Notes: generated by a model from the letters alone, not told the origin. Counted from the first letter of the stretch, positions 1 through 64,000 are shown. The stretch: DNA of 64,000 nt from an uncultured Syntrophobacter sp. (GCA_963663685.2 CAXXDT010000004.1:442-64441), one strand, 5' to 3'. Numbers and translations are program-made.

Positions 1-1062
1 ATCTATGATGAACCGGATTCATCCAAGTTTGCCGGCATAGGCGACGTTGCGACGTGGTTGAAGGCGCAGCCGCAATTCTCCAACATGCTGGTCTATGCGA
101 ACCTCGGCAACGTCTACAACGGATCGTCGGGGGGGGAGGCTCCCGGGGACGCATTGATCCAGAGTTATATCAATACCGTCCACCCCGACGTGCTAATGTA
201 CGACCTATATCCGTTCCTTGTGGGTTCTAGCGGCATGGCTGACCGGGGCTTCTTCTACGACAGCGTGATGGGGTTCCGTAGAATGGGCCTGCAAAACAAC
301 CTGCCGTGTTTCGCCTATATCCAGTCGTACGCCAACGACACGACGTGGCGATATCCGAGCGATTCGGAAAACCGGCTGAATCTCTACACGTACTTGACCA
401 CCGGCTACACCGGGCTGAGTTACTATCGATATTCGGCGAGTGCGAGCGAGGGCGGCGCCTTAGTAACCGGCACCAACACCGGCACAAAGGGCGTGATGTA
501 CGACGATGTCGCCGCAGTGAACCCCGAGATCTCGCGGCTCGGCAATGTGCTGAAGTCCGCCAAGAGCACGGCCGTCGGCTATGTTCGTGGACAACACGTG
601 CTGTTCGGCACCCTCACCGTCAGGAACAGCACACCTTACTCTCTCTCCAATTGGTCGTCGGGTATGGGCGGCGATTCGCACATCACTAACATTCGCGTCT
701 CGGAAGACGGTTCGCTGAAGGATGGCCTGATCGGTTTCTTCGCGGACGATCGCGGCGAAGAACTGTTCATGCTCACGAACTCGTATGCCGGAACCGACAC
801 GGCCTCTTCGTACCAATTGACATTTGACATGATGTTCGACAGCAGTGTGAACAGTCTGCTTTGGCTGAATCAGTCGACGGGGCAGCAAACCGTCGTTCCG
901 CTGAACAATCACGTCTTGGAGGTCGTCCTGCCCGGCGGGACGGGAAACCTGTACAAATACAACGACGGCATTGGATTCATGGTTCCCGAACCTGGAGCGA
1001 TAGCCTTGCTGGCCTCCGGATTGTTGGGTCTGTTGGCCTATGCCTGGCACAAACGAAGGTAG
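1..1062 (+). CDS. PEP-CTERM sorting domain protein, 5'-truncated by the window edge
   Basis: Frame is open from base 1 (IYDEPDSSKF...). C-terminus VPEPGAIALLASGLLGLLAYAWHKRR is a PEP motif + TM helix + basic tail. Confidence 0.85.
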   Translation: MYDEPDSSKFAGIGDVATWLKAQPQFSNMLVYANLGNVYNGSSGGEAPGDALIQSYINTVHPDVLMYDLYPFLVGSSGMADRGFFYDSVMGFRRMGLQNNLPCFAYIQSYANDTTWRYPSDSENRLNLYTYLTTGYTGLSYYRYSASASEGGALVTGTNTGTKGVMYDDVAAVNPEISRLGNVLKSAKSTAVGYVRGQHVLFGTLTVRNSTPYSLSNWSSGMGGDSHITNIRVSEDGSLKDGLIGFFADDRGEELFMLTNSYAGTDTASSYQLTFDMMFDSSVNSLLWLNQSTGQQTVVPLNNHVLEVVLPGGTGNLYKYNDGIGFMVPEPGAIALLASGLLGLLAYAWHKRR

Positions 1063-1064
1063 AC

Positions 1065-2912
1065 ATGCACAAGGCACTTTTACTATGCTTCGCGCTATGG
1101 GTCCTAGGCCTAAGTTCTTTCTGTTCTGCCGTTCCACCCGAAACAACAAAAGTATTGAACAACTTCGTGACCGAGTTGGCGCGTCTGAAGAACGTTTCCT
1201 CCGGCCAAACCGTGAACTTCACGAACCCGCGTGAAGGTTGGATTCATATTGCCGTAAAATCGTCCAATGCCGTAACGGCGTCCTTTTCAATGCCTGAAAA
1301 AATGCGGCGGGAAGCAATCGTCTTTCAATACAATGAAGCGGCGGCCACATCCGAGGCCATGAAGTATTTGCCCGCTGGAGATTACCGGTTGGATCTGGCG
1401 TTGCCGTCCGGCGCCGCGGCTGAGACGTTGTTGATTCGAGCCATTCCCGAAATCTTCTACAACGGCTATTGTCGAGAGTCTCCGCTTCACGAATGCAACA
1501 ATGCCGCCCGCGATTGGGCCTTTTTGGAGAAATACGTCAACCCCAACATCAACACATTCGTAGTTCGTCGCTCATATCGAGATGGACGGCCTGCGAACAA
1601 GCCTTCCGACAAAGTCTTCAACGAGTGGCTTCGGCGAGGAAAACATTGGGTGGACGAAGCCCCCATAGACCGCCACCCCAAGGACGTCGAGCAAACGTAC
1701 CATTACTACTTGTCGACCTTGGCGATGGACGATCCGGGTTACAGCGGCTACCTGGTCGACGAGTTCGTTCCTCGCAAGGGAACGATGGAAAAGTACCGCA
1801 TCAATATCGAGGCCCTACAGCGGGTCGCAAATCGCCCGAAGTTCGCCGGCAAAAAAATATACCCGTACGTCGTCACTCCTAATGCCAAGTACGACGATTA
1901 CAAAATGGTCGGCAAGTTCGCGGTCGACAATCGTTCCATGCTGGCCTGGGAGTGGTATTGCAAGGAAGAGCCTCCGGCAAAGACCTCGTGGGATTGCTTC
2001 CATCTCGACCTTCAGGCCGACTACATGAAGCAATGGAATCTGTTCCATCCGGGGGCTGAGGATTCGCTGCTTTTCACCTTCGCGGGCTGGAACGTGCCGG
2101 ATTGCTGCGGAGACGTCAATCCGCAATTGAACTACAAGGTGCTTCTGGATTGGCAGGTAAACCTTATTGCCAATCATCCCATGTATCGGAAGGCACGGGG
2201 GGTCAATTTCTGGAGTTCTTCGTACATGGACGAGGAGTTGATCCGCTGGATGTGCCGGCTGTTCCGACACTACTGCATTGAGGGAAATAAAGGCCTGCTG
2301 TCGACGGATCCGTACGTCCTTCCGCATTTGGTCAATGCCGACTGCGAGCAGGGAACTGAGGGTTGGGATCTTCGGATGGCCGAACCCGGCACGATTCGAG
2401 CAGGCACGTTGAAGGATTTCGGAAAAATCGAAGGACGGTACGAAGTCGACAACGGCGACCATTTCCTCGTCGCTCGGCGGAGCCGTCAAAGGCCGAACAC
2501 TATTGCTCAGACCATCAAGAATCTGACGCCTGGACGGCTGTACACATTTCGCATGTATTCAGCCGATTACGGCGACCTCTCGACGGGGGATTCAGAGCAA
2601 CAGATGCACGCGGTTTCTATATCCCTGCCCGGCGTTCGGATTCTTCCCGGCAGAGAACTTCATTCTTCTTATGTTTCCAGGGGCAGCAAGAAGATCAAGC
2701 CTTTTGACTCGCAGAAGAGCGATGGCTGTTGGTTGAATTACTATTGGATTCTATTCCGTGCCAAGAGTGAAACGGCGACATTGAGGGTGTCCGATTGGGT
2801 TGATCCCCAGCGACCGGGCGGCGAGATTGGTCAAGAGTTGACCTTCAATTTCTTCCAGGTCGAGCCCTATTTCGCGCCCGAAGAGATGGATGATCGGCGA
2901 TATGCTCGGTAA
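1065..2912 (+). CDS. Secreted uncharacterised protein, possibly glycoside-hydrolase-like; paralog of the C-terminal part of the next gene
   Basis: ATG at 1065, 2 nt after the upstream stop. Signal peptide MHKALLLCFALWVLGLSSFCSA. Blocks such as VLNNFVTEL, FTNPREGWIHI and FNFFQVEPYF recur in 2962-5808. Confidence 0.75.
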   Translation: MHKALLLCFALWVLGLSSFCSAVPPETTKVLNNFVTELARLKNVSSGQTVNFTNPREGWIHIAVKSSNAVTASFSMPEKMRREAIVFQYNEAAATSEAMKYLPAGDYRLDLALPSGAAAETLLIRAIPEIFYNGYCRESPLHECNNAARDWAFLEKYVNPNINTFVVRRSYRDGRPANKPSDKVFNEWLRRGKHWVDEAPIDRHPKDVEQTYHYYLSTLAMDDPGYSGYLVDEFVPRKGTMEKYRINIEALQRVANRPKFAGKKIYPYVVTPNAKYDDYKMVGKFAVDNRSMLAWEWYCKEEPPAKTSWDCFHLDLQADYMKQWNLFHPGAEDSLLFTFAGWNVPDCCGDVNPQLNYKVLLDWQVNLIANHPMYRKARGVNFWSSSYMDEELIRWMCRLFRHYCIEGNKGLLSTDPYVLPHLVNADCEQGTEGWDLRMAEPGTIRAGTLKDFGKIEGRYEVDNGDHFLVARRSRQRPNTIAQTIKNLTPGRLYTFRMYSADYGDLSTGDSEQQMHAVSISLPGVRILPGRELHSSYVSRGSKKIKPFDSQKSDGCWLNYYWILFRAKSETATLRVSDWVDPQRPGGEIGQELTFNFFQVEPYFAPEEMDDRRYAR

Positions 2913-2961
2913 CGACGCTGCAAACACACATGGAACAATTACCCGGGATCGAGAGAAACTC

Positions 2962-5808
2962 ATGATGCGACGAACGAAGGTTGGCGGGCTATTGGCTGGT
3001 GTTGCTTGGTCTTTCGTGGCGGCCGTGGTCGCCTTGGCTGCCGACAATGGCGTGCCCAGACCGATTCGAGCCGGCCTGATCGGGCTCGACACTTCGCATG
3101 TCGTGGCCTTTACGACGTCCTTGAACGATCCCAACGCTACCAGGGAACTCGCCGGCGTGAAAATTGTTGCCGCTTATCCGGCGGGCAGTCCGGACTTGCC
3201 GCTTAGCTGGAACCGTGTCAAAGGCTTCACGGAGACGTTGCGCGGCCGAGGAGTCGCGATCGTCGATTCGATCGATGAGTTGCTCAAGCAAGTCGATGTC
3301 GTATTTCTGGAAAGCGTCGACGGCCGAGTCCATCTTGCCCAAGCCCGGCCGGTGATCGCCGCCGGCAAGCCGTTGTTCATCGATAAGCCAATGGCCGCCT
3401 CGCTGTCCGATGCCATGCAAATCTTTCGCCTGGCCAAGGAGAAGGGGGTGCCGTGCTTTTCGGCGTCTTCGTTGCGATTCAGTCCGGGCGTGGAGGCGGC
3501 GCGTAACGGGACTGGCCCGTTCGGCGACGTTCTCGGTTGCACGGCGTGGAGTCCCGCTCATGTCGATGCCAAGTCCGGAGAATCTTTCTGGCTTCACGGC
3601 ATTCACGGCGTGGAGACGCTTTTTGCCGTCATGGGACCAGGGTGCAAGACCGTTTCTCTGTCCGCTCCGGAAACATTCGTCGGTGTCTGGAAGGATGGCC
3701 GAGTCGGAACATTCGTTTCGAAGAAGAAAGCCAAGAGCAAGGATGAATACGGCGCCTCGATCGATGGGACGAAAGGCAGCGGCCAAGTCGGCGGATATAC
3801 GGGCTATGTGCCGCTCGTCGCGGAGATCGTCAAATTCCTCAAGACGGGCAAACCGCCCGTCATCGCCGAGGAAACGCTGGAGATTCTCGCATTCATGGAG
3901 GCAGCCGACCAGAGCAAGCGGCAAGGCGGCGCGCCGGTGGAGCTCGAAGCGGTCATGAAGCAAGTACGCGAGGCCGTTGCGGCCCAAAAGTCGCCAAAGC
4001 CGATCACCGATAGCCACGATTCCGGCGACACCGCGCCGCCGGCAATCTCCGGAACCGTGTTGAACAATTTCGTGACGGAGTTGGTTCGTTTGAAGAACGT
4101 TTCCGCCGACCAAGCCGTAAGCTTCACAAACCCGCGCGAAGGTTGGATTCATATTGTCGCAGACTCGTCCAGTGCCGTAACGGCGTCCTTCTCGAGGCCG
4201 GATAGGATGCGGCGGGAAACGATCGTCTTTCAACATGATGACGCGACGGCCTCATCCGAGGCCATGAAGTATTTGCCCGCGGGAGACTACCGGTTGGATC
4301 TGGCGATTTCTTCCGGCGCCACAGCCGAAACGCTGCTGATTCGAGCCATTCCGGAAATCTTCTACAACGGCTATTGCCGGCCGTCGCAGCTTCACGAGTG
4401 CAACGATGCCGCCCGCAATTGGGCATTCCTGGAAAAATATGTCAATCCCAACATCAACACGTTTGTCGTTCACCGCGCCCACCGAACGGATCCGCCTTCT
4501 TCCTATAAGCCGCCCGAAGACGTTTTCAGCGAATGGCATCGCCGCGGGAAGCATTGGGTCGACGAAATATCGATCGACATCAAGGCCGCAAGTGTCGACG
4601 AGGCTTATCAATACTACGTATCGGTGTTTGCGATTCCGAATCCGATTTACGACGCCTATTTGATCGACGAGTTCATGTCGACGCCGGAAAAGAGAAAGGC
4701 AAATCGAATGAACGTCGAGGCCCTGACTCGCATTGCGAGTCGCCCGGATTTCGCCGGCAAGAAGATACATTCCTACACAGGCTCTCCGCATCCCGAATTC
4801 GACGATTACAAGGAAGTCTGCAAATTCGCGGTCGATCATCATTTCCTGCTGGCTCAGGAGTGGTATGTAAATGACAAGCCGCCGAAGAAGAACATATTGG
4901 ACTGTTTCGGCGCCAGTTCGCGAGCCGATGGCGTGAAACAATGGGATAAGTTCTTTCCGGGAGCGGCCGATTCCCTGCTGATGACCGTGGCCGGTTGGAA
5001 CTTGCCCGATTGCTGCGGCGACATCAATCCGCAAGTCAATAGCAAGGTATTGCTGGATTGGCAGATGAAGTTCCTCGCCAATGATCCGGCGTATCGCAAT
5101 CTGCGGGGAATCAATTTTTGGAACACTTCGTACATGGACGAAGAGCTGATCCGCTGGATGTGCCAATTGTTCCGACACTATTGCATCAAGGGAAACAAGA
5201 ACCTGCTGTCGACGGATCCGTATGTCCTGTCGCATTTGGTCAACTCCGATTGCGAGCAGGGAACGCAGGGATGGGACCTTCAGATGGCCGAACCCGGCAC
5301 GATTCGGGCGGGAACGTTGAAGGACTACGGCAAAATGCAGGGGCGTTATAAAGTCCCCAACGGCGACCATTTCCTCGTCGCTCGGCGCAGCGAAAAAGGA
5401 CCGAATGTGATCGGCCAAACCATCAAGAACCTGACGCCCGGCCGTCTGTACACCTTCCGCATGTATACGGCCGACTATTCCGATCTGAAAACGGGAAAAT
5501 CCCAGCGACAGAAGCATGTCGTCTCCATTTCCGTGTCGGGTGCCAACCCCATCCCCGACCGGGAACTTCACATTCCCTATTACTCCAGGGCCAGCATGAA
5601 GTTCCCGCCGTTTGATTCCGAGAAGAAGCCTTGTTGGTCGAATTACCACTGGCTTCTATTCAGGGCCGAAAGTCAGACGGCGAAGCTGATGATTTCCGAC
5701 TGGGTTGATGCCCAGCGGCCGGGCGGCGAGATTGGCCAAGAGCTGGCCTTCAATTTTTTCCAGGTCGAGCCCTATTTCGCATCCGAAGAGATGGATGATT
5801 GGCGATAG
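2962..5808 (+). CDS. Fusion of a Gfo/Idh/MocA-family oxidoreductase (N-terminal) and an uncharacterised ~590-aa domain (C-terminal)
   Basis: Signal peptide; IRAGLIGLDTSH Rossmann start; KPLFIDKPMA and HGIHGVE motifs; after a Pro/Ser/Asp linker, a copy of the upstream paralog. Confidence 0.8.
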   Translation: MMRRTKVGGLLAGVAWSFVAAVVALAADNGVPRPIRAGLIGLDTSHVVAFTTSLNDPNATRELAGVKIVAAYPAGSPDLPLSWNRVKGFTETLRGRGVAIVDSIDELLKQVDVVFLESVDGRVHLAQARPVIAAGKPLFIDKPMAASLSDAMQIFRLAKEKGVPCFSASSLRFSPGVEAARNGTGPFGDVLGCTAWSPAHVDAKSGESFWLHGIHGVETLFAVMGPGCKTVSLSAPETFVGVWKDGRVGTFVSKKKAKSKDEYGASIDGTKGSGQVGGYTGYVPLVAEIVKFLKTGKPPVIAEETLEILAFMEAADQSKRQGGAPVELEAVMKQVREAVAAQKSPKPITDSHDSGDTAPPAISGTVLNNFVTELVRLKNVSADQAVSFTNPREGWIHIVADSSSAVTASFSRPDRMRRETIVFQHDDATASSEAMKYLPAGDYRLDLAISSGATAETLLIRAIPEIFYNGYCRPSQLHECNDAARNWAFLEKYVNPNINTFVVHRAHRTDPPSSYKPPEDVFSEWHRRGKHWVDEISIDIKAASVDEAYQYYVSVFAIPNPIYDAYLIDEFMSTPEKRKANRMNVEALTRIASRPDFAGKKIHSYTGSPHPEFDDYKEVCKFAVDHHFLLAQEWYVNDKPPKKNILDCFGASSRADGVKQWDKFFPGAADSLLMTVAGWNLPDCCGDINPQVNSKVLLDWQMKFLANDPAYRNLRGINFWNTSYMDEELIRWMCQLFRHYCIKGNKNLLSTDPYVLSHLVNSDCEQGTQGWDLQMAEPGTIRAGTLKDYGKMQGRYKVPNGDHFLVARRSEKGPNVIGQTIKNLTPGRLYTFRMYTADYSDLKTGKSQRQKHVVSISVSGANPIPDRELHIPYYSRASMKFPPFDSEKKPCWSNYHWLLFRAESQTAKLMISDWVDAQRPGGEIGQELAFNFFQVEPYFASEEMDDWR

Positions 5809-5912
5809 TGCCAGCCCGTTGGCCTGCTACGTCTGGAACGGTCGCCAGGGTTGATTTGCCGCTCGCCTACAGAAAGCTCGAAGGCCGCGGGTATGCCTAC
5901 GGAGAGGGGGGG

Positions 5913-6617
5913 CTAGCTCCGTTTCCGTGCGATCATGGCTGCTTCGAGGGCTTTTCCAACCTGATCCACATGCAACGACATGGCCGCGGCGGCCCCATCG
6001 GCGTTGCCTGCGATCAGCGCCTCGACGATGGCAAGATGCTGAGCCGTTGACGCCAATAAGTCACGACGATTGGAACCGATTACGTCGCGAGTAGTTTGGA
6101 CCATCGCATCATAGCGTTGGATTTCCTCCGCCAGGCGAGTGCTCCCACAACATTTGGCGATGACTGCGTGTAGATTCTGATCGGCATCTCTCTCCGCCAG
6201 ATACCATTCATGGGAACGGCGAGGCTTGGCGAGATCGATGAAACTCTCTTTGAGATGGAGCAACGTGGCCTGGTCGATTTGGCCGCAGGCCATGCGAGTC
6301 GCTTCGGTTTCCAGAATCCGCCGCAATTGATAGATCTCGCGCAACTGTTCGGGCCCAAAGGGCCTTACCACGACACCCCGGTTATGCACGAACTCAACGA
6401 CGCCGATGCCGGACAACTCGATCAGCGCCTCGCGCACCGGGGTTGAGCTGGTGCCGAATCGCGTGGTGAGATCGACGATTTGCAGCCGTCTGCCGGCGGG
6501 CATCTGCCCCGAGACGATCTCGCTCAATAGGTGCATCGCCAACGCATGCCGCATCGCCCCACGAGCGAGCAAGCCTTCTCCAACCGCAGAGCTGTTTGTA
6601 GATATGCTCATGATCAA
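5913..6617 (-). CDS. GntR-family transcriptional regulator (wHTH + FCD domain)
   Basis: IVSGQMPAGRRL...FGTSSTPVREAL HTH; EIYQLRRILE and AMSLHV FCD features; divergent from 6880. Start codon uncertain. Confidence 0.9.
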   Translation of the reverse strand: MIMSISTNSSAVGEGLLARGAMRHALAMHLLSEIVSGQMPAGRRLQIVDLTTRFGTSSTPVREALIELSGIGVVEFVHNRGVVVRPFGPEQLREIYQLRRILETEATRMACGQIDQATLLHLKESFIDLAKPRRSHEWYLAERDADQNLHAVIAKCCGSTRLAEEIQRYDAMVQTTRDVIGSNRRDLLASTAQHLAIVEALIAGNADGAAAAMSLHVDQVGKALEAAMIARKRS

Positions 6618-6749
6618 TGTGTATTATCCATTAAACAGAAAACAATTGCAACCCCCACCCCGCCAACGACTGGTGTGTTTGTAGCTTGCGGATTTCCCAC
6701 CGGCAACCGAGATCTCGATCGGCGCGTACCGATTCTTGGAAACAGGCAC

Positions 6750-6790
6750 TTGACGAGCCGAACGAATGACGTTACGTTGTGCATTATGCA
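6750..6790 (+). promoter_or_regulatory. sigma70 promoter with downstream palindromic operator
   Basis: TTGACG(6750)-N17-TACGTT(6773), then TGCATTATGCA at 6780-6790. Confidence 0.65.
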
Positions 6791-6879
6791 TTAGTTGTCG
6801 CGACGCTTTGCCGCCGCTGCAACCAAGATCACTGCTGCCAAACGGCAAATCGTCTGGAACCAATCTGAAAGGGTATGTG

Positions 6880-9366
6880 ATGAACGTGATTCGGCCATGC
6901 GCTGCGGTGATTCCCGCATTGGTTTTCATTTCGGCCGTCTCGGCGGCTTGTTGCGCACAAGACCTTGCGAGAACCAGCAAAACGATCGCCGCCGTGCTGA
7001 GAGAACCGCTCCCGCCGGAAGAACTCAGCCTCTCCGAGAGTGCCGCCGAGTTCAGTATTGCCGGGCCGACTTTCACCTATCGTGTCCGGAAAGCAACGGG
7101 CACAATCGACGCAATTCGCGTGGTCCGAGAGGGGCATACGGTCATCGAGGCCGTCGGTCCCGCCGACATTCAGATCGACGGATTTCGACTGGCTTCCAAA
7201 TTGAACTCGGCAAAACCGACGGTTGTCAGCCAGAACAAGGGCAAGATCGTACTGGAATCCGCGGGAATCCTTCGCAACCCGGAGAAAGACGATTCCGAAG
7301 CGGATTACACGCTGCGCCACACGTTCTTCAACGACGGCGTTGTGGTTTCGGAAGTCAAGCTGACGCCGCGTAAGGATCTGCTTGTGGAGAAGGCGATCGT
7401 GCATCGGATCGCCACGAGAGGGCGATTCTCCGTCTTCGATCACAAGCAGCGCAACCGCCAAGGCCCGACCGTGCGCGGCGGTTTGCCTGAACCTGGCGCG
7501 AGCGTGCATCTCGACTTACTCTCCTCCTGTCTTCAGGTGTATGGTCCGAGTGCCGGACTGGCAATCTTCACCGACTGCGGCGCCACGTATCTCAGTCAAC
7601 CGAAATTGGATTCGGCCCTTCTGGAAGTGACCGGCAAGGAAGACGGGTTTACGACACTCGCTCTGTCGCAATACATTATTCACGTCGCCCCCGGCGACAG
7701 ACCGTATCTGGTGAAGGCCGGCGAGCCATTCACCTTCCGGCTGGGTATCAGCGTGGCCCCCAACAAGTTCCCTCACCCCAGGACACACGATTTACGGATG
7801 TTCACCTGGATCGGTGACGGAAAGAACCCCTATCCGACCGACGAAGAGATCACGACGGTCGCCCGCTTGGGCTTCACGCTGTTTCAGTTACATCGTGCGG
7901 GCACGCCCGGCGATCCCCGTCCGCCTGCCGGAGAGGCCGCGCGGGTCGTCAAGAAAGTCCACGAAGCGGGAATGCTCTTCCTTTGGGAGGAAAATCCCGA
8001 CCTCCTACACGTCGGCGCGCCTGGGGTCGTCAAGTTGAAGGCCGAGGGACGATGGTCCCTGTGGCAAGGGTTCAACTACAAAGGTCGCTATACCGACTGG
8101 ATGGATCCCTTCTGCGATACGGTAGCGACGTGTTTGGCGGCGCCGAACGGGCTGGCGGAATACCGGTTGGCCAACATCAATCGGATGATGGATCAGATGC
8201 CCGTCGATGGGCTCTATCTGGACGATAACGCAGCCTATCCCACGTGCAAGCTTTGGAAGGAACACGGTCACCCCAGGCCGGTCTACGATTGCCTGATCGA
8301 ACACCACGAAATGAACTGGCGGCGTCGTGAGTTGATGCGCAGCCGATGCCCGCATCTGGTGCTGGTCAGCCATTGTAGTCTGCATGGCCTTCTGCCGCTG
8401 ATCTGCGATTTCGACGCCCAACTCTACGGGGAGGGCTACGCGTTCGGTTCGCTGCAGGATTACTGGGACAAATATTCTTCGTTGGTCATGAGCATACCGT
8501 CGCAGGGGATGATATGGCCGAGCGCCGCCCAACCGCATCGCTGCACTACCTCGGTCGCCTACAACCTGGATTTGCTCACCGGCGGCGGACAGTACACCGA
8601 GATCGATTGGCGGGTCTTCTTCAAGAAGTACCCGTCCGCCTACACAAAGGGCGCCGACGATCGGGAGTTGGAGACCACCCGATTCTACAATCTGGCACAA
8701 TACTATTTTGGAATGTACGAATCGAAACCCTACTACTTCGCCTATAACGCCAATTTGTTCGCTACGAAGACGCCGCAGACCTATGCTGCCGTCTACCATA
8801 ACCAGATATGGAACGACTGGCTGATCCCCGTGGCCAACATGAGCGGCAAATCGCTCGACACGGCGATCATGGTGCATTCGCCTCGATCGTTGGGCATCGT
8901 GGCCGACAAGCCATACATCCTGTTTGATGTTCAACGACGCAACGCCGTGACGCTCCGTGGCGACAAGATCAATCAGTGCCTTGAAAAGATCCGTGTCCCC
9001 GGCGAAAACCTTCGGCTTTTCTGTCTTCGGTCGGTAACGGACGATAAGCCCTGTCACCTCTGGGGCGGGAAACGCATTTCGGAAGTTTGGGACGCCAAGA
9101 CGCGAAAACTGACCGTGAAAATACTCGGCCCGGCCGGGCTGCAAGAGACGGTCTTCTTCGCCGGCGCCAAGCACGGAATCCAGAAGGTTATCGTCGCGGG
9201 GGCGCCTGCCGATTTCACATTGGATCCGGCTCAGGGCTTGGCGCATGGCCTGGTGACGTTCACGGCCGATCCGCTTGTGATTGAAATGAGTTGTTCTTCC
9301 GAAGGCCGCAATGGTTTGCCGGAAAGACCCTTTCCCCCCGTCGCCTTGTTCAAGGAAACGCCATGA
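6880..9366 (+). CDS. Large secreted uncharacterised protein, putative TIM-barrel glycoside hydrolase-like
   Basis: Signal peptide; acidic DGLYLDD motif; tandem paralog of the next gene. Confidence 0.7.
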   Translation: MNVIRPCAAVIPALVFISAVSAACCAQDLARTSKTIAAVLREPLPPEELSLSESAAEFSIAGPTFTYRVRKATGTIDAIRVVREGHTVIEAVGPADIQIDGFRLASKLNSAKPTVVSQNKGKIVLESAGILRNPEKDDSEADYTLRHTFFNDGVVVSEVKLTPRKDLLVEKAIVHRIATRGRFSVFDHKQRNRQGPTVRGGLPEPGASVHLDLLSSCLQVYGPSAGLAIFTDCGATYLSQPKLDSALLEVTGKEDGFTTLALSQYIIHVAPGDRPYLVKAGEPFTFRLGISVAPNKFPHPRTHDLRMFTWIGDGKNPYPTDEEITTVARLGFTLFQLHRAGTPGDPRPPAGEAARVVKKVHEAGMLFLWEENPDLLHVGAPGVVKLKAEGRWSLWQGFNYKGRYTDWMDPFCDTVATCLAAPNGLAEYRLANINRMMDQMPVDGLYLDDNAAYPTCKLWKEHGHPRPVYDCLIEHHEMNWRRRELMRSRCPHLVLVSHCSLHGLLPLICDFDAQLYGEGYAFGSLQDYWDKYSSLVMSIPSQGMIWPSAAQPHRCTTSVAYNLDLLTGGGQYTEIDWRVFFKKYPSAYTKGADDRELETTRFYNLAQYYFGMYESKPYYFAYNANLFATKTPQTYAAVYHNQIWNDWLIPVANMSGKSLDTAIMVHSPRSLGIVADKPYILFDVQRRNAVTLRGDKINQCLEKIRVPGENLRLFCLRSVTDDKPCHLWGGKRISEVWDAKTRKLTVKILGPAGLQETVFFAGAKHGIQKVIVAGAPADFTLDPAQGLAHGLVTFTADPLVIEMSCSSEGRNGLPERPFPPVALFKETP

Positions 9367-11852
9367 ACACGCATCCACGCGGTTTCTTTCCACTGTTGAT
9401 CGTCCTAGCGTTGTGCTGGGACGTCGCGACGTCGCACGCGCAGGATTCGACGAGGACGAGCAAGACCATTGGAGCGGTTCTACGCACGCCGCTGCCGCCG
9501 GAAGAACTCAGCCTCTCCGAGAGCGATTCCGAGCTAGTGATCGTCGGTCCGACGTTCACCTACCGCGTCTCCAAATCGACGGGCGCGATCGCTGCCATCC
9601 ATGTGGTCCGTGAGGGGAAAACGGTCGTCGAGTCGACCGGTCCTGTCGATCTCCAGATCGACCGATACCGATTGGCCTCCGACAAGAACGCCGCAAAGCT
9701 CAGTGTCGTCAGCCAGGGCAAGGACAAGATCGTGCTGAAGGCGGAAGGAACCCTTCATGACCCTGAAAATCGCGGCCCTGATGTGGCTTTCACGGTACAA
9801 CACACGTTCTACAACGATGGCGTCGAAGTCTCCGAGGTCAAGCTGACGCCTCGCGACGACTTGCTGATCGAAAAGTCAATGGTGTTTGGCGTGCTTGCCA
9901 AGGGCCGTTTCGACAGATATCTCCACAAACGACGGGATGAAAACGGGGACAATGCCGTTCGAGGTCGCTTGCCCAACGCGGGCGAATCGGTTCGGCAGTC
10001 CACGCTCACCTCCTGCCTGCAGACGTTCAGTCCGGATGCGGCTATGGCCATTTTCACGGACTCTGGTGCGACGCATTTGAGTCGCAAGGGCCTGGACACC
10101 GCCATGGTCGAAGTCATCGGCCGAGAGAACGGTGCAACGCACCTCGCGCTGGCCCAGTATCTGGTTCACGTGGCCCCGGGCGCCGAGCCGTACCGGTTGC
10201 CGGCCAACAAGACGTTCGCGTTCCGCGTAGGCTTGAGCGTGGCGCCCAACCGGCTGCCGCATCCGCGCACGCACGACCTCCGCATGTTCACCTGGATCGG
10301 CGATGCGAAATATCCCTATCCGACCGACGAAGAGATCGACCAGGTCGCACGGTTGGGCTTCACGCTCTTTCAAATGCACCGAGCCGGCACGCCCGGCGAA
10401 CCGCGTCCACCGGTCGGAGAGATCGATCGCGTTGCAAAGAAGGTCCACGAGACCGGCATGCTCCTCCTCTGGGAAGAGAACCCGGACTTGCTCTATGCCA
10501 ACGCGCCGGGCGTGAAGAAGCTCAAGGCCGAGGGCAAATGGTCGCTCTGGCAGGGTTTCAACTACGGCGGCCGATATACGGCTACGATGGATTCCTACTG
10601 CGATCTGATCGCGACTTGCCTAGCCGCGCCCAACGGGCAGGACGAGTACCGGCTGGCCAACATCCGACGCATGATGGACCAGATTCCGGTGGACGGGCTG
10701 ATGCTCGACGACAATCTCCCCTACGAGAACTGCAAGCTCTGGAAGGAGCATGGGCACCCGAGTCCCGTTTACGACTGCCTGATCGAATTGCACGACATGA
10801 ACTGGCGGCGGCGGGAGCTGATGCGAACCCGGTGTCCGCACCTCGTGTTGGTCAGCCACAATGCCAACGGCTTCATCCTCCCGACCGTTTGCGATTTCGA
10901 CGCCCAGGTTTATGGCGAAGGGCGTTCCTTCGATTCGCTGGAGGGCTACTGGGACGACCATGCCGCCACCGTGATGGTTTTGAACGCACAGGGGATGATC
11001 TGGCCCGGCGATACCGAATCGGTCCGCTGTGCGACCGCCGTTGCGCATAACCAGGACCTATTGACCGGCGGCGGCCAGTATACCCAGATCGATTGGCGCG
11101 TTTTCTCGAAGAAGTTTCCCCATGCCCAAGGGGTGACCGACCGCGAGTTGGCCTACGTCAAGGCCTACAATCCGGCGCAATACTATTTCGGGCTCTACGA
11201 GTCGAAACCGTTCTATTTTGCGACGTCCGCCGGCCTGTTCGGCACGACGACGCCGAAAACTTATGCCAGCGTCTATCACAACCAGGTGTGGAACGATTGC
11301 CTCATTCCGGTTGTCAACATGAGCCCCAAGGCCCAGACCACGTCGCTGGCGATTCGTTCGCCACAAACGATTGGCATTGCGCTGGACAAAGACTATGTGC
11401 TCTTCGACATTCATCGACGCCGTGTTTCCGTTCTGCACGGGGATGGCCTGGGCAAGGGATTTGACAAGATCGCCATCCCCGGCGAGAGCATGGCACTCTT
11501 CTACTTGCGTCAACGGCCGACGGAAACCCCCTATCATCTTTGGGGTGGAAAAAGGATTGCCGAGACTTGGGACGATCAGGCCCGAAAACTCACCGTAACG
11601 ATTCATGGGCCGGCCGGTTTGAAAGAAACCGTGTTCTTCGGCGGGGAGCCGGGCATCGCGAAAGTCACGGTGGCGGGCAAGCCGGCCGAGTTCTCCAGGG
11701 CCCCTGCCAGTCAGCTCGTCCATGGGCAAATTACGTTCGCCGCAACCCCTCTGACGATCGAATTGGTCGCATCGTCGGACGGGCGGAACCTGCTGCCGGA
11801 GAAGGCGGTGGCCGCTGGCCCCGAATTGGGCGACCCTCCTCGGAAGCGTTAG
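9363..11852 (+). CDS. Large secreted uncharacterised protein, paralog of 6880-9366
   Basis: ATGA overlap with the upstream gene; signal peptide ending ATSHA; shared blocks PHPRTHDLRMFTWIGD, LFQxHRAGTPG, DLLTGGGQYT, HLWGGKRI. Confidence 0.7.
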   Translation: MNTHPRGFFPLLIVLALCWDVATSHAQDSTRTSKTIGAVLRTPLPPEELSLSESDSELVIVGPTFTYRVSKSTGAIAAIHVVREGKTVVESTGPVDLQIDRYRLASDKNAAKLSVVSQGKDKIVLKAEGTLHDPENRGPDVAFTVQHTFYNDGVEVSEVKLTPRDDLLIEKSMVFGVLAKGRFDRYLHKRRDENGDNAVRGRLPNAGESVRQSTLTSCLQTFSPDAAMAIFTDSGATHLSRKGLDTAMVEVIGRENGATHLALAQYLVHVAPGAEPYRLPANKTFAFRVGLSVAPNRLPHPRTHDLRMFTWIGDAKYPYPTDEEIDQVARLGFTLFQMHRAGTPGEPRPPVGEIDRVAKKVHETGMLLLWEENPDLLYANAPGVKKLKAEGKWSLWQGFNYGGRYTATMDSYCDLIATCLAAPNGQDEYRLANIRRMMDQIPVDGLMLDDNLPYENCKLWKEHGHPSPVYDCLIELHDMNWRRRELMRTRCPHLVLVSHNANGFILPTVCDFDAQVYGEGRSFDSLEGYWDDHAATVMVLNAQGMIWPGDTESVRCATAVAHNQDLLTGGGQYTQIDWRVFSKKFPHAQGVTDRELAYVKAYNPAQYYFGLYESKPFYFATSAGLFGTTTPKTYASVYHNQVWNDCLIPVVNMSPKAQTTSLAIRSPQTIGIALDKDYVLFDIHRRRVSVLHGDGLGKGFDKIAIPGESMALFYLRQRPTETPYHLWGGKRIAETWDDQARKLTVTIHGPAGLKETVFFGGEPGIAKVTVAGKPAEFSRAPASQLVHGQITFAATPLTIELVASSDGRNLLPEKAVAAGPELGDPPRKR

Positions 11853-11893
11853 TCGCCCATCCGTGCAAAATGGAAAATGTTGGATTGACCTGC

Positions 11894-11941
11894 TTGCAGT
11901 CCGCGTACGATTCTGCTAGAATCCGTTTTGTGCATAATGCA
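11894..11941 (+). promoter_or_regulatory. sigma70 promoter with downstream palindromic operator
   Basis: TTGCAG(11894)-N17-TAGAAT(11917) with TG extension, then TGCATAATGCA at 11931-11941. Confidence 0.65.
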
Positions 11942-12064
11942 TGCTTTTCCGTTCCAACAGGGGGTGGTCCCGAAAACGTGACGCCACGCTGACTTTTCCA
12001 TGCACCACGCATCGCCTTCGGATATCATGGCGAACGGTGCCTTTCCCTTTGAGGAGACCTTTTC

Positions 12065-13066
12065 ATGCTCCGCTTTCGTTCCTCGCAACCCGGGGTCAGA
12101 TCGCAGCAAAAGCCAACGCGGAATGACAAGTTCGGTTTTACTTTGGTCGAGCTGCTCGTGGTCATCACGATCATCGGCATCCTCATCGCACTGCTGCTGC
12201 CGGCCGTCCAGGCGGCACGCGAAGCGGCAAGACGCATGCAGTGTACGAACAATCTCAAGCAACTCGGATTGGCCGCACACTCGGCAGGTACGGCCAACGC
12301 TTCGACGTTGCCGCCGTTGTCGCCCGGCAACGGCACGACTTCCGCGATGTCCACAGGGCCTTATCGAGGCGTGACAGGCGCAGGCGTTTTCTTCTGGTTC
12401 CTTCCGTACATCGAGCAGCAAGGCATCTTCGACCAAGCCAAGACAGACGGAAAGCTCCTGAAGATGCCGGCGCCCTACACGGGCAGCGCGGGCTTTCTGA
12501 CGGTTGGGACGTTTCTCTGCCCAAGCGACCCGACGGGCGTTCTGAATACGGGAAGACCGGCCGCCACCTATGGCGGCGCCAATCTCTGGGGCGCTAGCTG
12601 TTACGCGGCCAACTACCTTGTCTTCGGCATGCCGACCGCCAACACCGCAGAAGCTCGCCTGAAGGGTGAGCCGTCGTTTAACACGACGTTCCCCGACGGC
12701 ACCTCATCGACCATCCTGTTCACCGAACGCTATGCAAGTTGCGGCACCGCCGGTTCTCCCACGGCCGACTATATCTATTCGTGTCTGTGGGGCGACGGCA
12801 GTTGGGGATTTCGCGCTTCCTTCTGCGTGAACCAGGATCCTCAAGACCCGACCACCAAAGGTTATTTGACCTGTCTGACTCCCCAGGAATCGCCGGATTG
12901 GCTCACGAACTGCCTGGCGCGGAGGGCGCAGTCCGCGCATTCCGGCGCCATCAACGTGTGCCTGGCCGATGGCAGCGGGCGATCGGTCAGTTACAGCATC
13001 GACTCGACGACATGGGGATACTTGTGCGACCCCCGCGATGGCAACGTCATTAGTAAAGACTGGTAG
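12065..13066 (+). CDS. DUF1559 family prepilin-type N-terminal cleavage/methylation protein (H-X9-DG C-terminal motif)
   Basis: [47 protein letters not shown]; FLCPSD; [11 protein letters not shown]; [13 protein letters not shown]. Confidence 0.95.
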
Positions 13067-13196
13067 AATCTCAGAACGCACCGACAAGTGAACTGCGAGG
13101 GTTGCTTTCATGCGATGCTCCATGGGACAAGAAACCGTACGAAATGCGGCGGCGGGTGAGCGGTTTCACGTGAGAAGGATTGCCGCCGGTACAGAA

Positions 13197-13613
13197 ATGT
13201 CCGACACGCCCTTTCGGTTCGCCGCATTGGTCGTCTGCACCGTATTGCTCGTTCTGGGAGCTTCCGGCTGCCACCGGCGCGTCGTTCGGCCGATTCCGAA
13301 GACATATCCTGTCACAGGGAAGGTAGTGGTGACGCAGGGGCAGTTCTCTGCGGCCGACTGCATGATTCAGTTCGAGCCGGAGAATCCGGAGTTGATGGCG
13401 CAGGGGATCGTCGCAAAGGACGGTACGTTCTCGCTGAACACGATCTTTCACGAGGATCGGTTGCCGGGCGCTACCGAAGGCCCTCATGCCGTCCGAATCA
13501 TTCCACCCCTGACGCGCGGCGGCGCCAATACGACGCCGGTTGTGACCCAAGCGTCGTTCAAGGTCGAACCGAAGGAAAACTTCTTCACCGTCAAAGTGAC
13601 CGTCGGCAGATAG
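13197..13613 (+). CDS. Small lipoprotein typically paired with DUF1559 genes (carboxypeptidase-regulatory-like fold)
   Basis: Lipobox-like GASGC; YPVTGKV, DGTFSL, GATEGPHAVRI motifs; directly after the DUF1559 gene. Confidence 0.75.
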   Translation: MSDTPFRFAALVVCTVLLVLGASGCHRRVVRPIPKTYPVTGKVVVTQGQFSAADCMIQFEPENPELMAQGIVAKDGTFSLNTIFHEDRLPGATEGPHAVRIIPPLTRGGANTTPVVTQASFKVEPKENFFTVKVTVGR

Positions 13614-13625
13614 GAGAATACGGCT

Positions 13626-14717
13626 GTGCGAACGGTTGTCGGCTTGGCGACGGCTCTTGTGTGCCTATCCCTGACAGGCCATCGCGCGCATGCGGTCGCG
13701 CCGGAATCACCTCCCGCCGACCACTCCCGGCTGATGGCTTATCGCTCACGCGACGGACGGGAAATACCCGTTCGCTCCGCCGAAGATTGGGCCGTCCGCC
13801 GCAGGCAGATCATTGAGGGCATGGAGGCCGCAATGGGCAAGCTGCCGGATCGGTCGAAACTGCCCGCGCCGGAGTTCAGAGTCAAGAGGCAGATCGAGGG
13901 CGACCGTTTTCATCGCCTGGAAATTGCCTACCGGGTCGACGAGGACGAGTGGGTTCCCGCCCACCTCTACCTGCCGAAGAACCGGCCGGTCGGGCAGCGC
14001 GTCGCCGCAGTTGTCGCGATGCACGGCACGACGCAACTGGGCAAGAAACAGCTTTCGGGCGAACCCGGCTCGCCGCCCAATCGCTGCTATGCCGTCGAAC
14101 TGGCTCAGCGGGGCTATGTTGTTCTGGCGCCCGACTATCCGTCGTTCGGCGACTATCCCTGCGACTTCCGCGATCCGAAATGGGCCTCCGGCACGATGAA
14201 GGGCATTTTCAATCATATTCGCGGCGTCGATCTGCTGGTCGCACGCGAAGAGGTCGATCCCGAGCGGATCGGCGCGATTGGCCATTCTCTGGGCGGACAC
14301 AACGCCATGTTTCTCGGCGTGTTCGACCCACGCATCAAGGCCGTGGTTTCCAGTTGCGGCTGGACCCCGTTCCACGATTACTACGGCGGCAAGCTGGTCG
14401 GTTGGACCTCGGATCGCTACATGCCCAGGATTCGCACCGAGTACCAACTCGATCCGAACCGGATGCCGTTCGATTTCGACGAGGTGGCGGCGGCGTTGGC
14501 CCCGCGGGCGTTTTTTTCGAACTCGCCTCTTAGGGATAGCAATTTCGACGTGGCGGGGGTGAAGAAGGCAGAGCCTCGGGTGCGGGCGGTGTACGCTTTG
14601 CTGGGGGCTTCCGATCGTTTCGAGGTTGTCTATCCCGACGCCGGGCACGATTTTTCGTCCGAGGTGCGGCAGGTCGCGTACCGCTTCCTCGACCGCGCAC
14701 TGGCGCAGCGGCCGTAG
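13626..14717 (+). CDS. Secreted alpha/beta hydrolase (dienelactone hydrolase/acetylxylan-esterase-like)
   Basis: GTG start after GGAG; GHSLGG nucleophile elbow; ELAQRGYVVLAPD; C-terminal AGHDF. Confidence 0.88.
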   Translation: MRTVVGLATALVCLSLTGHRAHAVAPESPPADHSRLMAYRSRDGREIPVRSAEDWAVRRRQIIEGMEAAMGKLPDRSKLPAPEFRVKRQIEGDRFHRLEIAYRVDEDEWVPAHLYLPKNRPVGQRVAAVVAMHGTTQLGKKQLSGEPGSPPNRCYAVELAQRGYVVLAPDYPSFGDYPCDFRDPKWASGTMKGIFNHIRGVDLLVAREEVDPERIGAIGHSLGGHNAMFLGVFDPRIKAVVSSCGWTPFHDYYGGKLVGWTSDRYMPRIRTEYQLDPNRMPFDFDEVAAALAPRAFFSNSPLRDSNFDVAGVKKAEPRVRAVYALLGASDRFEVVYPDAGHDFSSEVRQVAYRFLDRALAQRP

Positions 14718-14958
14718 CCATTCGCTCCAACACTGCGTAATGCCAAATGCATACCGCAGGCGTGCCGCTCGTTGCCCCCCATGCGAAGAAACGTCGAAAG
14801 GACTAGAAGGCAAGTCGTAAGAAACGAGCTGCATCGCTTGGCCCACAGGGGGGATAGCTCAGCGAAGAATGGCAAATCATGGATGTTTTGCGGGTTTTGA
14901 CCGGTCGTGCCCCCTCCAGAAAAATCGGAGAAATCCTCAGCTTTCGGCGTTCTGGCTC

Positions 14959-15009
14959 TTGCAATTCTCGCAGTTGAATGCTACGATGGGCGAAGTTGTG
15001 CATAATGTA
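14959..15009 (+). promoter_or_regulatory. sigma70 promoter with downstream palindromic operator
   Basis: TTGCAA(14959)-N17-TACGAT(14982) with TG extension, then TGCATAATGTA at 14999-15009. Confidence 0.6.
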
Positions 15010-15199
15010 AAGTCTGGATCCTGACACCGCTTTGCCGCCGCCGACTCTGAAACAAGCGATCCAGAAAACGCCACACGACCACGAACCGAGAGGATGAAAG
15101 CGATACCCATGAGTGCCGTTCAGAGGGCCTGATACTCGGCCGTGTGTCGCGGCCAGCCCAAACGTCGGCAAACAGTTCTCTTTTCACAGGAGCGTTGCG

Positions 15200-16029
15200 A
15201 TGTCTCAGAAACGAATTGCGTTGCACGTGTTGTTGGCCGCCTCGCGGTGGTCGCTTGCGGCGTCAACTTGGCGTCGGCCAGTTGGGTCGATCATTTCGAT
15301 AGTGCCGGGCTCGATTCGGCATGGACCAAGAGCCATCCCGCCGCCACCGACGGATACTACGCTGGAACGGGGCAGGCTACGGCCTCGACCTTGGGCCTCA
15401 GCGGCGACTCGTACCTGTATCTGTCGTCAGCCTCGGGAGCCCCCTCGGGCAATATGAATCTGGTAAACCTGACCCGCTCGATAAGCTCCGCGGGCTCGTC
15501 CGACTTTACCGCCTCGATGGATGCCTATCTGTATCACAACATCGATGGAGAGGAGCCGAGAATGGACCTCAAAGTGATCGATTCCAACGGCTATGTGATT
15601 GCAGGTGGCATACTCGGCGACTTTTATACCAGCACATCCACTTACGCTGCGGCTACGGGCTTTAATTTTGACGGGACCAACGCCACGCCTAAGGATGTGA
15701 ACAATGACAGCAACGTTATTCACTGGCTGGGAGTGAGTGACGCCTTCGCCCGCATGACGATTTCGCGAGCATCCAATGAGTATACATTGAGTGTGCTTGC
15801 GGGTGCAGACGCCGACCATCTGACGGTGAAAGGGTCGTGGGATCTGGGTAATTCGTCGCGAGTTGTGGATTCGCTTCAGCTTGGCATGTGCAATGTGGCA
15901 GCCTTTAATAACCCCGTATCGATAGACAGGGTGGCATTTTCTTCGGTTCCCGAGCCGTCCTCGATCGTGCTGAGCCTGTTCGCCGGCTTTGGCCTGGCCG
16001 CTTATGCCTGGCGTCGTCGCAAGGCCTAA
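15200..16029 (+). CDS. PEP-CTERM sorting domain protein with an apparent 1-bp frameshift in the signal peptide
   Basis: AGGAG then ATG 15200 gives MSQKRIALHVLLAA. One extra C at 15240-15241 joins it to LAVVACGVNLASA-SWVD... C-terminus VPEPSSIVLSLFAGFGLAAYAWRRRKA. Confidence 0.8.
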
Positions 16030-16077
16030 TGGAATAAGAACACACGGAAGAATCTACGAGTAGTGTGCGGGATAGGG

Positions 16078-16113
16078 GGGGGGCGGCGGTTTGACTGTCG
16101 CCCCCCTTTTTTT
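16078..16113 (+). terminator. Rho-independent terminator
   Basis: GGGGGGCGGCGGT-TTG-ACTGTCGCCCCCC stem followed by T7, after the PEP-CTERM gene. Confidence 0.75.
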
Positions 16114-16165
16114 CCAATAGGCAATCGCTTATAAGGGATGCGTACCGCACAAGGAGTTGACGCCC

Positions 16166-17196
16166 GTGCGAATCACCTTGTTGAATCTGTGCATCGCGGC
16201 CTGCTGGCTTTCGACCACTGCCGCGGCGGTCGCCGAGTACCGCTGGACCGAAGTGACCAAGGCGGCGACCTTCTGCAATCGCGACGGTGCGGGCGCCGTG
16301 ACGTTCAACCATCGAATGTGGATACTCGGCGGCTGGGCGGACGACCCGGCGGGAGGCAAGGCACACGTCGGCTATAACGACGTCTGGAGTTCGACCGACG
16401 GCTTGCGCTGGACGCAAGTACGCCCGAACACCCCCAACAATGCCGGCGTTTGGGACGTCCGCCACTGCGGCGGATATGTCGTCTTCAACAACCGGATGTG
16501 GATCGTCGGCGGCGACCCGCTCCTGAAGCACTACCAGCCGGACGTCTGGAGTTCGACCGACGGCGCGACGTGGGTGCGTGCGACCGCCAATGCGCCGTGG
16601 GGCCAGCGACACCTGCACGTCACCATGGTGCATGACGGCAAGATTTGGGTGATGGGCGGGCAGACGTTCCCCACCTATGTCCCGGGCGTTCCGGAAGCGT
16701 TCTTCAATGATGTTTGGAGTTCTTCCGACGGTGCGAACTGGACGCGGGTCACCGAACACGCCGCTTGGTCGCCCCGGGGAATGATCCAAGGAGGAGTCGA
16801 GTTCAACGGACGGATGTGGCTGTTGGGCGGCGGCACCTACGACACGCCCAGCAACCGAAGCGGCTCTTCTACAACGAGGTTTGGAGTTCTTCGGACGGCG
16901 TCGATTGGCGAAAAGACGCGGTCGCGCCGTGGGCGCCGCGCCAGTACCACAGCGTCACCGTGTTCGACAACAAGATGTGGGTGCTCGCCGGCGGGAACAC
17001 CGACACGCCGGGCTTCAATCGCAAAGACGTCTGGTACTCGTCGGACGGAGTGACTTGGACGGAGGTTCACACGCCTTGGCAGCCGCGTCATGCGGGAAGC
17101 GCGATGGTCTACGACAACCACTTGTGGATGGTCGCCGGCAGCAACCCCGACTCCAACCCTATCGGTGACGTCTGGAGGTTGGACATTGTTCCCTAG
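16166..17196 (+). CDS. Secreted Kelch/galactose-oxidase-like beta-propeller protein with an apparent 1-bp frameshift at ~16848
   Basis: AAGGAG then GTG 16166. Repeats (F/H)xx(R/K)(M/I)WxxGG...(D/E)VWSSxDGxxW continue in the 16714..17196 frame; one added C restores YDTPQQPKRLFYNEVWSS. Confidence 0.8.
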
Positions 17197-17254
17197 CCGG
17201 AGATCGCAACACTACGCCGACCACGGGGCGTCCAAGCCGCTGACTTCCGCCTCG

Positions 17255-17290
17255 CCCTCACCCCTTGCCCCTCTCCCAAAGGGAGAGGGG
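17255..17290. repeat. REP-like palindrome (CCCTCACCCC..CCCCTCTCCC-AAA-GGGAGAGGGG)
   Basis: Perfect 10-bp stem in intergenic DNA. Confidence 0.55.
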
Positions 17291-17307
17291 ACGGAAAACG
17301 GATTGCC

Positions 17308-17500
17308 ATGATGACATCGACTTCCGCCGACGCACGATTCGCCGCAAAACTCAGAGAGATTGGCCTGCAATCGCCGCCGATGCCTGTGCCCAAAGGCGCC
17401 TACAAGGTGCTCAAAACCGTAGGAAGCATGGTCTATGTCTCGGGCCATGTTCCCGTCACGGCCGCAGGCGAGTTCGTGACGGGCAAAGTGGGCGCCGATC
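17308..17500 (+). pseudogene. RidA/YjgF-family protein, N-terminal fragment cut at GATC
   Basis: LREIGLQSPPMPVPKGAY...MVYVSGHVP...GKVGADL matches a RidA N-terminus; homology stops at GADL. Confidence 0.75.
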
Positions 17501-17541
17501 TTCGTTTCGAGATCGTTCAAACGTTCGGCGGAACATATCAT
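17497..17541 (-). pseudogene. N-terminal stub of the next gene of the minus-strand operon (MICSAERLNDLETKI, possibly Ldh_2-family), cut at GATC
   Basis: AGGAAG SD upstream of ATG 17541; co-oriented with the ABC operon. Family guess rests on 15 aa only. Confidence 0.35.
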
Positions 17542-17629
17542 GATTGAACTTCCTGAGCCGCCCCACGGGCCATTGTGGCGCGGGGCGGCTTTACACTGGG
17601 CATGGAGCGGAGTGCGGCATGTGTTGAGG

Positions 17630-18364
17630 TTACGGGTGCAGGACCTGGCTCAGAAAACGCTTCGTTTCCTCTCTTTCCGGATTGCTGAAGAACTCCTTGG
17701 GGGGTTTGACCTCAACAAAGTTCCCGCTGGTGAAGAAAGCGATGCGGTCTGCGACTTCCTTTGCGAATCCCATTTCGTGGGATACCACGATCATGGTCAT
17801 GCCGTTTGTGGCAAGATCGCGCATGACGTCCAGAACGCTCTTGATCATTTCCGGATCAAGGGCCGAAGTGGGTTCATCGAAAAGCATGACGTCGGGCTTC
17901 ATGGCGAGTGCTCGGACAATGGCCGCACGCTGCTGCTGGCCCCCGGACAACTGGTGGGGATGCGAGTGAATCTTGTCGGCGAGGCCCACCATCTGGAACA
18001 GGGAAACGGCGTGTTCGGTGACTTCCTTTTTGGGCCATTTGTGGATCTTCACGGGTGAAAGAATGGCGTTGTCCAGGATGGTAAGGTGCGGGAACAGGTT
18101 GAAGGATTGGAACACCATCCCGATGTGCTTCCTCACTTCACGGAAATTTCCTTTGTGAACCACCGTATCGTTGAAGCGGATGGTCCCCGAATCCATGGTT
18201 TCCAAGCCGTTGATGCACCGGATGAAGGTGCTCTTGCCGGAGCCGCTCGGCCCGCACACGACGACCACTTCCTGCCTGTGCAGTTCGAACGATACGTTGT
18301 CGATGACCTTGAGGGGCCCGAACGATTTGACCAGGTTTTCTACTGAAATGACGATGTCTGACAT
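17630..18364 (-). CDS. Polar amino-acid ABC transporter ATP-binding protein (GlnQ-like)
   Basis: [41 protein letters not shown]; true start MSDIVISV. Confidence 0.95.
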
Positions 18365-18405
18365 GATATCGGCCTTCTGTGAACTCAGCGGCTGATGCTT
18401 CAGCG

Positions 18406-19066
18406 TTAAAATACGTGGATGCTTTTCCCCAGGATCTTTTCCCTGCTCAGGCGTTCGCCCCAGTCGGCGAGCATCTTGAGGCAGTGGCACACGACGAAAT
18501 AGAACAGTGCCGCGTAGAAAAAGATCGGCAGCGGCATCATGGTTGCCCCGGAAAGGTTGAGCGCCATTTTGGTCAATTCTACGTAGCCGATGACGGAAGC
18601 AATGGCGGTAACCTTGACGAGGAGAACCAACTGCCCGACTACCGCGGGGATGATGAGGAGCAGGGACTGGGGAAGAATGACATAATAGATGCTCTGCAGG
18701 AATGTCATGCCGATCGCTTTTGCGGCGTCGCGCTGCCCCTTGTCGACGGCTTCCAGCCCTCCTCTGACGATCTCGATCATGTAGGCGCCGTTGGACAGCA
18801 CCAGGGCGAGTACTGCGGCCGTAAAGGGATTGCTGCCCGTTGGAATCGTGAAGTAACAGATGAACATGAGCAGAATGGTCGGGGACCCCGCGCAGTACGT
18901 AGACGTAGAAGCCCAGGAGCTGGTTCAATACCGGGATTTTCAGCACGCGCAACGTCCCGCCCGCCACGCCGACCAGCAGGGAGAGCACCAGGGCGAGGGG
19001 CACGAGCTTCAGCGTCGGGAGGAAGCCCTTGATCAGCAGGACCTTGATGATATTCAAATGCCACAT
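18406..19066 (-). CDS. Polar amino-acid ABC transporter permease with an apparent 1-bp frameshift at 18881-18884
   Basis: TAATG overlap start. Removing one base from GGGG gives [14 protein letters not shown]; [10 protein letters not shown]...[15 protein letters not shown] loop. Confidence 0.85.
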
Positions 19067-19737
19067 TAATTCCATCGTGGTGCTCCTCCCGCCGCGAAGA
19101 CCCGTTCCAGCCTGGATCCGGCGTATTGGCAGAACCAGAAAAGCAGGACGTAAATGACGGCTGCGGACCCGAAGGCGGTGAGCGAGCTGAGGGTCAGGTC
19201 GTTGATGTAGCCGGCCGCACTGGTGACTTCTTCAATGGCGATAACCGTGAGGATGGCCGTGTCCTTCAGGATGTATGAACTGTGGCCCACCAGGGTGGGG
19301 ATGACCTTCCTTACGGCCTGCGGCAGAATGACGAACCACATGGTTTGCAGGGTGTTCATGGCGATGGACCGGGCGGCTTCCCACTGGCCCCTGGCAATGC
19401 TCTGAATGCCCCCGCGGACGATTTCGGCGATGAAGGCGCCTTCGTTCAGGGTGATCGAGATGACGGCGGCCTCCGGCGCGGACAGGACAATCCCCACGGA
19501 AGGCAGGCCGAAGAAGACGAAATAGATCTGAACGAGGAGTGGAACTTCCCTGCACACGTTGATGTAGGCGACCAGGATCGGGTTGAGAAAAGGAATCTTG
19601 AGACTTCTCAGCACGGCCACGATCGATCCGAAGATAAGCGAGGTCACCAGGCCGATGAGGGTGTACTCGATGGTGACGAGCGTTCCCTTGAGCAGCACGG
19701 GATAGTATTTTGCCAGAACGTAGAACTCGAAATGCAT
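19066..19737 (-). CDS. Polar amino-acid ABC transporter permease
   Basis: [17 protein letters not shown]; [10 protein letters not shown]; [11 protein letters not shown]; ILPQA; LKDTA. Confidence 0.95.
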
Positions 19738-19896
19738 AGGTCCCCTTTTGCCGCTTGCTTGAGGGCTCTCCGCGGAGAGGGCACGATGCCCGGGGGGTTC
19801 TCCGCGGGGAGCGTATCGGCAAGTTCTCTTGCCGCTGAAACGTTTAAATCACTTTCCTCGGAAGCGGAATCCCGCGAAATGTGACGCAGCCGGGTG

Positions 19897-20715
19897 TCAG
19901 TTCCCGATGTAGCGCGGTTCCCACTTGGTGCCGAACCACTTCTCGTAGAGTTCCTTGTATTCGCCGCTCAGCTTGATTTCCTCGATGAATATGTCGAGGC
20001 TCCTGCGAAGTTCGGTATCGCCGAGGCGGCATGCAAACCTGTAGGATTGAGGCGAAAGATTCTCCTTGAGCACCTTGAACTTGTCTTCGTTGCCCTTAAG
20101 GCCGGCGAAGAGGATCAGCACTTCATCATCGGCCGATGCATCGACGCGGCCGACTTTCATGGCCTGGACGCTGTCGGCAAAGGTATCGTATTTCTGGACC
20201 TTGGCGTTGGGGAACGTCTTTGCGACCACGTCGAGGTAGTTGGACCCCTTGGTCTCACCGAAAGTGAACTTGTCGGAGTTGAGCTGCGACACGCTTTCCA
20301 CCGGCAGGTCCTTGCGCACGAGGACACGGGCGCCGGTGTAGAGGTATGGTTCGGTCAGTTCGAGCTTTGCGGTCCGTGGGATGGTGGTCGTGATATGAGC
20401 GGCCAGGAAGTCGACTTTCTTGGTATCGAGTGCCGGGAACAGGCCCGCCCACTTATAATCGTTGAATTCAAGCTGAACGTCGAGCTTCTTGGCATACAGT
20501 CTCACCAGGTCCGGGATGAGGCCGATGATTTCACCGTTTTCGGGGTTCGTGAATGCGAGGGGCTTGATGTAGGCCGCGACACCCACGACGAGTTTTCCCC
20601 TGCTCAGGATGTCGTTCATGCTTGTCTGGTCGGCCGCATAAGCGCCGCTCACGCTCCCGATGAGACAGAGGCATGCGACAAGCGTCAATACAGTTTTCAA
20701 AATGCTCCGTTTCAT
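19897..20715 (-). CDS. Polar amino-acid ABC transporter substrate-binding protein (family 3)
   Basis: Signal peptide; ILSRGKLVVG, WAGLFPALDTKKVD, GRVDA, YKELYEKWF. Confidence 0.92.
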   Translation of the reverse strand: MKRSILKTVLTLVACLCLIGSVSGAYAADQTSMNDILSRGKLVVGVAAYIKPLAFTNPENGEIIGLIPDLVRLYAKKLDVQLEFNDYKWAGLFPALDTKKVDFLAAHITTTIPRTAKLELTEPYLYTGARVLVRKDLPVESVSQLNSDKFTFGETKGSNYLDVVAKTFPNAKVQKYDTFADSVQAMKVGRVDASADDEVLILFAGLKGNEDKFKVLKENLSPQSYRFACRLGDTELRRSLDIFIEEIKLSGEYKELYEKWFGTKWEPRYIGN

Positions 20716-20790
20716 AATCTCTGGCGTCCCTTCTTTTGACTGTGTTTAAGAAAGTACCTAAGCGGATTCATCTCCTTTTGCGTTTCCTTA

Positions 20791-21954
20791 TCACCTCCCT
20801 GCGTTTTCATTTACGAAAGATAGGATGTTGCTCAATCCTTTCTCAAGTTGCGCAATTTCAGTGCAGAAGGATATGCGGATGTACCCGTCGGAGGATGGCC
20901 CGAAGGTGCATCCCGGCGCCACTGCCACGCGCTTTTCAGCCAGCAGTCTCTTGGCGAACGTCTCGGAGTCGACCTTGAACCGGGAAATATCGATCAGCAT
21001 ATAGAAGGCGCCCTGGGGGACCGAATGAGGCAGACCGCTCCGGTCGAGCATTTCAACGGCCAGGTCCCGGTTTTTCCTGTAATAGGCAGCCATTTCGTGA
21101 ACGAAATCCTGAGGCCCGCAAATGGCCGCTTCGGCCGCTTTTTGCGAAATATACGGAGGGCATGAGATGAATGCTTCCGACATCTTGACCAGGTTGGCGC
21201 ACAGTTGCTCGGACGCGATGAGAAAGCCGAGCCTCCATCCGGTCATGGCGTACGTTTTGGAGAAGCTGTTGGCGGTGACGACGGTTGCGGGATGGTTCAG
21301 TGAAGCCATGGGAGTGAACGGAACGTCGTAAACGATTCGGTCGTAGACCTCGTCGCTCAGGACGGTCAGGTTGTGTTTATAGGCAAAATCGAGTACTTTC
21401 CGGCATTCCGATTCGGTCATGACCGTTCCGATGGGATTGCTCGGGTTGTTCACGATAATGATCTTGGTGTCCGGGGTGACCACCTGTTCCAGGTCGCGGA
21501 CGGAAGGCTTGAAACCGTTTCCCTGGCGCAGCGGGTAATACAGGGGGACTCCGTTGGTGGTGATGGCTTCCATCGTGTAGTTGGGCCAGCCCGGATCGGG
21601 GATCATGACCTTGTCCCCGGGATTCAGCAGGGCGGCCATGGTGATGGCGAGTCCGTATACGCCGCCGATGGTCAGCAGCACGTTCTCTTCGGCCACGTTC
21701 CAGCCGGGAAAATCCCGTGAGATTTTTTCCCCGATTTTGGCACGTACCTCGGGAATTCCTTCGTTTTTCGTGTACCGGATATAGCCTCCCTCCATTGCCT
21801 TCACGGCGGCATCCACGATGTGCCTGGGAGTGGGAAAATGAGGCTGGCCGATTTCCAGGTGGACGACCTCTCCGGGCATCACGTTGGCCAGGTTGGCGAT
21901 GGCCCTGATGCCCGAGCGCTTCATAGAAAGTACGCGGTCGGTGACAACGTTCAT
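20791..21954 (-). CDS. PLP-dependent class I/II aminotransferase (aspartate aminotransferase family)
   Basis: LEIGQP, NNPSNPIG, SDEVYD, SFSKTYAMTGWRLG, YIRISF. Confidence 0.95.
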   Translation of the reverse strand: MNVVTDRVLSMKRSGIRAIANLANVMPGEVVHLEIGQPHFPTPRHIVDAAVKAMEGGYIRYTKNEGIPEVRAKIGEKISRDFPGWNVAEENVLLTIGGVYGLAITMAALLNPGDKVMIPDPGWPNYTMEAITTNGVPLYYPLRQGNGFKPSVRDLEQVVTPDTKIIIVNNPSNPIGTVMTESECRKVLDFAYKHNLTVLSDEVYDRIVYDVPFTPMASLNHPATVVTANSFSKTYAMTGWRLGFLIASEQLCANLVKMSEAFISCPPYISQKAAEAAICGPQDFVHEMAAYYRKNRDLAVEMLDRSGLPHSVPQGAFYMLIDISRFKVDSETFAKRLLAEKRVAVAPGCTFGPSSDGYIRISFCTEIAQLEKGLSNILSFVNENAGR

Positions 21955-22065
21955 TTTACTTGCCTCGCTGTTATTTCCGCATGTTATCGATATCGAACTT
22001 GGCCCGTGAACCGGCTTGCGCCGGCACAGCTTGTCTCCGCTCCGGTTGTGGGGCGCCGGCCGGAC

Positions 22066-23220
22066 TCAGGCGAGTGCTTTGCGATAGATCTCCCGTGCAT
22101 CGTCAACGTTGATGGGCCTGGGGTTGGTCACCAGGAGCCGCTCGTAGGCCATTGCGCTCGTTGCCAGGTATTCGATGGTCTCCGCCGTGGTCTCGATTTT
22201 CGGCTTGGTTATCCCCACGTCTTTCAGCAGTGACCGGATCTCGGACAGAACGGCGTGAACGGCCTCCGTCTGGGATGCGTCTCCGGCCGTGAGGCCCGTC
22301 GCTTCCGCGATGCGTTGAAATTTCGCCGGTGCCGCCATGGCGCTGAATTCCATGACGTCCGCCAGCATGACGGCGTTGGAAAGGCCGTGAGTCACGGCGA
22401 ACTTGCCGCCGAGCGGGTAGGCCAGGGCATGAACGCCGCCGGTTCCGGAGTTGACGATGGCAATGCCGCCGTAGAGGCTGGCCAGGGCCATGTTGTAACG
22501 GGCGCCGGTGTTGGAACCGTCCCAGACCGCCTTCCTCAGGTTGGCGAAGGAGAGACGGATGCCTTCGAGCGCGAATGCGTCGCTCATGGGATTGGATTTC
22601 TTGCCGATAAAACACTCTATCGAGTGGGTGAAAGCATCGATGCCCGTTTCTGCGGTCGGCTTGGCGGGGAGAGACAGGGTGATCTCAGGGTCCACCACGA
22701 CGACGTCGGGGATCAGGAACTTGCTGACGATGCTTTCCTTGCTCTGCTTCACCCGGTCTCTCAGGATGGCGTTGGGAGTGACCTCCGCTCCGGTGCCGGC
22801 CGTGGAAGGCACCATCACCGTTGTCAGCCCCCTGGCGGAAAGCTTTTCCGTGCCCAGGTGGTCCATTATGGCGTCCTGGAACGTCACCGAGGCCGCCAGG
22901 GCCTTGGCCGCGTCCATGGCACTTCCGCCTCCGATGCCAATGACGGCGTCGAAGTCCTTGAGCCGGTTGAAACGCTGCCGGGCCGCTTCGACTTCCTGGA
23001 TGGTCGGTTCGCCCTTGATCTCGTCATAGGTTTCGAAGGCGATTCCCAGGGCGGACAGGCCTCGTGAAACGTTTTCCGGGACATAATGCTGACGCAGGCT
23101 GTAATCGACGACGATCAGCGCTTTCCTGACGTTTTTTGCCTTGAGAATGTCGGGAATCTTCTTTGAGCTGGCGAATCCGAAATGGATGTGAGACGGGAGT
23201 GAAAAAACAAAATCCTGCAT
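22066..23220 (-). CDS. Iron-containing alcohol dehydrogenase
   Basis: GGGSAMDAAK, PSTAGTGAEVT, GIDAFTHSIE, GGVHALA, HGLSNA; GGAGG SD before ATG 23220. Confidence 0.95.
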   Translation of the reverse strand: MQDFVFSLPSHIHFGFASSKKIPDILKAKNVRKALIVVDYSLRQHYVPENVSRGLSALGIAFETYDEIKGEPTIQEVEAARQRFNRLKDFDAVIGIGGGSAMDAAKALAASVTFQDAIMDHLGTEKLSARGLTTVMVPSTAGTGAEVTPNAILRDRVKQSKESIVSKFLIPDVVVVDPEITLSLPAKPTAETGIDAFTHSIECFIGKKSNPMSDAFALEGIRLSFANLRKAVWDGSNTGARYNMALASLYGGIAIVNSGTGGVHALAYPLGGKFAVTHGLSNAVMLADVMEFSAMAAPAKFQRIAEATGLTAGDASQTEAVHAVLSEIRSLLKDVGITKPKIETTAETIEYLATSAMAYERLLVTNPRPINVDDAREIYRKALA

Positions 23221-23245
23221 ATTGTAGACCTCCGGGATCATGGTA

Positions 23246-23455
23246 TTACCGCCCTTGCCTTACATCAGGGTTCAATGCGGAAAAAACCGGAGGCACGGAA
23301 GGGGACAGGTCCCGTTGACCGGTCACGGGGGGCGGCGACCGCGGTGCAGATGGGGCCGAGTCGCCGCCGCCAACCGGAATTATGAGTGCAAGGGCGGTAA
23401 CGGCTTGTATGCTTTTTGTCCTGTGCGTTGGCACCGGACTCTGCCCCTTCCGTGC
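23246..23455 (-). promoter_or_regulatory. Highly structured 5' leader, candidate cis-regulatory RNA
   Basis: Perfect long-range helices 23293-23304/23444-23455 (12 bp) and 23246-23258/23388-23400 (13 bp); hairpin 23331-23339/23360-23368. Confidence 0.45.
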
Positions 23456-23493
23456 ATCCTGCATCGGAGATTTTCCGCTCGCGTTTCATACAA

Positions 23494-23509
23494 AGCAAAG
23501 TGTGTGCCA
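23494..23509 (-). promoter_or_regulatory. sigma54 (-24/-12) promoter
   Basis: Minus strand TGGCAC-ACACT-TTGCT matches TGGCAC-N5-TTGCW and points into the ADH operon. Confidence 0.85.
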
Positions 23510-23893
23510 TGGAGTTAGTAACTTAAAATATCTGGAAAAAGCAAGAAGTTATGGGGGCATGAGAAAACAAAGGGGTGCGGGATGGAGAGTGGTACGTTAA
23601 GAGAGCAAACATGCCCGTTCATGTATTGAACAGGCTGAACGCCGCTGACGTACGTGCCGGGAATCGCCGCGGCCGTGGGCCTCGCCGGGGAGGAGTGGGC
23701 GCAGGGCACGACGGCCGGATTCATCGTCCTGCTGCGCCACCCGCTCAAATCATTCAACCGGGTGGAATTCTGTTGTATTCTTGAGTCCTTCGTGGAAAAT
23801 TGGGTGACGTATAATCCTTTGGCCGCCCGGGTGGTTTTGGGAGCGGGCGGGCTTCCGGGAACACGCACCTGCACCGCTTGAAAGGGGACACGG

Positions 23894-26545
23894 ATGGACC
23901 AGCTCAACAGGACCTTTCTATACGACAGGCACAAGGCCCTCGGGGCCCAGATGGTGGATTTTTGCGGTTGGGAAATGCCGCTCCAATACCCTTCCCGGGT
24001 CGTGGAGGAACACCTGGCCACGCGCAAGGGCGCGGGGCTCTTCGACGTTTCGCACATGGGCCGGTTCATCATCCGGGGGGCCGGCGCCGTTCCATTCCTC
24101 CAGCACGTGCTCACCAACAACGTCGAGGCGCTCGACCTGAGGCCCACCGGGGCCCAGTACACGATCCTCTCCGATGAAACCGGCAGCGCCGTGGACGATG
24201 CCTATCTTTACCGTTTCGTCGAAGGGGAATACCTCCTGGTGGTCAATGCGGCCAACCGCGAAAAGGACTGGGCACACCTTCAGAAGTATATCACGTTATT
24301 TAAGGAAGTTGAAATGGTCGACCGCACCATGGAGATGTCCATGTTTGCGCTCCAGGGCCCTTTGTCGAGGGGGATACTCGCGGAAATCGTCGAATCCGGC
24401 AGGATGCCCGAACCCATGCGAAACGCTCTGGGCATCGTGACCATGGCCAGCGCCCGGGTGATGACCGGCCGGACCGGGTATACGGGAGAACCGATCTGCT
24501 TTGAACTTTTCCTCGATCGTGCCGACGCTCCGAGGCTGTGGGATCTTCTCATCGCCAAGGGGGCCGTACCCGTGGGGCTGGCGGCCCGGGACACCCTGCG
24601 CCTCGAGGCCTGCCTGCCTCTCTACGGCCACGAATACGGGCCGGACCGGGACGGGAGGAACATCCCCATTTTTGCCGTTCCGCTGGGAAAGACGGGCGTG
24701 AGCTTTTCCCCGCTCAAGGGCGATTTTGTGGGTCGGGAAGCGCTGGCAAAGCAGTTTGCGGCCTTCTCCAGGATTCTCTTCCGGGATTATTCCTTCATCG
24801 GCGACCTCCCCCGGCTGATCCGGCCGGTCGCGGTCACGGGTCGGGGCATCGCCCGGGCGGGCTCCGACGTATTCAAGGACGGCAGGAAGGTCGGCTACGT
24901 AACCAGCGGCACCATGGTCCCCTACTGGGTTTTCGAAGACAGGGGTCTCATCGCCCGGCGCACCGGCGAACATCAACTGCGTTCGATCTGCCTTGCGTAC
25001 CTCGACAGCGACATCGTCGACGAGGACAAGCTCACCATCGATATCCGGGGAAAGGCCGTCGATGCCGTGGCGGTGCCTTACCACCTCCGGTCGGAAGCCC
25101 CTCCGTATGCCCGGCCCATCGTGCGGGACCATGAGGTCGAGGCGAAAACGGCGCCTAAGGCGGCCGCCACCGCCAAGGTATCCCGCCTTCTGGAAAAGAC
25201 TGCGGACAACACGCGCTGGCGGCAGCGGGAATGCATCAACCTGATCCCGTCGGAAATCACCACGTCTCCGATGGTGCGGCTTCTCTCGGTTATGGATCCG
25301 GCCTTCCGCTATGCGGAACACAAGGAAATGAAGGCGTTTTACGAAACGGATGTTTTCTATTACCAGGGAACGGATTTCATTGCTGAAGTGGAATGGCTCC
25401 TGGAAGAGGAAATGCGCAAGTTTCTCGGCTGTTCCGAAGTGGAGATGAGGCTCATAAGCGGGCAGATGGCCAATGCGACGGTTTTCAGCGCCGTGCTCGA
25501 TTATATCAACCGGGCCGATCGCAGGTCGGAACCTCGGCGTATCCGGCGGGTGATGAACCATCACATCGGCAAGGGCGGGCATCTCAGCGCCCAGCCCATG
25601 GGGGCTCTCCGCGATTTCGTCGCCCGCGACCCGCACACGGAACGTCCGGCGGTGGTGAATTTTCCGGTGCTGCCCGAAAACCCATACAAGATCGATGTCC
25701 CCGCGACGCTCGAACTGATCGATACCTACCGCCCGGAGTTGATCATCTTCGGGAAGAGCATGGTCCTGCACAGGGAGCCGGTGGCTGAGGTCCGCCGATA
25801 CCTTGACGCGGCCCACATCGACGCCCTGGTCATGTACGATATGGCGCACGTGCTGGGTCTCATCGGCCCTCACTTTCAGCAGCCCATGGCGGAAGGGGCC
25901 GATCTGGTGACGGGCTCGACCCACAAGACGTTTTTCGGCACTCAGCGGGGGGTTGTGGGGAGCCGCTTCCAGGAACACGAGGAACGATACGAACTCTGGG
26001 AAGCCATTCGGCGCCGTTCGTTCCCCGGAGGTGTGTCCAACCATCATTTGGGCACCCTGCTGGGACTCCTGATGGCCGCCTACGAAATGAATCATTTCAA
26101 GGGAGAATACCAGCCCAGGGTTATCGCCAACGCCAAGGCTTTCGCCCGGGCGCTCAGGGACTGCGGCCTCGATGTGGCCGGCGATCCGGCCATCGATTAC
26201 ACGGAAACCCACCAGGTGGTGGTGCGGGTCGGCTACGGCAGGGGGCCGGACATCGCGCGCCGCCTGGAAGACAACAACATCATATGCAATTTCCAGGCGG
26301 CACCCGATGAGGAAGGATTTACCGCTTCCGGGGCGATCCGGCTGGGGGTATCGGAAATGACCCGCTTCGGGATGGAGGAAGAAGACTTCCGGGGCCTCGC
26401 GCAACTGATGAAGGAAGTGATCGTGAACGGGGCCGACGTCGCGGATCGGGTTAAGGCCTTCCGTGAGCCGTTTTGCGAACTGCGGTTCTGTTTTCGCGGC
26501 GACGAGTTTTCGGGTCTCATGCAAAAACTGCATTCGCTTCTATAG
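23894..26545 (+). CDS. gcvT: Glycine cleavage T protein (aminomethyltransferase) fused to a serine hydroxymethyltransferase domain
   Basis: N-terminal FCGWEMPLQY, GLFDVSHMG, RTGYTGE, GLAARDTLRLEA. C-terminal INLIPSE, GGHLS, YDMAHVLGL, GSTHKTFFGTQRG (PLP Lys), IRLG. Confidence 0.92.
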   Translation: MDQLNRTFLYDRHKALGAQMVDFCGWEMPLQYPSRVVEEHLATRKGAGLFDVSHMGRFIIRGAGAVPFLQHVLTNNVEALDLRPTGAQYTILSDETGSAVDDAYLYRFVEGEYLLVVNAANREKDWAHLQKYITLFKEVEMVDRTMEMSMFALQGPLSRGILAEIVESGRMPEPMRNALGIVTMASARVMTGRTGYTGEPICFELFLDRADAPRLWDLLIAKGAVPVGLAARDTLRLEACLPLYGHEYGPDRDGRNIPIFAVPLGKTGVSFSPLKGDFVGREALAKQFAAFSRILFRDYSFIGDLPRLIRPVAVTGRGIARAGSDVFKDGRKVGYVTSGTMVPYWVFEDRGLIARRTGEHQLRSICLAYLDSDIVDEDKLTIDIRGKAVDAVAVPYHLRSEAPPYARPIVRDHEVEAKTAPKAAATAKVSRLLEKTADNTRWRQRECINLIPSEITTSPMVRLLSVMDPAFRYAEHKEMKAFYETDVFYYQGTDFIAEVEWLLEEEMRKFLGCSEVEMRLISGQMANATVFSAVLDYINRADRRSEPRRIRRVMNHHIGKGGHLSAQPMGALRDFVARDPHTERPAVVNFPVLPENPYKIDVPATLELIDTYRPELIIFGKSMVLHREPVAEVRRYLDAAHIDALVMYDMAHVLGLIGPHFQQPMAEGADLVTGSTHKTFFGTQRGVVGSRFQEHEERYELWEAIRRRSFPGGVSNHHLGTLLGLLMAAYEMNHFKGEYQPRVIANAKAFARALRDCGLDVAGDPAIDYTETHQVVVRVGYGRGPDIARRLEDNNIICNFQAAPDEEGFTASGAIRLGVSEMTRFGMEEEDFRGLAQLMKEVIVNGADVADRVKAFREPFCELRFCFRGDEFSGLMQKLHSLL

Positions 26546-26597
26546 GGAACGTCCCTACGTTCCGAGGGTTTCCGTTCGGTTTTTCGTTTTGCGCTTG

Positions 26598-27229
26598 GTT
26601 GCGCCGTTGCGTGAGACTTTTCCGGGACTGCACGAAAGACGTAAAACCGGATCATGTCGGCTCACGGTGTTCCGCTGGCAGCGCCTCCTGCGCTTCGCGC
26701 CCGGCTAACGAGTATCCGGGCTACCCGTGGCAAGCCTGCCTGGATTTGCATTGCCCAGGCCATGGATGGCTTTGATTGGTTCGTTGGTTTTTCGTTGCGT
26801 CGTTGCGCCGTTGCGTGAGACTTTTCCGGGACTGCACGAAAGACGTAAAAACGGATCATGGCCGCTTACGGTGTTCCGCTGGCAGCGCCTCCTGCGCTTC
26901 GCGCCCGGCTAACGAGTATCCGGGCTACCCGTGGCAAGCCTGCCTGGATTTGCATTGCCCAGGCCATGGATGGCTTTGATTGGTTCGTTGGTTTTTCGTT
27001 GCGTCGTTGCGCCGTTGCGTGAGACTTTTCCGGGACTGCACGGAAGACGTAAAACCGGATCATGGCGGCTTACGGTGCTCCGGTACCAGCGCCTCCTGCG
27101 CTTCGCGCCCGGCTAACGAGTATCCGGGCTACCCGTGGCAAGCCTGCCTGGATTTGCATTGCCCAGGCCATGGATGGCTTTGATTGGTTCGTTGGTTTTT
27201 CGTTGCGTCGTTGCGCCGTTGCGTGAGAC
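26598..27229. repeat. Tandem array of a 204-bp composite palindromic unit (3.1 copies)
   Basis: GTTGCGCCGTTGCGTGAGAC at 26598, 26802, 27006 and 27210; internal hairpins CCCGG..CCGGG and GCCTGG..CCAGGC. Confidence 0.95.
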
Positions 27230-27256
27230 AGGTTCCAAGTTTTTGAAATCATAAGT

Positions 27257-27293
27257 GAACCCAAGTAACCAAGCAACCCAAATAACCCAAGCC
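27257..27293. repeat. Short degenerate 8-9 bp tandem repeat (AACCCAAGT-like, x4)
   Basis: gAACCCAAGT AACCAAGC AACCCAAAT AACCCAAGC. Confidence 0.55.
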
Positions 27294-27403
27294 GCCATGG
27301 CTGCCATACCCCCCCGCTCGTGCCTTCTCCCGCCCTTCTCATTCCTCACACCTTTCCCGCCTTGCTCCCCTTCAACCGTTCCGGCCCGCTGACTCGTAAA
27401 ATC

Positions 27404-27432
27404 TTCGCACGAACTTCACACGATCTTCACTC
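27404..27432 (+). promoter_or_regulatory. Pho-box-like direct repeats (11-bp period)
   Basis: TTCGCAC(27404), TTCACAC(27415), TTCACTC(27426). TTCACACGAT is identical to the repeat at 48843. Confidence 0.7.
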
Positions 27433-27516
27433 ATGCCTGTCCGTTGTTCGTTACTCTTTCCGTGTAATGAAGTTTACGTCCTGAAATATCGGGCATTTTC
27501 AAGCATGGAGAGTGGC

Positions 27517-30000
27517 ATGAGCAAACTCGAAAAACTGGAACTGTGGGGGCGGCGGCCGTCCGGCGGTGAGGGCCTTTGGGAAAAGCCGCATTCTCTCGGC
27601 GAGATCGTGGAACGGCTCGGGATCGAACCCGCATCCTCGGGCCGGTTCACGGAATCGCTTCCTTTCTCGCTGAACGATACGACGGCGGGTTCCGAAACCG
27701 AACTGCAGGCGGTGGTCATCGGAGACAAAAAGGACACGGACCTGCCCATCACCATCGAACGGTCGAATTATTACGCCAACATCATCCGGCGCGCCGTCGC
27801 CGGAGAAACATCCAAAAGGGTCCTGACCAGGCTGGAATCGTACCTCAACAATAACCCGGACAGAATATGGGAGAACAGTTGGGTGCGCTTCCCCATGAGG
27901 TCGCTGAGCGACTTTGCGGGGCGGGTGTTCGAGCACGACCTGCTTGCCGACAAGAAAGACCCGGAAGGCGGATTGAGGACCGATGCGGACCGTTTCATCT
28001 TCCGCCGGCACGGAGAGAAGTGGATACGGATCCCGGCGAGCTACCTCATCCCTTTGTCGCTTGCCGACGTGCTGGGTTCTCAGGCAGGGATCCCGACGAT
28101 CCTCATGGAAACGGGGCGAAGGCTCCTGGACCATTTTTCGAATGACAACACTTCGCCCGAAACCTTTTCTTTCCACGTGGTGAGGCTTTGCCCCGGATCC
28201 GGCATGGGAAGAGCCGTCGCGAAAGAAACGGCGAAGCGCTTCCTGCTGACGCAACTCCTCGCCATGTACGCCAATTCGGTGTTGAGGCTCCGGGCAAACG
28301 GCCAGCAGGTCGTCATCTATGCCGCCCCTCACCCTCCCGTGCGGCAGCGGGAACTGAACGAGTGCATCTCCGACGCGTTCTACCGGGAGCTTTTCATGAG
28401 TCCGTGCCTTTCGGGGTGGGACGAAGGCGAGAAGAAGCACGGATACATGTGTCTGTGCCACCAGGTGCTGAGCCGCAGCCAGATGAACGCCGTGGCCAAG
28501 CTCCGGGAAGCGGGCATCATCACGAGGGATCTGGTGATTCTGCCGAACATGTCCAATATCAGCCTCGCCAACAACGGCACTCACCTGAGCCTTGGCAGCA
28601 TCCGGCTGTCGCGGTGCCTCGGCGACAAGTCCTCGGGTGTGACGGGCCGGGACGAGAAGCTTCTGGGCGACCTCGTCATCAAGATCGTGGAACACTTTCT
28701 GCCGCTTTTTGTCGGGACGTACAGCGCGGCCCCTTACCGGCTCGATTTTCGGGATTTCCACCCCGAAAGCGTGCTCGGTTTCCTCCCTCACGAACTCGAT
28801 TACACGCACCTCAGGATGATATGGCGCCGATGGAAGAACAAGGCGGATTTGAAGATCTTCGGTCATTCCATGACCCCGTTCGGCCCGGAATGGTTCGACC
28901 GGACCTTCGGCGTGCTTTTCGGACTGAAGGGCGATTTCGTGCCGGATTTCCGGCTGATCGACTACTTCGCGGCGCTCATGAGCACGGACCGGAGCCCCGG
29001 GTTGGACGGCAGTATCGGCAACGGCGACCGCCTGAAGCAGGACCTTTCGGAACTGGGAGTGTTCGACCGGAAGATGTCCCTGTACCTGCTCTACAGGCTC
29101 AGGGAATTCGGAACGATGGGATTCAGCGGTTTTGAAGGAAGACATTATAGCCTTTTCGAAAGCCTGACGGACGACATGGGCCGTGCGGCGGACCTCCAGA
29201 CCCTCGTGACCGCCCTCGCTTTCAAATACATCGCCCGTGGAGAAATCACTCACGCCCACATCCCCGACGCTCCGTCCATTGAAAGTGAACGAAGACAAAT
29301 CTTCTTCGGTGCGGCCATCGGAATCCCCACCTTTTTCATTCGAAAAGACACCTCGAACGTTTTGCTCCGCAAGATCGTGAGGCGCTGCGACAAAGTGCGC
29401 CAGAGCGGGCGTTACCCCGGATACCTTCGTGTCTGCAATCAGGAATACCGGAAGGCGCTCGTGGAGATTCTGCACGACGACGCGGGCGATCTCATTGAGA
29501 TGCTCGGCCTCGGAAAAACGATGGAAGACCTGGCCCTGAGGCTCGATCGTCCGGAGGAACATTCCGCCGTCGGGAAGCTGACACATTCCATACTGGACAG
29601 AGTGAACGCTCATTCCCCCATGAAGGTCCGCGGCAGGGAATTCAACCAGGCCGCCGAAATGCATTACCGGACGGCCCTGCGGCGCAGGCACATGGAAGAG
29701 GCTTTCGATTTCCTGGAAAAAGACGCCGCCTGCATGTTCGGCCCCGGTTCGACGGGGACGGGCGGAGGCTTTCGGGAGGCGCTCCATTTTGCCCTGAAGG
29801 AGCGTGGAGTGCTGGAATTCCTGCTTGCCGTCAGGGATGACGTGCTGGAAGAAACCGCATCGCCGGAGGAACTGAAAGCGCTCATCGACATCGTTTTGCT
29901 CACCGTGCGTCATGACATGGACCTCTCGGAGAAAACCTCGGATGAAATCGCCCCGGATGACAAGGACCGCACATCAGTATATCGAGCGGTACACGCGTAG
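27517..30000 (+). CDS. Uncharacterised 827-aa protein, putative glutamine synthetase/glutamate-cysteine ligase-fold carboxylate-amine ligase
   Basis: GGAGAG SD. Ordered motifs TAGSETELQ (GxExE), SPETF, NNGTHLS (GxH), YRLRE/GFEGRH (ExR) resemble GS/GCL/PafA catalytic motifs. Fold is inferred. Confidence 0.65.
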   Translation: MSKLEKLELWGRRPSGGEGLWEKPHSLGEIVERLGIEPASSGRFTESLPFSLNDTTAGSETELQAVVIGDKKDTDLPITIERSNYYANIIRRAVAGETSKRVLTRLESYLNNNPDRIWENSWVRFPMRSLSDFAGRVFEHDLLADKKDPEGGLRTDADRFIFRRHGEKWIRIPASYLIPLSLADVLGSQAGIPTILMETGRRLLDHFSNDNTSPETFSFHVVRLCPGSGMGRAVAKETAKRFLLTQLLAMYANSVLRLRANGQQVVIYAAPHPPVRQRELNECISDAFYRELFMSPCLSGWDEGEKKHGYMCLCHQVLSRSQMNAVAKLREAGIITRDLVILPNMSNISLANNGTHLSLGSIRLSRCLGDKSSGVTGRDEKLLGDLVIKIVEHFLPLFVGTYSAAPYRLDFRDFHPESVLGFLPHELDYTHLRMIWRRWKNKADLKIFGHSMTPFGPEWFDRTFGVLFGLKGDFVPDFRLIDYFAALMSTDRSPGLDGSIGNGDRLKQDLSELGVFDRKMSLYLLYRLREFGTMGFSGFEGRHYSLFESLTDDMGRAADLQTLVTALAFKYIARGEITHAHIPDAPSIESERRQIFFGAAIGIPTFFIRKDTSNVLLRKIVRRCDKVRQSGRYPGYLRVCNQEYRKALVEILHDDAGDLIEMLGLGKTMEDLALRLDRPEEHSAVGKLTHSILDRVNAHSPMKVRGREFNQAAEMHYRTALRRRHMEEAFDFLEKDAACMFGPGSTGTGGGFREALHFALKERGVLEFLLAVRDDVLEETASPEELKALIDIVLLTVRHDMDLSEKTSDEIAPDDKDRTSVYRAVHA

Positions 30001-30997
30001 GGTCCTGACCGAAAAGCTCTACGGCGACGGGATCGTGGACTTCCTGTATTCGGACCTCAGGGAAAACCCTTCCTGGCTCTTCAGGGCGCTCACCGGCCCC
30101 CGGGTGTCGAGCCTTATCGGATTCATCAGCTACGACACGATACTCGGTCAAAGAATAACCGGAAACCTGTCTTTTCTCCGCGCCTGCGGAGTCGACTTCG
30201 GCGAATGCCTGGACGCTCCGGGGCAACTGGGGACCGTTCGGGAAATTTTCGAGCGCAAAATTCGCTACCGGCAGTGCAGGCCGATGCCCGACGACCCGGA
30301 CGCGGTGGTTGCTCCGGCGGACTCGCGGGTCGTGGTGGGTTCTCTTGCCGAGACTTCAGGGCTCTTCCTCAAGGGGAAGTTCTTCGATTGCGGGGAAATC
30401 CTCGGGAGCGGGAAAAAGAACTGGCTGCCGGAATTCCACGACGGGGACTACGCCATCTTCCGGCTGACTCCCGACAAGTACCATTACAACCATGTGCCGG
30501 TCTCGGGGAGAGTCGAGGATTTTTATGAAATTCCAGGTGATTATCATTCGTGCAATCCCGGTGCCGTGGTGGCCATGGTGACTCCCTATTCCAAAAACAA
30601 ACGCTGGGTCACCATCATCGATACGGAGGTGCCCGGCGGGACCGGGGTCGGCCTGGTCGCGATGATCGAAGTCGCGGCCCTGATGATCGGGGAGGTCGTG
30701 CAGCTCTACAGCGAACGGGAATACGACGACCCGAAGCCGGTCGTGCGGGGTATGTTCCTGGAAAAAGGCTCCCCGAAAAGTCTTTTCCGGCCGGGGAGCA
30801 GCACGGACGTTCTGCTCTTCCAGAGGGACCGTGTGGTCTTCGCGGACGACATCGTCATGAACATGAACACCACCGGGGCCGCAAGCCGCTTTTCCCTGGG
30901 GTTCGGAAGGCCCCTGGTGGAAACGGAAGTCCGCGTCCGGTCCTTCCTCGCGGCGGGCCGGCCCAGGGGGGCGGAAGAAAATCGAAGGGAGTCCTGA
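29957..30997 (+). CDS. Phosphatidylserine decarboxylase-family pyruvoyl enzyme
   Basis: VVAPADSR, IFRLTPDKYHYNHVPVSG, NKRWV, cleavage motif RPGSSTDVLLF; overlaps the upstream gene. Confidence 0.9.
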   Translation: MTRTAHQYIERYTRRVLTEKLYGDGIVDFLYSDLRENPSWLFRALTGPRVSSLIGFISYDTILGQRITGNLSFLRACGVDFGECLDAPGQLGTVREIFERKIRYRQCRPMPDDPDAVVAPADSRVVVGSLAETSGLFLKGKFFDCGEILGSGKKNWLPEFHDGDYAIFRLTPDKYHYNHVPVSGRVEDFYEIPGDYHSCNPGAVVAMVTPYSKNKRWVTIIDTEVPGGTGVGLVAMIEVAALMIGEVVQLYSEREYDDPKPVVRGMFLEKGSPKSLFRPGSSTDVLLFQRDRVVFADDIVMNMNTTGAASRFSLGFGRPLVETEVRVRSFLAAGRPRGAEENRRES

Positions 30998-31001
30998 TCT
31001 T

Positions 31002-32057
31002 ATGGTGAATACGCTGTTCCTGCTGGTATCGGGCGCCGGATTCGGACTGCTGTTGTTCTGGGGCTTCAAGACTCTGCCGGGCGAAAAGTGGCAGATTCTT
31101 GCCGCCGTGCCCGTGGACAGGGACGAATCGGGCCGCTGGAGGGGTGTCAACCTGACGTACTACGGTCTGCTGACGGCTTTGGCTCATGCCGTCGCAGTGG
31201 CGTTCCTGATCATTCTGCTGGGGTCCCTTTCCGTGTCCCTGGCCGGCATTCTGGCGGTGGCCGGTGTACTTCTGTCCTTGTGCGTGCCCGCCGCGGCACT
31301 GATCGCACGGGCCGTGGAAAAAAAACCGTGTACATTCACGGTGGGCGGAGCCGCTCTCGTGGGGTTCGTGATCGCGCCATGGGTGCTCGAAGGCATGAAC
31401 CTTGTCTCCGGGGATGCCGCCGGCCTTCATGTTCCCGTCATTCCGGCCCTGGCCGCGCTGTCCGTATCCTACGCATTCGGAGAAGGGACCGGGCGCCTTG
31501 CGTGTATCAGCTTCGGCTGCTGCTACGGGAAGCTCCTGTCGGAGAGCCGGCCGCTCGTGCGCCGGCTCTTCGAGAACCGGAGTTTCATTTTCTTCGGCAA
31601 GACCAGGAAAATTGCCTATGCAAGCGGGATGGACGGCAAAAAAGTCATCCCGGTCCAGGCGATCACCTCGGTGCTGTTCATTGGGGCCGGGCTCGTGGGA
31701 ACCCTTCTCTTCCTGCAATCGAGGTTCGTTGCGGCCCTCCTGTTCACCGTCCTGGTAACTCAGGGCTGGAGGGCCTTCTCGGAAACGCTCCGGGCGGATT
31801 ACCGGGGTGAAGGGCGCCTCAGCGCCTACCAGTTTATGGCACTGTCCTCGGCGGTCTACGTGGCTGCTCTGCCCTTCCTGCTGCCTTTGGCTCCTTCCCC
31901 CGTCGTTCCCGACCTGACGGCCGGCCTGGCGCTGATCTGGGCTCCCGAGCCTCTCCTGGCCATACAGGTGTTGGCCTTCCTTGTCTTCATCCACACCGGC
32001 CGCAGCATGGTCACGGGATCGATGCTCTCGTTCCACGTGATCAAGGAGAGAATCTGA
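31002..32057 (+). CDS. Prolipoprotein diacylglyceryl transferase (Lgt)-family membrane protein, divergent
   Basis: Multi-TM; TYYGLL, GRLACISFGCCYG (Lgt signature variant), IPVQAIT, WRAFSETLRAD. Confidence 0.82.
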   Translation: MVNTLFLLVSGAGFGLLLFWGFKTLPGEKWQILAAVPVDRDESGRWRGVNLTYYGLLTALAHAVAVAFLIILLGSLSVSLAGILAVAGVLLSLCVPAAALIARAVEKKPCTFTVGGAALVGFVIAPWVLEGMNLVSGDAAGLHVPVIPALAALSVSYAFGEGTGRLACISFGCCYGKLLSESRPLVRRLFENRSFIFFGKTRKIAYASGMDGKKVIPVQAITSVLFIGAGLVGTLLFLQSRFVAALLFTVLVTQGWRAFSETLRADYRGEGRLSAYQFMALSSAVYVAALPFLLPLAPSPVVPDLTAGLALIWAPEPLLAIQVLAFLVFIHTGRSMVTGSMLSFHVIKERI

Positions 32058-32142
32058 TGCGGTCGGATTCCGTCGATTGTGGGCTTGGGGGCTCAGACTC
32101 GGCGCTGCGCGGGATGTTGGGTTGATCGAAGCGATTCCCCTT

Positions 32143-33005
32143 ATGTGCAGTCACGGAAAAATCTCACGCAACGGCGCAACGACGCAACGAAAAACGACCC
32201 TGAGATGCCAGCGAAGCGAAGCCGGGGCGGCTTGGCCACCCGAGAGATCTCCTGAATGGTAAAGGCCGAAACCAGCCTCACGCAACGGCGCAACGACGCA
32301 ACGAAAAACGCCCCTGAGGTGTTGTGAAGGGAAACGGGACCGGCTTGGCCCGCCCGGACGGGTGGCCCGGACAACTCGTTTGTCCGGGCGCGAAGCGCGG
32401 GAGGAAGGCGATAATCCATTGCTGCTGCGAGGGTCGACGAGATTGATGACACCAGGCCGCCCCTCCTGTCCTGACGGACCCGGACAACGAGTTGTCCGGG
32501 CCACCCGAGAGATCTCCTGAATGGTAAGGGCCGAAACCAGCCTCACGCAACGGCGCAACGACGCAACGAAAAACGACCCTGAGATGCCAGCGAAGCGAAG
32601 CCGGGGCGGCTTGGCCACCCGAGAGATCTCCTGAATGGTAAAGGCCGAAACCAGCCTCACGCAACGGTGCAACGACGCAACGAAAAACGACCCTGAGATG
32701 TTGTGAAGGGAAACGGGACCGGCTTGGCCCGCCCGGACGGGTGGCCCGGACAACTCGTTTGTCCGGGCGCGAAGCGCGGGAGGAAGGCGATAATCCATTG
32801 CTGCTGCGAGGGTCGACGAGATTGATGACACCAGGCCGCCCCTCCTGTCCTGACGGACCCGGACAACTCGTTTGTCCGGGCGCGAAGCGCAGGAGGGGGG
32901 GGCAATGGAAAGCCGTGAGTGGGGATGATCAGTTTTTCCCCCTTTCGTGCAGCCACGGAGAAATCTCACGCAACGGCGCAACGACGCAACGAAAAACGAA
33001 AAAGA
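32143..33005. repeat. Composite repeat array, reverse-complement relative of the 26.6-27.2 kb array; includes a 379-bp tandem duplication
   Basis: CTCACGCAACGG(C/T)GCAACGACGCAACGAAAAACG at 32163, 32277, 32542, 32656 and 32965; hairpin CCCGGACAACTCGTTTGTCCGGG repeated. Confidence 0.92.
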
Positions 33006-33192
33006 TGCGTTTGGAAACGTGAAGCTGCAAGGCTGTGGCGGGGTTGGGTGAAGTTGAAGAATTGAGAAATACATGGGACGGCCGAGCGGTTTGAAAACTC
33101 CCTCCACTTTCGTGGAGGGATATTTCCCTGGTCTATGGTCCGTAACCGGAGTGTCCGCGCCCCCCCGCTTTCGCGGGGGTTCTGTTCGACGG

Positions 33193-33561
33193 TCAGGCGA
33201 CCTTGCGGCGCACAGCGCTTTCCAGCTCTTTCTTGCAGTCGATGCAAAGCGTGGCCGTCGGGTGCGCCTTCAGCCGCTTCATTTCGATGCTTCTGCCGCA
33301 TTCCGAGCAGATGCCGAATTTCCCGTTCCGAATGCGCTGCAGAGCGTCCAGGATTTCCTGGATCTGCCGCTCGTTTCGATGCTGCATCCGCAGCGTGAAT
33401 TCCTGTTCATATCGTTTGCATGTCTGGTCAATTTCATCCATGGGTTCCTGACTGGCTTCGAGGCTTGCCAAAACGGACAGCCTGCTCCTCATCGGCGGGA
33501 CGACTTCCCTCAGATGCATGGTCAGGCTTTCGTTGAAGTATGCCAAAACTTCTTTTTCCAT
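33193..33561 (-). CDS. TraR/DksA-family C4 zinc-finger protein
   Basis: AAGGAG SD; DEIDQT coiled-coil tip; ALQRIRNGKFGICSECGRSI...RLKAHPTATLCIDC. Confidence 0.88.
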   Translation of the reverse strand: MEKEVLAYFNESLTMHLREVVPPMRSRLSVLASLEASQEPMDEIDQTCKRYEQEFTLRMQHRNERQIQEILDALQRIRNGKFGICSECGRSIEMKRLKAHPTATLCIDCKKELESAVRRKVA

Positions 33562-33830
33562 GACGTTCACTCCTTGGATGCATGAATCAATTACCGGGTC
33601 GTTCCCGCTTCTCTTCCCCGGGCGGTTCCCGTGGACCGAAGCATGGAACTCCAGCAGGCCGCGGCCGTAAATCGGCGTCCGGGACCTGCACATTTCGGGC
33701 GGGATTGTAGTTTTTCGCTGTTACGGCCTTGTGCCGGGATTGTGGATATTCGGTTGATTCGGCGCGTGCAGGACGCGGCGGGGGGGCGATTCTCGTTGTG
33801 GACCGGCATTTGGAAAAACCTGGGGCGGAT

Positions 33831-33848
33831 GTAACAATGTCGTAACAC
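33831..33848 (+). promoter_or_regulatory. Pho-box-like direct repeat upstream of phoB
   Basis: GTAACA(33831)-N5-GTAACA(33842), 11-bp period. Confidence 0.65.
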
Positions 33849-33911
33849 GAGGGACATCATTCCGCCATGTCGGTATGGTTAACTCTTGGCGTCCCGGAGG
33901 AGGAGTGAAAG

Positions 33912-34595
33912 ATGCAAAGGACACGCGTTCTTATCGTCGAAGATGATTCCGATATCCTGAATCTGCTGTCCTACAACGTTCAAGCGGCGGGCTTCGATGT
34001 CGTAACCGCAGTGGATGGAAACGCTGCACTGGCGATGGTCAGGCAGCATTCGCCGGACCTCGTCCTGCTGGATCTCATGATTCCGGGCATCGACGGATTT
34101 GAAGTGTGCAGGGAACTGAAACGGGGCTTGGAAACGAGGAACATCCCCGTGATCATGCTGACCGCCAGGGGGGAGGAAGTGGACCGCATCGTGGGCCTGG
34201 AACTCGGGGCGGACGATTACGTGGTAAAGCCTTTCAGCCCGCGGGAACTGATTCTGAGGATTCGTGCGGTTCTTCGCAGGTCGGCACCGGAAGCCATGGT
34301 CGAATCGGTCTGGCAGAACGAAGACCTGCGAGTGGATTTCGACGGCCACAAGCTTTCAGTGGACGGTGAAGACGTGCCTCTCACGGCGACCGAGTTCAAG
34401 CTCCTGTCGGAACTGATCCGCAATCCGGGTAAGGTCCAGACACGGGATCAGCTGTTGGACCGGGTGTGGGCCTACCAGTTCGACGGCTATGCCCGTACGG
34501 TCGATACTCACGTTCGCCGGCTGCGACAGAAGCTGGGGCGGTATTCGGAATGGGTTGAAACCGTTCGCGGCGTGGGCTATCGCTTCCGGGGCTGA
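33912..34595 (+). CDS. phoB: OmpR/PhoB-family response regulator, probably PhoB
   Basis: LIVEDD, LLDLMIPGIDG, MLTA, GADDYVVKPFS, RTVDTHVRRLRQKL, TVRGVGY; followed by pstB. Confidence 0.85.
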   Translation: MQRTRVLIVEDDSDILNLLSYNVQAAGFDVVTAVDGNAALAMVRQHSPDLVLLDLMIPGIDGFEVCRELKRGLETRNIPVIMLTARGEEVDRIVGLELGADDYVVKPFSPRELILRIRAVLRRSAPEAMVESVWQNEDLRVDFDGHKLSVDGEDVPLTATEFKLLSELIRNPGKVQTRDQLLDRVWAYQFDGYARTVDTHVRRLRQKLGRYSEWVETVRGVGYRFRG

Positions 34596-34672
34596 GGCCC
34601 TCACGCGGAAAAGCCGTTACGTCCGTATTCCGGGCGCCGTGGCCCGATGGAGAATAAAGAAGAGCGAATCAT

Positions 34673-35431
34673 ATGAACAAACTCAAAATGACCTCCACGA
34701 AAGTGAATTTTTACTATGGCGATTTTCAAGCCTTGCATGAGGTCTCGTTGGAATTCTACCAAAATCAGGTGACGGCCCTCATCGGCCCGTCCGGGTGCGG
34801 AAAAAGCACCTTTCTGCGGTGCCTCAACCGTATGAACGACCTGATCCCCGTGGCGCGGGTCGAAGGCGCGATCATGCTCGACGGTGAAGACATTTATGTC
34901 TCCGGAGTGGACGTGGTGACGCTCCGGCGAAGGGTCGGAATGGTATTCCAGAAGCCGAATCCCTTTCCAAAGACCATCTCCGAAAACGTCGCCTACGGCC
35001 TGAGAGTGAACGGGATCCGGGACAGGGCCTTCATTGCGGAACGCGTGGAAAAGAGCCTTCGCCAGGCCGCTCTGTGGGAAGAAGTGAAGGACCGGCTGCA
35101 TCAGTCCGCCCTCGGCCTCTCCGGCGGCCAGCAGCAGAGGCTGTGCATCGCACGGGCCCTGGCCGTGGAACCGGAAGTGCTTCTCATGGATGAACCCGCC
35201 TCGGCCCTCGATCCCATCGCCACGCAAAAAATCGAGGAACTGATCGAGGGCCTCAAGGAAAACTATACCATCATCATCGTTACCCACAACATGCAGCAGG
35301 CGGCGCGGGTGTCCGACGTCACGGCCTTCTTTTACATGGGTAAGCTCATCGAGGCGGATACCACCGAAACGCTGTTCACCAGGCCCAGGTTCCGGCAGAC
35401 GGAAGACTATATTACCGGCAGGTTCGGTTGA
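34673..35431 (+). CDS. pstB: Phosphate ABC transporter ATP-binding protein
   Basis: [58 protein letters not shown]. Confidence 0.97.
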
Positions 35432-35523
35432 TGCGGCGTTTCCCGTTTTGGTGACCGCGATCACCCACATGCCTGCGTTCGGTCCTTCTTCCTTTTTCCC
35501 GGTGCTTATGCCTCCTTCCCGTG

Positions 35524-37350
35524 TCAGCGGACGATCCAGGCCTGAGTCTTCCTTTGGGCCAGCCTGTTCAGGATTTGGTACACGCCGCGGGCAAGCATGT
35601 TGATCACCACGATGAGGATCGACATCGCCGCGGCGGACGCCGTGTCCCCCGCGTCGTCCATGTTGGCGACGGCGACCGAAGCCAGGGGAATGTCCGGCGT
35701 ATACAGGAAAATGACCGCGGACACCGTGGCCATTGAATTCACGAAAATGTACATGGCCGTTTCGAGCACCGCCGGAAGGCATACGGGGACGGTCACCCGC
35801 ATGAAGGTCCTGTAAAAGGGGACCCCGAGGGATTCCGACACCGATTCGAATTCCTTGTCCAGTTGTTTGAGCGCCGTGGTGGCGGTGAGGAAGCCCACCG
35901 TGTAAAAATGCACGACGTTGCTCAGTACCAGCATGGCCATTGTCGCGTAGAGAAAGCTGAACGGATTGGGGACGTGCAACCCGAAGAGGTTGATGGTCAG
36001 CGGGTTGAAGAAGAAAATGTAGCTCAACCCGATCACCATTCCCGGCAGGGCCAGGGGCAGAATGGACAGCAGGTAGGCGGCCTGCCTCAGGGCGCGCATT
36101 CCTCTGCTCTTTTCGATGAGGTAGGCCGATGCGAAAGTGAGCACCGTTCCGGCCGCCGCTGAATACAGGCTCATACGGGCACTGTTCCAAAGGGCCGAGT
36201 ACCCGCCGCCTCCCATCCTGCTGAAGTTGTAGTTCCAGAACCCGAGGGTGAGGTTGTAAGGCCAGGATTTCACCAGGGAAGCAAACAACGCGGTGAGGTA
36301 AAAAGCCGCAATGAAAAGGCTCACGGACAGGCAAAAAGCGAAGAAAACCGCATCGCCCGCCCGGTTCGGGCGAGGAGTCAGGGGGACCGATCGGGCGGTG
36401 ATCGATGAAAATTGTCTGCGCTGGCAGACGCGGTCGGCAATAAAGGCGATCACCGTGGGGAGCAGCAGCACGCAGCTCACCACCGCCCCCATGGTAAAGT
36501 TCTGCTGGCCGATGACCTGCTTGTAAATATCGGTCGCCAGAATATTATACCGGCCGCCCACGACCTTGGGCGCTCCGAAATCCGTGAAAGCCAGGATGAA
36601 CGAAACAAAGAGCGAGCTGATGAACCCGTATTTGATCCCGGGCAGGGTGACGGTAAAGAAGGTCTTTATTCCGGAAGCGCCGAGGGAAAGGGACGCTTCG
36701 TACAGTCTTGCATCCGTCAGCCGTAGAGCGACGGAAAGGATGAGGACGGTCTGCGGGAGCGTGTAAAGGATTTCGGCGATGATGATCCCGACCGGGCCGT
36801 ACAGTCCGATGTCGAAGCCGGGGAACAGTCCGAAGAAGCCGGTGGTGAACAGCCCCTTTTTGCCGAAGAGATAGACCAGCGCTATGCCGTTCAGGAGCGT
36901 GGGGGAAAAGAGGAGCATCATGACGATGCTCAGGAAAAAACTCTTGGCCCGGATACAGGTCCTTGTCAGGCCATAGGCGTACGCCAGCCCCAGTATTCCG
37001 GAAACCGCCGTGGTGGTGAAGGCTATGAAGAGACTGTTGAAGAGCGAGCCGAAGAGCGCGGGGGTCCGGAAATAGGTGATAAAATTCCGAAGGCCCGCGA
37101 AATTTCCCTGCTGATCGTAGAGGCTTTTGCCGAGCAGTTGGACCACGGGGAAAACCACGGCGACGGTCAGCCATGCGCAGACGAGCAGCACGAGCGCACG
37201 GCGAAGCCACTCGTGGGCGTCGAGCTGTTCCAGCAGGCCGGGTTTTTCCGCCGTCGCGCCGGGGCCCCCCGATTCGTATGGCTCGATAGCCTGCCGGCCC
37301 ACGCCCCGGGTGGATTGCAATGGTGCCGGAGAAAGGCTTTCAGGCCGCAT
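35524..37350 (-). CDS. ABC transporter permease, putative 2-aminoethylphosphonate/Fe(III)-type (two EAA modules)
   Basis: DARLYEASLSLGAS, TDFGAPKVVGG, LATDIYKQVIGQQNF, LDKEFESVSESL, NMDDAGD. Confidence 0.88.
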   Translation of the reverse strand: MRPESLSPAPLQSTRGVGRQAIEPYESGGPGATAEKPGLLEQLDAHEWLRRALVLLVCAWLTVAVVFPVVQLLGKSLYDQQGNFAGLRNFITYFRTPALFGSLFNSLFIAFTTTAVSGILGLAYAYGLTRTCIRAKSFFLSIVMMLLFSPTLLNGIALVYLFGKKGLFTTGFFGLFPGFDIGLYGPVGIIIAEILYTLPQTVLILSVALRLTDARLYEASLSLGASGIKTFFTVTLPGIKYGFISSLFVSFILAFTDFGAPKVVGGRYNILATDIYKQVIGQQNFTMGAVVSCVLLLPTVIAFIADRVCQRRQFSSITARSVPLTPRPNRAGDAVFFAFCLSVSLFIAAFYLTALFASLVKSWPYNLTLGFWNYNFSRMGGGGYSALWNSARMSLYSAAAGTVLTFASAYLIEKSRGMRALRQAAYLLSILPLALPGMVIGLSYIFFFNPLTINLFGLHVPNPFSFLYATMAMLVLSNVVHFYTVGFLTATTALKQLDKEFESVSESLGVPFYRTFMRVTVPVCLPAVLETAMYIFVNSMATVSAVIFLYTPDIPLASVAVANMDDAGDTASAAAMSILIVVINMLARGVYQILNRLAQRKTQAWIVR

Positions 37351-38440
37351 ACGCTCTCAGCCGATCCACGGGGATGCCGATATTGACCGGCATGTTTTCC
37401 CGGATTTGCAGCCGGCGGATCATCTCGGCGGGAATTTCGGCCATGATCGTGGAAGCATCTTCATCCACGCGGAGGCTCAAGGTAACCCGATAGCTCGAAC
37501 CGCAATATTCCATTCCTTTAACCAGGGCCGGGAGCGTGTTTGCTCTCTTCTCGCCGTTCCCGGTGACCAGGACGTCCTCCGGCCTTACGGCAAGGATTAC
37601 CCGGGTGCCCCGGGGCAGGGAATCCGATCCGTCGGAAAGGAGGCTCAGGTTCCCCTTGCGGTAGACCCTGGGCGCTTCTTTGATAATGCCTTGTATGAAA
37701 TTCATGGAACCGATGAAGGAAGCCACGAACGGACTGGCCGGCCGGTCGTAGATCTCGCTCGGAGTGCCGCTCTGCAGGAGGCACCCGTCATTCATGACGA
37801 GAATCTTGTCGGCCATCGAGAGGGCCTCTTCCTGGTCGTGGGTGACCATGAGGGTGGTTATGCCCAGTCTTTTCTGGAGTTGCCTGATCTCTGAGCGGAG
37901 CCTCACGCGCACCTTGGCGTCTAGGGCCGACAGGGGTTCATCCAGGAGCAGGAGCGACGGAGAGGCGGCAATGGCCCTTGCCAGCGCCACCCGCTGCTGC
38001 TGGCCCCCCGAAAGCTGTGCGGGGTACTTCTTTTCCGAACCTTCGAGTCCCATGATTTCGAACAGTTCCCGCACACGCCGCTTCACGCCGTCCTTTCCGG
38101 CCGTGCGGCCGTTGAGCCCGTAGGCCACGTTCCGTTCGGCGGTGAGGTTCGGGAAGAGGGCGTACGATTGGAAAACGATCCCCACGTTTCGTTTGGAGAC
38201 GGAAAGAGTGGAGACGTCCCTGCCGTCGATCACGACGTGCCCGGTCTTTTGCTTTTCCAGCCCGGCGACCACCCTCAGCAGCGTTGTCTTGCCGCATCCG
38301 CTGGGCCCCAGGATGGACAGGAACTCGCCTCGTCCCGCTTCAAAGCTGACGTCCTGAAGCGCCGTAAAGTTCCCGAACTTCATGGTGGCCTCACGGACTT
38401 CGAGATAACTATCGCCGGCTTCCGATATTCTTTCACTCAT
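37340..38440 (-). CDS. ABC transporter ATP-binding protein, putative 2-aminoethylphosphonate transporter
   Basis: [44 protein letters not shown]-terminal TOBE-like region. Confidence 0.9.
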   Translation of the reverse strand: MSERISEAGDSYLEVREATMKFGNFTALQDVSFEAGRGEFLSILGPSGCGKTTLLRVVAGLEKQKTGHVVIDGRDVSTLSVSKRNVGIVFQSYALFPNLTAERNVAYGLNGRTAGKDGVKRRVRELFEIMGLEGSEKKYPAQLSGGQQQRVALARAIAASPSLLLLDEPLSALDAKVRVRLRSEIRQLQKRLGITTLMVTHDQEEALSMADKILVMNDGCLLQSGTPSEIYDRPASPFVASFIGSMNFIQGIIKEAPRVYRKGNLSLLSDGSDSLPRGTRVILAVRPEDVLVTGNGEKRANTLPALVKGMEYCGSSYRVTLSLRVDEDASTIMAEIPAEMIRRLQIRENMPVNIGIPVDRLRAYAA

Positions 38441-38503
38441 GGGTGTTCCTTTTGCGGGGCGGAGCGCTCAGGCGCGTTCGCCCCGCAGACCGTAAGGTTG
38501 TGT

Positions 38504-39547
38504 CTATTTCTTGGGTTCACTTTTGCTGTCGTAGCGTTTGGTCCATTCGGCAAGGATTGCATCCCGATTCTTCGCGGCCCACGAGAGGTCGTTCTTTATG
38601 AGCTGTTTGAAGGGATCGGCGGGGTATTCTTTGGGGATGGGTTCTCCCGTGGCATAAGCCGTAACGGGATAGACCTTGGCGTAAAGCTTCATGACCTCGG
38701 GGGAAAGCGCCCAGTCAAGGAACTTCGCGGCGGAGTCCTTAACGACGGTTTTTTTCACCAGGGCATTGGCCTCCACATCCCATCCGCAGCCTTCTTTCGG
38801 GAAAACCGTATCGACGGGTTCACCCTTCTGCTTTTGAGTGATTCCCCGGTAGCCGAAAGATATGCCGATGGGGTATTCCCCTGTGCCCGCCATCTTGCAG
38901 GGTTTCGAACCGGAATGCGTGTATTGGGCGATGTTCTCATGGAGCTTGTCCAGGTATGCCCACCCCTCTTTTTCTCCCATCATCTGGAGGATCGCCGAAA
39001 CCGTCAGAAACCCGGTGCCGGAGGAGGCCGGGTTGGGCATGACGATCTTGCCCTTGTATTCCGGTTTGATCAGATCGGAAAAAGAGGTGGGAATGGGCAA
39101 ATTCTGTGCCTTGGCTTCAATCGTGTTGACACAGAAACCGGTTTCCCATGCCTTGATGCCGACCCAGTGGGGAGGGTTGGCCGTGTCCTTCATGTTCGCA
39201 TTCACTTTGCCCAGGTCCCTGGGAGCATATCCCTGCAACATACCCGCCTGATTGCAGACCAGAAGGCTGGTCGCGGCGAGGCCCCAGATCACGTCGGCCT
39301 GGGGATTGTCCTTTTCGGCGAGCAGCTTGGCGGTAACGATGCCCGTTGAATCCCGGACAATCTTGACATTCACATCGGGGTACGCCTTTTTGAAAAGTTC
39401 CAGGTATGCGGGATACTCGTCGTCTTCGAGCGCCGTGTAGACGGTGAGGTCTTCGGCGTGGGCGAATTGAGAGAGCATTGCCGTGCAAAACATTACCAGC
39501 AGTGCGAGCAGTAACCGTTTCCGTAGTCTTTTGTTGTTTCCGGACAT
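38504..39547 (-). CDS. ABC transporter substrate-binding protein, putative 2-aminoethylphosphonate
   Basis: [49 protein letters not shown]. Confidence 0.88.
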
Positions 39548-39958
39548 GGTGTTCTCCTTGGCAAAATGACGTTCATTGAATCGGCTTTCCGGCTATCAAG
39601 TGCGGAATATGCTAGCGGATCACTGTTACGGTCAGATGTCTCTTCCGTTACAGTTCACGGATATCCGGGAAGCGTTCCGGTCCGCCTCACGCCGCCTGCC
39701 GATCGCTCCTCCACCCTGCCGGGGCGGCCTCAAAATCCACCAAACGGTTACCAGTCCGGAATATTGCCGTAACAATGCCTCGGTATTGTCATTTCCTGAA
39801 ATTCAAGGGGGCGCGCGCACTCGGTCCATACACTCAATGACGGCCTGCCGGGCCATCAGGGTGGCCGGCAGACCCGCGTGGGCCAGGCCTTACAGGTTCA
39901 TGGGCGGCGCGGGCAACGAGGTTGGCCCTCTGTTTCAGAAGGAAGGACGCAGGAATTG

Positions 39959-40291
39959 ATGAATTGCGAGTGTGAAATGGGGTCGGACAAAACGCCGGGA
40001 ACGACAGGCGGTGGTCCCGGGCCAGAATTACGCTGTCCCGTTTGCTGTTCTCATGCGCTGCATGAACTGGGCGCTCCCGAAGGTTCGAAACGACGGTATG
40101 TATGTGTCGTGTGCGGCAGGCGTTTCACCCTGGGGACGGTAGAGAAAGACGAAGAGCTGAAGCCGGTGTGTCCCGAATGCGGAAGTGCGATGGAGCCATT
40201 CCGGGGATATCCGAAAGAGGCCAGGTTCAGGTGTTCCATGTACCCCTTGTGCGGCACCTATCTGAAAGCCCCTCAGGGAAGGGATTCGTAA
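39959..40291 (+). CDS. Small double zinc-ribbon protein
   Basis: CPVC...CVVC and CPECGSAM...RCSMYPLC (topoisomerase C4-type); TAATG coupling to the next gene. Start uncertain. Confidence 0.6.
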   Translation: MNCECEMGSDKTPGTTGGGPGPELRCPVCCSHALHELGAPEGSKRRYVCVVCGRRFTLGTVEKDEELKPVCPECGSAMEPFRGYPKEARFRCSMYPLCGTYLKAPQGRDS

Positions 40292-40983
40292 TGCAGTCAT
40301 TCAGCCTGAACGAAGACATGATACTGAACATCCTCCAGAACGCCAGACCCTACGGACATCATGAGGATGCACAGCGCCTGAATCTCGGATTCGGATTTAT
40401 CTACTACGGACTGGCGAGGGTGTTGAGGCCGAAGCATGTCGCCGTGATCGGCTCAGGCTTCGGTTTCAGCGTAATATGCCTGGCCCTGGGATTGAAAGAC
40501 AACGGAGAGGGGCAGGTCAGTTTCGTGGACCCGTCCTACTCGCTGCTGCGAAACGGTCCCTTCAAAACCATCGGAGGCACGGACAACTGGAACGAACCGA
40601 CCAGGGTCCAGGAGCATTTCGAGTCCTTCGGCGTCGGCAACCTGGTCACCCATTTCAAGATGACCAGTGAGGTGTTCTTTAACCAGTTCGAGGGTCTCGA
40701 TCTTCCGGACGTGGACATCGCCTTTATCGACGGCAACCATTCCTATAAGAATGCCAGAAACGACTTCATCGGTGTCCTCGGACATTCGCAAAAGAACTCC
40801 TACATATTTCTTCATGATTCCAACATCTATATTCGCGAAATGATTCGCCATGCCGGCGTCAAGCGATGGATGAACGTTTTGAAGACCAGGAGCGACCTCT
40901 TCGAACTGATCGATTTTCCGTTTGATTCCGGTGTAGCCCTCGTTCGCGTCACCCGGGATGACGCGTGGAAGCACATGGCATGA
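40291..40983 (+). CDS. Class I SAM-dependent methyltransferase (Methyltransf_24-like)
   Basis: VIGSGFGFS, SFVDP, DIAFIDGNHSY, FLHDS. Confidence 0.88.
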   Translation: MQSFSLNEDMILNILQNARPYGHHEDAQRLNLGFGFIYYGLARVLRPKHVAVIGSGFGFSVICLALGLKDNGEGQVSFVDPSYSLLRNGPFKTIGGTDNWNEPTRVQEHFESFGVGNLVTHFKMTSEVFFNQFEGLDLPDVDIAFIDGNHSYKNARNDFIGVLGHSQKNSYIFLHDSNIYIREMIRHAGVKRWMNVLKTRSDLFELIDFPFDSGVALVRVTRDDAWKHMA

Positions 40984-41666
40984 ATTACCTGTTGTCGGCC
41001 CTGGCCCTGTTTCTCATCCTTGCGGTTTTGTACTGGCGTTTCATCTGGTTCTTCAGAAACCCTCCCCGGCGCTGTCCCTTGGGGGAAAACCTGGTGAGTC
41101 CCGCGGACGGGAGGGTCGTCTATGTCGAAAAGGTACGGAGCGGCAGTGAGGTGTTCTCCATCAAAAAAGGGGTGTCGGCAAGGCTGGAGGACATCACCAG
41201 GGAAGACCTGGGCAAGGAAAAGATACTCATCGGCATCTTCATGAGCCCTTTCAACGTGCACTACAACAGGGCGCCCCTGTCGGGAACCGTCGAACTCATA
41301 AGGCACTATCCGCCGACAGGCAAGAATCTCAACATGGCTTCAATGCATTTCAGGGCCGTCTTCAGGATTCCTCCCTATTACAAAAACAGCCTTCACATCG
41401 TCCGGAACGAACGCACCGTCACCAAGATTCAGGGATGTTTCAGAAACGCCTCCATCCCCTGCTACATCGTACAGATTGCGGGAAGAACCGTTCGCGCCAT
41501 CGTGTCCTTTTACCGGGAAGGGGCGAATGTCGGCAAAGGGGACGTTTTCGGCATGGTTCGAATAGGGTCCCAGGTTGACATCGTGGTGCCGTTCCTGGAC
41601 GGAATGCGATTGAAGGTCAAGGCCGGCGACAAAGTCCGCGCCGGTCAGACGATCCTCCTGGAATGA
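40980..41666 (+). CDS. Short-type phosphatidylserine decarboxylase-family protein
   Basis: ATGA overlap; N-terminal TM; WFFRNP, VSPADGRV, IFMSPFNVHYNRAP, NERT, QIAG, RIGSQVD cleavage motif. Confidence 0.9.
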   Translation: MNYLLSALALFLILAVLYWRFIWFFRNPPRRCPLGENLVSPADGRVVYVEKVRSGSEVFSIKKGVSARLEDITREDLGKEKILIGIFMSPFNVHYNRAPLSGTVELIRHYPPTGKNLNMASMHFRAVFRIPPYYKNSLHIVRNERTVTKIQGCFRNASIPCYIVQIAGRTVRAIVSFYREGANVGKGDVFGMVRIGSQVDIVVPFLDGMRLKVKAGDKVRAGQTILLE

Positions 41667-41876
41667 CGGGACCCATGATTTTCCCTCGAGGATTCATGCA
41701 GAAGCATATGGCACAAAGAATATCAGGGGCCTTTATTTCCGGAATTCACTTCCACCTGCGTGTTTTTCCCTCTTTCCCCGAACTTCCTCTCCCGGCCTCG
41801 GGCGTCACTCAACCGTTGCCACGTAATTTCTTCCTCAACACTCCGAATATCGGAATTTGCCAGAACAGGAGCAGTT

Positions 41877-44348
41877 ATGGACGTTAAGACCACCAGGGTT
41901 GATCTTCATCTTCATTCAAAGTTTTCCATACGGCCGTCACAGTGGATCCTCCAGAAGATCGGTTGCCCCGAAAGCTTTGTGGACCCGATGGAACTCTACG
42001 GTCTCGCAAAGCAAAAGGGTATGTCGCTGGTCACCATCACGGATCACAACACCATTGCCGGATGCCTGGAAATTTCCCATCTTCCCGGCACGTTCATCAG
42101 CGAAGAGGTGACGACCTACTTCCCCGACGATAAATGCAAAATCCATGTGCTCGCCCACAACATCGATGAAAATGCCCATGTGGAAATTCAAAAGGTGCGG
42201 GAAAACATTTTCGACCTCGTTGCGTACCTGTCCGGGGCGGGCATCTATCACGCGCTGGCGCATCCTTTGTTTTCTCTCAACGATAAACTGACGATGGACC
42301 ATTTCGAAAAGCTCCTCCTGCTCTTCAGAAACTTCGAACTGAACGGCACGAGGGATGTCCTGCAGAACCAGTGCCTGAGACTCATCCTGTCGAGCCTTGA
42401 GCCCGCGACCTTCCAATTCCTGTCGGAAAAGCACGGCATTGAGCCGCATTTCCCGGAACCGTGGGAAAAGCGGCTCATCGGTGGCTCGGACGATCACAGT
42501 TCGCTGAACGTCGCGTGTACGTACACGGAAGTACAGGGGGAATTTCTCGACCCGGAAGCCTTCCTGGCCGCACTGGAGAAGGCCCCCACGGTCATCGGCC
42601 AGGGTTCCGGCCCCCAGGTCCTCGCGCACAACCTGTACGCCATCGCGTACCAGTTCTACAAAAAGAAGTTCAACCTCGAACGCTACGCCGGAAAAGACGT
42701 TCTCCTGCGGGTCCTCGACCGGTTCCTTCAGCCGAATACGGCGGCCGAAGCGGGCATAATCTCGAAGCTGCACGTCTTCTGGAACCGCCGGAGGCGTTCA
42801 GGGGCCGGGAGCCGCTCTTCCGCGGATATCAAGGACCTGTTTCGCCGTGAAGCCCTGCGGCTCATCACGGACAACCCGGAACTCATGCGCTTCGTCGAAA
42901 GCTCAAACCCGGTGCCGCAGGATTTGGAAATAAAATGGTTCGAATTCGTCAACGAAGTCTCGAACAAGGTGCTGCTTCACTTTGCAAACCACCTTCTGGA
43001 CCATCTCTCCGGCGCCAATGTCTTCAATATTTTCCATTCGATCGGTTCGGCCGGAGGGCTCTATTCCCTGTTGGCCCCCTATTTCGTGTCTTACTCCATC
43101 TTTGCCCGGGAAAAGGCGTTCAGCCGGGAAGCCCTTGAATGGTTCGGAGCGCGAAAACCGCAGGACGATCCGCTCAAACGGGTGAAAGTGGCCCACTTCA
43201 CCGATACGTTCCATGAAATCAACGGAGTCGCCACCACGCTTCAGCAGCAGATCAGCGCGGCCATGAAAACGAGGCGGGAACTGGTCGTTATCACCTGCGC
43301 CGAAAGGGACGATTCCGGATTCAAGGGCGTCCGGAACTTCCTGCCCGTAGGGGTTTACGAGTTGCCCGAGTACCCCGAACAGAAGCTCTGCTATCCGCCG
43401 TTCCTGGAAATGCTGAGCTACTGCTACGAGAACGGATTCACCCATATCCACTCCGCCACCCCCGGCCCCATCGGACTCGCCGCCCTGGCCATCGCCCGCA
43501 TTCTCAAGCTGCCCCTTTACGGGACCTACCACACCGCCCTGCCGCAGTACGCCCAGTGCCTGACCGACGACACGGCCATTGGAGAACTGGTGTGGCGGTA
43601 CACCCTCTGGTACTACGACCAGATGGACAGGATTTTCGCGCCGTCACGGAGCACCGCGAACGAACTGATCCAAAAAGGCATCTCAAAAGAAAAGGTCCGG
43701 CTTTTCGCACGCGGGATCGATATCGAACGGTTCCATCCCCTGAAGCGCAGCCGCACCCTCGAAAACCGGTTCCATCTGAACGGCGGCGGCACCCGGCTCC
43801 TTTACGTGGGCCGCATATCCAGGGAAAAGGACCTCCCCGTTCTCGAAGCCGCGTTCCGGTCCCTGGTTGCGGCCGTGGGGCAGAGGGTCCACCTGGTGGT
43901 GGTGGGCGACGGCCCATACCTTGAGGAGATGCGGGAGAACATGAAGGACATGCCCTGCTGCTTCACCGGGTACCTGGAAGGGGAAGATCTGAGTGGCGTT
44001 TATGCGTCCTGCGATTTGTTTGTTTTTCCCAGCACCACCGACACGTTCGGCAACGTCGTTCTTGAAGCACAGGCATCCGGGCTGCCCGTTGTCGTGACCG
44101 ATTCCGGAGGTCCCCAGGAAAACCTCCTGCCCGGAGAAACCGGTGTGATCGTCGATGGAAGCAGCGTTCAGTCTCTTTTCGAAGCCTTGAGAAACCTCGT
44201 CAGGAACCCGGATCGCCTGAGGGAAATGGGGAAAAGGGCACGGCGGTACTCCGAGGAACGGTCCTTTGAAGACGCCTTCGAAACGAGCTGGACGATGTAC
44301 CGCGATGAGGCGGAGCCGGCCGGAGTGGTTTTGGACCGTGTAATCTGA
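41877..44348 (+). CDS. PHP phosphoesterase domain fused to a GT4 glycosyltransferase
   Basis: N-terminal DLHLHS, ITDHN, AHP, GGSDDH. C-terminal TDTFHEINGVA, IHSATPGP, YHT, RGID, YVGRISREK, FPSTTDTFGNVVLEAQASGLPV. Confidence 0.92.
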   Translation: MDVKTTRVDLHLHSKFSIRPSQWILQKIGCPESFVDPMELYGLAKQKGMSLVTITDHNTIAGCLEISHLPGTFISEEVTTYFPDDKCKIHVLAHNIDENAHVEIQKVRENIFDLVAYLSGAGIYHALAHPLFSLNDKLTMDHFEKLLLLFRNFELNGTRDVLQNQCLRLILSSLEPATFQFLSEKHGIEPHFPEPWEKRLIGGSDDHSSLNVACTYTEVQGEFLDPEAFLAALEKAPTVIGQGSGPQVLAHNLYAIAYQFYKKKFNLERYAGKDVLLRVLDRFLQPNTAAEAGIISKLHVFWNRRRRSGAGSRSSADIKDLFRREALRLITDNPELMRFVESSNPVPQDLEIKWFEFVNEVSNKVLLHFANHLLDHLSGANVFNIFHSIGSAGGLYSLLAPYFVSYSIFAREKAFSREALEWFGARKPQDDPLKRVKVAHFTDTFHEINGVATTLQQQISAAMKTRRELVVITCAERDDSGFKGVRNFLPVGVYELPEYPEQKLCYPPFLEMLSYCYENGFTHIHSATPGPIGLAALAIARILKLPLYGTYHTALPQYAQCLTDDTAIGELVWRYTLWYYDQMDRIFAPSRSTANELIQKGISKEKVRLFARGIDIERFHPLKRSRTLENRFHLNGGGTRLLYVGRISREKDLPVLEAAFRSLVAAVGQRVHLVVVGDGPYLEEMRENMKDMPCCFTGYLEGEDLSGVYASCDLFVFPSTTDTFGNVVLEAQASGLPVVVTDSGGPQENLLPGETGVIVDGSSVQSLFEALRNLVRNPDRLREMGKRARRYSEERSFEDAFETSWTMYRDEAEPAGVVLDRVI

Positions 44349-44414
44349 AGCGCCGGCCGGACGGACGCTCGCGAACGGCGAGCTTTCCCAGTCAACCCAT
44401 GGAGGGAGCAAAAC

Positions 44415-45716
44415 ATGCGCAAAACCTACGTGCTGGATACGAATGTCCTGCTTCATGATCCGGAGGCGATTCTGGCCTTTGGAGAAAATGATGTAGTGCT
44501 TCCGTTTGCGGTGATCGAAGAATTGGATAACCAGAAAAAAAGGCAGGACGAGATCGGCAGAAACGCGCGCATTGTATCACAGCTTCTCGATAATCTTCGT
44601 ACTTCCGGATGCCTCTCGGAAGGGGTCGCTCTTCCGGGCGGAGGCAGGATCAGGATTGAACTGAATCACCAGGAGGTTATTGATTTCCCCGCAGGGCTGG
44701 ACCCTCACAAATGTGATAACCGGATTCTTGCGGTTGCCTGCAATCTGAATCGTGAAAACAACGGGTCTTCGGCGCTGGTCACCAAGGACCTCAACCTTCG
44801 CGTGAAAGCCGATGTCCTGGGCATTCCCGCCGAGGATTTCTCGAGTGACAAGGTCGACTACTCCCGGCTTTACCCGGGCACGGGGGAATGCCTTGTATCG
44901 TGCGGGGAGTTGGATTGCTTTTTCAGCAAGGGCGGCCTTGAACTGGAAGAACCCAATGGTTTTCAGCCCAACCAGTTCGTCGTTCTGAAGAACCATTCGA
45001 ATCCTTCCCAATCTGCCCTCACCCGTCATTTTCGAAATCGCCTGCTGCCCCTGCGCCACGCGGAATCGGTCAACTGGGGCGTAAAGGCCTTGAACAAGGA
45101 ACAGAAGTTCGCCCTGGAACTGCTGTTGAACGACGACATCAAGGTCGTGACGCTCATCGGGCGTGCCGGTACGGGCAAGACGCTTCTCGCCCTCGCGGTG
45201 GCACTTGAAAAAGTCATCGAACAGAGGGTCTTTTCAAGATTGCTCGTCACCCGTCCGGTCGTGCCCATGGGAAGGGACCTCGGTTATCTTCCCGGTGCGA
45301 AGGAGGAAAAACTGAGGCCGTGGATGCAGCCCATTTATGACAACCTCGAATTCCTGCTGGGCGATTGTCCCGACCGGAGCCGCATCCTGGAAGACCTGAT
45401 CGGGCGGGGCATCCTCGAAATGGAGGCCCTGACCTATATCCGGGGGAGGAGCATTCCCCGGCAGTTTATCGTCTGCGATGAGGCGCAGAATCTTTCGCCT
45501 CACATGTTGAAGACCCTCATCACACGAGTGGGTGAAAAAACGAAAATCGTGTTCACCGGGGACCCCGAACAAATTGACAGCCCGTACCTGGATGCTTCCA
45601 GCAATGGGCTGACCTACCTGGTCGAGAAGTTCAAGGGGCAGGAAATCGCCGGTCATGTGACGCTCGTCAAGGGTGAACGGTCCGAAGTGGCGGAACTGGG
45701 CGCCAGGCTCCTCTGA
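44415..45716 (+). CDS. phoH: PIN domain + PhoH-family ATPase
   Basis: YVLDTNVLLHDP, DNRIL, TKDLNLR; GRAGTGKT, GYLPG, YIRGRS, DEAQN, TGDPEQID. Confidence 0.93.
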   Translation: MRKTYVLDTNVLLHDPEAILAFGENDVVLPFAVIEELDNQKKRQDEIGRNARIVSQLLDNLRTSGCLSEGVALPGGGRIRIELNHQEVIDFPAGLDPHKCDNRILAVACNLNRENNGSSALVTKDLNLRVKADVLGIPAEDFSSDKVDYSRLYPGTGECLVSCGELDCFFSKGGLELEEPNGFQPNQFVVLKNHSNPSQSALTRHFRNRLLPLRHAESVNWGVKALNKEQKFALELLLNDDIKVVTLIGRAGTGKTLLALAVALEKVIEQRVFSRLLVTRPVVPMGRDLGYLPGAKEEKLRPWMQPIYDNLEFLLGDCPDRSRILEDLIGRGILEMEALTYIRGRSIPRQFIVCDEAQNLSPHMLKTLITRVGEKTKIVFTGDPEQIDSPYLDASSNGLTYLVEKFKGQEIAGHVTLVKGERSEVAELGARLL

Positions 45717-45746
45717 GGTATCCCACGTGGAACGACGAAACCTCGT

Positions 45747-45785
45747 TTCACCCAATCTCTACGCGCCTGTAACAAGGTTGTAACG
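45747..45785 (+). promoter_or_regulatory. Pho-box-like repeats upstream of pstS
   Basis: TTCACC(45747), GTAACA(45769), GTAACG(45780) on an 11-bp register. Confidence 0.65.
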
Positions 45786-45893
45786 TTTTCCGCTTACACT
45801 CGGAACCTGACGAAATGCGAGGAAGAAGCGGTCTTCGGCCCTATGGGATTGCTGAGATAACGACAACTTGAGAAAAAACCAAAGGAGAGTTTC

Positions 45894-46709
45894 ATGAGAT
45901 CAAAGTGGATTGCAGTAGCGGTAATGGTCCTGACATGCCTTACGGCATCGTGGAGTTGGGCGGGGTCGCTCAAAATGGACGGCTCCACCACGGTGCTTCC
46001 CATCGCTCAAAAGGCCGCGGAAGCCTATATGAAAGAATTCCCGGATGTGAATGTCACCGTTTCGGGAGGCGGCTCGGGCAACGGCATCAAAGCGCTCATC
46101 GACGGCACCACGGACATTGCCAACAGCTCGCGTTTTATTAAAACCGAGGAAGTGAAGCTTGCGATCGAAAAAGGCAGATATCCGGTCCCGTTCGCCATCG
46201 CCTACGATTGCATCATTCCCGTGGTGCACCCGAGCAATACGGTGAACAACCTCACGCTGGACCAGCTCAAGTCCATTTACACGGGACAGGTCAAGAACTG
46301 GAAGGAACTGGGCGGGCACGACGGTGAAATCGTGGTCATCTCCCGCGACACTTCGTCCGGCACCTATGAAATCTGGGAAGAAAAGATCATGAAGGGCGAC
46401 CGCGTTTTCCCCGCGGCGCTTGTTCAGGCTTCCAACGGCGCCATCTCGCAGGCCGTATCCAAGAACAAGAACGCCATCGGTTACGTTGGAGTGGGGTATG
46501 TGGACAAGACCGTCAAGGGCCTCACGGTGAACGGTGTCGTCGGCAACGACGAAACGGCCCTGAGCGGGAAGTTCCCCATCTCCAGGCCCTTGTACATGTT
46601 CACCCCCGGCTGGCCGAATGCCGACGTGATCAAGTTCATCAACTACGTTTTGAATCCCCAGAAGGGACAAAAGCTGGTCAAAGAAGCCGGATTCGTCCCC
46701 CTCTATTGA
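45894..46709 (+). CDS. pstS: Phosphate ABC transporter substrate-binding protein
   Basis: Signal peptide; DGSTTVLP, GGGSGNG, SRDTSSGT, PISRPLY. Confidence 0.95.
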   Translation: MRSKWIAVAVMVLTCLTASWSWAGSLKMDGSTTVLPIAQKAAEAYMKEFPDVNVTVSGGGSGNGIKALIDGTTDIANSSRFIKTEEVKLAIEKGRYPVPFAIAYDCIIPVVHPSNTVNNLTLDQLKSIYTGQVKNWKELGGHDGEIVVISRDTSSGTYEIWEEKIMKGDRVFPAALVQASNGAISQAVSKNKNAIGYVGVGYVDKTVKGLTVNGVVGNDETALSGKFPISRPLYMFTPGWPNADVIKFINYVLNPQKGQKLVKEAGFVPLY

Positions 46710-46733
46710 TCCCTGAAACCAATTTCTCCAGAA

Positions 46734-46764
46734 GGCCTTCTTCCCCGGGTGCGGGGGAGAAGGC
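46734..46764 (+). terminator. Intra-operon stem-loop after pstS (attenuator or mRNA stabiliser)
   Basis: GGCCTTCTTCCCC...GGGGAGAAGGCC inverted repeat, without a poly-T tail. Confidence 0.5.
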
Positions 46765-46782
46765 CCAACAGGATTTGAGACT

Positions 46783-47673
46783 ATGAAGGACCGTCAGAAA
46801 ACGGAACGGTTCATCCACCTCTTCTTCCTTTTTGCCGCGTCGATTTCGATCCTGGTTCTCTCCATGATCCTGCTCTTTTTGTTCATGGAGGGTGCCCCCA
46901 TTCTGAGTAAAGTGTCCGTATTCAATTTCATTTTCGGGCGCGAATGGTATCCTACTTCCTCGCCGCCCGATTTCGGCATCTTCCCGCTCGTGGTCGCATC
47001 GATGGCCGTGACCCTGCTTTCCGCGGTCGTTTCCATCCCTCTCGGGGTCATGACCGCCATTTACCTGGCGGAAATCGCCACCGCCCGCGTCCGGGAGATC
47101 GTCAAACCCGTCGTGGAACTGCTGGCGGCCCTGCCGTCGGTCGTGATCGGTTTTTTCGGCATGGTCGTGGTTGCCCCGTTTCTCCAGGATACCTTCGATA
47201 TAGCAACGGGATTGAACCTCTTTAACGCTTCGATCATGCTGGCTTTCATGTCCGTTCCGACCATTTGCAGCATATCCGAGGACGCCATTCACAACGTGCC
47301 CGACGATCTGAGAGAAGCGTCCCTGGCGCTGGGCGCAACGCACATGGAAACCATTTCCCGCGTCGTCGTGCCGGCATCTCTTTCGGGTATCAGCACCGCG
47401 GTCATCCTCGGAATGTCCCGGGCCATCGGAGAAACCATGGTCGTGCTCATGGTGGCCGGCGGAGCGGGCCTCATTCCCACGTCCATCTTCAACCCGGTCA
47501 GGCCCATGCCGGCGAGCATCGCCGCCGAAATGGCCGAAGCCCCTTTCCGAAGCGATCATTACCATGCCCTTTTCGCCATCGGCATCGTGCTCTTCATTTT
47601 CACCATGCTTTTTAACCTCGTGGCAGACTACATAGCGCAAAAGCATAAACAGGTCGGTGCTGCCACCCTGTAA
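46783..47673 (+). CDS. pstC: Phosphate ABC transporter permease
   Basis: ELLAALPSVVIGFFG, REASLALGAT, RAIGETMVVLMVAG, IAAEMAE. Confidence 0.95.
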   Translation: MKDRQKTERFIHLFFLFAASISILVLSMILLFLFMEGAPILSKVSVFNFIFGREWYPTSSPPDFGIFPLVVASMAVTLLSAVVSIPLGVMTAIYLAEIATARVREIVKPVVELLAALPSVVIGFFGMVVVAPFLQDTFDIATGLNLFNASIMLAFMSVPTICSISEDAIHNVPDDLREASLALGATHMETISRVVVPASLSGISTAVILGMSRAIGETMVVLMVAGGAGLIPTSIFNPVRPMPASIAAEMAEAPFRSDHYHALFAIGIVLFIFTMLFNLVADYIAQKHKQVGAATL

Positions 47674-47692
47674 CGTTCAAGGGATAAGAACC

Positions 47693-48682
47693 ATGGAATT
47701 CATAACCCCCCAGGTTTTCAGCACGGCCCCGGTCGTTCCCGCCGGGGAATCCGAATCCCTGCCGCAGTGGACGCCCGGGAATGATGAAAAGAAGGTATCC
47801 GGATCGTCATCCGGTGCGCCGTCGCAAGGATCGATACGGTCGCGCCGCCTGTTCCAGGGCGGTGTGTTCAGCCTGTTTCGCGGTGCGGCGCTCGTGAACG
47901 GGCTGGCTTTGGTCATTGTGCTCGCCTTTCTGACTTTTTACGGCTGGCGGGCGATCAACTGGACCTTTCTCACGCAGGCCCCCACGGATTCCATGACCAA
48001 AGGCGGCATCTTCCCCTGCATCATGGGAACGTTTCTCCTGAGCTTCGGGGCCATGCTCGTGGCTTTCCCCTGGGGCGTCGCGTCCGCGATCTATCTGCAT
48101 GAATACGCGCGTCCCGGCCTCACGGTGCGATTCATCCGGCTCGGGATCAATAACCTCGCCGGTGTGCCATCGGTTGTTTTCGGGCTTTTCGGGCTGGCTT
48201 TTTTCGTCACTTGGTGCAAGCTGGGGGTAAGCATTCTGTCGGGAGTGCTCACCCTGGGAGTGCTGGTGCTGCCCGTCATCATCGGAACGGCCGAAGAGGC
48301 GCTCCGCTCCGTGCCCGCGACCTACAGGGAGGCTTCCCTGGCCCTCGGGGCCACCAAGTGGCAGACCATTTTCCGCGTGGTCCTTCCGGCCGCCTTTCCC
48401 GGCATGCTCACCGGATCGATCCTCGGCATCAGCCGCGCGGCCGGAGAAACCGCCGCCATCATGTTTACCGCCGCCGTCTTCTACACACGCCATCTGCCGA
48501 GTTCTCTTCTCGATCCCGTAATGGCCCTGCCGTACCATGTCTATGTCCTCGCCACGGCGGGGACCCAGATCGAACTCACCCGCCCTCTTCAATACGGCAC
48601 CGCACTGGTCCTGATCGCACTGGTCTTCGGAATGAACCTCATCGCTATCCTCTACCGGGCCCGGCTGCAAAGAAGGGCCTGA
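47693..48682 (+). CDS. pstA: Phosphate ABC transporter permease
   Basis: AIYLHEYA, NLAGVPSVVFGLFG, REASLALGATKWQT, RAAGETA. Confidence 0.95.
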   Translation: MEFITPQVFSTAPVVPAGESESLPQWTPGNDEKKVSGSSSGAPSQGSIRSRRLFQGGVFSLFRGAALVNGLALVIVLAFLTFYGWRAINWTFLTQAPTDSMTKGGIFPCIMGTFLLSFGAMLVAFPWGVASAIYLHEYARPGLTVRFIRLGINNLAGVPSVVFGLFGLAFFVTWCKLGVSILSGVLTLGVLVLPVIIGTAEEALRSVPATYREASLALGATKWQTIFRVVLPAAFPGMLTGSILGISRAAGETAAIMFTAAVFYTRHLPSSLLDPVMALPYHVYVLATAGTQIELTRPLQYGTALVLIALVFGMNLIAILYRARLQRRA

Positions 48683-48842
48683 TCGCGGTGGGCCGTGCGG
48701 CAACGCCATGCCCCCGGCCGCTCCTCCCCTGCCGGGGCGAAGCCGGCGCGGGGAAATGACAAAAACATCCGATCCCCGATTCATCTTCCTTTCAACGGTG
48801 TTGTCCGCCCGGCCCCGTCGAACCCCGTCCGTCCATCGCACT

Positions 48843-48882
48843 TTCACACGATATTCACACCGACTTCATAAAAAAGTCACCG
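48843..48882 (+). promoter_or_regulatory. Pho-box-like array of four half-sites
   Basis: TTCACAC(48843), TTCACAC(48854), TTCATAA(48865), GTCACCG(48876), exact 11-bp period. Confidence 0.8.
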
Positions 48883-48987
48883 TGCCGGCCTAAGGTCGTT
48901 GGTGACCGGTGAGTTCTCCGGAAATGTCCGTGCTGAAGATGGACGGTTCACACAAACTGACGGTGCGTTGAAGGATGGAGGGGCGAA

Positions 48988-50838
48988 GTGTTCGATAGAA
49001 TGTGCCTGGAGTTTCGGAACAGAAGTGAAAGCCTTGACCGGTGGGACGCGCGGCAGGGAGGAATTTCCGATCTGTTCGAACGCCTTTTGTGGCGGTTTTT
49101 TCACCTCGATCATGCAAGCGATCTCTATTCACAGCTTTTGAGAGACGACGGAGACGGGCACATCGTGTCCAGGGCCCTGCGCCGCATGAATATACGGTTC
49201 AATGTCTCCGGCCCGGACTCCGTAAGGATTCCCGGGACGGGCCCCCTGATCGTTACCGCCAATCACCCCTTCGGGGCCGTGGAAGGCCTCATCCTTGCTT
49301 CGATTCTGTTTTCCGTACGCCCCGATGTGAAGCTCATGGGCAATTCCGTGTTGAAGCACGTCAACCTGGCGGGGTTCCGGGATACCTTTATTTTTATCGA
49401 TCCCTTCGGGCGGAAGGATTCTCTCAGGGCCAATGTCCGGCCGCTCAGGGAAGCGGTGGAATGGGTGAAAAACGGCGGAGCGCTGGGGATTTTTCCCGCT
49501 GGAGAGGTCTCCCATTTTCAGGTTGGGAAACGGTGCATCACCGATCCTGAGTGGAACGATACGGTCGCACGAATGGTGCTCAAAACCGGCGCCTCCGTGG
49601 TCCCCGTCTTTTTTGAAGGCTCGAACAGCGCGTTGTTTCAGATGGCCGGGCTGCTGCATCGGCGAATAAGGACGCTGATGCTCATCCGGGAGTTGTTCAA
49701 CAAGTCGAACAGAACGATCCGCGTCCGGGTGGGGAGGCTCGTTCCCCATGAGAAGCTCACCGCGTTTACCGATTCCCGGGCCATGACCCGGTACCTGCGC
49801 CTGCGGACTTACATGCTTGAGAAATGCGAAGAGGGCAAGGCGGCACGGAAAGAGCCCTGCAGCGATGTGAGACCGGGAGGGGTGAGAGCCTGTATTCCCA
49901 TAGCTCAGCCCTACAAGACCGAACTGCTGCCCCGTGAGGTGGATGCTCTTCCGCCGGAGCAGAGGCTGGTGAGGACGAAGGAGTTCTCGGTCTTTTATGC
50001 CGAAAGCATTCAGATCCCTTTGCTCCTGCGGGAAATCGGCCGTCTGCGGGAGATCACTTTTCGTGAAAGTGGTGAAGGAACGGGCAGACCGATCGATCTG
50101 GACCTCTTCGACCGATATTATGTCCATTTGTTCCTCTGGCACCACGAGTCAAAACAGGTGGCGGGGGGCTACCGGATCGGTTTGACGGACAGGCAGGCAC
50201 TGGTCATGCGCCGGCAGGCCGGCCTGTACACGAGGACGTTGTTCCGTTACGGAGCCGGGTTTCTCGCGGGGATAAGCCCGGCGTTGGAACTGGGCCGGTC
50301 GTTCGTCCGTAAGGAATATCAGAAGACCTACCAGCCGCTCCTGCTTCTCTGGAAAGGGATAGGCCGCTACGTCGCGGCCAGGCCCCGGTACAAGATCCTC
50401 TTTGGGCCCGTAAGCATCAACAGCGACTACCGGGCCGTTTCCCGGGATCTTATCGTCGCCTTCTCCAAGGCCAACGAGCATCCGGAACTTGCCCGGCTCG
50501 TAAGAGGCGCCAACCCCGTCAGGCCCAACCCCATGAAGGGCCGTGGATTTGAAGCGGCCGGAAGCCTGATCCCGGACGTTCATGATCTGTCGGAACTGAT
50601 ATCCGACATGGAAGAAGACGGGAAAGGGGTTCCCGTACTCCTGAAACATTACCTGAAGCTCGGCGGAAAATTCCTGGCTTTCAGCACGGACCCGAATTTC
50701 AGCAATGTGGTCGACGCCCTGGTGATGGTGGACCTGACGCGGGTCGAACCGGCTATCCTGACACGGTATATGGGTGTGGATGCGGCTGAATTCTTCCTGC
50801 GGTTCCACAACCAGGGGGCCCTTGCCCGCTGCGCCTGA
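48988..50838 (+). CDS. olsF: Bifunctional ornithine-lipid synthase-like protein (PlsC-type O-acyltransferase + GNAT N-acyltransferase)
   Basis: ANHPFGAVEG, IFPAGEV; EIGRLREITFRESGEGTG, DLDLFD, GGYRIG, LELGRSFV, LFGPVSI, VPVLLKHY. Confidence 0.8.
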   Translation: MFDRMCLEFRNRSESLDRWDARQGGISDLFERLLWRFFHLDHASDLYSQLLRDDGDGHIVSRALRRMNIRFNVSGPDSVRIPGTGPLIVTANHPFGAVEGLILASILFSVRPDVKLMGNSVLKHVNLAGFRDTFIFIDPFGRKDSLRANVRPLREAVEWVKNGGALGIFPAGEVSHFQVGKRCITDPEWNDTVARMVLKTGASVVPVFFEGSNSALFQMAGLLHRRIRTLMLIRELFNKSNRTIRVRVGRLVPHEKLTAFTDSRAMTRYLRLRTYMLEKCEEGKAARKEPCSDVRPGGVRACIPIAQPYKTELLPREVDALPPEQRLVRTKEFSVFYAESIQIPLLLREIGRLREITFRESGEGTGRPIDLDLFDRYYVHLFLWHHESKQVAGGYRIGLTDRQALVMRRQAGLYTRTLFRYGAGFLAGISPALELGRSFVRKEYQKTYQPLLLLWKGIGRYVAARPRYKILFGPVSINSDYRAVSRDLIVAFSKANEHPELARLVRGANPVRPNPMKGRGFEAAGSLIPDVHDLSELISDMEEDGKGVPVLLKHYLKLGGKFLAFSTDPNFSNVVDALVMVDLTRVEPAILTRYMGVDAAEFFLRFHNQGALARCA

Positions 50839-51076
50839 ACGACGTTTCCGGCCCTTCCTTTGCTGCTTTCTGAACGCAGCTTATGATTCATCGACCGGCT
50901 GGTGGAAAAAGGCGCTGAAGGGCGTTATTCTGGTGTGCGCGGAGGTTCCGCTGCCGGTCGGCGAAAAGAACGCGGACCTGCCGGCATCACGAGGGCTGCA
51001 CGCTGAAGCAGCGGCGGATCCCGGGCCGGAGGCCGATGAAGCAGGGAAGCGACATGCCGGGAAGGAAGGGGACATC

Positions 51077-51652
51077 ATGGCTGAAGAACCGAAGAAAGAA
51101 GACCTCATTCCATTGGCGGAGGCGTCAAGTGCCCTGGCGAGCATGGGGCGCAGGCTGGCGCTGATCCATTTGTCCTATGCACGGGCGATCATGGACGAAC
51201 TGGGGGAGGAGCGGGGGACGAAGGTCATTGCGAGGGCCATCAAGGATTTCGGTGCTGCGATTGGGGCGGAAACGAGGGAAGAAGTGCTGGAGAAGGGGCT
51301 TGAGGCGACCCCGGAGAATTTTGGCAAAGGGGAGAAATACGCCCTTCCGTCCTACCCGGGTCTGCACGACCTGTATGAGAGCGGCACGAAGGACGGAACC
51401 GGCAGGGCGCGGGCCCACGGATGCGTCATTGCGAAAGTGTTCAAGGAATACGGAGAGGACAAACTGGGCCGGTTGTACTGCTACATGGACGCTGCAAAGT
51501 ACATGGGCTACAACCCGCGCTGGAAACTCGCCCACACAAAGACCGTTCCGGACGGAGACGAATGCTGTGAATTCGTGGTTAAAGAGACCACGGAGGAGGA
51601 ACGGGAGAGTTTCTCCTCGGAAGATAAAGAGTGGTTTTGGATCGACAAGTAA
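51077..51652 (+). CDS. L-2-amino-thiazoline-4-carboxylic acid hydrolase-like (V4R-like) protein
   Basis: GGAAGGGG SD; ELGEERG..I..AI..FG; CVIAKVF..YG..LGRLYCYMD; TVPDGDECCEF. Confidence 0.7.
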   Translation: MAEEPKKEDLIPLAEASSALASMGRRLALIHLSYARAIMDELGEERGTKVIARAIKDFGAAIGAETREEVLEKGLEATPENFGKGEKYALPSYPGLHDLYESGTKDGTGRARAHGCVIAKVFKEYGEDKLGRLYCYMDAAKYMGYNPRWKLAHTKTVPDGDECCEFVVKETTEEERESFSSEDKEWFWIDK

Positions 51653-51831
51653 AACGGCGGGCAGCGTGGGGAAAAGCGGCAGGCAGGTGTGGCGCCGTCT
51701 GGGGCGTATGATGGCGGATATGTCGTTTCTTTCCTGATATCGGGCCGCTGGGATCGGGCACATGGCCCGATCGCCGGCGGCATTCCGGAGGGGGCTGAGC
51801 GACCCCTCCGGCGAATTCGCTGCTGCGGGGA

Positions 51832-53445
51832 TCAACGATTGTAAAAGGCAATGGCGAAATCTCCGCCGTGATTGAGGACCGCCCATGCGGTCAGGGTGCT
51901 CGGGTCGAATCCGTAGGTTCCCACCTTGCTGTACTTGGGACGCCACGCACCGAGTACGAATTTTTTGACGCCGCCGAAATTGCCGTCCACCGCATTGATC
52001 CAGCGGCCGTTGGCGTTTTTCGTGGCCAGGCCGAATCCGCCGCTCGCGGCCTGGGCCATGGTCGCTTTGCTGGCGGTCAGTCCCGTTCCGATCGTCATCG
52101 AAAGCGCATAGGCGTCGGTCTGGTTGTTCCGCAGCCTGGTGGGCATGCCCCACAGGGTGAAAACCTGGCTGGCGGCGGTTCCGGTCTTGGCGGACCACCC
52201 GGTGTTGACGGACATGGTCAGCGGGCGGCCGCTGCCGTCGTTGAGCGTGTTGTTGTTCTTCCCGCTGAGAATCCGGGCGGATGTGTTTTCATAACTATCC
52301 GCTATACCGGTAAAAGTCCCGCCTTCAGGCACCAGGAATTCGGTCCCGTTCAGCGCGTATCCGAAGGTTTCCTTCTTCACGAAATTGAGGGTCGGTGTTG
52401 TGTAAATGAGGTATTCCCCGTCGACGAGAGTGGCCTTGACCTTGGCGGAATAGTAATCGACCGTGACGCGCGGGCCGTCCACCGTGTAGATATAGTACCC
52501 GATGGCATTGCGTTCCTGCTGGATGGGTGTTTCCCTCGTGGGGTGGTCGTACGTTTCGTCGTTGGAAGGCTTGGCCGGGATGTAAAACTTCGTGCTGTCG
52601 GAAGCCCCGATGATTTCCTGGACCGAGGATGCACCGTCGGGGCTTTCGATCACCGAGCGGTGATGGATGTGGTCGTGCCCGCTGATGTAGTAGCGAACGC
52701 CGTTGGAAGCAAGGCTTTCGATGAATGCATTCTGAGCGTCGGGGTTCTGGCTCGGGTTCGAACCCAGGAGCATGTCGACGTGGTTCTGGCCGATCAGGTT
52801 CTTGTGGCCGAAGACGAATGCGTGATCGTCGGTGGGCTTTCCTGCCAGGGTGCTGCTGATCCATCTCTGCTGGTCGGCGATGTTATGGTTGTTGGTTGCA
52901 TCCGAGGTGCTGCCGGTGCCGTCGAGCCGGGTAAACTGGTCAAGCAGCACGAACCGCGCGTTGTTGTAGTCGAAAGAGTAGCTCAAACCGGTCAGACCTG
53001 TGCCCGGGCTGCCGAAGGCCGTGGCTCCGACCACATTCGGCCCCGAGCCCTGGGTCTGAGGGAAATCCGCCAGAAACTGCGTCGCGGCGGTCTGAGAACT
53101 CTCGTGGTTGCCGCGCAGCGGGTAAAAGCCGATCCCCGCGTCATAGAGGGCCTGGGCTGCCGCGGCGCGGGTATCCAGAGCGACGTTGCTTCCATTGTCC
53201 GTCAAATCTCCCACCTGTATGACGAACTTCACTCCGGCCTTGATGAACTGTGCGTTGATCTGCTTGATGATCCCCACGGTCACCGAATTGGGATTTTGCC
53301 CGTCATCCGGTACGGTCCACTGCGTGTCGGACATAACGCCGAAGCGCCAGGGGGCGGCGGAGGCAGAACCGACCGCCATAAGCCCCATGAACGCCAAAAC
53401 GAGGGCCAAAGCCTGCAAGGTCTTAAAAATCGATGATTGCTTCAT
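51832..53445 (-). CDS. Secreted calcineurin-like metallophosphoesterase
   Basis: Signal peptide ending ASA; SDTQW, QVGDL, RGNHE, FGHK, SGHDH. Confidence 0.9.
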   Translation of the reverse strand: MKQSSIFKTLQALALVLAFMGLMAVGSASAAPWRFGVMSDTQWTVPDDGQNPNSVTVGIIKQINAQFIKAGVKFVIQVGDLTDNGSNVALDTRAAAAQALYDAGIGFYPLRGNHESSQTAATQFLADFPQTQGSGPNVVGATAFGSPGTGLTGLSYSFDYNNARFVLLDQFTRLDGTGSTSDATNNHNIADQQRWISSTLAGKPTDDHAFVFGHKNLIGQNHVDMLLGSNPSQNPDAQNAFIESLASNGVRYYISGHDHIHHRSVIESPDGASSVQEIIGASDSTKFYIPAKPSNDETYDHPTRETPIQQERNAIGYYIYTVDGPRVTVDYYSAKVKATLVDGEYLIYTTPTLNFVKKETFGYALNGTEFLVPEGGTFTGIADSYENTSARILSGKNNNTLNDGSGRPLTMSVNTGWSAKTGTAASQVFTLWGMPTRLRNNQTDAYALSMTIGTGLTASKATMAQAASGGFGLATKNANGRWINAVDGNFGGVKKFVLGAWRPKYSKVGTYGFDPSTLTAWAVLNHGGDFAIAFYNR

Positions 53446-54145
53446 TTGATGTACCCCTTTTTCTTTTTTTTTGGAATTTTCCGAAGTGGCTGCCTCTCAA
53501 AACTGGGGTGATGATGAACCAACGCTTCCCGAACGTACCCTTGTGCTGTTGCCGGTCAGGCTTGCCCTGCCGTTTTTCGGAACCGATGGCGGTGTACGCC
53601 GCACCGGAATGCCCCACTCCGGAAACCGCGTGAGACGCTTGTTCCCGGAGGGAGAGGAAGGACGGGAGTCGTTCCGCCCGCGGTGAGTCCGATTTTACCG
53701 CCGGGCCGAATCTTCCTACTCCCGCCCTCCTCTCCCTGCCCGCAGGAACGGGCCGGGGAAAAGAGCGTCGGAAGTTCCCGGGTGGGTTTAAGGTGGAAAG
53801 AAATGATGAAATCTGAAAAAGAGATTACCGGGTGTGTGTTACACGATGATGATGGGGATATTTCATTTGTATGAAATCCGAGTGAGGCGATTCATGCGGT
53901 GGGATATCACGGCCCTCGGTGCTTCTTATGGGAAAGATTATTCCAATAAAAACGGGTTGCGTCAGTTTATGGAAAGCCGGGGCGGGTTTCCTGCGGGCTT
54001 CCGTTTTTCCGGGGACTCCGGTGGGGTTTGACATTGGCCGGTTTCCCCGTGTTCGGGATCATGCTATCGTAGTGGCGGTGTTGAAACCGAGGCATGAACT
54101 GTGGCTCGTCATCCCGCGTGACTGATTTTACCGGAGGAGGCTGGA

Positions 54146-54619
54146 GTGAGAAGGACGGACAAGGAAATCAAGGACGATCTTTTGATCGAGCGAATCATGT
54201 CCGAGGCCCAGGTCTTGAGACTGGGGCTGTGCAGGGACAACCGGCCTTATGTTGTGCCGCTGTCTTTTGGATATGATGGCGGATTCATTTACTTTCACAC
54301 CGCCGTTGAAGGCAGGAAACTGGATTATATCGCCGCCAACAACCGGGTCTGTTTTGAATTGGAGCACGAGGTAAAGGTCAGCCCTAAGGATGATGCCGCC
54401 TGTGGCTGGTCGTTTTCTTTCTATAGCGTGGTCGGGTTCGGCACCGTGGAGGAAATAACCGATCCTCCCGGCAAAACCCGCGCGCTGAATCATGTCATGA
54501 AGCATTACTCGGGCCGGGAATGGGATTTCAATGAAGAATCGCTCGAGAAGACGCGACTGTGGAAAATCTCGGTAGAGCAGATGACGGGTAAGCGATCCAA
54601 GGACAAAATCACGGACTGA
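54146..54619 (+). CDS. Pyridoxamine 5'-phosphate oxidase-family flavin-binding protein (NimA-like)
   Basis: MRRTDKEI, PYVVPLSFGY, IYFHTA..GRKL, VCFE, YSVVGFG, MTGK. Confidence 0.9.
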   Translation: MRRTDKEIKDDLLIERIMSEAQVLRLGLCRDNRPYVVPLSFGYDGGFIYFHTAVEGRKLDYIAANNRVCFELEHEVKVSPKDDAACGWSFSFYSVVGFGTVEEITDPPGKTRALNHVMKHYSGREWDFNEESLEKTRLWKISVEQMTGKRSKDKITD

Positions 54620-54646
54620 AGCTTTCCGGCCGCTCAAAATGACCGG

Positions 54647-54673
54647 AACGCCCCCGCCGAGTGGCGGGGCGTT
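54647..54673. terminator. Stem-loop / probable terminator
   Basis: AACGCCCCCGCC-GAGT-GGCGGGGCGTT after the stop at 54619. Confidence 0.5.
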
Positions 54674-54888
54674 ATGCTAAGTTGCGTTCAAAGTGATTCT
54701 AGTAATCCACGGGAGACCGGTCATGCTTGCCACGGCCGGCGAATTTCTCTCCAAGTCCGCATGGCACATCATCAATTGGTCCTCTACGGCCTCATACGAA
54801 ATTGCGTTCAAGATTATACTGGTCAGCGAACGGAACGATGAGAAGAATGTAGGGGGGAAGAAGCGTAGCGCTGCCCACCGAAAGCGAT

Positions 54889-54947
54889 GTGCACTGAGCT
54901 TCCCCCTTTCTATGTACCACGGGTAAATGGAGCCCTGTCCATCGGCC
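54889..54947 (+). repeat. ~59-bp REP/MITE-like element, copy 1
   Basis: About 50/59 identical to 59832-59890, with 19-bp identical core CTTTCTATGTACCACGGGT. Confidence 0.7.
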
Positions 54948-55000
54948 AAGCCTCGGAGGACTTCAGTTTGCACTGGTACAGTTTTCGGGGGAAAGGTCAA

Positions 55001-55876
55001 TCAGAAGTCGAAGCCGAGGGTGTTGCGAATCTGATCCAGGTGCTTTTCTTTCGCCGCCGCGTTCCACTTCTTGGCAGCATTCGCGGAACCATAAATGTTC
55101 CCAAAATAGAACGGAAGTCCTACCCCGGCTACTATGCCCGAGACTGCCAGGTTTTCCTGGTGAACGCCGGTGGCCACCCCGGCGGCGGCCAGCCCGTTGA
55201 TAATAAAGGCAGTGATGCCATCCTTGAAGCTCCCGGCATAGACGTAGCCGCTTCCCGGCAGGATCGCGGACATAACGGAAGCCAGCACTTTGGATTTCCT
55301 GGGAAGGCTCTCGTGCTCCCAGAGCATCGAGCGCGCTTCGCGAATGCGGCTCCAGCCCGGGTGCAGGGGATAGCGTTCGATAAAGAGCGTCATATCGGCC
55401 CTGCTGCCGGCGATGTCCTCCCTTTCCAGGGCCACGAGCGAGCTTGCCGCCAAGGCATTCGGGGCAAGTTCCGACTCTGGATGCGTGGCTGCAAGTTCCC
55501 GAAACGTCAGCGTCGCTTCATTGAGTTTCTTGAGCTTCCAGTAGCTGAGAGCCTCGAAGTAAGCGGATTTGACGCCGTATTCTTCGGGGCCGCTTTGCCT
55601 GAGCAGTGCGAATGCTTTTGCGGCGGATTCATACTCTTCGCCGCTGTAGTAGGCCTTACCGATCCGGAAGCGGGCGTAAGCGCACTTATCCGATGAGGGG
55701 AACAGGATCAGGTACTTTTTGTACTCCGTAACGGCCCGGTAGTATTCCTTCTCTTCCATGAATGAGTCGGCAATCTTGAGCTGGACCGCATCGGTGAGAA
55801 GGATGGTTTGAGCTTCGGCAAGGCAGACACCACGCAGAAAAATGGAGAGGAGGAGAAAAAGCGGGAAAAACGTCAA
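55001..55876 (-). CDS. TPR-repeat (BamD/YfiO-like) protein with C-terminal hydrophobic segments
   Basis: YYRAVTEYKKYLILFP, ARFRIGKAYY TPRs; SAILPGSGYVYAG. Probable TTG start overlapping the upstream stop. Confidence 0.75.
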   Translation of the reverse strand: MTFFPLFLLLSIFLRGVCLAEAQTILLTDAVQLKIADSFMEEKEYYRAVTEYKKYLILFPSSDKCAYARFRIGKAYYSGEEYESAAKAFALLRQSGPEEYGVKSAYFEALSYWKLKKLNEATLTFRELAATHPESELAPNALAASSLVALEREDIAGSRADMTLFIERYPLHPGWSRIREARSMLWEHESLPRKSKVLASVMSAILPGSGYVYAGSFKDGITAFIINGLAAAGVATGVHQENLAVSGIVAGVGLPFYFGNIYGSANAAKKWNAAAKEKHLDQIRNTLGFDF

Positions 55877-56304
55877 TCCTCGAGCAGGTTCCCGGATGGC
55901 GGATCGTACAAGCGGCCATTCGGCAGCAGAGTGTAACCCGACTCCGGTCCTTTCCAGATATTGCAGCGTGTCAGCCGATCGGCCGTCATCAGTATGCCGA
56001 CCGCGGGGCCATACTCCTGGATTGCCTGGTAGCCAAAAGCCGAGCACGAAGGGCTGAAACCGCATCGGTCACTGCCTCCTATGGGGGATATCCATTTCTG
56101 ATAGAACCTGATGGAGCCAACGCAGGCAAGGTGCACGCATGATGTTTCGAATCGCTCGCCGGAAACCGGTTGTGAGCTCCTCTTCGATGCCGGAGCTTTC
56201 ATCATCCAGTCGGATGCAAACACGGGGGAAGCGGCCTCCATTACAAGAAGGCAGCATGATAGCAGGGCAGGCCAAAGAAATCGCATTCCCGGAACCGTTG
56301 CCAC
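55873..56304 (-). CDS. yidD: Membrane protein insertion efficiency factor YidD-family protein
   Basis: IRFYQKWISP...CGFSPSCSAFGYQAIQEYG...DRLTRC. Confidence 0.8.
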   Translation of the reverse strand: MATVPGMRFLWPALLSCCLLVMEAASPVFASDWMMKAPASKRSSQPVSGERFETSCVHLACVGSIRFYQKWISPIGGSDRCGFSPSCSAFGYQAIQEYGPAVGILMTADRLTRCNIWKGPESGYTLLPNGRLYDPPSGNLLED

Positions 56305-56543
56305 TACTGGGCCTTCGCTCTTTCTTTCAGCAGCTTCTCCTTGGCTTCGCGGTACTGTTTCTCGGTGATGACCCCCTGCTCGTAGGCTTTCTGCAGGTCA
56401 CTCAGCTCCTGCCCTAATGTGGTGCTGAAGTTTGTGGTCTCCGATTTGACGTTGCTGCCTCCTCCACAACAACCCGCAACCATAAAGGAAAAGAAGGCCA
56501 GAATAGCTGCTGCGCAAATTTTCGCTGGTATGGACCCGTTCAT
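56304..56543 (-). CDS. Small lipoprotein with SHOCT domain
   Basis: Lipobox VAGC; TLGQELSDLQKAYEQGVITEKQYREAKEKLL. Confidence 0.82.
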   Translation of the reverse strand: MNGSIPAKICAAAILAFFSFMVAGCCGGGSNVKSETTNFSTTLGQELSDLQKAYEQGVITEKQYREAKEKLLKERAKAQ

Positions 56544-56790
56544 GTCGACTTCTCCATGTGGTGAGATTCGATGGCGAATATACAACTAAAAGCACCCTGG
56601 TTCAACAGGTATAAGGCCCGCTGGTGTTAATCGGCAACTTTGACCGCTGCCCCGTGTATGGTGCTCCAGGAGGCTGACCGAGAACTACGACGTTGAGAAA
56701 ACCGCCAGCCCAAAGTGGGAACCAACGTCGCAGCCAACGCTATTTTTCACTATATGGTGACTAATTTGCTTCAGTTTTGCTGGTAAAAGT

Positions 56791-58103
56791 GGGTCATCCG
56801 GGAAATGAGTACCTGAGTATTTGCAAAAAAGAAATGGACATGGCAGAACCACGTGTTTGTTTGACGGCAATCGAACAACACGGGAGGGTTCCGGACCATG
56901 TCCACATCGATACTTTACCACGCTTTTGGGCTCAAAGGTATCCAGTATGAATCGGCGCGTTTCTTTGGAGACTGTGTCCTGATCAGCGCCCGGACAACTG
57001 ATCAGAGCGTAAGATGCCCTCAATGTGGCGGAAAGAGGGTTACCTTTAAAGGGCAGAAAAGGCGGCTGTTCAGGATGAGCCCGATTGGACGGAAACGGTG
57101 TTTCCTCGATCTCTTGCTCCACCGGCTCAAATGCATGGAATGTGGAGGGCTGTGGTGGCACCATCTTCCATTTCTGGATGGTAAACACCGCTATGTTCGT
57201 TTCTTTGCGCTCACCGTCCTGGATCTTTTGAAATACTGTACCATCCAGGCGACCTCCGAGTACCTCGGGGTAGGCTGGGACCTGGTTAAAGCGATTCATA
57301 AGGAACGGCTTTCCCTTCTTTACCGAACCATCCCGCTTGGAGAGGTGAGGCATGTCGGAATCGATGAGTTCAGCTTGAGAAAAGGCCAGGAGTACATGAC
57401 CATCATTACGGACCTGGAGAGTGGAAGAATCCTGCATGCCGTTGAGGGTAGGAGCAAGGAAAATATCCGCCCGTTTCTGGAAAGACTTTCCCACAAAGCA
57501 AGAAACCTTGAGGCCATAGCCATGGACATGAGCAGCAGTTACTTCTCCGCTGTCCGGGAGTCTCTGCCCAATGTGGACATTGTCTTTGACCGCTACCATA
57601 TCATGGCCCTCATGAACCATGCCCTGGATGAAATCAGAAGGAGTCAGCAGAGAGAACTCGACGACCTGGGGCAAAAGACGCTCAAAGGCAACCGGTTCCT
57701 GCTGCTCAAAAACTATGATTCCCTTGAACCTGGCAGGAAAGCCAGGCTGGACGCCCTCCTTGAGGCCAATCGGCCCCTCTTCATCGCTCATTCCATGAAA
57801 GAACAACTGCGGCTCTTCTGGGAGGAAGACGTTCACACCGCCCAGGGATTTCTCGATGTCTGGCTGAAAGATGCCATGAACTCCGGAATCAGACAGCTTG
57901 CCAAAGTGGCCAAAACCCTGGCCGGATACAGGACCGGGCTTCTCAATTATTTCAAACACTTCATCACCAACGGGATCGTAGAGGGGATCAACAACAAAAT
58001 CAAAACCCTGAAAAGGCAGGCGTACGGTTTTCGAGACATGACGTATTTCAAACTGCGCCTCTACCACCTGCATGCTCAGGGGTACTCATTATCCGGATGA
58101 ACC
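56791..58103 (+). mobile_element. ISL3-family insertion sequence (1313 bp)
   Basis: Imperfect 23-bp terminal IRs: GGGTCATCCGGGAAATGAGTACC (56791) and GGTACTCATTATCCGGATGAACC (58081-58103). No target duplication seen. Confidence 0.9.
56898..58100 (+). CDS. ISL3-family transposase
   Basis: CPQCG zinc finger, GIDEF, AMDM, VFDRYH, TNGIVEGINNKIKTLKRQAYGFR. Confidence 0.95.
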   Translation: MSTSILYHAFGLKGIQYESARFFGDCVLISARTTDQSVRCPQCGGKRVTFKGQKRRLFRMSPIGRKRCFLDLLLHRLKCMECGGLWWHHLPFLDGKHRYVRFFALTVLDLLKYCTIQATSEYLGVGWDLVKAIHKERLSLLYRTIPLGEVRHVGIDEFSLRKGQEYMTIITDLESGRILHAVEGRSKENIRPFLERLSHKARNLEAIAMDMSSSYFSAVRESLPNVDIVFDRYHIMALMNHALDEIRRSQQRELDDLGQKTLKGNRFLLLKNYDSLEPGRKARLDALLEANRPLFIAHSMKEQLRLFWEEDVHTAQGFLDVWLKDAMNSGIRQLAKVAKTLAGYRTGLLNYFKHFITNGIVEGINNKIKTLKRQAYGFRDMTYFKLRLYHLHAQGYSLSG

Positions 58104-58104
58104 A

Positions 58105-58803
58105 CTATTCCTTGCCTCTTAGCAACACTTGCTTTATTTTATCAATCCATGCCTTACTTCTGAGTAGGCCGGTATTAACCAGTAATAAGTATTGCCGTTT
58201 TCTGCCGACAATGTCGGCATAAGCTTCTCTTGCAAATTCTAGAAGAATGCAGTTTTGACTTTGAATATTCCGGCGGATGTCCTCGGCATCTATCGACACT
58301 ATTTTATTCATGGTTTCTTGAACCAATTGATTCTGCCAATTAAGGTGAGAGCTACCGAGCAACATTGCACATGCTTCAAGTTGTCCATACGACCACGAGA
58401 GCATGGTGCATGCGTTAAAACATTGTGTATAATTGCCAAATCCAAACATTTGCCCTTTGGCTGCCAATGCATCTAACCGACTCTTGATAGGGCGTACTTT
58501 ATCTATATATAGATTTAACTGTCTCTGATCCTCTTTCCCGTTCTTATTAATATAGTCTATCATCCCATCTAAGGTAAATTGACGTTCATGCTTTTTCTGT
58601 ATCTCGGAATGAGTATTTATTCCTAGCTTTGAGAATTCCCAAATCTGTATAGGTATTACCATTGCTTGAATATATTCGTGTATAGTCTCGATGAGTCTAT
58701 CTAGAAATTCTATTTGTTTTTGAGCATTCGTTGTCCTTGCCCATGTGCGCAAGGCAAGAGTAGCTATAAAGGCAGTCCAAATACTAGCAATAGCGGATAA
58801 CAT
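58105..58803 (-). CDS. AT-rich hypothetical protein with N-terminal TM helix
   Basis: GGAGGAG SD before ATG 58803; visibly lower GC than its neighbours; lies between two IS elements. Confidence 0.65.
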   Translation of the reverse strand: MLSAIASIWTAFIATLALRTWARTTNAQKQIEFLDRLIETIHEYIQAMVIPIQIWEFSKLGINTHSEIQKKHERQFTLDGMIDYINKNGKEDQRQLNLYIDKVRPIKSRLDALAAKGQMFGFGNYTQCFNACTMLSWSYGQLEACAMLLGSSHLNWQNQLVQETMNKIVSIDAEDIRRNIQSQNCILLEFAREAYADIVGRKRQYLLLVNTGLLRSKAWIDKIKQVLLRGKE

Positions 58804-58967
58804 TCGATTTAAACTCCTCCGATAGATTGGCAAGCCGTTCCATAACGTGTTAATTTACAACAAACTGTCCAGTTTCACACGTTGTTTTTACTACCTTCAT
58901 CGCTCCTTGGCAATTTGGTAATTCTATATCGTATCAAGGTCCTAACCTTCAAAGGTTTTTCCGAGTC

Positions 58968-59775
58968 TGATTGTGATAATCGAAAAATCACCCACCTGAA
59001 TAGAAAATGATCATGCAAAACTCACCCACCCGTAAAAGGACTTCTGGTAACACGGAGAAAATGATGAACGGGGCTAACGTGTTGCTGGAGGGTGGGAGGA
59101 ATGATCACTATGGATCAGTATGAGTACATACGCATTGCACACCGTGTGTATGAGAAAGGAATCCGTCAGATTCAGAGGGAAACGGGCCACGACCGGCAGA
59201 CCATCCGGAAAGCTTTGCGGGGGGAGCCGCAAGGCTATGCAGAGAGGGATCATCAGCCTTGGCCGGTGATTGGGCCATACCGGGAGATCATCGAGCGTTG
59301 GCTTGAGGCTGACAAAGACATTTCGAAGAAGCAGCGCCACACGGCGAGAAGGGTCTATCATCGACTGGTGAGCGAACATGGCTACGGAGGCAGTGAAGTC
59401 ACGGTCCGTCGCCATGTACGGGAAATAAAACGTTTGCTCGGGATGAGCGAGTGCAAGGCGTTTGTGCCCCTGGAGCCGGACTGCGGACAGGAGGCGGAGG
59501 TCGATTGGGGTAGTGCCGAAGGCATCATCTCCGGGGAGCGGGTTCGAATGAAGTTTTTCTGCATGCGCTCCAAGTATTCGGGAAAGCATTTTGTTGGCTG
59601 CTACCCTTGCGAACGCCAGCAGGCTTTCTTCGATGGGCATATGCGCGCTTTCAGTTTCTTCGGGGGTGTGTTCTCGACCCTCATCTATGACAATCTTACG
59701 AGCGCCGTCCAGAAAGTGTTGAGAGGCAAGGATCGGAGGGAACAGGAGGCCTTCGTTAAGTTTCGCGGGTGGCAC
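58968..59775 (+). mobile_element. IS21-family element, left end plus truncated istA
   Basis: TG-initiated end with repeated sub-terminal motifs GATAATCGAAAAATCACCCACC (58975) and GATCATGCAAAACTCACCCACC (59009); no istB or right end. Confidence 0.75.
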
Positions 59776-59925
59776 GGGCAACTTGTTGGCCGTGCGCGTA
59801 GCGCAAGAGGGCCAAACCAGCCAGGTAGGGTGGGCATTGAGCGTCCCACTTTCTATGTACCACGGGTGAATGGAGTCCTGCCCACCCGCCGCCCACGGAG
59901 TGTGGTGACCGGTGCTGAAGAGTGA
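59101..59925 (+). pseudogene. istA: IS21 transposase IstA, C-terminally truncated
   Basis: HTH GIRQIQRETGHDRQTIRK, RHTARRVYHRL, EAEVDWG, IYDNL; homology ends near FVKFRGWH, before the catalytic Glu. Confidence 0.88.
59825..59890 (+). repeat. GTAG-type REP/MITE-like element, copy 2
   Basis: GTAGGGTGGGCA...TGCCCACC terminal stem around the core shared with 54889-54947. Confidence 0.7.
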
Positions 59926-60168
59926 CCTCGGCACCCCCAAAATACACGGATGACAGGATTATATTTTTCCTACGGAAACGAAACGCCGTTCAGATCTAAC
60001 CAATTTAATTCATTCAATATACATCCGAAGCACCAATGGCCGAACCCCGGCTTCGGTTGATAATGTCAGCTTTTCCCGCCTGCCGGTCCGGTTAACGACG
60101 TTGAGTGGGATGCACTCGTTCAAAGCTGTGCCCCGCGCAGCCGCCTCAACGGATTGGCGTCCCTCCGG

Positions 60169-60915
60169 CTACCACGGCTTCAGCGTGAAGGTGCTCGCGG
60201 CTTTGACGATCTCGCCCGGATGTTTGTTTGCGACCTGGACGAACTGTTCGGCCCACTCGTCAATGATCAAGTCGGCTTCCCCGTACCAGGTGAGGCCCCG
60301 CAGGTTGATGGGCGCAACTTTTCCCTGCTCCCGGTCGGCGGCCATGACCAGTACCGTGCCCGTATCGGTATCGACCACCCTTGCCTCGAATGCCACGGTT
60401 GCCTTTGCCCCGGACTCCGTCGCCGCCGCCTGGACCACCACGCCGGAGCCATAGGGTGCGGCAATGGACACCGCTTCGAGGACGGGATTGCTCGGCACCA
60501 GTTCGGTGAGCGCCATTTCCAGGGTCAATGAGCCCGGTTCCGGCGTATTCAGCACTTCATAGAGTTTCCTGGGATCCTTCTCGAAGGACTCCCGGAATTT
60601 TCCCCGCATATAAAGCGCGATCTTCTGAGTATCCTGCTCCATGTCCTGGCGGCGGAAATTCTGCTGCCACCAGTTTGCTTCCATGAGGTATTTGGTGTTG
60701 ACATCCTTGATGTAGATCGTCTTGTACTTATCCCAGTCCACCCCCTCCTTGACCCATGCCCTGTTGAAGGGATAGTCGGTTCTGTTTGCCACCTCCTCCA
60801 TGGGAATAAAACCGGCCCCCTGGGAAGGCTTGGCTTTCATCGATGCGCAACCGGTCAGACCCACACTCGCTGCAGCCAGGAGAAAAACTGCAATACGGAA
60901 CGACTTCCTGCTCAT
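60169..60915 (-). CDS. DUF3313-like lipoprotein
   Basis: Lipobox LTGC; GAGFI, LEMALTEL, AFEARVVDTDTG, IDEWA. Confidence 0.7.
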   Translation of the reverse strand: MSRKSFRIAVFLLAAASVGLTGCASMKAKPSQGAGFIPMEEVANRTDYPFNRAWVKEGVDWDKYKTIYIKDVNTKYLMEANWWQQNFRRQDMEQDTQKIALYMRGKFRESFEKDPRKLYEVLNTPEPGSLTLEMALTELVPSNPVLEAVSIAAPYGSGVVVQAAATESGAKATVAFEARVVDTDTGTVLVMAADREQGKVAPINLRGLTWYGEADLIIDEWAEQFVQVANKHPGEIVKAASTFTLKPW

Positions 60916-61523
60916 GGGTTGATTTCCTTTCCTTTGGAATGATCAAACGATCTACACTTCGCTTCCGCCAGCTTCCGTCCAACGTTAGTTATTACTCACC
61001 GTCAAGCACCGTATTCCCTTATCATGTATCAGCCGATATCATTAAAATACAGGAATATGCAAGTTATGCGATAACCGATGCCAATATTCCAATGGAAATG
61101 TGCCTGCTCCATATTGATGACCGATTGTTCGATTGAAATTGACGATACTTTTGGAACAGGAGGATGTCAACCACAAGAACGTGATCCTGAGTGCCTTTGG
61201 CTTGGCAGGCTGCACCGTCAAGGCGGCTTGCCGGTATGTCGAATCAGGGAATCAAGCCCGGGGATGGGAAGAAATGATTCCCCCATGCTGACCGGGGCTG
61301 CGGAAATTGACACCCGCCGCCGTTTTTGTTATGGATAGGCCGCAGGTCCGGGCGGGATTGCCCGCAGACGAACAGAGGCATCGACGGTTTGCGCCTCATG
61401 AGCCCGGGGCAGGACGGTTTTTTCCGCAGGCAGGCGGCGCCACCTTCCCGGATGCCTTCCAACCTTCAGAGAACGGAGCGGAATCGGTTGAACGTGGCCA
61501 CGAATCCAGGTGTTCCAACAAAA

Positions 61524-61904
61524 GTGCGCAGGCGTGGCCGAGAGGGAAAGGGATGGCCGCTCGTCAGCCGGACGGCGATCCTATTGCTCCTGTCCGTTCT
61601 TTGCCTGGCTCCCGTCTCGCATGCCCTGGATTTCCACGATTCCACCCGGTTATCCCGGCTGAACGGCTTCCCTGCTTTTGCCTTTCAGGACCGGTTGGCC
61701 GGCAGCGTCGTTCCCGCCTATGATCTCCGAACATCGGGCGGCTGCCTCCAGCTTTTCAATTCAGCGGCATTATTGGTTCCCGGCCTTCCTGCCGGACAAC
61801 TTCCACGCAGGTCCGCGATCGAATCGACCCGGGCGGGATTCCCTGCCCCGATGTTCGTGGACCTGGCAATCAAGGTCCGTGCCCCTCCCCAACCCCTCTT
61901 TTGA
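61524..61904 (+). CDS. Hypothetical signal-peptide protein ending in a RAPP motif
   Basis: Basic N-terminus + AILLLLSVLCLAPVSHA; C-terminus IKVRAPPQPLF. Start uncertain. Confidence 0.4.
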   Translation: MRRRGREGKGWPLVSRTAILLLLSVLCLAPVSHALDFHDSTRLSRLNGFPAFAFQDRLAGSVVPAYDLRTSGGCLQLFNSAALLVPGLPAGQLPRRSAIESTRAGFPAPMFVDLAIKVRAPPQPLF

Positions 61905-62103
61905 CAAACGGCTTCCATTATCCCGGAATTGTCCTTCGTATGCCGCGGCACAACCGCCGGCATAGGTGCGCCCCCGCCCCTTCGGCACGAGAATGTGTTC
62001 GGAGCGGCGATGCAACGCAGGAGGACCGCGCCGAATCGAACGATTTCGGCGCGCTTGGATGAATCCGACACGAAGGGTCGTAGCGGATTCGAAGGAGAGG
62101 AAC

Positions 62104-62211
62104 ATGTCGGAAGTCACCTGGGGTGAACTCGCGGGATTGCTGATCGTACTCCTGCCGTTGGTGATCCTTATCTGGCCCGCATTCAGGAAAAAGAACCGGG
62201 GCCCGAAATAA
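62104..62211 (+). CDS. 35-aa single-TM small protein
   Basis: GGAGAGG SD; MSEVTWGELAGLLIVLLPLVILIWPAFRKKNRGPK. Confidence 0.55.
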   Translation: MSEVTWGELAGLLIVLLPLVILIWPAFRKKNRGPK

Positions 62212-62258
62212 TACCGGATTGCGTTCAAGAAAGCGCCAAACGATGTTTCTCAAAAAAG

Positions 62259-62400
62259 TGGGGAACCGTGCTCCCCACACCCCTACGCCGCTACGCGGCT
62301 TTGTATAGCGCCGCGGCAACGCCGCGAGCGCCGAATGTTCGGCCCACGCGCCGGCGCGTGGGCCGAAACCCCGAGGGGTGCGGGGGAATCATTCCCCCGC
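62259..62400. repeat. Pair of REP-like palindromes in opposite orientation
   Basis: TGGGGAACCGTGCTCCCCACACCCC and GGGGTGCGGGGGAATCATTCCCCCGC between convergent genes. Confidence 0.45.
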
Positions 62401-62451
62401 TCTTCTGGGGGATGCCAAGACTATCATCTTGCACGCAAATCAGCATCGCGC

Positions 62452-63345
62452 CTATTGTGGGATGGAGCTGACCAGTCCGATGAAATCGGTGAGAGACATT
62501 CCGTAGTATTTCTGCCAGATACGGTTGAATTCGGAATTCTTGTCCGTGCGCTGCCGTTCGAAGAACCCCCGCACGGCCTCCTGGAGGTTCCTGTCCTCTT
62601 TCCGGAAAGCCCAGCCGATTTCATCCGTCGGTCCGACGGCAAAGGCCATCTCCATCTCGGGATACTGATTCCGGACCGTCCAGATGGCGGCATCCGCATC
62701 GATGATGGTGAAGTCCGCCTCGCCGCCGGCCACGGCACGCAATCCCTCATCCACGGGCATGAGCCGGATTGTCACGGGCCGGGACGCAAACACTCCTTGG
62801 TTCTGTTCCAGCAGCCACGTGTGAAAGGATGTATCTTTTGCGACGGTGGCAGTCTTCCCTGCAAGATCGGCCAGTGTATTGAACTGATCTCTCATGGAGC
62901 GCTTCACCACGACCATTCTCCGGTTCGGGAAAAGCGTGACGAAATCGACTTTTTTGAGACGCCAGTCGTTTTTCGCCAGGTTGTTCGGGTAGAAATCGCA
63001 CTGCCCGGAAGCCAGGAGTTCAGGCGTATAGGTGTCTTCATAGGCCGTCACCCCGTCCTTGTTGAAGAACTGCTCATCCCATCCGACGCACCGGAAACGG
63101 GGAACGACACCGTTGCCGAGACTGGATGCAAAGGCCATCGCCGCATCGTATGCCGGACCACTGATTTTGCAGTCGTCACGGCACCCTTCGGGCTGTGCGG
63201 AACACACGGAAGGGTGGATGGGAGAAAGGCAGACGCGAATTTCTTTTGTTTCCCTGATGTCTTCAAGCGAACGCCCTGCGGCGGTGATTGAAGAACAGAA
63301 CAGCGCAACGAAAACCACCACGAATGACGACAGCACCCTCTTCAT
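62452..63345 (-). CDS. Family 3 substrate-binding domain protein (MltF N-terminal-like)
   Basis: Signal peptide; RSLEDIRETKEIRV, LADLAGKT, GEADFTIID, IGWAFRK, FNRIWQKYY. Confidence 0.85.
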   Translation of the reverse strand: MKRVLSSFVVVFVALFCSSITAAGRSLEDIRETKEIRVCLSPIHPSVCSAQPEGCRDDCKISGPAYDAAMAFASSLGNGVVPRFRCVGWDEQFFNKDGVTAYEDTYTPELLASGQCDFYPNNLAKNDWRLKKVDFVTLFPNRRMVVVKRSMRDQFNTLADLAGKTATVAKDTSFHTWLLEQNQGVFASRPVTIRLMPVDEGLRAVAGGEADFTIIDADAAIWTVRNQYPEMEMAFAVGPTDEIGWAFRKEDRNLQEAVRGFFERQRTDKNSEFNRIWQKYYGMSLTDFIGLVSSIPQ

Positions 63346-63763
63346 TTCAAGCTCCTGGCAAGTCGGCTGATCTTTGGCAAAATCGCGCAACAGCGCAAGA
63401 ACAACGTGAACCTACTGCGGAAAAGATGCGCCCCTCTTGCATCATTCGTGGAAAGTGGAAAATCGTGAGGAGCGAAGGATGTGGCTCATTTGGCAGTGAA
63501 ACTATACCGTTTTTTTGAAATCTTCTGAACTGTTTTGTAAGCTGGCGTTTTTTTTTTGACTCGAGGTAGTTCTATCTTCTCCATGGTCCTGGCAAATGCG
63601 GGTCGCGTCAAGAAACATCTTTCGACTCGCATGGCGAAACCCGCAATTCCGTTCCACAGCCATTCTGCGGGAAAATGGCTCAACGGCCGCAGGAGTGAGG
63701 CTCTCTGCCGTTGCCGTCGGCACGGACCAGTGGTTATAAAGTCTTTTGTCGCACGAATATTTC

Positions 63764-63792
63764 GGAACTTTTTCATTCTTCCGGCGTATCTA
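63764..63792 (+). promoter_or_regulatory. ECF-type promoter, probably autoregulatory
   Basis: GGAAC(63764)-N16-CGTA(63785)TCTA just upstream of the ECF sigma gene. Confidence 0.55.
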
Positions 63793-63825
63793 CTATCGGA
63801 AATGGAAATTTCGAGAGGGGAAACG

Positions 63826-64000
63826 ATGGAAGACCGTCTGGTCATAAGCAAGGTCAAGAATGGGGACGCCGAAGCCTTTGCGATACTCGTGGAGAAGTAT
63901 CACAGGCGGCTCTTGACCTTCATCTACCGGCTGGTGCAGGACAAAAAGCTCGTGGAGGACATCGGCCAGGACGTCTTCCTCCATGTGTACAAGTCCCTGA
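63826..64000 (+). CDS. ECF RNA polymerase sigma factor, 3'-truncated by the window edge
   Basis: MEDRLVISKVKNGDAEAFAILVEKYHRRLLTFIYRLVQDKKLVEDIGQDVFLHVYKSL matches sigma region 2; not in the ORF track. Confidence 0.88.
   Translation, partial: MEDRLVISKVKNGDAEAFAILVEKYHRRLLTFIYRLVQDKKLVEDIGQDVFLHVYKSL

Follow-up and report, generated by a model that had tools for sequence, protein, structure and literature searches.

Several Pho-regulated systems replace membrane phospholipids, among them those for the PlcP-Agt glycolipids, the OlsBA/OlsF ornithine lipids, the BtaAB betaine lipid and the SqdBDC sulfolipid. A further lipid class, 'N-butyramide cysteine glycerol' (BACys), was found in Desulfatibacillum alkenivorans PF2803T under phosphate limitation only (Ding et al. 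2024, PNAS, PMC11181052). At low phosphate, BACys and glucuronosyl lipids almost wholly replace PE, PG and CL, and BACys is built on the same DAG, AEG and DEG cores as PE and PG (PMC11181052). The head group yields an ion of m/z 205.064 (C7H13O3N2S+); the structure is tentative and based on MS2 only, and no genes were assigned to it in that study (PMC11181052). In the literature we found no paper assigning genes to BACys.

Three well-described enzyme groups are the closest counterparts of the proteins considered here. GCL forms the gamma-glutamyl-cysteine bond in the glutathione pathway, Psd (PF02666; E. coli 6L06/7CNW) decarboxylates phosphatidylserine, and Lgt (E. coli, PDB 5AZB/5AZC; PF01790) carries out an alkyl transfer from PG to the cysteine thiol of a lipobox protein with release of glycerol phosphate. 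We analyzed a stretch of 64,000 nucleotides from an uncultured Syntrophobacter sp. (the window), in which relatives of all three are encoded side by side. On in silico grounds we lean, with some reserve, towards the reading that this trio is the BACys pathway and makes a phosphorus-free thioether aminolipid which replaces phospholipids at low phosphate. It would thus follow the same physiological logic as the replacement systems named above, whereas its enzymes are unrelated to theirs, and a thioether head-group bond and PG as diradylglyceryl donor are proposed here.

Arrangement and regulatory context of the trio

The features of the locus and its surroundings are as follows.

27404-27432, plus strand: heptamer array before gene 1, a candidate PhoB/PhoP-type activator site, read directly
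27517-30000, plus strand: gene 1, soluble ligase of 827 aa with a predicted GCL/YbdK/PafA/GS carboxylate-amine ligase fold, family unnamed
about 29942-30997, plus strand: gene 2, long-form Psd-family pyruvoyl decarboxylase (PF02666)
31002-32057, plus strand: gene 3, membrane protein of 351 aa with the Lgt fold and nine helices, both predicted (AF2 model; PF01790 weak)
33912-34595, plus strand: PhoB-type response regulator (PF00072 and PF00486), the associated regulator candidate
48843-48882, plus strand: second array (TTCACAC, TTCACAC, TTCATAA and GTCACCG in 11-bp phase) before the OlsF-like gene
48988-50838: OlsF-like ornithine-lipid gene (PF13444 and PF19576 domains)

Genes 1 to 3 form one coupled unit. 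The ORF of gene 1 spans 27433-30000, and its likely start is the ATG at 27517 behind GGAGAG. Gene 2 may start at the ATG at 29912, 29942 or 29957, so that its overlap with gene 1 amounts to 44-89 nt. Gene 3 starts 4 nt past the end of gene 2.

The array before gene 1 consists of the direct repeats TTCGCAC (27404), TTCACAC (27415) and TTCACTC (27426) with 11-bp spacing and lies 85-113 nt from the gene 1 start. A preliminary description of the window had placed an overlapping or abutting trio behind such an array, had likened it to the one of the OlsF-like gene and had put phoB about 2 kb away. All this was confirmed, the PhoB-type regulator being located 1.85 kb downstream of the trio. When the 4.2-Mb assembly was scanned for three in-phase heptamers, the two arrays gave the two top scores (16.5 each), and 6 sites lay above the threshold compared to 0-2 in shuffled genomes. 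The bare heptamer was not enriched within the window (11 found, 6.8 expected). Comparable phased repeats were also present upstream of gene 1 in the related loci L008, L009, L013, L014 and L015; in L009, TTCACAC-type and GTAACA-type repeats were combined in one array.

A sigma-70 consensus promoter was not found in the region 27200-32400. The boxes of pstS and phoB were GTAACA pairs and not of the TTCACAC type, with a GTAACA-N5-GTAACA box at 33831 in the case of the PhoB-type regulator. A degenerate motif spanning both types showed no genome-wide enrichment. The matching arrays suggest that gene 1 and the OlsF-like gene are co-regulated. Binding of a PhoB/PhoP-type activator to the phased heptamers would be the probable driver of trio expression, and in our in silico reading the trio is most likely one phosphate-starvation-linked operon.

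The three encoded proteins

The gene 1 protein contains TAGSETELQ, LANNGTHLSLGS and GFSGFEGR, in which the previously noted GSETE, NGTH and FEGR motifs are found again. Neither Pfam nor NCBIfam gave a family hit up to E 0.01, including the curated GCL families PF04262 and PF04107, and a profile from 36 relatives retrieved no PDB entry up to E 10. More than 2900 relatives were present at 90% clustering, all of them unnamed. The AF2 model (pLDDT 90.8, pTM 0.92) was aligned by VIA-align to GshF (Z 16.0, 394 residues aligned), YbdK (15.3), GshA (14.9-15.0), Dop (14.4), PafA (14.1) and GS (8-9), with unrelated rows at 4 or below. The best Foldseek matches were GS/GCL/PafA families at a probability of about 1.

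By its modelled fold, gene 1 belongs to the GS/GCL/PafA carboxylate-amine ligase superfamily, as had been anticipated for the 827-aa protein. The fold is common to GshA, the GshF N-domain and YbdK/GCS2 (Z 14-16), and an E-x-E strand, an N-G-T-H loop and an E-G-R strand are conserved in the expected order. The residues E60, E62, H356, E540 and R542 were invariant or nearly so in the relatives and follow the order usual for the superfamily. In contrast to GCL, membership is undetectable by sequence, the protein has inserted as well as C-terminal helical parts and exceeds GCL by about 300-450 residues, and the setting is a proposed lipid operon. No membrane segment was predicted in the model. We propose that gene 1 forms the gamma-glutamyl-cysteine bond, i.e. 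the GCL product. Glutamate and cysteine are assumed as its substrates from the habit of the family. Other GCL genes (PF04262, PF04107) were not found in the genome, which is 86% complete.

Gene 2 matched PF02666 with an E value of 5e-38 (131.1 bits, Pfam cutoff 22). It stayed under every NCBIfam Psd equivalog cutoff, the best being NF001941 with 121 bits versus 371. Its PAD and YHxxH motifs line up with the corresponding beta-chain motifs of E. coli Psd, and D122, H176, H179, G280, S281 and S282 were invariant among 13 orthologues. Judged from this alignment, the self-processing set (D/H/G-S-S) is intact, and gene 2 shares with Psd the family, the G-S-S cleavage site and the aligned Asp and His. 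The GSST motif had been noted earlier and is present as RPGSSTDV; likewise, no pssA was found in the window. Gene 2, the third Psd-family gene of the genome, lacks a pssA partner. The CDP-alcohol phosphatidyltransferase genes are located on contigs C10 and C14, and a separate psd-pssA pair is found on the latter. We propose that gene 2 acts not on phosphatidylserine but on a gamma-glutamyl residue linked to a lipid, from which it would remove the alpha-carboxyl.

Gene 3 contains GRLACISFGCCYG, WRAFSETLR, TVGG and IPVQAIT, all of which had been recognized before as Lgt-like or altered Lgt motifs. The match to PF01790 was weak (E 0.0048, 16.7 bits, cutoff 24.9). Its orthologues reached 24-40 bits, most of them over the cutoff, including that of D. 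alkenivorans with 31.8 bits. The AF2 model (pLDDT 84.4) aligned to E. coli Lgt (5azc_A) with Z 12.9 and an rmsd of 4.0 over 234 of 284 residues, followed by the next row at 6.7, and the best Foldseek match was 5azb (probability 1.00). According to the model, gene 3 has the Lgt fold.

In E. coli Lgt the residues Y26, R143, G154, R239 and E243 are reportedly essential, the work being ascribed to Pailler in 2012 and Mao in 2016. They align to Y54, R165, G176, R257 and E261 of gene 3, which are invariant in 15 orthologues (Lgt numbers taken from the PDB chain, offset 1), and the counterpart of R246 is kept as well. At the position of H103 gene 3 and its orthologues carry V, L, T, I or C, and N146 and E151 are replaced by the invariant C168 and C173, which form an invariant cysteine cluster together with C174. 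Since three Lgt residues are lost and three invariant cysteines are found instead, the chemistry may differ from diacylglyceryl transfer.

Gene 3 further differs from Lgt by additional helices at both termini and by a charge bias that is reversed. The mean number of K+R per loop was, in order, 3.1, 0.1, 2.9, 0.6, 7.1, 0.5, 2.9, 0.7 and 2.9. The K/R-rich loops are the equivalents of the periplasmic loops of Lgt (H103 loop 2.9, head domain 7.1, loop 6 2.9), and those equivalent to the cytoplasmic loops had values of 0.1-0.6. The alignment of canonical Lgt showed the opposite pattern. Because the positive-inside bias is reversed, an inverted topology with a cytoplasmic catalytic face is predicted for gene 3. 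By analogy to Lgt we propose a PG-dependent diradylglyceryl transferase acting on a cysteine thiol, with the same release of glycerol phosphate. The acceptor would be a cytoplasmic small molecule and not a lipobox protein.

Conservation and genomic neighbourhood

The order of the trio is conserved across phyla and was intact in 104 of the 113 unique loci having enough flank. Among the apparent exceptions, five were checked and all five had gene 3 elsewhere in the genome. A sample of 301 genomes of the phylum contained gene 1 in 33 and gene 3 in 33; both occurred together in 32 of the 34 carrier genomes, close by on the same contig. The flanks of 136 related loci contained PhoB-like genes (29), PHP-GT4 (24), PhoH (13) and Pst (10-12), and the neighbourhood survey proposed earlier hence recovered pho, pst and phoH linkage. 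With phoBR, pst, phoH, an OlsF-like gene and a GT4 glycosyltransferase, the trio shares its genomic company with the Pho-regulated replacement systems.

This neighbourhood bears on whether the trio might instead modify a protein or peptide in a lipoprotein-like manner, or make a soluble metabolite, the phosphate context being incidental. Modification of a lipoprotein or peptide had been offered as an alternative in the preliminary description. To our knowledge, lipobox proteins are the only known substrates of Lgt, and PafA and Dop, whose fold is common with gene 1, act on proteins. However, gene 3 is predicted to have its catalytic face on the cytoplasmic side, remote from exported lipoproteins, which disfavours such a modification. 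A conserved peptide gene beside the trio was not found across the 136 loci, and it is improbable that pho, pst, phoH and PHP-GT4 genes recur beside it without functional meaning. A separate canonical lgt (261 bits) is present in the genome, as is the psd-pssA pair mentioned above; both had been asked for at the outset. A canonical lgt occurs in all 21 related genomes examined and an extra Lgt-like copy in only 8 of them; gene 3 is such a second, accessory copy. Taken together, we regard a role in protein modification or in a soluble metabolite as highly improbable.

BACys and the proposed pathway

Gamma-Glu-Cys minus CO2 has the formula C7H14N2O3S; for the cation without the thiol, the calculated m/z is 205.0641. 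Most simply, the BACys head group is gamma-Glu-Cys minus CO2. Both the thioether bond and the choice of the carboxyl that is lost are inferred by us, since the BACys structure is a tentative one from MS2 only. The trio is present in D. alkenivorans DSM 16219 (locus L152), where genes 1, 2 and 3 occupy 5869-8352, 8294-9328 and 9350-10426, respectively. This strain also carries a PHP-GT4 orthologue, and no OlsF-type gene was found in it; thus two candidate gene sets match its two new lipid classes. The phosphorus-free thioether aminolipid envisaged at first, with an amino-acyl head group, diacylglycerol from PG and one decarboxylation, is supported by this match to the BACys class (PMC11181052), whose producer has the trio. 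The proposed product of the trio would agree with BACys in its link to phosphate limitation, in the presence of S and N and in the head-group formula. BACys is known as a lipid in D. alkenivorans, whereas the Syntrophobacter-like genome is known from its genes.

In the proposed pathway, gene 1 would link glutamate, through its gamma-carboxyl, to the cysteine amine in an ATP-dependent step. Gene 3, with its predicted cytoplasmic catalytic face, would then transfer the diradylglyceryl group of PG to the cysteine thiol; as this step frees glycerol phosphate, phosphorus could be recovered. Finally, gene 2 would act on the gamma-glutamyl residue of this lipid, binding it by its free alpha-amine and removing the alpha-carboxyl. 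The end product would be S-diradylglyceryl-cysteine bearing a 4-aminobutanoyl ('butyramide') group. The first two steps may run in either order, and all steps are derived from the chemistry of the enzyme families.

The isomer gamma-Glu-cysteamine meets the same formula, C7H14N2O3S, and would arise if the same enzymes acted in another order within the same phosphate-sparing role. Gene 3 would alkylate free cysteine, gene 2 would decarboxylate S-diradylglyceryl-cysteine to a cysteamine lipid, and gene 1 would add the gamma-glutamyl group, giving a gamma-Glu-cysteamine thioether lipid. S-diradylglyceryl-cysteine is the sulfur analogue of phosphatidylserine and as such a closer mimic than the gamma-glutamyl lipid, which suits the Psd family. 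GCL-type ligases take cysteine-like amines. Gene 1, however, would need a lipid as substrate and yet has no predicted membrane segment, and we consider this order quite unlikely.

The product of a phosphate-stress lipid remodelling might also be another lipid than BACys, e.g. after amidation or decarboxylation of the head group of PS, PE or a glucuronosyl lipid; gene 3 would then bind lipids as a scaffold, act as a flippase-like partner or be another kind of transferase. The cysteine cluster in place of H103, N146 and E151 would fit this, as would PHP-GT4, which in L105 and L159 separates genes 2 and 3 within the operon. The link to BACys, moreover, consists of one formula and one organism, D. 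alkenivorans being the only producer reported. Against this, the chemistries of the three families, taken together, explain the BACys head group and the PG-like cores exactly, and no other unexplained phosphate-limitation lipid has been reported in D. alkenivorans, the sole studied carrier. We hold a product other than BACys to be unlikely.

The BACys pathway can be stated in a narrower form. An inverted, cytoplasm-facing Lgt homologue would lipidate a small thiol (gamma-Glu-Cys or Cys) from PG and, together with a GCL-fold ligase and a Psd-type decarboxylase, yield BACys, a previously undescribed route present in more than 500 species-level anaerobe genomes. This proposal is tentative and lies close to the balance. 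If true, it would represent a previously undescribed way of head-group attachment and of membrane phosphorus recycling, leading directly from a phospholipid to a thioether aminolipid. The route would then extend over these more than 500 genomes, which include Desulfobacterota, Acidobacteriota, anammox Brocadia, NC10, SAR324 and others.

Layout of the three-gene operon

The operon is located on contig C4 of a 4.2-Mb assembly that is 86%-complete. Its genes, here referred to as the trio, encode a large ligase-like protein (gene 1), a Psd-family decarboxylase (gene 2) and an Lgt-like membrane protein (gene 3). The region is arranged as follows:

23894-26545, + strand: fusion of a GcvT aminomethyltransferase (PF01571, PF08669) and a serine hydroxymethyltransferase (PF00464), 883 aa
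26598-27229: tandem array at the operon flank, 204-bp unit, 3.1 copies, 97% matches
27433-30000, + strand: gene 1 ORF, likely start ATG 27517 after GGAGAG, 827 aa
29912, 29942 or 29957 (ATG) to 30997, + strand: gene 2, overlapping gene 1 by 44-89 nt
31002-32057, + strand: gene 3, beginning 4 nt past the gene 2 stop, after AAGGGAG
32163-32881: array at the operon flank, 379-bp unit, 1.9 copies

The overlap of genes 1 and 2 and the 4-nt gap between genes 2 and 3 confirmed the three-gene unit noticed in the preliminary description, and all motifs quoted there for the trio were found in the sequence. The 204-bp and 379-bp arrays bracket the operon in inverted orientation. Since dozens of occurrences of a ~45-nt core of the array unit are scattered over the assembly, the arrays belong to a dispersed repeat family and are not specific to the operon. 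The 883-aa ORF was rejected as an operon member, being a GcvT-serine hydroxymethyltransferase fusion with a repeat array between it and gene 1. Such a single-chain pair of folate enzymes is unusual.

The three encoded proteins

By sequence, no match to gene 1 was found in Pfam, NCBIfam or the PDB, either with the single protein or with a 36-row profile, and a search of the ESM Atlas gave 'hypothetical protein' clusters only. Gene 1 belongs to a large family whose members are tightly conserved. Clustering at 90% identity gave over 2900 clusters, none of them named, and 759 representatives remained at 50% identity. The closest relative, from an uncultured Syntrophobacter genome, shares 79% amino-acid identity. 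Residues E60, E62, H356, E540 and R542 were invariant or nearly so in an alignment of 36 full-length relatives. The AlphaFold model of gene 1 was confident (pLDDT 90.8, pTM 0.92). Exhaustive structural comparison of this model placed GshF (Z 16.0), YbdK (15.3), GshA (14.9-15.0), Dop (14.4) and PafA (14.1) on top, followed by plant and yeast GCL (10-12) and glutamine synthetases (7-9), with all unrelated structures at Z ≤4. According to this ranking, the modelled protein belongs to the GCL/GS superfamily of carboxylate-amine ligases, which agrees with the earlier guess of a GS/GCL-type ligase. Characterised GCL, GS and PafA members activate the gamma-carboxyl group of glutamate as an acyl phosphate. 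No other GCL genes (PF04262, PF04107) were found in the 86%-complete assembly.

Gene 2 was recognized as a Psd-family protein by Pfam (PF02666, 131 bits) but scores far under every NCBIfam equivalog cutoff. In alignment, its PAD and YHxxH motifs coincide with their counterparts in the beta chain of E. coli Psd. Since D122, H176, H179 and G280-S281-S282 are invariant among 13 orthologues, gene 2 is expected to mature by self-cleavage into a pyruvoyl enzyme. The genome carries two further Psd-family genes. One adjoins pssA on contig C14 and represents the housekeeping pair, and the other is a short-form gene in the following region of the window:

40102-41666, + strand: methyltransferase-like ORF (293 aa) and short-form Psd gene, overlapping, just upstream of the PHP-GT4 fusion
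40965-41666, + strand: the short-form Psd-family gene itself, 233 aa, third Psd-family gene of the genome
41760-44348, + strand: PHP phosphoesterase-GT4 glycosyltransferase fusion (PHP-GT4), upstream of phoH-pstSCA

The last of these, an ORF of 862 aa, was also considered as a paralogue of gene 1 and was rejected once identified as the PHP-GT4 fusion.

The Pfam LGT match of gene 3 was sub-threshold (16.7 bits); orthologues from related genomes and from Desulfatibacillum alkenivorans scored 24-40 bits, most of them over the cutoff. E. coli Lgt was the sole outstanding structural match of the gene 3 model (pLDDT 84.4), with Z 12.9 and 234 of 284 residues aligned, the next row reaching 6.7. When a profile of 15 orthologues was run against the PDB with hmmsearch, Lgt was not found and only chance HisF rows appeared (E 0.09). 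Alignment to the canonical Lgt family with hhalign was weak (E 0.0084, probability 4.8), with the motifs paired as expected.

Residues were compared using E. coli Lgt numbering from the PDB chain alignment and positions from the family and profile-profile alignments. As in Lgt, the counterparts of Y26, R143, G154, R239, E243 and R246 are kept and invariant. In contrast to Lgt, the H103 position varies (V, L, T, I or C), the invariant cysteines C168 and C173 stand in place of N146 and E151, next to a third invariant cysteine, C174, and one extra helix is present at each end. In all 15 orthologues, the three cysteines (region GRLACISFGCCYG) occupy the place of the N146 and E151 region of Lgt; they could bind a metal, act as a redox switch or provide a catalytic thiol.

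The mean number of K+R per loop of gene 3 was 3.1, 0.1, 2.9, 0.6, 7.1, 0.5, 2.9, 0.7 and 2.9 in the 15 orthologues. The K/R-rich loops are the equivalents of the periplasmic H103 loop, the head domain and loop 6 of Lgt, whereas the canonical Lgt alignment has the opposite charge pattern. Under the positive-inside rule, these reversed loop charges predict that the catalytic face of gene 3 is cytoplasmic.

Contig C14 also carries a canonical lgt (261 bits). Such a gene is present in each of the 21 related genomes examined, and eight of them have an extra gene 3-type copy. Genes 2 and 3 were rejected as the housekeeping psd and lgt because each has a clear canonical counterpart elsewhere in the genome; the separate lgt and psd-pssA pair which the preliminary description had suggested looking for are thus both present. 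The complex prediction for genes 2 and 3 (score 0.00, mark 0.32) counts neither way.

Conservation, neighbourhood and promoter repeats

Over 500 gene 1 relatives were recovered in three scans of species-representative genomes. The fetched loci were reduced to 136 unique ones, 113 of which had at least 2.3 kb downstream. Gene 2 was present downstream in 109 of the 113, and genes 2 and 3 followed in order in 104. For five of the apparent exceptions, a genome-wide search was made and located gene 3 elsewhere in each case; in Citrifermentans bremense it is found on the same contig, a few kb onward. Among 301 genomes evenly sampled from the phylum, gene 1 and gene 3 were each found in 33, with 32 genomes in common. 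In these 32 both genes lie near each other on the same contig, and the two genomes with only one of them are fragmented assemblies. Carriers include Syntrophobacterales, Syntrophales, Geobacterales, Desulfobacterales and Desulfomonile, and furthermore Brocadia, NC10, SAR324, Acidobacteriota and some Gammaproteobacteria.

A PhoB-like regulator was present in the flanks of 29 of the 136 loci, the PHP-GT4 fusion in those of 24, phoH in 13 and pst genes in 10-12, so that both the conservation of the trio and its linkage to pho/pst genes, proposed earlier as a check, were borne out. A phoB-like response-regulator gene is located between genes 2 and 3 in Syntrophus buswellii DM-2 (locus L104, ~8315-11934), and the PHP-GT4 gene has this position in a Trichlorobacter genome (loci L105 and L159). 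Within the window, the trio is accompanied by phoB, a gene for a pstB-like ABC ATPase, the PHP-GT4 fusion, phoH, pstSCA and an OlsF-like gene. The PHP-GT4 fusion is a candidate synthase of the glucuronosyl glycerolipids of phosphate limitation. One more gene overlaps the end of the OlsF-like gene:

50774-51652, + strand: L-2-amino-thiazoline-4-carboxylate hydrolase family gene (PF14196)

The PF14196 family is linked to cysteine formation, and this gene may bear on the cysteine supply for the lipid.

Gene 1 is preceded by the heptamers TTCGCAC, TTCACAC and TTCACTC, starting at 27404, 27415 and 27426, and a sister array begins at 48843 ahead of the OlsF-like gene. The resemblance of the two arrays had been noted before. 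They were the two best sites in a whole-assembly scan for three heptamers in 11-bp phase, which gave 6 sites above threshold compared to 0-2 in shuffled genomes. Additionally, phased TTCAC-like repeats were found ahead of gene 1 in several relatives. Repeats of another type precede phoB and pstS:

33831-33847: GTAACA-N5-GTAACA direct repeat, 11-bp phase, before phoB
45769-45785: GTAACA-N5-GTAACA direct repeat, 11-bp phase, before pstS

These GTAACA-type boxes are unlike the TTCACAC repeats of gene 1 and the OlsF-like gene. In one relative (locus L009) both types are combined in a single array, and they may represent one degenerate Pho box or two regulators. The degenerate pattern [GT]T[AC]AC-N6-[GT]T[AC]AC showed no genome-wide enrichment (53 sites versus 80-94 in shuffles), and its remaining intergenic matches precede unrelated genes, namely those for a sulfotransferase, an HMA protein, an HD protein and inositol-1-phosphate synthase. 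For this reason, no defined Pho box is claimed here. Scanning of 27200-32400 for sigma-70 promoters gave no match. We infer phosphate control of the trio.

A candidate pathway for BACys lipids

A thioether lipid with a head group derived from gamma-Glu-Cys was deduced from the chemistries of the three families and then compared with the literature. At ≤1.5 µM phosphate, PE, PG and CL of D. alkenivorans PF2803T were almost completely replaced (Ding et al. 2024, PMC11181052). They gave way to glucuronosyl glycerolipids and to aminolipids of a new, sulfur-containing class, for which the tentative name N-butyramide cysteine glycerols (BACys) was chosen, with a head-group ion of m/z 205.064 (C7H13O3N2S+) and the DAG, AEG and DEG cores of the phospholipids (PMC11181052). 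The structure is based on MS2 alone, and genes for BACys are not put forward (PMC11181052). No other papers on these lipids or genes for them were found in the literature searched.

Removal of CO2 from gamma-Glu-Cys (C8H14N2O5S) yields C7H14N2O3S, and loss of the thiol hydrogen gives a cation with a calculated m/z of 205.0641. By calculation, the isomer gamma-Glu-cysteamine, the head group of a rival thioether lipid, matches the formula equally. Strain DSM 16219 of D. alkenivorans carries the whole trio (locus L152, 5869-10426), in which gene 1 encodes 827 aa, the Psd-type gene overlaps it and the Lgt-like gene scores 31.8 bits, as well as a PHP-GT4 orthologue (49% identity, 895 bits); an OlsF-type gene was searched for in this genome and not found. 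With the trio and PHP-GT4, two candidate gene sets in the producer thus match the two lipid classes of phosphate limitation.

In the proposed route to BACys, the gene 1 ligase would make gamma-Glu-Cys or gamma-glutamylate an S-alkylated cysteine. Gene 3 would transfer diradylglyceryl from PG to the sulfur atom of cysteine at the cytoplasmic face, with glycerol phosphate being freed. Gene 2 would bind the gamma-glutamyl residue through its free alpha-amine as a Schiff base and remove its alpha-carboxyl group, resulting in a 4-aminobutanoyl ('butyramide') amide. The substrates, the order of steps and the thioether link are what we infer for this route.

The folds, motifs, conservation and neighbourhood of the trio and its presence in the producer are directly supported. 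The GCL/GS fold, the Psd and Lgt families, the conservation and the pho/pst company also support the interpretation of the preliminary description as an operon for a phosphorus-free aminolipid. That the trio is the BACys pathway has, in our estimation, a slightly better than even chance, because the gene sets match the lipid classes two-for-two in the producer and the gene 3 protein is predicted to face the cytoplasm. Several weak points stand against it: gene 3 is without three residues that matter in Lgt, BACys has a single known producer, an MS2-only structure and an isomer fitting the formula, and the pstS and phoB boxes are GTAACA and not TTCACAC, with their joint degenerate pattern unenriched.

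Lipid replacement under phosphate starvation and all three enzyme superfamilies are already known; the combination and the proposed chemistry are new. The trio represents a putative, undescribed and widely distributed three-enzyme pathway in which known superfamilies would have new roles, and so far no other candidate for BACys biosynthesis is as good. For lipids reported in 2024 in the near-total phospholipid replacement of a phosphate-starved sulfate reducer (PMC11181052), it offers a concrete set of three genes. If this is true, the first non-protein substrate of an Lgt-type enzyme would be defined, and a function would be assigned to a large family of ligases that has no name (>2900 clusters at 90% identity). 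Furthermore, the trio would be a source for reading sulfur-containing aminolipids in environmental lipidomes. It would also provide a genetic marker for anaerobes that swap membrane phosphorus for sulfur and nitrogen, which could map such organisms in sediments, peat, aquifers and oxygen-minimum zones.
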